Source of the DNA: Mytilus trossulus
Lineage: Eukaryota
NCBI RefSeq assembly: GCF_036588685.1
Contig: NC_086379.1
Location: 85,126,001-85,190,000 of the forward strand
DNA length: 64,000 bases
Direction of reading: 5' to 3'
Shown here: positions 1-64,000 of the stretch, in pieces
How the letters are laid out: each line of letters opens with the position of its first letter
Numbering within the stretch: position 1 is the stretch's first letter
Made by a program: the position numbers and the translations under genes
The notes under the pieces: generated by a model
Database searches by the model: none
What the model saw: the letters and a program-made list of their open reading frames with translations, nothing else
Told to the model about the DNA's origin: nothing

Positions 1-574
1 TTTGAGAGTCCCAAACGACATCGGCATATTCAAGAATTGGGCGAACAAATGATATATAAATTTTTTCAAGTGTAAATCTATCAAGGACATTTTTCATTTT
101 TCTCATAATATTTATTCTTTTGTAAGATTTAGAAACTATATATTCAATATGATCGTTCCAGGATCCGTTATTAGAAAAGAGGACACCTAGATGTTTGTGT
201 TTACCTACTGTTTGTAACTCTTGGGTGTTCATATTTAATGGAGGATGAAAGGGTCTATTTTTTTTTTTTGAAATTATCATACTTTCAGTTTTTTGGGCAT
301 TAAAATTCACAAGCCATTTTTTGGACCAATTATAAATCTTATCTAGATCATCATTTAAAATTTTAGCTGTTTCTGTTGGATTGTCAACCATAATATATAA
401 TGATGTGTCATCTGCGAATAGCTTAATTTGAGCTTGGATATCTTCTACAATATCGTTTATAAATATCAAAAATAGGAGAGGGCCTAGAATGGACCCTTGT
501 GGGACGCCTGCATTTACAGGTAACCATCCAGAACTTGAACCGTTAATAACCACCCGCTGGACTCTATTTGTAAG
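1..574 (-). mobile_element. 5'-truncated non-LTR retrotransposon (CR1/L2-type) reverse transcriptase fragment; open frame runs off the window start
   Basis: My translation of the - strand from 574: LTNRVQRVVINGSSSGWLPVNAGVPQGSILGPLLFLIFINDIVEDIQAQIKLFADDTSLY...KHLGVLFSNNGSWNDHI...FVRPILEYADVVWDSQ. It has the GVPQGSxLGP and FADD RT motifs and no stop in ~190 codons. Confidence 0.93.
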
Positions 575-639
575 ATTACCATTTGTTGTAGTAAGACATA
601 AAAACGTCACGAAAAAACAACAAATAGACAAACAAGAAA

Positions 640-1218
640 GGAGTAGGTCCGGTAAGGGCCGATTTTGGTCTCAAATTTCAGGTTCATTTAACGAAAGTGT
701 TTGGACACTTTTTAAACACTTAAGTGTTTACTTCAATTGATTCGATTAGTTTATGTAAAAGATTTTTACTGATTTTAGTCTTTAAAAACGCTATGATCTA
801 AGCTTAAATATGAAAAATCTATCAAATATGCCAAAAAACGTCACTTTTCAGATGTTTTTTGTCAAAAATGAAAGTGGGCGCATCCGTGTTCATCCTCAAC
901 CTTTATATATGTTTTGTATTATCATCAAATACAACTTACATTTCAATATAATGAATGAACACGAATGCGGCCACTTTCATTTTAGACGGAAACCGTCTGA
1001 AAATTAAACAAAATGCTCAAATTTTGATGATTTCAGTAATTTAGCATGACTTAATGATGCTAGTACGCGATATTTGTGCATTGTATTGTCAAAAACAGCC
1101 CATATTTAAGTTGCAGAAGCATTTTACTTTCCATAATATAGTTTAAAGATTGCATTTTCACAATTTTGAAAAACAGTTATATTTTGGGGCCAAAAAGGGG
1201 TCTTACTGAACCTACTCC
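640..1218. mobile_element. Non-autonomous DNA transposon (MITE, Kolobok-like ends)
   Basis: Terminal inverted repeats aaGGAGTAGGTCCGGTAAG (638-656) and CTTACTGAACCTACTCCtt (1202-1220), 2 mismatches in 19; no convincing coding content. Confidence 0.75.
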
Positions 1219-1594
1219 TTTGACTTGAATATTATAATAAGCAGCACGAACCCCTACTAGGATAATGTCGTGGACAGATACACTATCAACATATTATTCG
1301 GTTAAATTAACTTGTTTTAACAGAGAAAACTTTCTTTTTATATTGGTTAATTTAGTTTAGATCACCTGGTACAAAGGGCTAGCATTATAGCTTTTACCAG
1401 CACTTGCCTTGGGGTATGCCGTCTGCCATTGTCCGTCGTCTGTCATTATCCGTCGTCTGTCTTGTCCGTCGTCCGTTTATCAAGTTACTTTAACGGTAAC
1501 TGTCCTTAAATTACGGATTTTGTCATTTATTTCCATTTCTGCCTTTTGTTCTTAAAATTATAATGGATATACATAATTTTTGTGCAGCAAAAAA

Positions 1595-4500
1595 GATCAT
1601 CCAAACAAGACCTACATTATTTTAACATTATGATCAGCCAAACCAGATCTACAAATAAGTTAACATTATGATTAGCCATACAAGATCTAATGATAAATTA
1701 ACATTATGATCAGCTAAACCAGATCTACAAATAAATTACCATTATGATCAGCCAAACAAGATCTACAAGTACATTACCATTGTGGTCAGCCAAACAAGAT
1801 CTACAAGTAAATTACCATTGTGGTCAGCCAAATAAGATCTACAAGTAAATTACCATTGTGGTCAGCCAAATAAGATCTACAAGTAAATTACCTTTGTGAT
1901 CAGCCAAACAAGAGCTACAAGTAAATTACCATTATGATCAGTCAAACAAGACCTACAAGTAAATTACCATTATGATCATCAAAACAAGATCTACAAGTAA
2001 ATTACCATTGTGATCAGCCAAACAAGATCTACAAGTAAATTACCATTGTGGTCAACCAAACAAGAGCTACAAGTAAGTTACCATTGTGGGCAGCCAAACA
2101 AGATCTACAAGTACATTACCATTGTGGTCAGCCAAACAAGAGCTACAAGTAAGTTACCATTGTGGTCAGCCAAACAAGATCTACAAGTAAATTACCATTG
2201 TGATCAGCCAAACAAGAGCTACAAGTAAATTACCATTGTGGTCAGCCAAACAAGATCTACAAGTAAATTACCATTGTGATCAGCAAAACAAAACCTACAA
2301 ATAAATTACCATTGTGGTCAGCCAAACAAGATCTACAAGTAAATTACCATTGTGATCAGCCAAACAAGATCTACAAGTACATTACCATTGTGGTCAGCCA
2401 AACAAGATCTACAAGTAAATTACCATTGTGGTCAACCAAACAAGAGCTACAAGTAAATTACCATTGTGGTCAGCCAAACAAGATCTAGAAGTAAATTACC
2501 ATTGTGATCAGCCAAACAAGATCTACAAATAAATTACCATTGTGGTCAGCCAAACAAGATCTACAAGTAAGTTACCATTGTGATCAGTTAAACAAGAGCT
2601 ACAAGTAAATTACCATTGTGGTCAGCCAAACAAGATCTACAAGTAAGTTACCATTGTGATCAGTTAAACAAGAGCTACAAGTAAATTACCATTGTGGTCA
2701 GCCAAACAAGAGCTACAAATAAATTACCATTGTGATCAGCTAAACAAGAGCTACAAGTAAGTTACAATTGTGATCAGCCAAACAAGAGCTTCAAGTAAAT
2801 TACCATTGTGGTCAGCCAAACAAGATCTACAAGTAAATTACCATTGTGATCAGCAAAACAAAACCTACAAATAAATTACCATTGTGGTCAGCCAAACAAG
2901 ATCTACAAGTAAATTACCATTGTGATCAGCCAAACAAGATCTACAAGTACATTACCATTGTGGTCAGCCAAACAAGATCTACAAGTAAATTACCATTGTG
3001 GTCAACCAAACAAGAGCTACAAGTAAATTACCATTGTGGTCAGCCAAACAAGATCTAGAAGTAAATTACCATTGTGATCAGCCAAACAAGATCTACAAAT
3101 AAATTACCATTGTGGTCAGCCAAACAAGATCTACAAGTAAATTACCATTGTGATCAGCCAAACAAGATCTACAAATAAATTACCATTGTGGTCAGCCAAA
3201 CAAGATCTACAAATAAATTACCATTGTGATCAGCCAAACAAGAGCTACAAGTAAATTACCATTGTGGTCAGCAAAACAAGAGCTATAAGTAAATTACCAT
3301 TGTGGTCAGCCAAACAAGAGCTACAAATAAATTACCATTGTGATCAGCCAAACAAGAGCTACAAATAAATTACCATTGTGATCAGCTAAACAAGAGCTAC
3401 AAGTAAGTTACAATTGTGATCAGCCAAACAAGAGCTTCAAGTAAATTACCATTGTGGTCAGCCAAACAAGATCTACAAGTAAGTTACCATTGTGATCAGT
3501 TAAACAAGACCTACAAGTAAATTACCATTGTGATCAGCCAAACAAGACCTACAAGTAAATTACCATTGTGATCAGCCAAACAAGATCTACAAAAAAATTA
3601 CCATTGTGATCACCCAAACAAGATCTACAAGTAAATTACCATTGTGATCAACCAAACAAGATCTACAAGTAAATTACCATTGTGATCAGCCAAACAAGAT
3701 CTACAAGTAAATTACCATTGTGATCAGCCAAACAAGAGCTACAAGTAAATTACCATTGTGATCAGCTAAACAAGAGCTACAAGTAAATTACCATTGTGAT
3801 CAGCCGAACAAGATCTACAAGTAAATTACCATTGTGATCAGCCAAACAAGAGCTACAAGTAAATTACCATTGTGATCAGCAAAACAAAATATACAAGTAA
3901 ATTGCCATTGTGATCAGCCAAACAAGATCTACAAGTAAATTACCATTGTGATCAGCCAAACAAGATCTACAGGTAAATTACCATTATGATCATCAAAACA
4001 AGATCTACAAGTAAATAACCATTGTGGTCAGCCAAACAAGATCTACAAGTAAATTACCATTGTGATCAGCCAAACAAGATCTACAAGTAAATTACCATTG
4101 TGATCAGCAAAACAAGATCTACAAGTAAATTACGATTGTGATCAGCAAAACAAGAGTTACAAGTAAATTACCATTGTGATCAGCCAAACAAGAGATACAA
4201 GTAAATTATCATTGTGATCAGAGAAACAAGAGCTAGAAGTAAATTACCATTGTGATCAGTTAAACAAGAGCTACAAGTAAATTACCATTGTGATCAGCCA
4301 AACAAGAGCTACAAGTAAATTACCATTGTAAACAGCAAAACAAGAGCTACAAGTAAGTAACCATTGTGATCAGTTAAACAAGAGCTACAAGTAAATTACC
4401 ATTGTGGTCAGTCAAACAAGATCTACAAGTAAATTACCATTGTGATCAGCAAAAAAAGATCTACAAGTAAATTACCATTGTGATCAGCCAAACAAGAGCT

Positions 4501-7500
4501 ACAAGTAAATTACCATTGTGAACAGCAAAACAAGAGCTACAAGTAAGTTGCCATTGTGACCAGTTAAACAAGAGCTACAAGTAAATTACCATTGTGGTCA
4601 GTCAAACAAGATCTACAAGTAAATTACCATTGTGATCAGCAAAAAAAGATCTACAAGTAAATTACCATTGTTATCAGCCAAACAAGATCTACAAGTAAAT
4701 TAACATTGTGATCAGCCAAACGAGATCTACAAGTAAATTACCATTGTGGTCAGCCAAACAAGAGATACAAGTAAATTACCATTGTAATCAGAGAAACAAG
4801 AGCTACAAGTAAATAACCATTGTGATCAGCAAAACAAGAGCTACAAGTAAATTACCATTGTGATCAGCCAAACAAGAGCTACAAGTAAATAACCATTGTG
4901 ATCAGCAAAACAAGATCTACAAGTAAATTACCATTGTGATCAGCAAAACAAAATATACAAGTAAATTGCCATTGTGGTCAGCCAAACAAGAGCTTCAAGT
5001 AAATTACCATTGTGATCAGCAAAACAAAATATTCAAGTAAATTGCTATTGTGATCAGCCAAACAAGATCTACAAGTAAATTACCATTGTGGTCAGCCAAA
5101 CAAGATCTACAAGTAAATTGCCATTGTGGTCAGCCAAACAAAATATACAAGTAAATTACCATTATGATCAGCCAAACAAGATCTACAAGTAAATTACCAT
5201 TGTGATCAGCAAAACATAATATTCAAGTAAATTACCATTGTGATCAGCAAAACAAAATATACAAGTAAATTACCATTATGATCAGCCAAACAAGATCTAC
5301 AAGTAAATTACCATTATGATCAGCCAAACAAGAGCTACAAGTAAATTACCATTGTGATCGGCAGATCAAAATATTCAAGTAAATTGCCATTGTGATCAGC
5401 CAAACAAGATCTACAAGTAAATTACCATTGTGATCAGCCAAACAAGATCTACAAGTAAATTACCATTGTGGTCAGCCAAACAAGAGCTTCAAGTAAATTA
5501 CCATTGTGATCAGCAAAACAAATTTCAAGTAAATTACCATTGTGATCAGCTAAACAAGAGCTACAATGTAATTACCATTGTGATCAGCCAAACAAGAGCT
5601 ACAAGTAAATTACCATTGTGATCACCCAAACAAGATCTACAAGTAAATTACCATTGTGGTCAGCCAAACAAGATCTACAAATAAATAACCATTGTGGTCA
5701 GCCAAACAAGATCTACAAATAAATTACCATTGCGGTCAGCCAAACAAGAGCTACAAGTAAATTACCATTGTGGTCAGCCAAACAAGACCTACAAGTAGGT
5801 TACCATTGTGATCAGCCAAACAAGAGTTTCAAGTAAATAACCATTGTGGTCAGCCAAACAAGATCTACAAGTAAGTTACCATTGTGATCAGTCAAACAAG
5901 ATCTACAAGTAAATTACCATTGTGATCAGCCAAACAAGAGCTACAAGTAAATTACCATTGTGATCAGCCAAACAAGAGCTACAAGTAAATTACCATTGTG
6001 ATCAGCCGAACAAGATCTACAAGTAAATTACCATTGTGATCAGCCAAACAAGAGCTACAAGTAAATTACCATTGTGATCAGCAAAACAAAATATACAAGT
6101 AAATTGCCATTGTGATCAGCCAAACAAGATCTACAAGTAAATTACCATTGTGATCAGCCAAACAAGATCTACAGGTAAATTACCATTATGATCATCAAAA
6201 CAAGATCTACAAGTAAATAACCATTGTGGTCAGCCAAACAAGATCTACAAGTAAATTACCATTGTGATCAGCCAAACAAGATCTACAAGTAAATTACCAT
6301 TGTGATCAGCAAAACAAGATCTACAAGTAAATTACCATTGTGATCAGCAAAAAAAGATCTACAAGTAAATTACCATTGTGATCAGCCAAACAAGAGCTAC
6401 AAGTAAATTACCATGGGAACAGCAAAACAAGAGCTACAAGTAAGTTACCATTGTGATCAGTTAAACAAGACCTACAAGTAAATTACCATTGTGGTCAGTC
6501 AAACAAGATCTACAAGTAAATTACCATTGTGATCAGCAAAAAAAGATCTACAAGTAAATTACCATTGTTATCAGCCAAACAAGATCTACAAGTAAATTAA
6601 CATTGTGATCAGCCAAACGAGATCTACAAGTAAATTACCATTGTGGTCAGCCAAACCAGACATACAAGTAAATTACCATTGTGATCAGAGAAACAAGAGC
6701 TACAAGTAAATTACCATTGTGATCAGCAAAACAAGAGCTACAAGTAAATTACCATTGTGATCAGCCAAACAAGAGCTACAAGTAAATTACCATTGTGATC
6801 AGCAAAACAAGATCTACAAGTAAATTACCATTGTGATCAGCAAAACAAAATATACAAGTAAATTGCCATTGTGGTCAGCCAAACAAGAGCTTCAAGTAAA
6901 TTACCATTGTGATCAGCAAAACAAAATATTCAAGTAAATTGCTATTGTGATCAGCCAAACAAGATCTACAAGTAAATTACCATTGTGGTCAGCCAAACAA
7001 GATCTACAAGTAAATTGCCATTGTGGTCAGCCAAACAAAATATACAAGTAAATTACCATTATGATCAGCCAAACAAGATCTACAAGTAAATTACCATTGT
7101 GATCAGCAAAACAAAATATTCAAGTAAATTACCATTGTGATCAGCAAAACAAAATAGACAAGTAAATTACCATTATGATCAGCCAAACAAGATCTACAAG
7201 TAAATTACCATTATGATCAGCCAAACAAGAGCTACAAGTAAATTACCATTGTGATCGGCAGATCAAAATATTCAAGTAAATTGCCATTGTGATCAGCCAA
7301 ACAAGATCTACAAGTAAATTACCATTGTGATCAGCCAAACAAGAGCTTCAAGTAAATTACCATTGTGATCAGCAAAACAAATTTCAAGTAAATTACCATT
7401 GTGATCAGCTAAACAAGAGCTACAATGTAATTACCATTGTGATCAGCCAAACAAGAGCTACAAGTAAATTACCATTGTGATCACCCAAACAAGATCTACA

Positions 7501-10500
7501 AGTTAATTACCATTGTGGTCAGCCAAACAAGATCTACAAATAAAAAACCATTGTGGTCAGCCAAACAAGATCTACAAATAAATTACCATTGCGGTCAGCC
7601 AAACAAGACCTACAAATAAAAAACCATTGTGGTCAGCCAAACAAGAGCTACAAGTAAATTACCATTGTGGTCAGCCAAACAAGACCTACAAGTAGGTTAC
7701 CATTGTGATCAGCCAAACAAGAGTTTCAAGTAAATTACCATTGTGGTCAGCCAAACAAGATCTACAAGTAAGTTACCATTGTGATCAGTCAAACAAGATC
7801 TACAAGTAAATTACCATTGTGATCAGCCAAACAAGAGCTACAAGTAAATTACCATTAGGATCAGCTAAACAAGAGCTACAAGTAAATTACCATTGTGATC
7901 AGCCGAACAAGATCTACAAGTAAATTACCATTGTGATCAGCCAAACAAGAGCTACAAGTAAATTACCATTGTGATCAGCAAAACAAAATATACAAGTAAA
8001 TTGCCATTGTGATCAGCCAAACAAGATCTACAAGTAAATTACCATTGTGATCAGCCAAACAAGATCTACAGGTAAATTACCATTATGATCATCAAAACAA
8101 GATCTACAAGTAAATAACCATTGTGGTCAGCCAAACAAGATCTACAAGTAAATTACCATTGTGATCAGCCAAACAAGATCTACAAGTAAATTACCATTGT
8201 GATCAGCAAAACAAGATCTACAAGTAAATTACGATTGTGATCAGCAAAACAAGAGTTACAAGTAAATTACCATTGTGATCAGCCAAACAAGAGATACAAG
8301 TAAATTATCATTGTGATCAGAGAAACAAGAGCTAGAAGTAAATTACCATTGTGATCAGTTAAACAAGAGCTACAAGTAAATTACCATTGTGATCAGCCAA
8401 ACAAGAGCTACAAGTAAATTACCATTGTAAACAGCAAAACAAGAGCTACAAGTAAGTAACCATTGTGATCAGTTAAACAAGAGCTACAAGTAAATTACCA
8501 TTGTGGTCAGTCAAACAAGATCTACAAGTAAATTACCATTGTGATCAGCAAAAAAAGATCTACAAGTAAATTACCATTGTGATCAGCCAAACAAGAGCTA
8601 CAAGTAAATTACCATTGTGAACAGCAAAACAAGAGCTACAAGTAAGTTGCCATTGTGACCAGTTAAACAAGAGCTACAAGTAAATTACCATTGTGGTCAG
8701 TCAAACAAGATCTACAAGTAAATTACCATTGTGATCAGCAAAAAAAGATCTACAAGTAAATTACCATTGTTATCAGCCAAACAAGATCTACAAGTAAATT
8801 AACATTGTGATCAGCCAAACGAGATCTACAAGTAAATTACCATTGTGGTCAGCCAAACAAGAGATACAAGTAAATTACCATTGTGATCAGAGAAACAAGA
8901 GCTACAAGTAAATAACCATTGTGATCAGCAAAACAAGAGCTACAAGTAAATTACCATTGTGATCAGCCAAACAAGAGCTACAAGTAAATAACCATTGTGA
9001 TCAGCAAAACAAGATCTACAAGTAAATTACCATTGTGATCAGCAAAACAAAATATACAAGTAAATTGCCATTGTGGTCAGCCAAACAAGAGCTTCAAGTA
9101 AATTACCATTGTGATCAGCAAAACAAAATATTCAAGTAAATTGCTATTGTGATCAGCCAAACAAGATCTACAAGTAAATTACCATTGTGGTCAGCCAAAC
9201 AAGATCTACAAGTAAATTGCCATTGTGGTCAGCCAAACAAAATATACAAGTAAATTACCATTATGATCAGCCAAACAAGATCTACAAGTAAATTACCATT
9301 GTGATCAGCAAAACATAATATTCAAGTAAATTACCATTGTGATCAGCAAAACAAAATATACAAGTAAATTACCATTATGATCAGCCAAACAAGATCTACA
9401 AGTAAATTACCATTATGATCAGCCAAACAAGAGCTACAAGTAAATTACCATTGTGATCGGCAGATCAAAATATTCAAGTAAATTGCCATTGTGATCAGCC
9501 AAACAAGATCTACAAGTAAATTACCATTGTGATCAGCCAAACAAGATCTACAAGTAAATTACCATTGTGGTCAGCCAAACAAGAGCTTCAAGTAAATTAC
9601 CATTGTGATCAGCAAAACAAATTTCAAGTAAATTACCATTGTGATCAGCTAAACAAGAGCTACAATGTAATTACCATTGTGATCAGCCAAACAAGAGCTA
9701 CAAGTAAATTACCATTGTGATCACCCAAACAAGATCTACAAGTAAATTACCATTGTGGTCAGCCAAACAAGATCTACAAATAAATAACCATTGTGGTCAG
9801 CCAAACAAGATCTACAAATAAATTACCATTGCGGTCAGCCAAACAAGAGCTACAAGTAAATTACCATTGTGGTCAGCCAAACAAGACCTACAAGTAGGTT
9901 ACCATTGTGATCAGCCAAACAAGAGTTTCAAGTAAATAACCATTGTGGTCAGCCAAACAAGATCTACAAGTAAGTTACCATTGTGATCAGTCAAACAAGA
10001 TCTACAAGTAAATTACCATTGTGATCAGCCAAACAAGAGCTACAAGTAAATTACCATTGTGATCAGCTAAACAAGAGCTACAAGTAAATTACCATTGTGA
10101 TCAGCCGAACAAGATCTACAAGTAAATTACCATTGTGATCAGCCAAACAAGAGCTACAAGTAAATTACCATTGTGATCAGCAAAACAAAATATACAAGTA
10201 AATTGCCATTGTGATCAGCCAAACAAGATCTACAAGTAAATTACCATTGTGATCAGCCAAACAAGATCTACAGGTAAATTACCATTATGATCATCAAAAC
10301 AAGATCTACAAGTAAATAACCATTGTGGTCAGCCAAACAAGATCTACAAGTAAATTACCATTGTGATCAGCCAAACAAGATCTACAAGTAAATTACCATT
10401 GTGATCAGCAAAACAAGATCTACAAGTAAATTACCATTGTGATCAGCAAAAAAAGATCTACAAGTAAATTACCATTGTGATCAGCCAAACAAGAGCTACA

Positions 10501-13500
10501 AGTAAATTACCATGGGAACAGCAAAACAAGAGCTACAAGTAAGTTACCATTGTGATCAGTTAAACAAGACCTACAAGTAAATTACCATTGTGGTCAGTCA
10601 AACAAGATCTACAAGTAAATTACCATTGTGATCAGCAAAAAAAGATCTACAAGTAAATTACCATTGTTATCAGCCAAACAAGATCTACAAGTAAATTAAC
10701 ATTGTGATCAGCCAAACGAGATCTACAAGTAAATTACCATTGTGGTCAGCCAAACCAGACATACAAGTAAATTACCATTGTGATCAGAGAAACAAGAGCT
10801 ACAAGTAAATTACCATTGTGATCAGCAAAACAAGAGCTACAAGTAAATTACCATTGTGATCAGCCAAACAAGAGCTACAAGTAAATTACCATTGTGATCA
10901 GCAAAACAAGATCTACAAGTAAATTACCATTGTGATCAGCAAAACAAAATATACAAGTAAATTGCCATTGTGGTCAGCCAAACAAGAGCTTCAAGTAAAT
11001 TACCATTGTGATCAGCAAAACAAAATATTCAAGTAAATTGCTATTGTGATCAGCCAAACAAGATCTACAAGTAAATTACCATTGTGGTCAGCCAAACAAG
11101 ATCTACAAGTAAATTGCCATTGTGGTCAGCCAAACAAAATATACAAGTAAATTACCATTATGATCAGCCAAACAAGATCTACAAGTAAATTACCATTGTG
11201 ATCAGCAAAACAAAATATTCAAGTAAATTACCATTGTGATCAGCAAAACAAAATATACAAGTAAATTACCATTATGATCAGCCAAACAAGATCTACAAGT
11301 AAATTACCATTATGATCAGCCAAACAAGAGCTACAAGTAAATTATCATTGTGATCGGCAGATCAAAATATTCAAGTAAATTGCCATTGTGATCAGCCAAA
11401 CAAGATCTACAAGTAAATTACCATTGTGATCAGCCAAACAAGAGCTTCAAGTAAATTACCATTGTGATCAGCAAAACAAATTTCAAGTAAATTACCATTG
11501 TGATCAGCTAAACAAGAGCTACAATGTAATTACCATTGTGATCAGCCAAACAAGAGCTACAAGTAAATTACCATTGTGATCACCCAAACAAGATCTACAA
11601 GTTAATTACCATTGTGGTCAGCCAAACAAGATCTACAAATAAAAAACCATTGTGGTCAGCCAAACAAGATCTACAAATAAATTACCATTGCGGTCAGCCA
11701 AACAAGACCTACAAATAAAAAACCATTGTGGTCAGCCAAACAAGAGCTACAAGTAATTTACCATTGTGATCAGTTAAACAAGAGCTACAAGTAAATTACC
11801 ATTGTGGTCAGTCAAACAAGATCTACAAGTAAATTACCATTGTGATCAGCAAAAAAAGATCTACAAGTAAATTACCATTGTTATCAGCCAAACAAGATCT
11901 ACAAGTAAATTAACATTGTGATCAGCCAAACGAGATCTACAAGTAAATTACCATTGTGGTCAGCCAAACAAGAGATACAAGTAAATTACCATTGTGATCA
12001 GAGAAACAAGAGCTACAAGTAAATTACCATTGTGATCAGCAAAACAAGAGCTACAAGTAAATTACCATTGTGATCAGCCAAACAAGAGCTACAAGTAAAT
12101 TACCATTGTGATCAGCAAAACAAGATCTACAAGTAAATTACCATTGTGATCAGCAAAACAAAATATACAAGTAAATTGCCATTGTGGTCAGCCAAACAAG
12201 AGCTTCAAGTAAATTACCATTGTGATCAGCAAAACAAAATATTCAAGTAAATTGCTATTGTGATCAGCCAAACAAGATCTACAAGTAAATTACCATTGTG
12301 GTCAGCCAAACAAGATCTACAAGTAAATTGCCATTGTGGTCAGCCAAACAAAATATACAAGTAAATTACCATTATGATCAGCCAAACAAGATCTACAAGT
12401 AAATTACCATTGTGATCAGCAAAACAAAATATTCAAGTAAATTACCATTGTGATCAGCAAAACAAAATATACAAGTAAATTACCATTATGATCAGCCAAA
12501 CAAGATCTACAAGTAAATTACCATTATGATCAGCCAAACAAGAGCTACAAGTAAATTACCATTGTGATCGGCAGATCAAAATATTCAAGTAAATTGCCAT
12601 TGTGATCAGCCAAACAAGATCTACAAGTAAATTACCATTGTGATCAGCCAAACAAGATCTACAAGTAAATTACCATTGTGGTCAGCCAAACAAGAGCTGC
12701 AAGTAAATTACCATTGTGATCAGCAAAACAAATTTCAAGTAAATTACCATTGTGATCAGCTAAACAAGAGCTACAATGTAATTACCATTGTGATCAGCCA
12801 AACAAGAGCTACAAGTAAATTACCATTGTGATCACCCAAACAAGATCTACAAGTAAATTACCATTGTGGTCAGCCAAACAAGATCTACAAATAAATAACC
12901 ATTGTGGTCAGCCAAACAAGATCTACAAATAAATTACCATTGCGGTCAGCCAAACAAGAGCTACAAGTAAATTACCATTGTGGTCAGCCAAACAAGACCT
13001 ACAAGTAGGTTACCATTGTGATCAGCCAAACAAGAGTTTCAAGTAAATTACCATTGTGGTCAGCCAAACAAGATCTACAAATAAGTTACCATTGTGATCA
13101 GTCAAACAAGATCTACAAGTAAATTACCATTGTGATCAGCCAAACAAGAGCTACAAGTAAATTACCATTGTAATAAGAGAAACAAGAGCTAGAAGTAAAT
13201 TACCATTGTGGTCAGCCAAACAAAATATACAAGTAAATTACCATTGTGATCAGCCAAACAAGAGCTACAAGTCAATTACAATTGTGATCAGCCAAACAAG
13301 ATCTACAAGTAAATTACCATTGTGGTCAGTCAAACAAGATCTACAAGTAAATTACCATTGTGGTCAGCCAAACAATATCTACAAGTAAATTACCATTGTG
13401 ATCAGCCAAACAAGAGCTACAAGTAAATTACCATTGTGATCAGCCAAACAAGATCTACAAGTAAATTACCATTGTGGTCAGCCAAACAAGAGCTACAAGT

Positions 13501-14339
13501 AAATTATCATTGTGATCAGCCAAACAAGATCTACAAGTAAATTACCATTGTGATCAGCCAAACAAGATCTACAAGTAAATTACCATTGTGATCAGCCAAA
13601 TAAGATCTACAAGTAAATTACCATTGTGGTCAGCCAAACAAGATCTACAAGTAAATTACCATTGTGATCAGCCAAACAAGATCTACAAGTAAATTACCAT
13701 TGTGGTCAGCAAAACAAGATCTACAAGTAAATTACCATTATGATCAGCCAAACAAGATCTACAAGTTAATTACCATTGTGATCAGCCAAACAGGATCTAC
13801 AAGTAAATTACGATTGTGGTCAGCTAAACAAAATCTACAAGTAAATTACCATTGTGATCAGCTAAACAAGAGCTACAAGTAAATTACCATTGTGGTCAGC
13901 CAAACAAGAGCTACAAGTAAATTATCATTGTGATCAGCCAAACAAGATCTACAAGAAAATTACCATTGTGGTCAGCAAAACAAGATCTACAAGTAAATTA
14001 CCATTGTGGTCAACCAAACAAGATCTACAAGTAAATTACCATTGTGATCAGCCAAACAAGATCTACAAGTAAATTATTATTGTGATCAGCCAAACAAAAT
14101 ATACAAGTAAATTACCATTGTGGTCAGCCAAACAAGACCTACAAGTAAATTATCATTGTGATCAGCCAAACAAGATCTACAAGTAAATAACCATTGTGAT
14201 CAGCAAAACAAAATATTCAAGTAAATTACCATTGTGGTCAGAAAAACAAGAGCTACAAGTAAATTATCATTGTGATCAGCAAAACAAAATATACAAGTAA
14301 ATTACCATTGTGATCAGCTAAACAAGATCTACAAATAAG
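1595..14339. repeat. 38-bp satellite array, ~335 units, with higher-order periodicity
   Basis: Consensus AAATTACCATTGTGATCAGCCAAACAAGATCTACAAGT. Diagnostic variants recur at 570 bp (2276/2846) and 4099 bp (ccatgggaac at 6411/10510; identical ORFs at 5430/9529). Confidence 0.99.
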
Positions 14340-14610
14340 TTACAGCACATTTCAGTCAGTATGTAGCTAATGGTAATATCTTTAGTTAGCTTGCTTGTTA
14401 GCTGAACCGTGAAGTCATTGTTAGGTAAGGTAAACTTCCCTCCTTTAATAGTAGACTAGCCCAACAGATAAAATCTATCTCTCTGTAGGACTAAGCTACT
14501 ATTAAAGGAGGGAAGTTTACCTTACCTAACAATGACTTCACGGTTCAGCTAACAAGCAGGCTAACCAAAGATATTACCATTAGCTACATACTAACTGAAA
14601 TGTGCTGTAA
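14340..14610. mobile_element. 271-bp foldback/palindromic MITE
   Basis: Arms 14340-14454 and 14496-14610 are reverse complements with ~3 mismatches in 115 bp; direct repeat aataagtta on both flanks. Confidence 0.9.
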
Positions 14611-15357
14611 GAATAAGTTAACATTGAAATCGTCAGTTGATTCCCCATTGGAGTTATTTTCCTTTAATGACTATTTTTACCGATTTCTCTTTTTTAACGA
14701 TTAGAAATGTATCTTGAAAATAGATTGTTAAAAATTGAACAAAAGTAGATACTTAGAAAAATGATCAGCAGTACACGTCCAACAATATGAATGAATTAAA
14801 TTCTATGATAAAGTGTTGGAGAGTGTTCATTGCTGAAGATGTACATTAACCTAGTTGAGTGACTCACACAGGCTCCTTAGAGATTATTTACAGACCATAT
14901 GAAGCATTAAGCAGGTATTAGTCTTATTCGTAGTTAATAACTGAATGTTAAAAGTATTGTTTATATATAAACTTCAAATTTTAATATCGTAAAGTGATTT
15001 GAAAAATATGCTTTGAATTCTCAATGTTCTCTAAAGTACATGTATATTTTTCTTAATTCGGTTACAAAGACACGATTTGTGCTTGTCATTATTTCATTGA
15101 ACCAATAATTAATTAATATAAAAGATATAAATGGGATAAGACATTTTTGTGCAACGTCATCCGTGGTATGAATGGAAGAGTCGTATACCTGTACAGATGT
15201 TTGATTAAAAGATTGTTAAGATAAGGGGTAAAGTTCATATAAATATTCATCTACGTATGTGTCTGTTAGATTATTTGACTTATTAATTGACATTGGAAAT
15301 ATTGAATATGTGATAAGATATGTATTCAATACGTAGAAACACATGATAGGGACATAA

Positions 15358-18300
15358 CATACTCATGATATCTTAAACATTGCTCTGCGCATGTCCCCAG
15401 TATAAGATAGGATACTCATGATATCTTAAACATTGCTCTGCGCATGTCCCCAGTATAAGATAGGATACTCATGATATCTTAAACATTGCTCTGCGCATGT
15501 CCCCAGTATAAGATAGGATACTCATGATATCTCAAACATTGCTCTGCCACATGTCCCTAGTATAGGATATGATACTCACGAGATCTTAAACATTGCTCTG
15601 CTACATGTCCCCAGTATAAGATAGGATACTCATGACATCTTAAACATTGCTCTACCACATGTCCCTAGTATAGGATAGGATACTCATGACATCTTAAACA
15701 TTGCTCTGCCACATGTCCCTAGTATAAGATAGGATACTCATGACATCTTAAACATTGCTCTGCCACATGTCCCCAGTATAGGATAGGATACTCATGACAT
15801 CTTAAACATTGCTCTACCACATGTCCCTAGTATAGGATAGGATACTCATGACATCTTAAACATTGCTCTGCCACATGTCCCCAGTATAGGATAGGATACT
15901 CATGACATCTTAAACATTGCTCTACCACATGTCCCTAGTATAAGATAGGATACTCATGACATCTTAAACATTGCTCTGCCACATGTCCCCAGTATAAGAT
16001 AGGATACTCATGACATCTTAAACATTGCTCTACCACATGTCCCTAGTATAGGATAGGATACTCATGACATCTTAAACATTGCTCTGCCACATGTCCCCAG
16101 TATAGGATAGGATACTCATGACATCTTAAACATTGCTCTGCCACATGTCCCTAGTATAAGATAGGATACTCATGACATCTTAAACATTGCTCTGCCACAT
16201 GTCCCCAGTATAAGATAGGATACTCATGACATCTTAAACATTGCTCTGCCACATGTCCCTAGTATAAGATAGGATACTCATGACATCTTAAACATTGCTC
16301 TGCCACATGTCCCTAGTATAGGATAGGATACTCATGAGATCTTAAACATTGCTCTGCCACATGTCCCTAGTATAAGATAGGATACTCATGACATCTTAAA
16401 CATTGCTCTGCCACATGTCCCCAGTATAAGATAGGATACTCATGACATCTTAAACATTGCTCTGCCACATGTCCCCAGTATAAGATAGGATACTCATGAC
16501 ATCTTAAACATTGCTCTGCCACATGTCCCTAGTATAAGATAGGATACTCATGACATCTTAAACATTGCTCTGCCACATGTCCCTAGTATAAGATAGGATA
16601 CTCATGACATCTTAAACATTGCTCTGCCACATGTCCCCAGTATAAGATAGGATACTCATGACATCTTAAACATTGTTCTGCCACATGTCCCCAGTATAAG
16701 ATAGGATACTCATGACATCTTAAACATTGCTCTGCCACATGTCCCTAGTATAGGATATGATACTCATGACATCTTAAACATTGCTCTGCCACATGTCCCT
16801 AGTATAGGATATGATACTCATGACATCTTAAACATTGCTCTGCCACATGTCCCTAGTATAAGATAGGATACTCATGACATCTTAAACATTGCTCTGCCAC
16901 ATGTCCCCAGTATAAGATAGGATACTCATGACATCTTAAACATTGCTCTGCTACATGTCCCTAGTATAGGATAGGATACTCATGACATCTTAAACATTGC
17001 TCTGCCACATGTCCCTAGTATAGGATAGGATACTCATGAGATCTTAAACATTGCTCTGCCACATGTCCCTAGTATAAGATAGGATACTCATGACATCTTA
17101 AACATTGCTCTGCCACAGGTCCCCAGTATAAGATAGGATACTCATGACATCTTAAACATTGCTCTGCCACATGTCCCTAGTATAGGATAGGATACTCATG
17201 ACATCTTAAACATTGCTCTGCCACATGTCCCTAGTATAGGATAGGATACTCATGACATCTTAAACATTGCTCTGCCACATGTCCCTAGTATAGGATAGGA
17301 TACTCATGACATCTTAAACATTGCTCTGCCACATGTCCCCAGTATAGGATATGATACTCATGACATCTTAAACATTGCTCTGCCACATGTCCCCAGTATA
17401 AGATAGGATACTCATGACATCTTAAACATTGCTCTGCCACATGACCCTAGTATAAGATAGGATACTCATGACATCTTAAACATTGCTCTGCCACATGTCC
17501 CTAGTATAGGATAGGATACTCATGACATCTTAAATATTGCTCTGCCACATGTCCCTAGTATAAGATAGGATACTCATGACATCTTAAACATTGCTCTGCC
17601 ACATGTCCCTAGTATAAGATAGGATACTCATGACATCTTAAACATTGCTCTGCCACATGTCCCTAGTATAGGATAGGATACTCATGACATCTTAAACATT
17701 GCTCTGCCACATGTCCCTAGTATAAGATAGGATACTCATGAGATCTTAAACATTGCTCTGCCACATGTCCCTAGTATAAGATAGGATACTCATGACATCT
17801 TAAACATTGCTCTGCCACATGTCCCCAGTATAAGATAGGATACTCATGACATCTTAAACATTGCTCTGCCACATGTCCCTAGTATAGGATAGGATACTCA
17901 TGACATCTTAAACATTGCTCTGCCACATGTCCCTAGTATAGGATAGGATACTTATGACATCTTAAACATTGCTCTGCCACATGTCCCTAGTATAGGATAG
18001 GATACTCATGACATCTTAAACATTGCTCTGCCACATGTCCCCAGTATAGGATATGATACTCATGACATCTTAAACATTGCTCTGCCACATGTCCCCAGTA
18101 TAAGATAGGATACTCATGACATCTTAAACATTGCTCTGCCACATGACCCTAGTATAAGATAGGATACTCATGACATCTTAAACATTGCTCTGCCACATGT
18201 CCCTAGTATAGGATAGGATACTCATGACATCTTAAATATTGCTCTGCCACATGTCCCTAGTATAAGATAGGATACTCATGACATCTTAAACATTGCTCTG

Positions 18301-19935
18301 CCACATGTCCCTAGTATAAGATAGGATACTCATGACATCTTAAACATTGCTCTGCTACATGTCCCCAGTATAAGATAGGATACTCATGACATCTTAAACA
18401 TTGCTCTGCTACATGTCCCTAGTATAAGATATGATACTCATGACATCTTAAACATTGCTCTGCCACATGTCCCTAGTATAAGATAGGATACTCATGACAT
18501 CTTAAACATTGCTCTGCCACATGTCCCTAGTATAAGATAGGATACTCATGACATCTTAAACATTGCTCTGCCACATGTCCCCAGTATAAGATAGGATACT
18601 CATGACATCTTAAACATTGTTCTGCCACATGTCCCCAGTATAAGATAGGATACTCATGACATCTTAAACATTGCTCTGCCACATGTCCCTAGTATAGGAT
18701 ATGATACTCATGACATCTTAAACATTGCTCTGCCACATGTCCCTAGTATAGGATAGGATACTCATGACATCTTAAACATTGCTCTGCCACATGTCCCTAG
18801 TATAGGATAGGATACTCATGACATCTTAAACATTGCTCTGCCACATGTCCCTAGTATAAGATAGGATACTCATGACATCTTAAACATTGCTCTGCCACAT
18901 GTCCCTAGTATAGGATATGATACTCATGACATCTTAAACATTGCTCTGCCACATGTCCCTAGTATAAGATAGGATACTCATGACATCTTAAACATTGCTC
19001 TGCCACATGTCCCTAGTATAAGATAGGATACTCATGACATCTTAAACATTGCTCTGCCACATGTCCCTAGTATAAGATAGGATACTCATGACATCTTAAA
19101 CATTGCTCTGCTACATGTCCCCAGTATAAGATAGGATACTCATGACATCTTAAACATTGCTCTGCTACATGTCCCTAGTATAAGATAGGATACTTATGAC
19201 ATCTTAAACATTGCTCTGCTACATGTCCCTAGTATAAGATAGGATACTCATGACATCTTAAACATTGCTCTGCCACATGTCCCTAGTATAAGATAGGATA
19301 CTCATGACATCTTAAACATTGCTCTGCCACATGTCCCCAGTATAAGATAGGATACTCATGACATCTTAAACATTGCTCTGCCACATGTCCCCAGTATAAG
19401 ATAGGATACTCATGACATCTTAAACATTGCTCTGCCACATGTCCCTAGTATAAGATAGGATACTCATGACATCTTAAACATTGCTCTGCCACATGTCCCT
19501 AGTATAGGATAGGATACTCATGACATCTTAAACATTGCTCTGCCACATGTCCCTAGTATAGGATAGGATACTCATGACATCTTAAACATTGCTCTGCCAC
19601 ATGTCCCTAGTATAGGATATGATACTCATGACATCTTAAACATTGCTCTGCCACATGTCCCCAGTATAGGATAGGATACTCATGACATCTTAAACATTGC
19701 TCTACCGCATGTCCCTAGTATAGGATATGATACTAATGAGATCCTTACCATAGCTCTGCCTCCGCATGTCCCCAGTATAGGATAGAAATGATATTAGATC
19801 TTAAACATTGCTCTATCACATGTCCCAAGTCATAGGATAGGACACATAAGAGATCTTCAACATAGCTCTGCCGCCGCATGTCCCCGGTATAGGATAGAAG
19901 TGATATTAGATCTTAAACATTGCTCCACCACATGT
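15358..19935. repeat. 54-bp satellite array, ~84 units
   Basis: Consensus GATACTCATGACATCTTAAACATTGCTCTGCCACATGTCCCYAGTATARGATAG. The first units are 53 bp and the last are degenerate. Variants recur at 702 bp (13 units). Confidence 0.99.
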
Positions 19936-20704
19936 CTTTGGTATAGGAATTCCGATCAAGGTTACAATTGCAACTCTTTCGAATACCAAAGATCTGATTT
20001 TTTGAACAACTGTCCATCGTACACGTTTATGATGATGCACCAGTCTTTAAGTAGAATAATAGTCCGTCAAATGACGATGTTTCAATCTTTAAGCAGAACA
20101 ACCCTCTGTCACATGATAATGTTTCAATCTTTAAGCTAAGTAATCGTCCGTCATATGATCATGTTTTATTCTAGAAGCAGAACAACCATCCGTCATATAA
20201 TTTTGTTTCCGTCTTTCAGCAGAACGATCGCCCGTCTCATGATTCTGTTTTAGTTTTTCAGCAGAACATCCGTTCCTCAACGATAATATACAATTCCTTA
20301 AACAAAAAAATAAACCGTCCGTCATACGTTAATGTTTCAATCTTTGACCAGAACATTCGTTTGCCATATAATGATGTGCCAGTCTTTAAGCAGAACCACT
20401 GCCTGTCTCATAATTATGTTTCCGTCTTTTCGCAGAACAACCGTCCGTCATATGACCACATCCCAGTATTTAAACAGAAAAGCCGCCCTTTATATGATTG
20501 CGTTTCAGTATTTACGTCGATCAAATAATAATAATGTACCATTGTTAAAGCGGGATCAACAATCCGTTTCATTTTCAGTCATTAAATTGTACCATTCTTT
20601 AAGCAGGACCAACTGCATGCCATATCATAAAACAAATTTTTTTAAGCAAGAACAACTGTCCGCCCTATGATAATGTACCAACCATTAAAAAGGAACAACT
20701 TCCC

Positions 20705-20957
20705 GTCATTTTTATAAATTTCCTGTTATTAAAACTTTGATTTTTTCGAATAAACTAAGAATTTTCTTATCCCAGGCATATATTACCTTAGCTGTATTTG
20801 GCACAACTTTTTGTAATTTTGGATCCTCAATGCTCTTCAACTTTGTACTTGTTTGGCTTTATAAATATTTTGTTTTGAGCGTCACTGATGTGTCTTATGT
20901 AGACGAAATGCGCATCTGGCTTACTAAATTATAATCCTGGTACCTTTTGATATCTAT
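20705..20957 (+). mobile_element. Partial retrozyme copy with mutated hammerhead (core CUGAUGU, stem III altered)
   Basis: Aligns by eye with 21255-21507, 26705-26961 and 32694-32890; hammerhead-like motif at ~20878-20922. Confidence 0.85.
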
Positions 20958-21106
20958 ATAACACTGTATCAGTCCGAACGCTGGAATAACCGCCCGTCAC
21001 ATCATACTCTTCCAGTCATGAAAAAGTGGAACAACTGTTCCTTCATATAACACTGTACCAGTTTGAAAGCTGCCCTTCATATCAGTCTTGAAGAAGTGGA
21101 ACAACT

Positions 21107-21507
21107 GCGTCTGGCGTATTAAATAAGAATCCTGGTATTTTTGATAACTATTAACACCACTGGGTCGATGCTACTGCTGGTGGATATCTCGCCCCGATGG
21201 TATCACCAGCCCAATAGTCAGCACTTCGGTGTTGACATGAGTATCAATTAAAGGTCATTTTTTAAAATAAATTTCCTGTTTACAAAACTTTGAAATTTTG
21301 GAAAAACTAAGGATTTTCTTATCTCAGGAGTAGATTACCTTAGTCGTATTTGGCACAACTTCTTGGAATTTTCGGTCCTCAATGCTCTTCAACTTTGTAC
21401 TTGTTTGGCTTTTTAACTGTTTTGATCTGAGCGTCATTGATAAGTCTTATGTAGATGAAACGCGCGTCTGGCGTATTAAATTTTAATCCTGGTACCTTTG
21501 ATAACTA
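21107..21507 (+). mobile_element. Full-monomer non-LTR retrozyme copy (357 nt between two GUC cleavage sites); hammerhead core mutated (UUGAUAA)
   Basis: gcgtc^tggcgtattaaa...cctggta..tttgataacta is directly repeated at 21107 and 21464; cleavage positions 21111 and 21468. Confidence 0.85.
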
Positions 21508-21944
21508 ACTACCTTCATATAACACTGTACCAGTCATCGCCCGTCATATGATACTGTTCCAGTCTTGAATCAGGAACACCATACAATAATGCGCCAATCT
21601 ATAAAAGGCTAACAACTTTTCCTGATATCCTGTGGTATTTGTCAGATAAAAAGCTTGGAACTCAAAGATTACAGCAAGAACAACCGTCAGTGATGATTGT
21701 TGTAAAATAAAGTAGAACACATTACGTGCATGCAATGGTTATCAGCAATAGTTCACCATAGGACTCACTTCGAACATGTTGCATACTTTGAAGATTATAA
21801 TTACTACCACGGGCACCAAACATAGAACTTTCTGCCTTGAACATATCACATACATACAGGAAGTACTCTTACCTTGAAAATAAAACAAATAAAACCGAGA
21901 AGCATAGTTATTATCATACATTCTAAAGTAAAAATGGGTTGCAA

Positions 21945-22180
21945 ATAAAGGCAACAGTACTATACTGCTGTTCAAAACTCGTAAATTGATGGACAAAAAA
22001 CAAAATCGGGTAACAAACTAAAACTGAGGGAAACGCATTAAATATAAGAGTAGAACAAAAACCCAATATATTAAAATGTAACACACACCGAAACGGATTT
22101 AGCATTAGACAAAATCCAATGAGAATAACAAACATAACATCAAAACCAAATACTAGTACATAAATTTGGGATAGAAATTC
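21945..22180 (+). repeat. Interspersed repeat family (taaaggcaacagtagtataccgctgttc...)
   Basis: Close copies at 36145-36355, 36560-36805, 25225-25560, 32913-32960 and inverted at 35240-35497. Confidence 0.8.
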
Positions 22181-22619
22181 TAGCAGCAAAAGGTAATATC
22201 TTCAGTAATCAATGAAGTATAAGAGGAGAACAACAAATGCAAAAGTGACATTCACGTGATGTAAGATGTAAGGTTCCATTACACACAAAAATGTACTTAA
22301 TATATAAACCCTTTCGTCACACTTGTAAAAATAATTTTATTAATTTCTGCAATGAAATAAAATGGAAGAGCATTACGCTCATTTTGCATTAAAGAATTCA
22401 AATCATTGCGACAACTGTTTGAAATGACCTGTTCCAAGCAAAATTTCTGTCTGTCCATATACAACCTACTATGTTTAAGAGTGAGTTCAAACTTCCAGCC
22501 CTGCACTTACAGATAAAAATTGACACTGAACAGTAAGGCAAACAACAAGTAATCTATTAAGGACAGCCTAGAATCTTCTGAATTGAAGACTGAAGTTTAT
22601 CATTGATTACATAACCGAA

Positions 22620-22900
22620 AAGATATTATGGCTGTGGATATTGACCTTCATTAATAACTAATGATATTGCCCTCCGTTAATAAATGAAGATATTCTCCTT
22701 CGCTGATAAATGAGGATATTTTCTTCATTGATTGCTGAAGATATTACCCTTCGCTGCTAGCTGGGGATATTGCCCTTCTTTGATGACTGCAGATTTTGTC
22801 TTCGCTGATAACTTAGGATTTTGCCCTTCCTTGATAACAGTAGATATTGCCCATCGCTGCTAGCTGGGGATATTGTCCATCGTTAGTAACCAAGTATATC
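22620..22900. repeat. Degenerate ~26-bp minisatellite
   Basis: About 9-10 units of gatattgcccttcgctgataactgag-like sequence. Confidence 0.75.
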
Positions 22901-25900
22901 CCCTTTCTTTTTTCTTCTTATTCTTGTACATAATTTTTAACATCATCTAGTCTGGAGAAAAAACCCATCAACTATAAAATATTCTACGTACCATTGTCAT
23001 TCCCATAACGTCTATATATTTGCTTTTGTATAAAATTTACAGTGTTTTACGGATTTTGAGATTATACAAATAATCTGGAAGCTTGCGTGAATTTCCCAGA
23101 TGTTCTCTGTAATTGCACCAGGGAAAAGTCATCTCGCCCCTTCAATACAATTTACCTTGTACTATAAACGACTACTCAATGTTCTATGTCGTGACATCCA
23201 GTAACGGTTAATATTCTATATAATTAATCTAATTTCTTCTATTAAGTGATTTTACACAAGCAATAAATTGTTTATAAGTACCCGTAAGGGCTTAATGAAG
23301 ACCAAACCATTTTATAGATGCTTAATACTTGACAACAATTTTAGGACCAATGATACTCCATTCCAATCAAATATACAATTATTGTTTAGACATAATTCGC
23401 ATTCGATTACATTTACCAAATACTTGTAAAGCTTTATTTTGGATTTGTGAAATTCACTTTTATAGAGATAATAAACGTGGAGTGTTTATAAACACGAATA
23501 TTCTATAAAAGTGAGACAGAAGTAACGGAAGGGAAATTCAAACTTATGGGTGGATGATAATACTGACAACGCCATGGCCATAAACTAAAAAAACTAAAGC
23601 ATAGAAAAGGTAAGACTTGGCAACCTGAAATCAAACTTAATCGGGGTGTTATCTCATGTGCTCCGAAAATGGTAAGTAGACCCTGTTCTTCCTGCTATAA
23701 AAACCTATGCTGATATGCTATATCAAGTGATTTGGTTTTCACGCAATAGTGGATTGATAATTAACCCATTATATAACCCATTATATAACATTTGTAAACC
23801 ATCGATAATTTATCGGCGATCATAAACATTGTTCGAATGAGAAATCTGAAATTGAACGATTAACATTAATCAGGACAAATGATAGACAAGACTGTCCTGG
23901 TAGGAACAGCAGACAGGGTAAAATTAAAAAGCACAACACTAAAAACGAATGCGTATATCAAAATTACAATATGTCTGAAATAAACAGTAAGCAAAGTATG
24001 TACTAATCAGCGTTCTTGCTTGGATTTTTATCGTTTGTGGAAGATATGTGAAACATTCCTTTGACACCGGTACTAGGGAGCGTCTTTTACTTGCAAGTGA
24101 AGTGAGAGTTTATTTGTTCGTGGTGACGCGACTTTGAGACGAGGAGCAGCAATGAAAGCGCTGTTCCTTTGCTTTTTGTGTGTTCAAGTTTTGCTGTGCA
24201 CATACTGATTTTGTGTCATGGATGGAAACCCCAATTCATTTATTTTTCTATTTGATTCATCTCATTTTTGAATTTTTGAATAATTCTTTAACTTAAATAA
24301 ATAGTTTAAAAATGAGCAAATAAAAAAAAATGATCCTCATACAAATCCTTTGTAATTATAATGTACTTACTTTTTCTTTTATCCATTTTTTTAAAATTAT
24401 TTTCTCAATATCAATTGTAATTGTAAACGCTGTCAGATTAAACTAGTCATTATTTTATACCGAAGCGTCAATAAAAGCTAGGGCCAATAAAACTCCTTGT
24501 TAATTATATTGCTGTAAGTTGATACATAGTAAATATTAATTTATAATTAACAAGAGGAAACTGATACAATGACAGCAATATTATTGATTTATTTATAAAA
24601 CCACGTGCTTTATTCGGCGTTATATAATGAAAATACAAGTTTAAATGAAAAACTTTTTATGGTGAAACAATATGACGAAAAACGTTATAAAATGAACGAA
24701 AATTTCATATTACAATGTGACATTTTATTTGTAGGACTGATTGAAACATGTTTAAAGAATGGAAACCTTCAACTTTCAGGACATAACTCAAAGTAAGTTA
24801 GTTAAAAAGTAGATTCGATACTTACTCGGCATTAAATTTCTAGCCCCTTATATTTCATTTGATAGGATTACAATAGGATTTTGATTTTGTTGTTAATTAC
24901 GTACAAGTATATGCAATTATCATAATTCAAAATTATTACCTACATTAACTATCATTAATTTATTTGCCTGTATGGGTACTACAGGGGGAAATCATTTCTG
25001 TCAATTTTTATGCTAAACGCATTACGACAGGTTTTTCTCCTTGTCGATTACCATAATTTCTTTTCGTTCCCTCTAGAACTACCATCTTTCTATATGGAAC
25101 ACCTTTGTGTCCCTCTAGCTCGTGAACTTCATCGTACTATTTTGAAAAAACATTTTTCTTTCCCTCTAAAACTGCATCGTCCTGTATTGGAAGATACTGT
25201 GAAACTATGTAGTTTAACAAAGAAAACCGTAGTACAACGCTGTTCAAAAGTCATAAATCGAACAAAGAAAAAAAAAACAACAACAATCCGGCTCGCAACC
25301 CAAAACTGAGTGAAACACATCATCTGTAAGAGGAAACAAAACAAAACAATAGAAACAATTAGGTGCTACAAAATCAAAAACATACATAGAAACGGACTAT
25401 GTGATAACAACTGTTATATTCCTGATTTTGTTTTTTGTCCATGGATTTATGAGTTTTGAACAGTGGTATACTACAGTTGTCCTTATTGGTACAGGACATT
25501 TTAAGAAAAAAATGTGGATTGAACCGGGTTTTATGACTAGCCAAACCTCGCGATTTTAAGGCAATGTTTAAAATACCGCTAAAATGACAACATTACGTGA
25601 CATTAATACAGTAAAAATAAACGAAAAAACACTCAGGACAGAGGAATACATAAATAAAAAGTACATGAGTACATAACAACATTAAAACAGTTAAAAACGG
25701 ACTCCTTCCATTTATTTACGACTATTCACCTAAACCCCACAACAAAATATAAACTGTGCGTCACACGAATGTTCCAACGCCACAAAAAGTGACCTCACAA
25801 TGCGAAAAATAGAATATAAACTTGGAATTAAGTTTGTATTGTGTTATTTTATATATTTTCTAACCACTTCAAGAGTTTATTCAATTTTTGAATGATTATC

Positions 25901-26611
25901 AACTTCAGTAACAAACTGAACTTTGCTGAATTTATTTTAAAATATTTCGATATCAATATTTTGAATGGATTAAACCCTTTATACATCACTTAGTAGTAAA
26001 ATATTTTCAGTGTTTGATATATAAGACCAACTGTAAATACAGTAGGTTGTTTTTGTAGGCGAACAAATGAAAATAAGTATAATGGAGCACACATTGATTA
26101 CTAAGCTTGATAAAAGAATTTCAAATCCTAGGAATTACATCTATAATGTGACAGAGTTCAGTACAAAGTTGCATTAAACTTAAAATAAAGTGTGTTTATC
26201 TTATCTTACTTTAAATATGAATACATTTCATAAATTCTTAAGTTCATAGCATTGTGGTCCAGTAAATTTGACATATGACCTTGAAACATATCATTAGCTC
26301 GTAGTGGATGGGAGACGTTTATCAAAATACCAAATTTTAATATAAGTCCATAGAAACTGACAATAGCTCGTAGTGCATAGGAGACGTTTAACAAAATACC
26401 GAATTACAATATAAGTCCATAGAAACTGACAATATCAAAAACAACTGTAAATTCATAGCTTGGTAAAGACATTTTACGAAGATATTGTTGGGTTCTATGC
26501 CTAGCCAAACCTCACAATGGTATGATATTTATTTTCTCATAATTCCGTAGTATTGACAGATACGCTAGGTTAATATGACAATATTTGAGATCCATCAGGC
26601 AAAACTTTGTA

Positions 26612-26961
26612 ACCACTGGGTCGATATGCCACTGCTGGTGGACGTTTCGTCCCCGAGGGTATCACCAGGACAGTAGTCAACATTTCGGTGAATATCAATC
26701 ATGTGGTCTTTTTTTTTATATAAATTTCCTGTTTACAAAACTTTGAATTTTTCGAAAAACTAAGGATTTTCTTATTCCAGGCATAGATTACTTTAGCCGT
26801 ATTTGGCACAACTTTTTGGAATTTTTGATCCTCAATGCTCTTCAACTTTTTACTTGTTTGGCTTTATAAATATTTCGATTTGAGCGTCACTGATGAGTCT
26901 TATGTAGACGAAACGCGCGTCTGGCGTAATAAATTAAAATCCTGGTACTTTTGATAACTAT
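26612..26961 (+). mobile_element. Retrozyme copy with intact hammerhead
   Basis: Colinear with 21157-21507 (accactgggtcgat...gataacta). Confidence 0.9.
26884..26927 (+). ncRNA. Minimal type I hammerhead ribozyme (intact)
   Basis: Stem I GCGUCA/UGGCGU; core CUGAUGA; stem II GUCU-uaugu-AGAC; GAAA; palindromic stem III AC-gcgc-GU; GUC cleavage after 26921. Confidence 0.92.
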
Positions 26962-28193
26962 TGGAACAACCGATAACGCTAGCAGTGCACATTCCCATTC
27001 ACCGTGCAATGTGTAGCCTTTGTGAAGTTGAGCCCTTAATGCGCCAACGTTGTTACTTTCAAAAAGCGATAACGAATCCTCGCTCGATACTTAAAGGTAA
27101 AATTATTACATCGTTTAAGTTACAAGTTTTGCTTCAGGCACTCTTATAGACGGTAAAGTTTTATGTAGTGATTTTTTTTCAATCTTTTTTTATTTATCGA
27201 GAATTTTCTAAATTTATCTTGGTTTTTTTTTTCAATTTCTGCATATTCGATTTATGATATTTTTAATTTTTGATAATTTAATTGTTAATATTTAAAATCT
27301 TAAGGGGATTTTCTTTTGAATATTTGAACTTTTGAATTTGAGTTTTTTTTAATTGAATTGATAATTTCAATTTTTGATAATTTGTTAATTTTTGTTAATT
27401 TTTTAATTTCAATATTTTGTTAATTTAAATGTTTCTGAATTTTTTAATATTTGAAGTTGTTGAATTTATAAAAATTTAAATTGAATATTTAAATTTTTGA
27501 ATTTGAATTTATTCAATTGAATATTTCAAATTGCCCAGGTGAAAATACTTTAAAGGGTAAAGGGGAGGGAAGGGGAAGTGGGGCGAGGTGTGCCAAAAAA
27601 AAAAGTCCAGCCACAACGCCACAAGAATTTAAGGGGATATAAATGATCACTCTCAACAACTTTTGCGTTATGCTTATTCACCGAGTCACATCACTTTCGT
27701 ATTACCAAAAGAAGATTTTTATATTTAGAAATGTTTATTTGCCAAGGCAGAAAGACCTTTGGATTTTTATGAGAGCATCTGTTCAATTTTGATCGATGTA
27801 CATTTATTGATAGAAGTCTGTTCTGGTAATTAATCCTGAAGACAGACAACGTCCAAACCTATGATTGCGTTGGATAAAAAACAGCAACTTTTATACGTGT
27901 TTATGTAAAACAAAATTTCGTTTGTAGAGGGGTCTAAAAAAAACCACAAACAACATTTTCCAAAAGACCAAAAAGTGAAAAAGTATATTTTAACAAAGCG
28001 CAATTGACTAATAGGTCGATATACTGATGTTCTTAACCTCTGCTGATTGCCATTGACGATTGCCAAATAAATTGATCACGAGATGTAACAGAGTGGATCT
28101 TTATATTATTTCAGTTATAGTTACCAAATAGAAAACAATAAACTTGCGACAAAGATGGTAAACCACAAAGGTAACATGAGGTACCAAATTTGT

Positions 28194-28237
28194 ACACCAT
28201 ATCCATATTTCTACAATTAATGTCTCTTCGGTAATGA
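28194..28237 (-). ncRNA. Decayed hammerhead remnant of a different retrozyme family
   Basis: - strand reads atcatta-CCGAAGA-gaca-ttaat-tgta-GAAA-tatggata-tggtgt: hammerhead spacing with several core and stem mutations. Confidence 0.45.
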
Positions 28238-28589
28238 TAGGGATCGAACAGTATTTGGAAGGCCATATAATTTACCTAAATTTAGAATAGATAATTTGAC
28301 ATATATTCAAGGAAAACCAATTTAGCAATCTGTGATATCTAATGGAATTTATATGAATTAATAGTTATCATTTCAAAATATACAATGGAAAGCCAACACA
28401 AAGAATCAATATATGTCTAAAACATATTATCTTGTCGGTAGTGAAGGGTCACTATCATGTAGAATCAGTATACAATCCATTAAGACAACACAGGTTCCAC
28501 AAAATCAGGATTCAACATAACTTTCGTTTTAGCCGGATGTCACCATTCAATCTATTGATTGTTTAATGAATCAAAATAAGATAGGTCAA

Positions 28590-28935
28590 GATATCAATAT
28601 CGCCCAGTGAATACGGTATTCCCGAGCTTTCTTTTCCTATTACAATGTCATTAACAGAGGGTAGATGCTGGCAAGGCAGCTATTGAATCATGGCTTCCAA
28701 GTACATAAGTGAAAGTCATCTATTTGAATGTTTTAGGGGCTCTTCACGTTTTGATTAACCATTATGGAATTTCTATGTTACAGATAGCCACGAATATAAT
28801 TCCTTTGTTTTAGCAATACCCCATATCTGACCGTACCTTATTTCCTCGATTTTGACATCACCTTAATATGATACTTGCATTGGATTTTTACTTGCATGAG
28901 CAACTCGACAATCGCGATTGTCACGTGTGGCAGAT
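28590..28935 (+). mobile_element. Highly degraded Penelope-like element fragment
   Basis: Patchy similarity to 63240-63560 (atacggtattcccgagctt; agcaactcgac; cacgtgtggcagat). Confidence 0.45.
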
Positions 28936-30494
28936 ATGCGTTATAAAAACGGCTTAAATGATTTAAACAAAATTCAACAAATAGCATGCTCATTGCAGGC
29001 AATTGTCACACAAAGTAAATATATGATCATTGTGTTGAATATAACCCAAACACACAATACCTTGCAAAGAAAATAACTTTTTGTAAAATTTGATTTATTC
29101 TTCAACACACAGCTGGGAAAATTTGCTTTTGTTTAAGTATGTACTCCCTCTGTATGTCAGATAGTATTTTCATGATCTACTGGTCATGGTGGCAGAGGAC
29201 TAATTGTTCAGTTTTCTAAAAAAAATATAGATTCATGTTATATGAAGCCTTTTTTTTTTATTGATTGTTGTTTTTTTGGCATTCTGTAGAAAAAAATTCA
29301 TGCATATTAAAGACGAGAAGAAATTGATTATACATTAAAGAGTTAAGTTATGCAATGGATTGACCTGTTTAATCGAACGTATAAATGTTTTAATCAGAAA
29401 ATATATTTACAAAGCTGAACAGTTGATGAGCCGCGTTTCACCTAATGTAGTGCTAAGACCAGAACACCAAATGCTGTATTTGTATATGTTATAGGCAATT
29501 TCTAAATTTAGGCATTTTGTAAAATGACGAATTTTCAGGCAATTTATAAAATGCCTAAACTTGACAAGCATTATACAAAATGGCTAAAAATACCTAGCCA
29601 TTTTTTAAAATGACTGAAATTTTGGAGGAAAATTCAGACAACAAAATGCCTGTTCAGTTTCAGTCAATTTGTAAAAGAAAGATATCATTGACAAATGTGG
29701 ACAAAACACAGTATCGTGCAAAGAAAATAACTAATGGATCAGTAAAATTAATTTAATCGCCAAAACCCAGCTGGAAAGGTTTGAATGTTATATGATATGT
29801 TCTTTTCAGTGAAACAACATAAAGTACGTACTCACTTTGTAATTCAGATACTAGAAGTGAATTTATGATTATTTTGTCAAAATAGCCAAATATGTGATAC
29901 ATTTTAAAGACGTAAATTTTTTTATGGGTTATTTCGGTAGGGGATTGACCCGGATAAAGGACAGAAATTTCGACTGCTGCTTGCAATTGAAATGAAGGTA
30001 TTTTGGATAGGGACAGATAATTCCAACTGCAGAACACCCCCAAATAAAATTAAAAATTGCAGAGTTCTTAACGTGCGGAAAGTGTTGCATTTAACTTAAA
30101 TATGAAAATATATTTATTGTTCTCTTTCAGACATAATGAGAATTTAAGTTCGTACATCCTCATCGATACAAACCCCCTCTGCAATATGGGTTTCGCCATA
30201 CACGGCTGTGTTTTGTTGTGATGCGAATATATGGTTGACAGTGTCATCGGACACAAGATAGCCTCTGGAAAGGGGGTGGCACACTTTAAATTTATTTGGT
30301 CCAGTATAAGAAGTGGAGAAAATTTTAAAATTAAATATAAAGGTCAATTGCAATTTTTGTCATATTGTTTTATTTGTAGATTGTAATTTTCTGAACGTTA
30401 TTGCTGTTTACAGTTTATCTATTTAGGCTATATGATAAAAAGAAAGATAATAACCAAAACTGCATATGTCCTTAAAATTGCATTTAACAGACAA

Positions 30495-30665
30495 AGGTAA
30501 AGTCACAAAAATACTGAAATCCGAGGATAATTCAAAATGGAAAGTCCCTATTTAAATTGCAAAAACAAATGATAAAACACACCATATGAATGGACAACAA
30601 CTGTCATATTCCTGACTTGGTACAGGGATTTTCCTTTATAGAAAATGGTGGATTGAACCTGGTAT
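30495..30665 (+). repeat. Interspersed repeat fragment (ccgagga.aattcaaa..ggaaagtccct...ctgtcatattcctgacttggtacagg)
   Basis: Related copy at 38250-38430 and a fragment at 35940-36020. Confidence 0.7.
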
Positions 30666-31427
30666 GACAGTGTTTTGACAGGATAAGCTGCCGAAGACGC
30701 ATCACTGTCAGCGGCAGATCTGCTTCAGTCCGTGAAAAGCTATAAGCCAAAAGATACACGACAAACTAATCATGATATTATACCTGTACCATTTATAAAC
30801 TTAGACAAATGTGTAACATATCCTGTTATCAGTTACAACAATAATTGCACTTTTTTGGTGCTAGTAGACATTTTCGATAATTCAGTAGAATTTAGTTTTA
30901 GTTTTAAAATTTCAAAAGTATGCAAGCTTTAAATTTAATGATCATAATTGATAAACAAGTTCGGCTTTTCAATACATTCAAATGTTCAGTTTTCAAAATA
31001 TTTTGTTCTATAAGATATTTGGCAACAGATAAAATGCTTGAATCTAACATGCATTCATAAAAAAAGTATACATAATCAGGCTTTTTCAAAATGCTTATAT
31101 TAATAAGTATAATTAAGAAAGTTAATATTCAAACTTTTTTTAAAATTAATTTAGATGAACTTAATGATTTTGTGAGAAGACACTCAAAAGACAACATAAC
31201 ATAGCATTGGTAGCAATATTCGAGGAAAGATACAAAGTGGAATATTGCAACAATATCATCCCTCGAGTAAACATTGGATAAACACTCTAGACCGAATACT
31301 ATCGAATATGAAGTGGCATGAGAAATCCTTCCAAAGCAGCACTACACTAGGATCAGTCTGAGATCAGGGACAAGGTTATCATGGTTATATAACATCACTT
31401 ACCAAGCCGATCAACGATTAGTGTACT

Positions 31428-32390
31428 ATGAATAATTCATCTTCGAATCTTGACACGACATTTTCTTCTATTTTGATTTCTTTTATGATTTTACAACAGT
31501 TGATATTTGTTGTTGCCTTTATTGGTAATAGTCTGGTTATATGGATATTTCTTACAAGGCTGAAACTTAAATCGAGCACGAATAGATTTATAGTAAGTCT
31601 TGCATTGGCTGACGTGCTGACGGGAATAGTTACGGGTGTCCAGATATTCTACTTTGTGTACCCGGTAATGAACGACAATATGGTGACATGTTTCCTCCGA
31701 TATTTATCGATTAACTACACGACACAGGTTTCTCAAATGACTGTAATGTTTACAACTTTTGACAGATACGTCGCCATCTGCCATCCACATCACTATGTTA
31801 GTGTAATGACGAGAAAAGTAGCCATTATTTTGTCCGTGTTACCATGGGTACTATCTTTAGCATCCGTAGGTTCACCATTGTTAGGTTGGCATATTTGGGA
31901 ACGAGGATGTCGATGTGAATATTTGTTAATATTTGAAAGAGGATACTATCTGACGTCATCAGTTATAACGTACTCTTTCAGCATACTAACGTTTATAATG
32001 TACATTTTTATACTAAAAACAGCATGGCGATATTACTCTAGAGTTAAACCAGTTGGTGGTGACAGTAGCTGTAATCATGGTACAAATAAGTCCAAAACAA
32101 TGGAACGTGATGTACGGAATGCCAAAGTAACGGGTGTTGTAACCCTAGCATTTTCAGTTTGTTGGTTGCCATTCATGACATTCCCTTTTCAGAAAGGAAT
32201 TGGTATAGACCAAATATCAGACACAGGTCTAACGGTTATGAACTGGCTTGTTTTCTTAGGAATGTTAAACAGCATTGTTAATCCATTTATTTATGCTTGG
32301 AAGCGACGGGACTTTAGTAAAGAATGTAAAAGGACATTTGGATGCTTTAAAAATCAGGAGGATATGTCTCAAACATCGGTAGAGTTTTAA
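31428..32390 (+). CDS. Intronless class A (rhodopsin-like) GPCR, 320 aa, adenosine/MECA-cluster-like orphan
   Basis: Seven hydrophobic segments; GN (TM1), LAxxD (TM2), C3.25, DRY (TM3), W (TM4), CWLP (TM6), NPFIY (TM7); N-terminal NxS sites. Position 3.32 is Ile, so it is not an aminergic receptor. Confidence 0.96.
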   Translation: MNNSSSNLDTTFSSILISFMILQQLIFVVAFIGNSLVIWIFLTRLKLKSSTNRFIVSLALADVLTGIVTGVQIFYFVYPVMNDNMVTCFLRYLSINYTTQVSQMTVMFTTFDRYVAICHPHHYVSVMTRKVAIILSVLPWVLSLASVGSPLLGWHIWERGCRCEYLLIFERGYYLTSSVITYSFSILTFIMYIFILKTAWRYYSRVKPVGGDSSCNHGTNKSKTMERDVRNAKVTGVVTLAFSVCWLPFMTFPFQKGIGIDQISDTGLTVMNWLVFLGMLNSIVNPFIYAWKRRDFSKECKRTFGCFKNQEDMSQTSVEF

Positions 32391-32693
32391 CTAGGACTCT
32401 GTAGCATTTTTAATTTCACTTTCGCTTTGACTTTTTTTTTTAAATATTGAAAAACAGAAATAAATTGAGTAGACTTAAACAATGAAAATTAGTATGTCAT
32501 ATAAGACAAGACAATGATACATGTATATGAATAAACTTCTTTGCATTATTTGAGTATCCTGTTTTCAACTGTTTTAATGTCTCTTTTTATTTTGACATTA
32601 ATTCAAAATGATCGTTTTGGAATTGTATTGAATACATACTAATCGTCACTTGCTAGTTTATATTGTAATTGTACGTTGGAGATCTCAGCCTAT

Positions 32694-32890
32694 GTTTCTA
32701 TTCCAGGCATAGATTACCTTAGCCGTATTTAGCACAACTTTTTTTGAATTTTGGATCCTCAATGCTCTTCAACTTTGTACTTGTTTGGCTTTATAACTAT
32801 TTTGATATGAGCGTCACTGATGAGTCTTATGTAGACGAAACGCGCGTCTGACGTACTTAATTATAATACTGGTACTTTTGATAACTATTA
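32694..32890 (+). mobile_element. 5'-truncated retrozyme copy with intact hammerhead
   Basis: Colinear with 26768-26961. Confidence 0.9.
32811..32854 (+). ncRNA. Minimal type I hammerhead ribozyme (intact)
   Basis: GCGUCA-CUGAUGA-GUCUuauguAGAC-GAA-ACgcgcGU-C^UGACGU. Stem I has a U-A pair where the 26884 copy has U-G; cleavage after 32848. Confidence 0.92.
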
Positions 32891-33647
32891 ACAACATTAT
32901 TAAGGACGATTAATAAAGGCAACAGTAGTATACCCCTGTTTAGAAGTCATAAGTTGATTATGGTAGATTCACTGTATACCATCATCTTGGATTGTTCAAT
33001 ACCAGTACACAATCGGTCTAGTTCTTTGCTTAAAGCTGCAAATTTAGGGATAGATTCGAAATGTATGTGTAAGACTGTTGTGTTGTATAAAACAATATTG
33101 TATAATCCGAAATGTTTAAACCAAAACCAAAAATTTGTGATTTTTTTTCCATTCAAATTTGCAATCTAAGAGGGGATAACTATTATTGTGATGATTGGAG
33201 TGAAAGAGAAATTTGTATATTTTACTTGTAGCATAACAACAAGTTCGATGCCACCATTTTTTTTAATTTTCTGAAAGCATATCATAAAACCTATCTTTTC
33301 ATATTTTTGTTGTAAAACTTAAGATTTCGTAGATTTCCCTTTTATGCTTAAAAAAATGTGTTTTTCATGACCAATCTATGCAAATTTGGGCAATTGTGTA
33401 GCTTGAAAAAAAAGTACGATGACCCATACTTTTTATTATATTTTGGAAAAGTATTGTAAATTCGTCATTTAGGCAAAGTAAGAAAAAAATCAATCTGAGG
33501 AAGTATACACCGAGGATCCACTTAAAGAGAAATCAAATAAGCGTTACAAACTAAAGCCGAGGGAAGCATATCAACACCACGAGGAAAAAAAGAGTAACTG
33601 AACTGCAACCAACACATTAAGAACAATAAAACAGAATAAAGTCTCGT

Positions 33648-33734
33648 TATTGTATAGAAAGGTATATACTATGAAAATTAGAGCGGCTGTGCCCCAAGCT
33701 CTTATTTTCATAGTATATACCTTTCTATACAATA
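33648..33734. repeat. 87-bp near-perfect hairpin
   Basis: 37-bp arms (tattgtatagaaaggtatatactatgaaaat.agagc) with 1 mismatch and a 13-nt loop. Confidence 0.9.
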
Positions 33735-34750
33735 TCCAATTTAGCACATATTTACAACTTGAGTAATCCTGTAATTAGTCTATTGATATGTTTTGGCTGA
33801 CTGGATGTAGCTCATTTACATAGTTTTGTAAATCTACTCACTATAATATCATTGTAAAAATGGGATTTCAAAAGGCGCTTGACATTAGAATGTAAAGAAG
33901 GTAGCTGCTGGTGTAAGTATGTTTATTGATATAAAGTGTTGTTTTACTATACATGTACTTATTTACATGGAAAGATGACAAAATGAATTGACCAAGAGCA
34001 GACAATTCTTAAATTGCAGTGAAAGCTTTACATTCTTGAAAACATTTTTTAATTTCACATAAAACCTAAAACTATCTTGAAAATGCGTTTGAATGAGTAC
34101 AAACAGTTGGACCCCCTCCCACATCTTTGGATGAAACACCTTTTAAAAAAGGCTGGATCTGCCCCTGGTATGTACCCATAGGTAGTATAGTGAATAGTTT
34201 ATATGCTTGAAATATTTGTCACTAGACATTAGGCAACCAATTATCGACAAATTTTTGACTAAATATATCAAATTGCTTTATTAATAATTTCCCTTCAAAA
34301 GATTCACGGTTGAGTCTTTTTGTGTACAAAGTAATTGCATGGAAGATAAAGGATTACAAATTTTAGATTGAGTTGTACTTTTATCAAGGTATAAAGCACC
34401 ATAATTATTACTGTTTTTAATGAAAGAAACTTTTTTAATTGTCAAAACAAAATTTAGATCAAACGATTGATTAGTAGGATGTTAAAAATCTGTTTGAAAA
34501 CTAATTACAAACTATTTAGTTAATTTGGAACACATCATTTATTTCAAAATAGCCAGTAGCAATTTTTGTTCTAATATCCTGATTACAATACAATGAAATC
34601 TTACCCTTGTGTTCATTCATGCGTAGTTACTTAGTAGTACTATAAAAAATTAGAAGGCATAATCAAGCAATTTGATTGGACGAGAAGTTGTAAGTATGTG
34701 CTAACTTGTTTTAACTACAACTAAACCTTCTTATTCTTAACCTTTTACTT

Positions 34751-35061
34751 GATGTATGGTGAACACAATTATTAGCATTTTACTTAATCTTTTGAATGAT
34801 GTATGGTAAACACAATTATTAGCATTTTACTTAATCTTTTGAATGATGTATGGTAAACACAATTATTAGCATTTTACTTAATCTTTTGAATGATGTATGG
34901 TGAACACAATTATTAGCATTTTACTTTATCTTTTGAATGATGTATGGTGAACACAATTATTAGCATTTTACTTAATCTTTTGAATGATGTATGGTGAACA
35001 CAATTATTAGCATTTTACTTAATCTTTTGAATGATGTATGGTGAATACAATTATTAGCATT
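34751..35061. repeat. 47-bp tandem repeat, ~6.6 copies
   Basis: GATGTATGGTRAACACAATTATTAGCATTTTACTTAATCTTTTGAAT. Confidence 0.97.
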
Positions 35062-36861
35062 AAATTTCAGGAGAAAAAAAACATGAAGTCAGTTACCTTT
35101 AGAAAACAATTTATGCAATGGAGCAATCAATGATAAAATAAAATATATCAAGAATACTATATATACTAATAGTAGCGGATATACTCGCTAAATACTGGAC
35201 TTTTACCTATCATTTATATTTAGATGGGTCATAAATAACTCATCTGGTTCAACCCACCATTATTTTTCTTAAAATGTCCTATATCAAGTCAGGAAAATGA
35301 TAGTTGTTATCTTATAGTTCGTTTCTGTGTGTGTTGCATTGTTGTTTGTTTTTTAGTCACTTAAGTGTTTTTGTTGTTTTCCTCTTATATATATATAGTT
35401 GATGTGTTTCCCTCAGTTTTAGTTTGTAACCCGGATTAGTGTTCTCTTAATCGATTAATGACTTTCGAATAGCAGTATACTACTGTTGCCTTTATTCATC
35501 ATACATACTTGTATGTAACCCGCTGCATTGTTATGCATCTGGTCTAAGTCAGAAGCCTATTGTTCAATGGTTGTCGTTTGTTGGTGTGGTTCATAGAGGT
35601 TTCTCCTTCCTCAATTTATACATAGATTAGAACGTTGGCTTTTTCTGTTAAATTGTTTTACGTCAGTCATTTTGGAACCTTGATAGCTTGCTGTTCGGTG
35701 TAAGCCAGTTCACCTTGTTAAAGTCCTTACTTTGACCTATAAGTCTTTTTTGATACATTGTGAATTGGATCGAGAGCTCTCATATCACATCTTCTTATCT
35801 ATAAGGGAATAAAATCTTCCTTCTTTAAAAAAACCCAAACAATTCTCCAGGGACGGTCGAATCAAGTTAATCCAACTAATCTTATTTTATATTCATGTAA
35901 TTTATTGCTGGTGAAAAAAATTAAATAAATATAAAATACAGATCACCAAGGAAAATTGAAATCGGAAAGTCTAATATCAAATGGCAAAATCACAAAAATT
36001 CATATACATAAAACGAATTGATGACTTGTTTTTATTTTAAGGCTGCTTCGATTTCCTTTGGAAGTTTGTCACAGTGGGATAATACGTATACATTCACAGC
36101 TGATTCTGTCGTCTATAAGCAGTGTTATAATGTAACTTTGTAAAAAAAGGCAACAGGAGTACACCGCTGTTCAAAACTCATAAATCCATGGACAAAAAAC
36201 AAAATCGGGGTAACAAACTAAAACCGAGGGAAACGCATTAAATATAAGAGGAGAACAACGACACAACACCGAAACGCAACACACACAGAAACGGACCAAG
36301 CATCAGACAAAATCCCACGAGAATAACACAAATAACTTCTAAACCAAATACATGACTTTGTAAACCAGACGCATGTTTCGTCTACAAATGCATAATAACA
36401 ATTTGAAGGCAAAAAAAAAGAGCATTGTGAACCCAAATTCCAAAAGGTATTGTAAATTACAACTAAGGGTATCTATTTCTTGCGGAAAAAAATTCCTTAG
36501 TATTATCTCAGTATTATTGTTTATATAGGAAACACCATTCTAAAGATATATCATTGATGAATAAAGGCAATAGTGGTAAACCGCTGTTCGGAAGTCATAA
36601 ATCGATTGAGAAAAAACAAATCCGGATTACAAACTAAAATGAGGGCAACACACAACCTATCAGAGGAAAACAACGAAATAACAGAAACACTGAAGTGCAA
36701 CAAAAAAACAAACGACAATGCAACACACGCAGAAGCGAACTATAAAATAACAACTGCCATTTTTCTGACTTGGTACAGGACATTTTTAAGAAAATGGTGG
36801 ACTGAATAGTTCTAATTGTTATTGATGCCTAGACCACAACGAAAATCACCCGATTAAATGT

Positions 36862-37040
36862 TTAGTAAATAAACTCATCATAGATACCAGGACTAAATTT
36901 AGTATATACGCCAGACGCGCGTTTCGTCTACAAAAGACTCCTCATTGACGCTCGAATTCCCAAAAGTTGACAATGCCAAATAAAGTACGAAGTTGAAGAG
37001 CATTGAGGACCAAAATTCCTAAAAGTTTTGCCAAATTCAA
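36862..37040 (-). mobile_element. Retrozyme fragment of a related subfamily; hammerhead at 36908-36951 with C3->A core mutation
   Basis: - strand reads gcgtca-AUGAGGA-gucu-uuugu-agac-GAAACGCGCGUC-uggcgu. A further broken remnant lies at ~36358-36500. Confidence 0.85.
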
Positions 37041-37409
37041 AAAAAAAAAATGTTTTGATATACTAAATATAGAAGAAAAACTCGGGTCATTGCAAAAACA
37101 AAAGTATGGCAGTGATCAGCGAATTGGAATCTTGAATGCAAACAACTCAAATCACAGAGGAAACATATGACACACTAATAGAATTGTCTCCTGAGTTGAG
37201 GTATATGAGAATCTAAATGCCTGATGAAAAACTCCAGTTGGAAGCTCTTTTGTCAAAATGCATCGTAACATGTTCAAAGGCTGAATTTGATATAAAATTT
37301 ACTCAGTGAGTATTGAAATCCATTAGGCACCGCCAATCAACCAACGAATACGACAAATACCTTGAACTTTGTTGAAGTGCCAAAGTCTGGTGAAATTGAA
37401 TCAAGACAA

Positions 37410-37872
37410 CCATTCTACTCTTGGCGGATTACGGAGTATATATCTCTCAGTTAAAACGGTTTTGCATTTCCAGTTATGCTTTCCTTGATAGAGGGTTTCT
37501 GCTCACAAGGAAGCTATTAAAACAAGCGTTCTCAGTAGTGAAGTTAAAATCATTCATTGGTAAGTTATACGCGTATGGAATATCCGTTTCACAGGTGATA
37601 ACAGATATCTTCCTAAAGTTTTCTGGAATGTGACCTACCAAATCAAAATTATAACCGAATTTGAACTAACATGAGCAACACGACTGCTGCCACGACATAT
37701 GAAACAGGATTAGCTTATCCTTCCGGAGCACCTGATATCACCCAAGGTATTGGTGGGGTTCGTGTTGCTCTATCTTTGGTTTTCTATGTTGTGTCTTGTA
37801 TACTCTTGTGTTTCCTTCTTTTATAACCATGGTGTGTCGTTGAGTTTTAATGTTTCTCTGGAATCCTTCGTC
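37410..37872 (+). mobile_element. Degraded Penelope-like element 3' fragment
   Basis: ORF peptide YGVYISQLKRF...FLDRGFLLTRKLLKQ; the tail (gtgacctacc...agcaacacgac...ggagcacctga) matches 63227-63750. Confidence 0.8.
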
Positions 37873-39049
37873 TATTATGTTAACACCAGACACAGCCATG
37901 TAAACCCTTCCACACTGAACAAGGTTCAAGTACTGACATTAGTCAAGAATGCACAAATCGGAAAGGGCGTCTACCGGTAGATGGCGCACCATTGTAATCA
38001 CAAATTTTAGCTTAATCTGCCAAGGATGGATAGGAATGGGCTGGCTTGATTAGCAAGTATGACTTCAAACTAGTGGTTTGGAAATTGAAATGTATAAGCG
38101 CCTGTAGGCAGGTGAAGGCGAGACCAAATCATCTCAAAACTGCCTTCATGATCAAAGGACCTGTCCACTTCACACGTATGAAATTCTGGCTTTACATGCT
38201 TTGTCTACGTATGCCCGTGCTATTGTGTGGTCTTATTTGGCAAAAGTAGAATATCAAAAATACCAAACTCCGTGGAAAGTCCCCAAGCAAATGGCAAAAT
38301 TAAAAGCTCAAACACATCGAATGAATTGATAACAGCTGTCATATTCCTGACTTGGTACAGGGATATTTTAATGTAGAAAATGGTGGAATAAAACTGGTTT
38401 TATAGTTTGCTAAACCTCTCACTTGTTTGGCAGTGGCATAAAATTATTTTGAAATTGATATGTGAACAAAACAAACGGACAAAGTAGGTAAAAATGTCAA
38501 AAATAGGGATACAGCAGTCAACATTGTATCATAAGCTTAATCACTATCAAATCAAGCATACATAAAAACATAAATAAACAAAAAGCATATAGACAAAGCA
38601 CATTAGCAAAATTGAAAGATAAACATGTAAATCTTACCAAAACACAATAACGGGATGTACAAGTATCGAGCAACGCCAAAGTAAATTGTTTCTTCGACGT
38701 TTTTCTTGTCATAGGAAAACGTCAATAATCATATCGAAAGAAGGAAGTTAGAACCTTCTTAGGCAAAAATCTGAACAGACAAGGTATGTCAATCGGTGAG
38801 AGGTATGGTGAAATAATCAAATGTTGAGAAAAACAATCAAATAAATTAGAAAGCCAAATCCATTCATAGATGGAAGAGCAACACAAAAATGCCGAAAGAC
38901 CACCATTGTCAGAACGTAGGTACTGTTTCTGTCCGAGGCTCTATGGTATTGTCAGAACGTAGGTACTGTTTCTGCTGGAGGCTCTATAGAAATAATGTGA
39001 AATTGATTACTCTCGTAGTGGTAAGAACCATATGTGTACTCTAAAGCAA

Positions 39050-39960
39050 TACTTTTACATGTAAGTTATGTAAATATTCAAAGTTCATGAACCATGTCTG
39101 ACGGTACATCACTTGACAATCTCCATGGCAATGATTGTGCCAATGCGGATACAACTGCATACCAAATATTATTGACTTATGCTAAGTCTTTCTCTGAAAA
39201 CTATGTAAAAGTTTCAAAGTCAATGAACCATGTTTGGATTATATATTCTCCATAAAAACAGGACTTACAAATGCCAATAATTTGCATACCAAATATCATT
39301 GACTTCAAATTAGGGGTTCACCATAGCCTGATCTAATCACAAACTAAATACATGTAAACTAAGCTAAAGTATTAAAGTCAATAGACAATGACTGAGGGAG
39401 CAGGGCCAAATATTCCCCCATGGACATGAAATGTGCTAAACCTTATACAGCTGCATACCAATTAACCAGGGGAAGGGGCCAAATATTCTCAATGGAAATG
39501 AAATGTGCTAATACTTGTACAACTGAATACTGAGTTCCAGTTAACATTGGCCTACCACTAATGGTTCCCCTTGAAATGAGATATGCCAACTTATACATGT
39601 TAACTAAGCAAAAATTTAATAGACCAGGACTAAGGGGGGCAGAGCCAAATAGTCTCCATTGAAAAGAGATATGTTTATACAACAGCATATCTAATATCTT
39701 TGACCTACCACTAGTGGTTCCCCATAAACTGACCTAATTACAAACTGATACAAAAGACCATGACTAAAGGGGCAGGGCCAACGTATCTCCATGGAAATGA
39801 GATGTTTCAATGGCAATGCAAATACAACTGCATACCAAATATGTTTGACGTACAATTTATAGTTCACCACAAACTAGACCAAATCACAAACTTATACATT
39901 ATTGACCAAAACAGCATACCTATGTTTCACTTTTAGACAACCTCAAGTGAGACAAAAATT
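39050..39960 (-). mobile_element. Degenerate HINE-like element with internal repeats
   Basis: Recurring caactgcataccaaatat / ggggcagggccaaata units; ends with atacctatgtttcactt...aagtgagacaaaaa (short inverted repeat). Confidence 0.5.
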
Positions 39961-40092
39961 GAATCATAATATCCTGGTAATATGCACATTTACATAGTAT
40001 GTTACACAAAAAGTTTCATGAAATTCTGTAGAGTGGATTCAAAGGAGTTACAATGACAAGAACAGACTGATGGACGGACAGACAGAGAGAGG

Positions 40093-40248
40093 GATGGGTC
40101 AAAACATTATATAGATATAGGAAGATGTGGTGTGAGTGCCAATGAGACAACTCTCCATCCAAATAACAATTTATAAAAGTAAACCATTACAGGTCAAAGT
40201 ACGGCCTTCAACTTGGAGCCTTGGCTCACACCGAACAACAAGCTATAA
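40093..40248 (+). repeat. SINE-like interspersed repeat (tataggaagatgtggtgtgagtgccaatgagacaactctcc...)
   Basis: Diverged inverted copy at ~35680-35802. Confidence 0.65.
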
Positions 40249-40628
40249 CATGATACAAATTATAGCCTACTTTGTGCCATGGGGTATAAAAGTCAGATGA
40301 TTAACCCAATGAATAAACTTAAATTAATATATCTTTATAATTTCTGCAATGAACATATGCTTATACATCATTCTTATTATTAAACTGTTTATACAATTAT
40401 GCTCATTATAAATTGTTAAACAGTACAATCATGATTTTTATACATCATGACACGGTACAATCATGATTTTTATACATCATGACATGGTACAATCATGATT
40501 TTTAAAAATAATTAATAGGTACAATCATGATTATAAATTATTATACAGTACAATCATGATTATTATATATAACATAATTATTATACAGTACAATCATGAA
40601 ACAGTACAACAATGATTATTATAAATGA

Positions 40629-41378
40629 TCAAAAGCTTTCAAGATCAGTCATGACCAGATGTGTTTCAAATAATTTGTTCAAAACCACTAAAAATTGGTT
40701 GACAAACATTTGTTTGATTCGAATAAATTCTTCTTCATCTTCTGTCCCATAAAAGTCTGAGCAGTACGATATCTTCAAAGCCTTCAGATCTACCAATGAA
40801 GATAATGTCTCACTCAGCTGTAAACAAACAGAGGAAACTAAGGAATTCTGGGATAGATTCAGGTACAGAATGGAATGTAATAAGGAAATGTAAGGCAACA
40901 GGCGAAGAATACCACCATCATCTAGTTTACTGTCCTCTAACTCAAGCACTAGTAAGGTAGACTTAACTTCTTCTAATAGACGTCCTAAACTTCCACAACA
41001 TAATGTCAGTGTGTTTCCACCTAAATCAATGTGTTGTAAGGCTTTAGTATGGTGTGATGTTGATAGGTATCTGATATCTGATTCCGTCAGACCACATCCT
41101 GCCAGACGAAGATGTTGTAACGGCTGCTGTGTACCACTGATAAGCTGTCGTAGCTTGTACTTCAGTCTGTTACTACTTAGATCCAGTCTGCTTAGGTTTG
41201 GTAAGGAGGACAGTGTTTTACCAAGGACCTCTGTTGTAGAGTCACTCTGGTACACAGTTATACTGTTACACGAAAGGTCTAAGGCACATAAGTTTGTAAA
41301 CTTCTCAAGTGTAGGGGCCAGGTTACAAAAACTCTCACAGTTAATAGAGTTGTACTTCAATCTAATTCCTGTCAAGTA
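40629..41378 (-). CDS. LRRC14: LRRC14/PRAME-like protein, coding exon 4 (leucine-rich repeats, stop)
   Basis: Acceptor ttttattttcag|TAC, phase 0, 750 nt. LRRs LCALDLSCN, LSRLDLSSN, LQHLRLAGC, LQHIDLGGN, ILYLNLSQN. Confidence 0.9.
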   Translation of the reverse strand, partial: YLTGIRLKYNSINCESFCNLAPTLEKFTNLCALDLSCNSITVYQSDSTTEVLGKTLSSLPNLSRLDLSSNRLKYKLRQLISGTQQPLQHLRLAGCGLTESDIRYLSTSHHTKALQHIDLGGNTLTLCCGSLGRLLEEVKSTLLVLELEDSKLDDGGILRLLPYISLLHSILYLNLSQNSLVSSVCLQLSETLSSLVDLKALKISYCSDFYGTEDEEEFIRIKQMFVNQFLVVLNKLFETHLVMTDLESF

Positions 41379-41583
41379 CTGAAAATAAAAATAATAAAAC
41401 ATTATCAGATGGTATCTTAATGACATCTTCAGACTTCTGGAAAAAGTTACAAAAACTCATGGTTTGTAACATTTGGAAAATAATAACAAACAAACGACTA
41501 TCTAGAGCTTTAACATGTTTAAGGTGAAAATAGCTCAGTAAATATGTACATGTGTTAACCATACCCTATGTAAAATTATATAC

Positions 41584-41759
41584 CTGTGGATTAATCTGTC
41601 CAAGAAGTATGTTAAGCTTAGGTTCCCCCAAACATGTAGCATCGAGTTTCTGTAAACACATACACAGTTTACTATCAGTAAATCCTGATACCTTCAAGGC
41701 TTTACTTAGTTCTGTCAGCGTCTGGTCTGCAGCTACAAAAGCATCAAGTTTGACTAGAA
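41584..41759 (-). CDS. LRRC14: LRRC14/PRAME-like protein, coding exon 3
   Basis: Acceptor tttatttcag|TT (phase 1), donor CAG|gtatat (phase 0), 176 nt; ILVKLDAFV...LGQINPQ. Confidence 0.85.
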
Positions 41760-41825
41760 CTGAAATAAACAAGATTATATTGTAAACTGGTATGTTGTTA
41801 GCTATTATCCTTTAAACTTAGAAAT

Positions 41826-43100
41826 AACCAGGTGCTCCAAAGGGCACAGCTTTATACTCCCACAGAGGTCAAACCCTGAACAGTTGGGTCAAAATCTTTA
41901 ATTGTTTTTACATAGGCGGTAATGGTAACGTTTTTTCCTGTAGCTCAGTCCATTACGTAAACTTGGATATGTATGATAGCTCGTTTCGATGCTGTGACAT
42001 TTTCACATATGTGGTTAAATTTTCGGGGTACAAAGTGAGATTACTTTTTCCATAAATAAGCATACCCCGAACATCCTTTTGTGATGCGGCTCCTTGTGGT
42101 AAAATATCCCCTTTTTAACACAATAACTTCTTTGAAAATTTAATACTTTGAACATATTCAATAGCTCCATAGTTTTTACACATTTATTCTATGTTCCTCT
42201 ACTTTCCTAATCACCACAAATAATTCAGTTCAGTCATTTGTTAAAAATAGAAACATGTCCAATATCACTACACAGAGATTTTTTCTTTACACATGACTTT
42301 TGAGTTCCTCATTTCGAGGCATTAGGGATGTTGTCCCAGTTGAGGCAAGTATGGACACAACATTGAAGCTTGTGAGGACAAGTTCATTTATATACATATT
42401 ATCTACAGCTCTAAATTTGGATTGTGATGAAATTCTTGACATAATATGAGTGTCTGACACACAATGCAATATTGTCCAATTAAAGATTTCTTCTTCAAAC
42501 TTTTCAAAAATTTGGAATTTGAGAAATTCGGAAAAAAATGAAAACTTTGACCACCCCCCCTTTTTTGGCAAAAAAGTCCCAAACCTGACATTTCTTTATA
42601 CATTTTTTACAAGTAGTGTAAGGGAGGTAAATCTGCACATACCAAACATCGTATGTTAACTGTTTTTGATTTTCCTCCCTTACACTGCTTTTAAATTGTC
42701 TTAATTGTCCATTGACCAGAAAAATCTAGTTTCACCCTTTTTTTAACCTCATTTCCAAAACATTTTGAGCCATAACCCCAAAGTCATTACTCACCATCCC
42801 TTAATGGTATGGAAACTTGAGGTATAATTTCAGAGAGATTCATACACTTAAACACAAGTTTTGTTTGAAAACTACAAAAATGCTTATTTTGGACGCCCTT
42901 TTTTCCCCTTTTTCCTAACTTATTGGGAATATACATAACCCCCAAAATCAATCTCAACCTTCCTTTCGTGGTATTGAAACTTTCAGTAAAGAGAGATCCA
43001 TTCACTAAATCTAAATTTTATGTCCAGAAACTCAATGGGTCTTCAGACGAAGACGACATGATACCATTATACAACGTAAAATTTTGACTGTCATATAAAA
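41826..43100 (-). mobile_element. HINE-like (Helentron-associated) element, degenerate
   Basis: End taaccaggtgctcca..gggc..agctttatac matches 58680; gacgaagacgac...atacaac end matches 60500-60560. Confidence 0.65.
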
Positions 43101-43892
43101 ATAGGAAATTGGTGATTATATTGTAAACTGATATATTGTTAGTTATTATCATTTAATCAATGAATTAAAAGTTTAGACAGTATCTAAATATCAAATGAGA
43201 AAAAACAATCTTGAGTGCACACCCTGAAATGTCTCACCTGCTTAACTTATAATGATTGCATTTTTGCAAAAAATCTGTTACATTAACAGATAAAGCTTTT
43301 ACTTCATTTTTAGATACAATTAAAATCATTATATGGTCAAGGTTAGTTGAACCCTGCCAGACATTTACACCTGACCCTAACCCTGACTATTGCATACACA
43401 TGATAGAGTATAATCAGTATATGAGAAAACAAAAGTGACTTGACTGTTAGTGTTGCTCTTCACCAATTGCAAATTCATTCAAAATTAACCCAAATTGTTC
43501 AACTGGTCAGAAATTTGAACAAGTCATTCAGTCAAAATGTGAAAGTGCAAGGTGATAAAATAAAACACACTTACAATCCTATAAGACTTTAACTCCACTG
43601 TATTGATGTAATTACTAAATCAGTCTATCAATCTGTATAGTTATATTATAGCCAATTAATTAATAAAGGTGTTGAGATTGTATGATATGACCTTTAGTAT
43701 GGTAATGGCTATAATATAACTGTACAGCTTGATTTAGGAATTACATCAATACATCTATCATGTCTATCACATATAGAACTAAAATTCTACTGATTTCCCC
43801 CCCCCCCCACATTTTTAAAGTTGGGTTAAAAGTCAATAAAAGGAGAGATAGGCTATACATATATGGGACACCAACCAAACAAGCAAGAGAAA

Positions 43893-45105
43893 AACAACTC
43901 TGCAGGGTACAGCTTTATACAACAGCAGAGGTTGAACCCTGAACAGTTAGGGCAAGTATGGACACAACATTCAAGCTGGATTAAAGTTTTTTCTTTGGCT
44001 TTTGAGCAATTCACTATGCTGTTGAATTTGAATCCTCTCAAAGAAAAAATATTGGAAGAAATTTTCTTTTCAAATTCTTAAATCTGAAATGAGAAAAAAA
44101 ATTGACCCCCACCCCAATTTTTATTCTCCCTTCCCTCTTTCCTTTATTCCAAAAATGATCTCAATTCAAATTTCTTATGGAGTTTGCAGCAATAACTACT
44201 CATTTAAATACATCATAAAATATTAAAATATAAAATGACATACAGTCATGGCTAAAATTATCATTAATTTATAGTAACTTCTAAAAAAATAAATGGGGAA
44301 TGTGTCCAAAAAGGACACAGATGATGCCCCCCTGGCATATAACCTTAACATAACTCAAGAACTGTAAAAGTGAAGCTGCCAAAAATTGAACTTAAACTGA
44401 GTTTTGAGGTAATAAGCATTATATACACTTTTCATCAGATTTAGTTGAGACAAACTAAAGTTAAGAGAACAGAAACTAAAAAAATCTTCAATTTTTCCAC
44501 TTGTAAAGGGGCATAACCCTAGAATGGTAATCAAAGTGCTTGTAATCACTGAATGGTAAAGATTGCTTTAATGTATCAGTTGGTAGTAAAGTGAATATTG
44601 GAAACTTCTAAATTCTAGACAAAGAAAGATAACTCCAATTTTCAAAGAAGATTATATAGAGCATTGGTTTTAGGTGATTCAACAACCATTCTGGATAAAG
44701 AAAGATAACTCAAACTTATTGACTTGAAACTACAAAAATGCTTGTTTTTGGCCCTTTATTCTTAGACTGTTTGCCCCATAACCCTTAAAATATATCCCAA
44801 CCTTCTTCTTATGGTACTAAACATTGTGGTACAATTTCAGAACAATTGCAACTTATTGTTCTGACACTAGATACATTTTTGGGCCTTTTGGTCCCCTAAT
44901 TTTAAAACCTTAGGGACCCAAATCCCTAAATCATTCTTAAGCTTCCTTTTGTGGTTATAAACATTGTGTTAAAATTTTATTGATTTCTGTTATCTTATAC
45001 TAGAGTTATTATCAGGAAACCATCCGTCTTTGGACGAAGCTGGCGACGACGCTGACGATGTGATACCAATATACAACCACAAAAATTTTTGCAGTTGTAT
45101 AAAAA
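43893..45105 (-). mobile_element. HINE-like element, degenerate, with nested fragment
   Basis: 43900-44240 is colinear with 58690-59090; ends with gacgacgctgacgatgtgataccaatatacaac...gttgtataaaaa. Confidence 0.7.
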
Positions 45106-45163
45106 CCACAACAATAGACAAATGCAAGCTTCAAGCTTTAAGTTTAGTTTGTATAGCTATTAA

Positions 45164-45744
45164 GGAGGCTCGAGGGAACTAGAATTTCAGCAAAAATTAA
45201 AAAGAAAATAATTTCACTACAAATTTTATTTATTACTGTATTAGTTTTTACTTTATCATATGACAAAAACACATGTATGATACAAAAATAAACCATAAAA
45301 ATCAATTTTTTTTGGCCCCAGATGACTTTTAAAATGTATATATCATTAAAAATGCTCCAAATTATCTCCCTTTGGTGCAAAAACCTTTTTTTTTTTGCAT
45401 TAAAATTGAAATATCTTTCTTAACTCATCTGTGACCTAAATTTTTTTATTACTTTTTTTTACTAAGCTGTACTAAATGTAAACTATTGTAAAATTTAAGC
45501 TATGTCTGTGGTTTAGTTCTTTTTTTACTTTGAAAAAAACTCTATTTCTCCTATTAGTTCAACAGAACAAAAGTACCTTAGAGTTTACAAAAATGCTTTT
45601 TTTAAAGACAGATTGTGACCTTAAATGAACGGTGATCCCATTTTTTATTTGATTTTTCTATAAGGTATATAATAAAGTTCATTTATAGAAAAATATAGCG
45701 AAATCCTACATTAAAAAAAAAATGATTTATACCCGCAAGCCCCC
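45164..45744. mobile_element. Kolobok-like MITE
   Basis: TTAA on both flanks (45160-45163, 45745-45748); TIR GGAGGCTCGAGGG / CCCGCAAGCCCCC, 3 mismatches in 13. Confidence 0.75.
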
Positions 45745-45841
45745 TTAACAATAATATTACTTTATCCTAAATTAAAATAACAATATTTTACTGTAATATT
45801 AAACTTTCCATTCTGAATTCTTATTGTTTATATGAACATAC

Positions 45842-46003
45842 TTGAAGTGTCAGGCAGGAACTGATCAGCCATCATTAAACGATCTGGTACAGGCTGGGGC
45901 AATAACTGTACAGCTTTATTATACATGTTGACCATCACATTCTGACGAGCTTCATTATAGGACAACATACAATGTGTAGCCAGATAGTACAGGATTACCT
46001 CCG
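45842..46003 (-). CDS. LRRC14: LRRC14/PRAME-like protein, coding exon 2 (absent from the ORF track)
   Basis: Acceptor ctatttttag|CG, donor TCAA|gtatgt, 162 nt, phase 1-1. Reads PEVILYYLATHCMLSYNEARQNVMVNMYNKAVQLLPQPVPDRLMMADQFLPDTS and joins exon 1 and exon 3 in frame. Confidence 0.82.
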
Positions 46004-47156
46004 CTAAAAATAGATAGGGAATTACCTCAATTACAATCAGATTACAGAGGATAGGACAGCATACAATGTGTAGCCAGATAGTACAGGATTACTTCCGCTA
46101 AAAATAGATAAGGAATTACCTCAATTACAATCAGATTACAGAGGAAATGACAATGTACAATGTGTAGCCAGATAGTACAGGATTACCTCCGCTAAAAATA
46201 GATAGGGAATTACCTCAATTACAATCAGATTACAGAGGATAGGACAGCATACAATGTGTAGCCAGATAGTACAGGATTACCTCCGCTAAAAATAGATAGG
46301 GAATTACCTCAATTACAATCAGATTACAGAGGAAATGACAATGTACAATGTGTAGCCAGATAGTACAGGATTACCTCCGCTGAAAATAGATAGGAATTAC
46401 CTCTGTTACAATCAGATTACAGAGGATATGACAACATACAATGTGTAGCCAGATAGTACAGGATAACCTCCGCTAAAAATAGATAAGGAATTACCTCAGT
46501 TACAATCAGATTACAGAGGAAATGACAATGTACAATGTGTAGCCAGATAGTACAGGATTACCTCCGCTAAAAATAGATAGGGAATTACCTCAATTACAAT
46601 CAGATTACAGAGGATACAACAACATACAATGTGTAGCCAGATTGTACAGGATTACCTCCGCTAAAAATAGATAAGGAATTACCTCAATTACAATCAGATT
46701 ACAGAGGATACAACAACATACAATGTGTAGCCAGATAGTACAGGATTACCTCCGCTAAAAATAGATAAGGAATTACCTCAATTACAATCAGATTACAGAG
46801 GATACAACAACATACAATGTGTAGCCAGATTGTACAGGATTACCTCCGCTAAAAATAGATAGGGAATTACCTCAATTACAATCAGATTACAGAGGAAATG
46901 ACAATATACAATGTGTAGCCAGATAGTACAGGATTACCTCCGCTGAAAATAGATAGGAATTACCTCAATTACAATCAGATTACAGAGGATATGACAACAT
47001 ACAATGTGTAGCCAGATAGTACAGGATTACCTCCGCTAAAAATAGATAAGGAATTACCTCAATTACAATCAGATTACAGAGGATAGGACAACATACAATG
47101 TGTAGCCAGATAGTACAGGATTACCTCCGCTAAAAATAGATAGGAATTACCTCAAT
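45957..47156. repeat. 94-bp satellite, left block (~13 units), first unit overlapping exon 2
   Basis: Unit GACAAYATACAATGTGTAGCCAGATAGTACAGGATTACCTCCGCTAAAAATAGATARGGAATTACCTCAATTACAATCAGATTACAGAGGAWAK (93-94 bp). Confidence 0.98.
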
Positions 47157-49295
47157 GAGGGACATTGGTGAAGATTATCCCCACTTAATTCCAGGTGGCA
47201 CTGTGGTAGATCAGGTCCAACATCTGTTTGTATGATAAGAAAGCCAGCATTCATTGCCACATATGATACACCAATATGTGTATGCTGATAAGTTTTAATT
47301 AAAATTAATTCTTTTGTACTATTTTTATCTTACTCACTATTTAGTATATAAATGATAAATGTGTAAAATTTTGAATACATTCCGTCAGTGACTTTCTATA
47401 CTTTACTTAGTATAGTAAGTCCCTGATTGCCGGAACTGAAAAAAAACCTCAGGAGTGCATGTGTATTATCATGCAGTGGAAGAAAAATGAGAGAGTGTTT
47501 TTTTTTTAACATACTCACAATTAAAGATATAAATTAAATGAATGTATTTCTCTCTTTATTAATTTTTTGTTAAAATGGAATGTAAAAGTGTTGTTAGATA
47601 CATGATATAATAATCAAACTGTTTACACAAATATATAGATATAGTATGATTTTTTTATTTGTGTTATTCTTTAACTAAATTTCATTAATTAAACTGGTAG
47701 AAATCTTTATACTTGTATATATGACAAATTAAAAACAAAACCATGCTTTCAATTTCAAATTTGATGGGATTTTTTTCCATTAAGATACTTTAATTTTTTT
47801 AAATGAGAATCAAATAATAGACATTAGAATTTTGGAAATGACTGCACATTTTACATCAAAATTAATAGAGTTATATCTGAAACAAATAGGCTTAAATACT
47901 TTTCAATACAGCTCATCAATTTCTGAAATACCTGCGACTGGGAACAAAAAATAACTAATTTAATTAAAGTGTCATACCAAAATGAAAAGAGCAAGGAATC
48001 ACCTACAAAATGTAACATAAATAAAGATCTCAGTATTATAGAGTATCTGTGTGACTGTGTTGCAGGTTACTAATACGGGCAAAAAAATAATAAAAATGAT
48101 AGGTCACCTCACATTTTCTCAAGCTACAGGTTGTGACAAAATGACACATTTTGTATGGATTAAACAGGAAAAAACACCATTTTGTGATTAGAAACTAAAC
48201 AAAATGATAGAATTGTTAAATACTTAAGGAAAAGTTGGCTTTCAGACAATGTTTTGTGAATATAAAAAAAAAAGATAGGGTCACCGTACGGTCTTTCCGG
48301 CTAAAATACAAAATAGGAAAATTTCATGAAGAATCCTTCAGAGAATGCACTGTTTTAGAGTTACCTCCCCTTAAAATGCCAATTTAAATTTTTTAAAATC
48401 AACCAGAAATAATCAGCATTTGCAAAACTATTAATATGTATAACTTATAATCTTATAAATTGGTTCTTTTAAATGAAAATTCACATTAAATATCTGCATT
48501 CCTGCATCAAATTTTGCTAGCTTGATAGAAAATATGGACCTTTGATTCTCTGTTTTTTACAATCCAAGATGGAGGAAGACACCCATACCACCTTAAATGG
48601 TGTTTGGCCAACAATAATGATTATTACTTTCAAATTACTTTTTCAAAAAACTTTAAAGAATTTTATAATTCATTGCTGAAATAAAAAAAACTTCTTTTTA
48701 TGAAAAATATTTCAAACAGGCAGTTCTTGACGGATATCATATAATCTAAGATTGTTAAATGTTTATATTTTTTTTTTAAATTACAAATTAATTTTATTGA
48801 ATATTTTTCACTTCAGTTTTCATTTGTCAAAACTTTTAACTGATTTATGATCGCTCTGCAAAAAATAAAGATCACAGCAAACTAAACTGTTTTTGCTAGC
48901 TGTCCATTCTTTTAGTTCTATAGTATATGCATTAGCATTATATTTTCGTTATTTAACATTTTAATGCTGATATTTTCATATTTTATTTAATGCAAATTGA
49001 TAGTAAAAATGAAAAAAAGATAGCAAAATAAGTAAAAAAAAAAAAAAAATATTGAAAAAGAAAATAATTCCCCCAAGTCATATATCATACATGTTATAGG
49101 ACAATCAATTCTATGTGCTTTTCATATTTTTTCCTTTTTGTTGCAAATGTCCATTTCTTATTTTAAAAAAATAAAAACATATGTCCATCTTTATACGACA
49201 CCTCCAGGTATAAACACCAGTTAAAGATATTAAGTAATAAAAAACTTCTTATTATAATTTGTATACAAATATAAACAATGTAATTCTCAATAGGA
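47157..49295. mobile_element. ~2.1-kb AT-rich insertion splitting the satellite; includes a Kolobok-like end (acacccataccaccttaa, ~48579-48596)
   Basis: Abrupt interruption of the array; ctcaat at both junctions; no ORFs. Confidence 0.55.
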
Positions 49296-52200
49296 TACAG
49301 ATAGTACAGGATTACCTCCGCTAAAAATAGATAAGGAATTACCTCAATTACAATCAGATTACAGAGGAAATGACAACATACAATGTGTAGCCAGATAGTA
49401 CAGGATTACCTCCGCTGAAAATAGATAAGGAATTACCTCAATTACAATCAGATTACAGAGGAAATGACAATATACAATGTGTAGCCAGATAGTACAGGAT
49501 TACCTCCGCTGAAAATAGATAGGAATTACCTCAATTACAATCAGATTACAGAGGAAATGACAATGTACAATGTGTAGCCAGATAGTACAGGATTACCTCC
49601 GCTGAAAATAGATAGGAATTACCTCAATTACAATCAGATTACAGAGGATATGACAATATACAATGTGTAGCCAGATAGTACAGGATTACCTCCGCTAAAA
49701 ATAGATAAGGAATTACCTCAGTTACAAACAGATTACAGAGGATATGACAACATACAATGTGTAGCCAGATAGTACAGGATTACCTCCGCTAAAAATAGAT
49801 AGGAAATTACCTCAATTACAATCACATTACAGAGGATATGACAATGTACAATGTGTAGCCAGATAGTACAGGATTACCTCCGCTAAAAATAGATAAGGAA
49901 TTACCTCAGTTACAAACAGATTACAGAGGAAATGACAATATACAATGTGTAGCCAGATAGTACAGGATTACCTCCACTAAAAATAGATAGGAATTACCTC
50001 AATTACAATCAGATTACAGAGGAAATGACAATATACAATGTGTAGCCAGATAGTACAGGATTACCTCTGCTAAAAATAGATAAGGAATTACCTCAATTAC
50101 AATCAGATTACAGAGGAAATGACAATATACAATGTGTAGCCAGATAGTACAGGATAACCTCCGCTAAAAATAGATAAGGAATTACCTCAATTACAATCAG
50201 ATTACAGAGGATACAACAATATACAATGTGTAGCCAGATAGTACAGGATTACCTCCGCTAAAAATAGATAAGGAATTACCTCAATTACAATCAGATTACA
50301 GAGGAAATGACAATATACAATGTGTAGCCAGATAGTACAGGATTACCTCTGCTAAAAATAGATAGGGAATTACCTCAATTACAATCAGATTACAGAGGAA
50401 ATGACAATATACAATGTGTAGCCAGATAGTACAGGATTACCTCTGCAAAAAATAGATAGGAATTACCTCTGTTACAATCAGATTACAGAGGATATGACAA
50501 TATACAATGTGTAGCCAGATAGTACAGGATTACCTCCGCTAAAAATAGATAAGGAATTACCTCAGTTACAAACAGATTACAGAGGATATGACAACATACA
50601 ATGTGTAGCCAGATAGTACAGGATTACCTCCGCTAAAAATAGATAGGAAATTACCTCAATTACAATCACATTACAGAGGATATGACAATGTACAATGTGT
50701 AGCTAGATAGTACAGGATTACCTCCGCTAAAAATAGATAAGGAATTACCTCAGTTACAAACAGATTACAGAGGAAATGACAATATACAATGTGTAGCCAG
50801 ATAGTACAGGATTACCTCCACTAAAAATAGATAGGAATTACCTCAATTACAATCAGATTACAGAGGAAATGACAATATACAATGTGTAGCCAGATAGTAC
50901 AGGATTACCTCTGCTAAAAATAGATAAGGAATTACCTCAATTACAATCAGATTACAGAGGAAATGACAATATACAATGTGTAGCCAGATAGTACAGGATA
51001 ACCTCCGCTAAAAATAGATAAGGAATTACCTCAATTACAATCAGATTACAGAGGATACAACAATATACAATGTGTAGCCAGATAGTACAGGATTACCTCC
51101 GCTAAAAATAGATAAGGAATTACCTCAATTACAATCAGATTACAGAGGAAATGACAATATACAATGTGTAGCCAGATAGTACAGGATTACCTCTGCTAAA
51201 AATAGATAGGGAATTACCTCAATTACAATCAGATTACAGAGGAAATGACAATATACAATGTGTAGCCAGATAGTACAGGATTACCTCTGCAAAAAATAGA
51301 TAGGAATTACCTCTGTTACAATCAGATTACAGAGGAAATGACAATATACAATGTGTAGCCAGATAGTACAGGATTACCTCCGCTAAAAATAGATAGGGAA
51401 TTACCTCAATTACAATCAGATTACAGAGGAAATGACAATATACAATGTGTAGCCAGATAGTACAGGATCACCTCCACTAAAAATAGATAGGAATTACCTC
51501 AATTACAATAAGATTACAGAGGAAATGACAGCATACAATGTGTAGCCAGATAGTACAGGATTACCTCCGCTAAAAATAGATAGGAATTACCTCAATTACA
51601 ATCAGATTACAGAGGAAATGACAATATACAATGTGTAGCCAGATAGTACAGGATTACCTCCGCTAAAAATAGATAGGGAATTACCTCAGTTACAATCAGA
51701 TTACAGAGGAAATGACAATATACAATGTGTAGCCAGATAGTACAGGATTACCTCTGCTAAAAATAGATAGGAATTACCTCAATTACAATCAGATTACAGA
51801 GGAAATGACAATATATATACAATGTGTAGCCAAATAGTACAGGATTAACTCCGCTAAAAATAGATTAGAAATTACCTCTGTTATAATCAGATTACAGAGG
51901 AAATGACAATATACAATGTGTAGCCAGATAGTACAGGATTACCTCTGCTAAAAATAGATAGGAATTACCTCAATTACAATCAGATTACAGAGGAAATGAC
52001 AATATATATACAATGTGTAGCCAAATAGTACAGGATTAACTCCGCTAAAAATAGATTAGAAATTAATTACCTCAATTACAATCAGATTACAGAGGAAATG
52101 ACAATATACAATGTGTAGCCAAATAGTACAGGATTACCTCCGCTAAAAATAGATAGGAATTACCTCAATTACAATCAGATTACAGAGGAAATGACAATAT

Positions 52201-55200
52201 ATATACAATGTGTAGCCAAATAGTACAGGATTAACTCCGCTAAAAATAGATTAGAAATTACCTCAATTACAATCAGATTACAGAGGAAATGACAATGTAC
52301 AATGTGTAGCCAGATAGTACAGGATTAACTCCGCTAAAAATAGATTAGAAATTACCTCTGTTATAATCAGATTACAGAGGAAATGACAATATACAATGTG
52401 TAGCCAGATAGTACAGGATTACCTCTGCTAAAAATAGATAGGGATTACCTCAATTACAATCAGATTACAGAGGAAATGACAATATACAATGTGTAGTCAG
52501 ATAGTACAGGATTATCTCCACTAAAAATAGATAGGAAATTACCTCAATTACAATCAGATTACAGAGGAAATGACAATATACAATGTGTAGTCAGATAGTA
52601 CAGGATTACCTCTGCTTAAAATAGATAAGGAATTACCTCAATTACAATCAGATTACAGAGGAAATGACAGTATACAATGTGTAGCCAGATAGTACAGGAT
52701 TACCTCCGCTAAAAATAGATAGGGATTACCTCAATTACAATCAGATTACAGAGGAAATGACAACATACAATGTGTAGCCAGATAGTACAGGATTACCTCC
52801 GCTGAAAATAGATAAGGAATTACCTCAATTACAATCAGATTACAGAGGATACAACAACATACAATGTGTAGCCAGATAGTACAGGATTACCTCTGCTAAA
52901 AATAGATAGGAAATTACCTCAATTACAATCAGATTACAGAGGAAATGACAATATACAATGTGTAGCCAGATAGTACAGGATTACCTCTGCTTAAAATAGA
53001 TAAGGAATTACCTCAGTTACAATCAGATTACAGAGGAAATGACAGTATACAATGTGTAGCCAGATAGTACAGGATTACCTCCGCTAAAAATAAATAGGAA
53101 TTATGTCAATTACAATCAGATTACAGAGGAAATGACAATATACAATGTGTAGTCAGATAGTACAGGATTACATCCGCTAAAAATAGATAGGAATAACCTC
53201 AATTACAAGCAGATTACAGAGGATACAACAACATACAATGTGAAGCCAGATAGTACAGGATTACCTCTGCTAAAAATAGATAGGGAATTACCTCAATAAC
53301 AATCAGATTACAGAGGAAATGACAGTATACAATGTGTAGCCAGATAGTACAGGATTACCTCCGCTAAAAATAAATAGGAATTACCTCAATTACAATCAGA
53401 TTACAGAGGAAATGACAATATACAATGTGTAGTCAGATAGTACAGGATTACCTCCGCTGAAAATAGATAGGAATTACCTCAATTACAATCAGATTACAGA
53501 GGATAGGACAATTTACAATGTGTAGTCAGATAGTACAGGATTATATCCGCTAAAAATAGATAGGAATTACCTCAATTACAATCAGATTACAGAGGAAATG
53601 ACAATGTACAATGTGTAGCCAGATAGTACAGGATCACCTCCACTAAAAATAGATAGGAATTACCTCAATTACAATCAGATTACAGAGGAAATGACAATAT
53701 ACAATGTGTAGTCAGATAGTACAGGATTACCTCTGCTTAAAATAGATAAGGAATTACCTCAATTACAATCAGATTACAGAGGAAATGACAGTATACAATG
53801 TGTAGCCAGATAGTACAGGATTACCTCCGCTAAAAATAGATAGGGATTACCTCAATTACAATCAGATTACAGAGGAAATGACAACATACAATGTGTAGCC
53901 AGATAGTACAGGATTACCTCCGCTGAAAATAGATAAGGAATTACCTCAATTACAATCAGATTACAGAGGAAATGACAGTATACAATGTGTAGCCAGATAG
54001 TACAGGATTACCTCCGCTAAAAATAGATAGGGATTACCTCAATTACAATCAGATTACAGAGGAAATGACAACATACAATGTGTAGCCAGATAGTACAGGA
54101 TTACCTCCGCTAAAAATAGATAGGGATTACCTCAATTACAATCAGATTACAGAGGATACAACAACATACAATGTGTAGCCAGATAGTACAGGATTACCTC
54201 CGCTAAAAATAGATAGGAATTACCTCAATTACAATCAGATTACAGAGGAAATGACAATATACAATGTGTAGCCAGATAGTACAGGATTACCTCTGCTAAA
54301 AATAGATAGGAATTACCTCAATTACAATCAGATTACAGAGGAAATGACAATATACAATGTGTAGCCAGATAGTACAGGATTACCTCTGCTAAAAATAGAT
54401 AGGAAATTACCTCAATTACAATCAGATTACAGAGGAAATGACAATATACAATGTGTAGCCAGATAGTACAGGATTACCTCTGCTTAAAATAGATAAGGAA
54501 TTACCTCAGTTACAATCAGATTACAGAGGAAATGACAGTATACAATGTGTAGCCAGATAGTACAGGATTACCTCCGCTAAAAATAAATAGGAATAACGTC
54601 AATTACAAGCAGATTACAGAGGATACAACAACATACAACGTGAAGCCAGATAGTACAGGATTACCTCTGCTAAAAATAGATAGGGATTACCTCAATTACA
54701 ATCAGATTACAGAGGAAATGACAATATACAATGTGTAGTCAGATAGTACAGGATTACATCCGCTAAAAATAGATAGGAATTACCTCAATTACAAGCAGAT
54801 TACAGAGGAAATGACAATGTACAATGTGTAGCCAGATAGTACAGGATCACCTCTGCTAAAAATAGATAGGGAATTACCTCAATAACAATCAGATTACAGA
54901 GGAAATGACAGTATACAATGTGTAGCCAGATAGTACAGGATTACCTCCGCTAAAAATAAATAGGAATTACCTCAATTACAATCAGATTACAGAGGAAATG
55001 ACAATATACAATGTGTAGTCAGATAGTACAGGATTACCTCCGCTGAAAATAGATAGGAATTACCTCAATTACAATCAGATTACAGAGGATAGGACAATAT
55101 ACAATGTGTAGTCAGATAGTACAGGATTACATCCGCTAAAAATAGATAGGAATTACCTCAATTACAATCAGATTACAGAGGAAATGACAATGTACAATGT

Positions 55201-56106
55201 GTAGCCAGATAGTACAGGATCACCTCCACTAAAAATAGATAGGAATTACCTCAATTACAATCAGATTACAGAGGAAATGACAATGTACAATGTGTAGCCA
55301 GATAGTACAGGATCACCTCCACTAAAAATAGATAGGAATTACCTCAATTACAATCAGATTACAGAGGAAATGACAATATACAATGTGTAGTCAGATAGTA
55401 CAGGATTACCTCCGCTAAAAATAGATAGGAATTACCTCAATTACAATCAGATTACAGAGGAAATGACAATGTACAATGTGTAGCCAGATAGTACAGGATC
55501 ACCTCCACTAAAAATAGATAGGAATTACCTCAATTACAATCAGATTACAGAGGAAATGACAATATACAATGTGTAGTCAGATAGTACAGGATTACCTCTG
55601 CTAAAAATAGATAAGGAATTACCTCAATTACAATCAGATTACAGAGAAAATGACAATATACAATGTGTAGTCAGATAGTACAGGATTACCTCTGCTAAAA
55701 ATAGATAGGGAATTACCTCAATTACAATCAGATTACAGAGGAAATGACAATATACAATGTGTAGTCAGATAGTACAGGATTACCTCTGCTAAAAATAGAT
55801 AGGGAATTACCTCAATTACAATCAGATTACAGAGGAAATGACAATATACAATGTGTAGCCAGATAGTACAGGATTACCTCCGCTAAAAATAGATAGGGAA
55901 TTACCTCAATTACAATCAGATTACAGAGGAAATGACAATATACAATGTGTAGCCAGATAGTACAGGAAAACCTCCACTAAAAATAGATAGGGATTACCTC
56001 TGTTATAATCAGATTATAGTGGATATATATATATATTACAACATATAATAAGAAGCCAAATAGTACAGGATTATCTCTGCTAAGAAAAAAGATAAGGAAT
56101 AACCTA
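49296..56106. repeat. 94-bp satellite, right block (~72 units)
   Basis: Same unit; 844-bp (9-unit) duplication (caatcacatt at ~49819 and ~50663); degenerates ~90 bp from the exon 1 donor. Confidence 0.98.
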
Positions 56107-56192
56107 TTACTCAGAGTTTAGTTAAAAACATATTTCTTTCTTAAGTTAAAATTTAAGAAAACAGAGATATTATTATAACTAGCAGTACTTAC

Positions 56193-56649
56193 GAGTTGGA
56201 AATCCTGACATATCCAGATATCTGAGTTTTGTTGGAGTTTTATTTTTAACGCATTCAAGGAAAGTATGAGCCAAACATGTGGTGTATCTCAAACATTGCC
56301 TGGTTACTTCAGATAAATATAACATATCGTATAATGGCCTGACAGAAGTAAACACGTTTGGTACCAGTTTCTGTAGTGACAAAGTTTCAAATGGCCAATG
56401 AGACAACAACACATCAACAGCCCGATCTTTGTTACATATCAATGCTTGTTGCATCAATACAATACAAAGCTCTTTGGGTATGTAGTTTATAGCCTGAGCT
56501 GTCATGGTGGAATCTTGTATGATGTAACGAGAACACAATGTTGTCAAAGATGCTACACTCTTCGGCTGTTGTCCGATAGCTGGTGGAGAACAGAGGTCTA
56601 AAGGATACACAACACCCTGGTAATACTCATACCATAGTGATGTATCCAT
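56193..56649 (-). CDS. LRRC14: LRRC14/PRAME-like protein, coding exon 1
   Basis: ATG at 56649; BC-box-like SLTTLCSRYII, cullin-2-box-like IPKELCIVLM, PRAME-family WPFETLSL and KLRYLDMSG; donor C|gtaagt (phase 1), 457 nt. Confidence 0.88.
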
Positions 56650-56719
56650 TCTCTATACACTAGAAGTTCTTTCTCTTATAAGGGTGTATCTATTCTCAAT
56701 ATAATAAAAATTTGTCCTT

Positions 56720-57390
56720 TCTATAATGATGTGGGTTTTTCAAATAACAATGTGTCCCTTTTCTAAAAATGATGTGTTCCTTCTCTTAAAATGATGGGTT
56801 CCTCCTCTAATGATGTGTTCCTTTTCTTAAAATGATGTGTTCCTTCTCTAATAATAATGTGTTCCTTTTCTTATAATGATGTATTCCTTCTCTAATAATG
56901 ATATGTTCCTTCTCTTATAATGATGTGTTCCTTCTCTAATAATGATATGTTCCTTTTCTTGTAATGATGTGTTCCTTCTCTTATAATGATGTGTTCCTTC
57001 TCTTAAAATGATGGGTTCCTCCTCTAATGAGGTGTTCCTTTTCTTAAAATGATGTGTTCCTTCTCTAATAATAATGTGTTCCTTTTCTTATAATGATGTA
57101 TTCCTTCTCTAATAATGATATGTTCCTTCTCTTATAATGATGGGTTCCTTCTCTAATAATGATATGTTCCTTTTCTTATAATGATGTGTTCCTTCTCTTA
57201 TAATGATGTGTTCCTTCTCTAATAATGATGTGTTCCTTCTCTAATAATGATGTGTTCCTTCTCTAATAATGATATGTTCCTTTTCTTATAATGATGTGTT
57301 CCTTCTCTTATAATGATATGTTCCTTTTCTTATAATGATGTGTTCCCTCTCTTATAATCATGTGTTCCTTCTCTTATAATGATGCGTTTC
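56720..57390. repeat. 22-bp minisatellite (~30 units) just upstream of the LRRC14-like start codon
   Basis: TAATGATGTGTTCCTTCTCTTA units. Confidence 0.95.
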
Positions 57391-58679
57391 TGGCCACACA
57401 TGTATATAATGTAACACACCTTCTGTAATCATGTTACTTCTCTTATAAATGTATAACGATATATATCTCCTTCACTCTCGTACAGTGAAGAGTTCCTTAT
57501 CTTACACTATGTTTCTTCCCTTATAATGATGTGTTCTGCTCTGATAAGATAGTTCCTTCTGTTGATAATGATGTATTCTCTGTTGATAAATCCCATCTCT
57601 TATATTGCTATGACCATTTCCATTATCATTTCACTGTAAAGAGATTGATTGATGAAAAACTGTCCAACTACATATATCACAGAAGGTGAGCCTTATATAT
57701 TTACATTACCATATTATTAGTCCCTTCAAATATGTCAAAGCACTCTCAAATATTTGTCATTATGATTTTACATATCTTTTTTTGCCAATAAAATTATGTT
57801 GTAAGGTACAAAAGTTACAGTATTGTTTTTTTCTACTGTACAAAACTGTTTGAAATGTTTGAAGCTATTTGACTTCTTTTCTGTTAAGGATAAATAAAAG
57901 TTGGCAGTAGATGATAAAAATGGACTTTTCAGTGTACATATACATACTTTCTGCAAGTCATAAAACAACATCATTTAAGATTCATGAGGTGTATTGTATT
58001 GTTTTTCACCAAAAGAAGGAAATTACGATTACAAAATATCTGGACACTGAAAAAAGCCCACTAGGTCTACCAGTTTCAAATTTCAGCAAATGTTAACATC
58101 AATTGCCTTGAAGGATACACAATTGACTTGTATTTCTTATTGTTAATGTTTTTTTAATCAATGCTAAGTTGGATATTGCAATCAGAGGTGAACATGAAAT
58201 CAGTAATGGATGGCAATGAAATCATATTTTAAGACAACATGAAACAACCTCACATGCTTCCAACAAAAAGATTGGACGAGAATATAAACTGTAGAACAAG
58301 AGTGAAATATTTTTTATATCATCTGAAGAATGAAAGACATTGAAAGTTTCTTTGACTTAAAAAAATATGGAATTTTACAGTATACAATACAGACACGCAC
58401 ATTCATAACATTGCTGAATCACTTGAAAAGTAAAGAAAAATTGTATCATCGTGTGCTGTGTTTTCGTACTAAGTATAACAATTTTCACTAAAAAAATTCT
58501 TACATTTTCACTGTTGAGTTTTTATTCACATACATGTGTACTCATATTTTAAAAGGATTTTCTGTCGAATATTTTAGGTATCTAGATTTTTTTGTCAAGG
58601 CTTACTACGAATTTTTACTGTTTCAAATTTTTTTGCGATTTTTGTGTCAAAAAACCATGTCATATGTTTTTGTATGAAG

Positions 58680-60565
58680 TAACCAGATGCTCCGCAGGGC
58701 GTAGCTTTATAGGACCGCAGAGGTTGAACCCTGAATGGTTGGGGCAAGTATGGACACAACATTCAAGCTGGATTCAGCTCTAAATTTGGATTGTGATTAA
58801 ATAGTTGACACAGCATAGGTTTCTGACACAGAATGAATGTGTTCTAATGAACTTAAAAAATTTTGTTTTCTCTTAGAGCAATTCACTATGCTGTTGAATA
58901 TTAATCCTCTCAAAAAAATGTTTGAAGAAATTTTCTTTTTATTTATGAAATTTCAAATGAGAAAATTGAACCCAATTTTTTTAATCACATCCCCCTTTCC
59001 CTTATTCCAAAACTAATCTCAATTAAAATTTCTAATGGAGTTTGCAACAATAACTACTCATTTAAATACATCATAAAATATTAAGATGTAAAAAAACTGC
59101 TTGTTATCACTGAATGGTAAAGATTATTTTAATTTATCAGTTGGTAGTAAAAAGTGAATATACATTGTATATTGTATATATAACAAAGATTTAAGTTGAT
59201 TCTGGACAAAGAAAGATAACTCCAAATAAAAACAATTCTTACAATTAGATATTTCTTGCTTACTATTCAGGACAAAGAAAGATAACTCTAATTAAAAACA
59301 AAATTGCTATTTCACAATATTTTGCAATAAGATATTTCTTGCCATTGCGCAATACTGTGCAATTGAAAAGACTTGCTATTGCACAAAACTTAATATAATA
59401 ATTTTAGATCCTGATTTGGACCAACTTGAAAACTGGGCCCATAATCAAAAATCTAAGTACATGTTTGGATTCAGCATATCAAAGAACCCCAAGATTTCAA
59501 TTTTTGTTAAAATCAAACTAAGTTTAATTTTGAACCCTTTGGACTTTAATGTAGACCAATTTGAAAACAAGACCAAAAATGAGGAATCTACATACACAGT
59601 TAGATTTGGCATATCAAAGAACCCCATTTATTCAATTTTTGATGAAATCAAACAAAGTTTAATTTTGGACCCCGATTTGGACCAACTTGAAAACTGGGCC
59701 GATAATCAAGAATCAAACGAAGTTTAATTTTGGACCCTTTGGACCTTAATGTAGACCAATTTGAAAAAGGGACAAAAGTTAAAAATCTACATACACAGTT
59801 AGATTCGGCATATCAAAGAACCCCGATTATTCAATTTTGATGAAATCAAACAAAGTTTAATTTTGGACTCTTTGGGCCCCTTATTCCTAAACTGTTGGGA
59901 CCAAAACTCCCAAAATCATTACCAACCTTCCTTTTATGGTCATAAACCTTGTGTTTAAATTTCATAGATTTCTATTTACTTATACTAAAGTTATGGTGCG
60001 AAAACCAAAAAAAAATGCTTATTTGGGTCCCTTTTTGGCCCCTAATTCCTAAACTGTTGTGACCTAAACTCCCCAAATCAATACCAACCTTCCTTTTGTG
60101 GTCATAAACATTGTGTTTAAATTTCATTATTTTCTATTTACTTAAACTAAAGTTATTGTGCGAAAACCAAGAATAATGCTTATTTGGGCCCTTTTGTGGC
60201 CCCTAATTCCTACACTGTTGAAACCAAAACTCCCAAAATCAATCCCAACCTTTCTTTTGTGGTCATAAACCTTGTGTCAAAATTTCATAGATTTCTATTA
60301 ACTTAAACTAAAGTTATAGTGCGAAAACCAAGAAAATGCTTATTTGGGCCCTTTTTGGCCCCTAATTCCTAAAATGTTGGGACCAAAACTCCCAAAATCA
60401 ATACCAACCTTCCTTTTGTGGTCATAAACCTTGTGATAAAATTTAATAGATTTCTATTCACTTTTACTAAAGTAAGAGTGCGAAAACTAAAAGTATTCGG
60501 ACGACGACGACGACGACGACGACGACAACGACGACGCCAACGTGATAGCAATATACGACGAAAAT
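58680..60565 (-). mobile_element. Well-preserved HINE-like (Helentron-associated) element
   Basis: (gac)n microsatellite at 60500-60537 near one end; ~160-bp internal tandem repeats (cctaaactgttgggaccaaaactcccaaaatc at ~59886, 60048, 60209, 60368); subterminal tata(c/g)gac motif at both ends; GC-rich hairpin-like end gctccgcagggcgtagc. Confidence 0.8.
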
Positions 60566-60659
60566 AATGTTGTTGTTCTGGTGATTGCTTGAATCATAAA
60601 AAAATTAGTATTATTCTTTTTAGTACTAAAACTAACTAATTAACAGTTTTCATTACTTT

Positions 60660-60998
60660 TCTACATTGGCTAGAGGTATAGGGGGAGGGTTGAGATCTCA
60701 CAAACATGTTTAACCCCGCCACATTTTTGCACCTGTCCCAAGTCAGTAGCCTCTGGCCTTTGTTAGTCTTGTATTATTTTAATTCTAGTTTCTTGTGTAC
60801 AATTTGGAAATTAGTATGGCATTCATTATCACTGAACTAGTATATATTTGTTCAGGGGCCAGCTGAAGGACGCCTCTGGGTGCAGGAATTTCTCGCTACA
60901 TTGAAGACCTGAAAGTGACCTTCTGCTGTTGTTGTTTTTTTCTACGGTCAGGTTGTTGTCTCTTTGACACATTCCCCATTTCCATTCTCAATTTTATT
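60660..60998 (+). repeat. SINE-like interspersed repeat
   Basis: Contains cctgtcccaagtcag.agcc, a motif I recall from mollusc SINE-like repeats. Its tail gacacattccccattt also occurs inverted at ~44292. Confidence 0.55.
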
Positions 60999-62195
60999 TG
61001 GTTGATGTTTCATGTGCTGAAATTCTAACATTTGATTATTTTCATATTGGCTCTTGGTTTCTACTATCAATGACTAAATTTTTTAGTTCTTAGTAAGAAT
61101 GAACTATTTTACTACGTAAACATATATAATCCCCCTGTATATATGTCCGGTAACTAGCCTAACAATCACAGGCACATTTATGTGTCTAATGTAAATTAAG
61201 GGTACCCAAATTGCACCTATCCAGAAAAATAGCAACGGAAATCTTACAAGATTTTCTAGAGACTCAACAATTTGTATTTTTATGATTTGATACTCTGTAC
61301 GACTTTCAACATAGGTAAACATATTTTTAGATATACACAAAATGTTCACAGTGTTTATCAACAGATGGCTGTTTACTGAAAAAAGCAAAATTTAGGAAAA
61401 TGTCACCATGCGAAGTCATCAAAACGTCATCTTTTTAAAATTAGCAAATACAATATATTATAAGTACCCATTTCGTAATATAAGAAGAGTAAGCATCGAC
61501 TTATATCCAATTGTTCAAAATATTTGAAGAAATTAAACAGAAGCTCGGTTATTAGACTTTTGACGATGTGAATTTAAGCATGGATGCAATTTGGGTACTC
61601 CTCATTACAGAATCATGGATGGTTTGGAGGTTGATTCAAACCCATTTTTTTATGACTCAATATGGATTAAAAATCAAACTGGTGTACCTATACAATAAAG
61701 AAGGATAGGGCTACAGTATGGACATTTTTTTCTTGATCACAAAAAAACGTAGGTGAAAAAACCGTCAAAATAGGTGCAATTTGGGTAACGTCACGTTATC
61801 TATTGGTAGACCCACTATCAACGTACATTTACGTAAATGTATGTTGATAGTAGGTCTTCCAATGGATTGAAACAAGTGCTTGTGTGTATGGTGGTGGGTA
61901 TGGTTCTACATGCCTTAACGGTGTGGTTGTTCTACAAAGGATGTGAAGATTTGGAAGAAGAAGAAGCTTTGAGGATTATTCAATGTGAAGAGTCAAAAAT
62001 TAATTTTATGGTTCAATAAATTCAAAATAGATGATAGCCATTCATTTACGTGATGGTACCCAAATTGCATCCATGCTTAAATTCTCATTGTCAAAAGTCT
62101 AATAACCGAGCTTCTGTTTAATTTCTTCAAATATTTTGAACAATTGGATATTAGTCCATGCTTACTCTTCATATTTTACGAAATGAATACTTATA

Positions 62196-62655
62196 TGGGG
62201 ACAGTAGAAAATTCAATAAAAAAAAAAAAAAAATAATTTCGGGAAAATTTCCCTAAGTTTTCATTGTACTACATGTACTAATGAACTCAAAATCGTTCAA
62301 TTTTTTTTGTTGTGTTTTTGAATTTCCGGATCGCCGCAGAAGTCTACTCCCGTTTCCGGTCTTGTTTACATGAGACTGAATAAAATGTATAATTATCAGT
62401 CTAAGAAAGGAACTAATACTAATTCATTTAAAAAAAAAATGTTTGTTATTAAAAAAACGTTACCTGATGACAACGTTTCTTTATTTACATTGAATATGAC
62501 GTCATAACTTAAATAACGTCACAACTAAAATCCCTAACAACAGAACCAAAATCGGAAACGTTACGGTATTTCCATTTCTCTTTTTAACATTGTTGATTTT
62601 AAAAAAAATCAGACTTCGTCCCTATTCATGCTATTCACAGGTAATTCCTGCCTCA
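62196..62655. mobile_element. ~460-bp MITE-like insertion in the right foldback arm
   Basis: Absent from the left arm; flanked by TA; weak TIR tggggacag / ctgcctca. Confidence 0.65.
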
Positions 62656-62933
62656 TATTAATATTTGCTAATTTTAAAAAGATGATGTTTTGATGACGTC
62701 GCATGATGACGTTTTCGTACATTTTGCTTTTCAGTAAACAGTCCATCTGTTGATAAATACTGTGAACGTTTTGTGTATATCTTGACCAATATGTAAATAT
62801 TATTATTATACAAAACTGTTAATACATGCAAAATCTTCGATAAGAAGGAAATAAAGTTAATATATATATATGTTGAAAGAAGTGCATAGTATCAAATCAT
62901 AAAAATACAAATTTTTAGTCTCTAGGAAATCTT

Positions 62934-63754
62934 TAAAGAAAGATAAGAAGTTAGCAATATCCTTTAACTCTACTTTCTGCTATATAGATTACGTTCTTTC
63001 ACTAAACAATTCAAAATTTGGTGACTATGTGGAACGAATCTATCCCTTCGAATTGGAAATAAAGGATACTACAGATACAGTTAAGTCGGCTTCATATCTT
63101 GACTTACATCTAGAAATTGACTATGAGGGTCGGTTGAAAACAAAACTATACGACAAAAGAGATGATTCCAGCTTTCCAATTGTGAACTTTCCATTTCTAA
63201 GTAGCAACATTCCAGCAGCACCTGCATACGGGGTACATATCTCCCAATTGATACGATATTCCCGTGCTTGCATTTCCTATCATGATTTTCTTGATAGAGG
63301 GTAACTGCTCACAAGGAAGCTATTAAACTAAGACTTCCAAATGGTGAAGTTGAAATCATCCCTTTGTACATTTTACGGACGCCATCACGAGTTGTTTGAC
63401 CGTTATTGAATAACTGTTTCACAAATGATATCGGATATGATCCTTACGTCGTAACTACAATCCCCTTCCCTTTCATGAATGTGACCTACCGAATTAAGAC
63501 TATTTACCAGATTTGTAATCACATAAGCAACACGACGGGTGCCACATGTGGAGCAGGATCTGCTTACCCTTCAGGAGCACCTGAAATCACACCTAGTTTT
63601 TGGTGGAGTTCGTGTTGTTTATTCTTTAGTTTTCTATGTTGTGTCGTGTGCGCTATTGTTTTTCTGTTTGTCTTTTTCATTTTAAGCCTTGGCGTTGTCA
63701 GTTTATTTTAGAATTATGAGTTTGACTGTCCCTTTGGTATCTTTCGTCCCTCTT
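62934..63754 (+). mobile_element. 5'-truncated Penelope-like retroelement, RT C-terminal part (pseudogenised)
   Basis: FNSTFCYIDY (degenerate YIDD)...SASYLDLHLEID..GRLKTKLYDKRDD.SFPIVNFPFLSSNIPAAPAYGVHISQLIRYSRAC; premature stops; clean insertion into the foldback arm. Confidence 0.85.
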
Positions 63755-64000
63755 TGTAAGATTTCCGTTGCTATTTTTTCTAAATAGCTGCAATTTGGGT
63801 ACCCTTACGTTAAAAAATATTAACAATAAAGCAATACAATCGTAATCAATCAGTTCCATGCCCAACCCTGCATTCCGGCTATTAGTCTCCAATGTAACAA
63901 TATTTTTTTTAATTTTTGTTACATTTCAATCATAACCGAAGCCAGTGCCTATATGCCATATGTTGAGAAAAATCATCAAAGATACTACGCTTATTATCAT

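What the first reader, a model, noticed from the sequence alone, without database searches (positions are those of the whole stretch)
46004..56080. Each decoy unit is a ready-made 72-nt poison exon
Seen: besides the acceptor, each unit has two donor-like GAG|GTAAT motifs. Acceptor to the second donor (ttgag|gtaatt) is 47+25 = 72 nt and phase 1-1 like the true exon, but it reads ...ML SYPL* or ...IL SFPL* with an in-frame TAA. Only ~22 nt separate that donor from the next acceptor, too short for an intron, so adjacent units cannot be chained. Inference: any decoy use yields a premature-stop mRNA, so NMD could hide errors or the array could act as a dosage rheostat.
Basis: partly seen in the sequence, partly recalled or inferred. 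Interest (0 to 1): 0.7.

Follow-up and report, generated by a model that had tools for sequence, protein, structure and literature searches.

The report
Splice-junction "mirage" repeat, unused poison exon
An intron of a mussel gene holds 85 extra copies of an intron-exon junction, most shaped like a 72-base exon with a stop codon, but the assembled RNA examined skips them all, so this is likely a harmless by-product of a repeat type already known from lancelets.

Summary
The sequence observation holds. Intron 1 of a mussel LRRC14-like gene (minus strand) carries 85 decoy copies of a 93/94-nt unit. 77 of 85 have AG, a GT 72 nt later and an in-frame TAA. The donor pairs with the genome's own U1 about as well as two real donors, so it is not background. 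The functional reading is not supported. The unit is the last 47 nt of the intron plus the first 47 nt of exon 2. Donor 1 is the conserved Glu-Val-Ile codons. Donor 2 lies inside exon 2's working 3' splice region. A stop is expected by chance (40-83%). The poison signals vary as much as the rest of the unit. In 4 of 4 runs laid on exon 1, one contig joins it straight to true exon 2. Limits: contigs drop rare isoforms, and those animals may lack the array. This is an acceptor-type 'mirage' minisatellite, described in amphioxus, where cryptic use of such units was already raised. The scan noted similar arrays at other loci of this genome (unchecked). A small leak to decay is not excluded.

The parts
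56193..56649 (-). LRRC14-like coding exon 1 (ATG to phase-1 donor CTC|GTAAGT)
   Evidence: RNA contigs cover it and leave it at 56193
56080..56192 (-). Unique 113-nt start of intron 1, ending in a degenerate copy of the unit's intronic half
   Evidence: alignment
55977..56079 (-). Diverged edge unit (103 nt; 82-nt pseudo-exon)
49304..56079 (-). Upstream mirage block, 73 decoy acceptors; the last unit (acceptor 49320) is cut by the transposon
47154..49303 (.). Dispersed transposon-like insertion with terminal inverted repeats in other copies; one repeat is lost here; nested second element at about 48080-48593
46004..47153 (-). Downstream mirage block, 12 decoy acceptors
46026..46097 (-). Last 72-nt pseudo-exon (TAA at 46044-46042); too close to the true acceptor to be joined to exon 2
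46036..46040 (-). CTGAT, predicted branch point of true exon 2 (A at -34), inside the pseudo-exon
   Evidence: Only YTRAY match in the last 60 intron bases; consensus recalled, use not shown
46004..46025 (-). 22 nt from second donor GT to the true acceptor AG (pyrimidine tract of exon 2)
45842..46003 (-). True exon 2 (162 nt); its first 47 nt are the exonic half of the unit and hold donor-like GAG|GTAATC at +5
41584..41759 (-). Exon 3
   Evidence: Joints in RNA contigs of 3 runs
40629..41378 (-). Exon 4 (leucine-rich repeats, stop codon)

Best explanation
The array is a minisatellite made of the last 47 bases of intron 1 and the first 47 bases of exon 2 of a mussel LRRC14-like gene, and the 72-base stop-containing 'exon' in each copy is likely an unused by-product of that duplication. 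Shown: the unit's make-up, 85 decoy copies, and normal exon 1-exon 2 joining in RNA contigs. Inferred: the array grew by unequal crossing-over or slippage. Inferred: only the last copy is defined as an exon, because it alone continues into the other 115 bases of exon 2 and a donor that overlaps no acceptor. In each decoy the downstream donor sits between the predicted branch point and the AG of the next copy, where U1 would compete with the branch-point and pyrimidine-tract factors. Rare mis-splicing would give premature-stop RNA that decay would likely remove, which would help the array be tolerated but is not a function.
For: The four-exon model gives a 514-aa protein identical at 514 of 514 residues to a database LRRC14-like protein labelled Mytilus trossulus. 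In 4 of 4 runs (3 studies) a contig joins 56193 to 43 nt of exon-2 start and runs on into sequence found only in true exon 2. In X1, X3 and X6 the exon-2 piece starts exactly at 46003 and is joined to exon 3. Donor 1 encodes E-V-I, present in 7 of 8 aligned homologues. Donor 2 also lies 22 nt before the true acceptor. Chance of a premature stop is 0.83 for a random 10-60-nt extension and 0.40 at fixed 25 nt. Poison signals are not spared from change. Marks of turnover: diverged edge unit, 59 distinct sequences among 83 units, a repeated block of about 9 units, a transposon that lost one end. The array lies about 224 kb from a contig end with TTAGGG repeats nearby, among other long minisatellites. 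Amphioxus mirages have the same build and reportedly splice normally.
Against: Donor 2 is a credible donor: -6.7 kcal/mol with U1, against -7.0 and -7.2 for exons 1 and 3 and -2.8 for true exon 2. It is not unusually buried in predicted structure (median unpaired 0.49 versus 0.41-0.60). 77 intact copies multiply any small per-copy leak. The TAA is invariant in 83 of 83 aligned units, though p=0.24. The RNA evidence is assembled contigs, which drop rare variants, taken after any decay, from other animals that differ from the window at several bases and may carry fewer or no repeats. The steric explanation is untested.
Confidence: 0.8

Rival explanations
1. Unselected but measurable leak: each intact unit is used rarely, the sum diverts a sizeable share of transcripts to nonsense-mediated decay, and long alleles lower expression.
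For: 77 of 85 units intact; donor in the top 2.5% of background GT sites by U1 pairing; stop far upstream of later junctions. CBS 844ins68 is reported to give traces of a second transcript (PMC1334203 passage).
Against: One normal contig across the junction in 4 of 4 runs. Amphioxus mirages reportedly give no aberrant mRNA. Donor 2 overlaps the next acceptor's signals.
Confidence: 0.14
2. Selected, regulated poison-exon array acting as a dosage rheostat.
For: Frame-matched 72-nt length in 80 of 84 and a stop in 84 of 84.
Against: No extra conservation of donor, stop or acceptor. A poison exon has no need to keep frame. Both donors also flank the true acceptor. The unit matched nowhere else in this genome (lower bound). 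No inclusion seen.
Confidence: 0.03
3. Stepwise (recursive-like) removal of the 10-kb intron through decoy acceptors and the +5 donor.
For: AG-CGGAG|GT geometry, with 88-89 nt to the next acceptor.
Against: A step ending at the normal acceptor would leave 5 extra bases and a frameshift; contigs show a clean join. A trace-free route would need the weak GAG acceptor at +5 (inference).
Confidence: 0.02
4. The copy number is an assembly artefact.
For: No DNA reads were laid on the array.
Against: 59 distinct unit sequences among 83, block-wise duplications and an inserted transposon.
Confidence: 0.01

Closest known systems
Amphioxus 'mirage' minisatellites, acceptor type (globin BflGb6; also Adh3, troponin C, PGBD5). 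PMC3087553: abstract and section 16 passages; PMC3902484: section 17 passage
   Same: Tandem copies of an intron 3' end plus the start of the next exon, inside the intron; authentic copy attached to the rest of the exon; homogenised core with diverged edge; normal mRNA. PMC3087553 already notes that units hold AG/GT signals that could give aberrant transcripts and that a unit could become an exon.
   Different: A mollusc; 85 copies against 3-6 for BflGb6; a regular 72-nt acceptor-to-donor spacing with a stop; array split by a transposon.
Poison exons (definition after Carvill and Mefford 2020, as quoted in PMC8819188 section 4.3; passages)
   Same: Would add a premature stop upstream of later junctions.
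   Different: No inclusion seen, no conservation shown, and derived from a copy of the gene's own junction.
Human F7 intron 7 37-bp VNTR (PMC1557585; abstract and outline only)
   Same: Boundary-spanning repeat with functional but silent pseudo-sites.
   Different: Donor copies downstream of the true site, the first copy wins; here acceptor copies lie upstream and the last wins.
Human CBS 844ins68 (PMC1334203; passages)
   Same: An insertion gives an alternative splice site; mRNA mostly normal with traces of another transcript. That it duplicates the intron 7/exon 8 junction is recalled, not read here.
   Different: One extra copy, not an array.

Membership tests
Mirage minisatellite | Tandem repeat whose unit spans an intron-exon boundary | tested here: met
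   Unit = 47 intron + 47 exon-2 bases, 85 extra copies; boundary confirmed by RNA joints
Mirage minisatellite | Authentic copy is the one continuous with the rest of the exon and is the one in mRNA | tested here: met
   4 of 4 runs join exon 1 to true exon 2; array status of those animals unknown
Mirage minisatellite | Concerted evolution with diverged boundary units | tested here: met
   Near-identical core, diverged first unit and degenerate upstream tail
Mirage minisatellite | Length instability between haplotypes | not testable with these tools
   One haplotype held; internal block duplications only suggest it
Poison exon | Premature stop upstream of later junctions | tested here: met
   84 of 84 with stop; 16, 178 and 354 nt before junctions
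Poison exon | Usable splice sites on both sides | tested here: inconclusive
   Acceptor nearly identical to the true one; donor strong by U1 pairing but overlaps the next 3' splice region; no species-trained model
Poison exon | Alternatively spliced into transcripts | tested here: inconclusive
   Not in the contigs across the junction in 4 runs; contigs drop rare variants
Poison exon | Conserved | tested here: not met
   Within the array, 6 of 15 signal columns vary versus 29 of 78 others, p=0.69 (low power); no cross-species intron could be fetched
Poison exon | Product rises when decay is blocked | not testable with these tools
   No such data

The most novel reading that the evidence does not exclude
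A copy-number-variable mirage whose units are complete stop-containing exons: leak adds up with copy number, so allele length tunes LRRC14-like expression through nonsense-mediated decay, and mussel mirages form a class of repeat-length expression variants.
Probability: 0.1. Interest if true: 0.6.

Novelty: new member of a known kind. Interest (0 to 1): 0.2.

Why it matters
As it most likely stands, it is one more large example of a known repeat type. It is a handy natural test of how the spliceosome picks the last of 86 near-identical acceptors. It would matter more if inclusion scaled with copy number, since that would turn a tolerated repeat into an expression dial. The four paper searches aimed at this listed no paper on mirages in mussels; they cover open-access text only.

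Tried and rejected
No RNA holder was listed as such (kinds are guesses); I treat the contigs as RNA-derived because they skip introns at GT..AG ends. Raw-read run X23 (miRNA library, 13% read) had no depth in the exon bins and says nothing. No contig lay on the decoy part 46004-46110 in X1, X3, X6 (bin depth equals the exon share) or on 55899-56162; absence in contigs is not evidence, and 80 joints were not shown. 6 contig runs and 1 raw run of the 24 listed were laid. Orthologous intron DNA was not obtained: pattern scan of metagenomes 0 hits, protein scan 3 weak, short matches not followed. Two exon-2 fragments of more distant relatives have different residues ahead of the acceptor: weak hint only. 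A truncated poison-type protein was sought among 14 of 20 cluster members read (plus the representative) and 8 short homologues: none; five members were not listed. The idea that donor 2 is an older copy of donor 1 is borderline (513 of 10000 shuffles, 269 of 10000 real 47-mers score as high) and left open. RNA structure hiding donor 2 is not supported. No species-trained splice model could be built; U1 pairing stood in for it. No supplements were read; PMC3087553 additional file 4 (BflGb6 unit alignment) may bear on how close the amphioxus units come to this build.

Full report
Host gene. The region is intron 1 of a minus-strand gene with coding exons at 56649-56193, 46003-45842, 41759-41584 and 41378-40629. 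Joined, they give 514 residues, identical at 514 of 514 to a database protein labelled LRRC14-like, Mytilus trossulus, and 501-509 of 514 to six other Mytilus entries. Exon 4 carries leucine-rich repeats. Intron 1 is 10,189 nt, phase 1. Genomic read-through proteins of more distant relatives also stop matching just after the exon 1 end, so the intron position looks old.

Observation. Tandem Repeats Finder reports two 94-bp blocks, 45957-47156 and 49298-56023. Parsing gives 85 decoy starts ahead of the true acceptor. 83 of 85 keep AG; 84 have the second-donor position and 83 of these keep GT; 80 of 84 are 72 nt; 84 of 84 have an in-frame stop; 77 of 85 are intact in all respects; the gap to the next acceptor is 21-22 nt in 83 of 84. 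Two refinements: the +5 donor is 88-89 nt from the next acceptor, so chaining is not ruled out by geometry, and three 5-nt pieces would stay in frame.

What the unit is. It is the last 47 nt of intron 1 plus the first 47 nt of exon 2. The first donor-like motif is the codons for Glu-Val-Ile, seen in 7 of 8 aligned homologues, and it sits at +5 of the true exon too. The 25 'new' bases and the second donor are the real 3' splice region of exon 2. The only YTRAY match in the last 60 intron bases has its A at -34, and the GT is at -22 (the branch consensus is recalled). So the donor of one pseudo-exon lies between the predicted branch point and AG of the next acceptor.

Is the donor background? 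No. With the U1 5' end taken from this genome, GAG|GTAATT gives -6.7 kcal/mol. The real donors give -7.0, -2.8 and -7.2. Only 47 of 1866 GT sites in 31,676 nt of non-array DNA do as well, about one per 670 nt. This is a pairing score, not a trained model. Predicted structure does not hide the site.

Is the stop special? Not very. Extending the 47 exonic bases by 10-60 random non-array bases gave a premature stop or frameshift in 83% of 20,000 trials, and in 40% at a fixed 25 bases. Across 83 aligned units (edge and transposon-broken units left out), 35 of 93 columns vary. Donor 2 varies at 4 of 9, the TAA at 0 of 3 (p=0.24), and all poison signals at 6 of 15 against 29 of 78 (p=0.69). Units are not independent and the test is weak, but it gives no sign of selection.

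RNA. Laid on exon 1 and the first units, 4 of 4 runs (X6, X13, X15, X17; 3 studies) show one contig across the junction: exon 1 ends at 56193, 43 nt match the unit start, and the contig continues with bases found only in true exon 2. In X6 the same 647-nt contig runs exon 1, exon 2, exon 3 with no insert. In X1 and X3 the exon-2 piece begins at 46003 and joins exons 3 and 4. The normal isoform dominates in these samples. Against over-reading: contigs drop rare variants, steady-state RNA has already passed decay, and these animals differ from the window and may lack the array.

History (inferred). The first unit is diverged, and the 113 unique intron bases before it end in a degenerate copy of the unit tail. 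A block of about nine units recurs. The 2.1-kb spacer is a dispersed element, 83-92% alike to copies elsewhere for most matches, with inverted ends in two copies examined; here one end is replaced by array sequence. The unit matched only this locus in the genome (lower bound). The array is about 224 kb from the end of C7, where TTAGGG repeats occur, and the window holds other long minisatellites. This fits ordinary repeat turnover.

Mechanism. Most likely only the last copy is recognised, because it alone carries the rest of exon 2 and a free donor, while each decoy's donor overlaps the next acceptor's signals. This step is inferred. Any slip would give stop-containing RNA with the stop 178 and 354 nt before later junctions, a likely decay target; decay in mussels was not examined here. 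That would lower the cost of the array without being its purpose.

Comparison. The build matches the amphioxus 'mirages'. PMC3087553 (abstract and section 16 passages) describes BflGb6 repeats of an intron end plus exon 2 start, normal splicing, units with AG/GT signals that could give aberrant transcripts, and possible exonisation of a unit. PMC3902484 (one passage) agrees. The name reached me through earlier scan notes and a paper search in the same turn; I checked the papers but not those other loci. It would work like a poison exon only if used; use is unshown and conservation was not found, so I do not file it there.

Verdict. Real feature, known kind, functional claim unsupported, small leak open. 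Interest 0.2.

Noticed in passing
L014 9143-10000 (G000:C7, just right of the window): An 84-bp repeat (5.4 copies) with an acceptor-like site, then a 34-bp repeat with a donor-like AAG|GTAAGA: possibly further mirages.
   Followed up: no
window 1595-14343 and 15359-19936: Very long 38-bp (336 copies) and 54-bp (85 copies) minisatellites; the 38-mer holds a donor-like CAA|GTAAAT; no host exon identified.
   Followed up: partly
window 56653-56731: Contigs in X6 and X17 show a second 5' leader form with 60 other letters and a loose end at 56731: alternative 5' UTR structure or allele.
   Followed up: no
window 56750-57388: 22-bp minisatellite (29 copies) just upstream of the start codon; contigs run over 56760 into its edge.
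   Followed up: no
window 31422-32390 (+): Single open frame for a rhodopsin-family GPCR.
   Followed up: no
window 62903-63304 (+): Open frame that looks like the end of a retroelement reverse transcriptase region (resemblance recalled, not searched).
   Followed up: no
G000:C14 about 50.06-50.22 Mb: Tandem cluster of at least 42 U1 snRNA genes, most about 1.3 kb apart.
   Followed up: no
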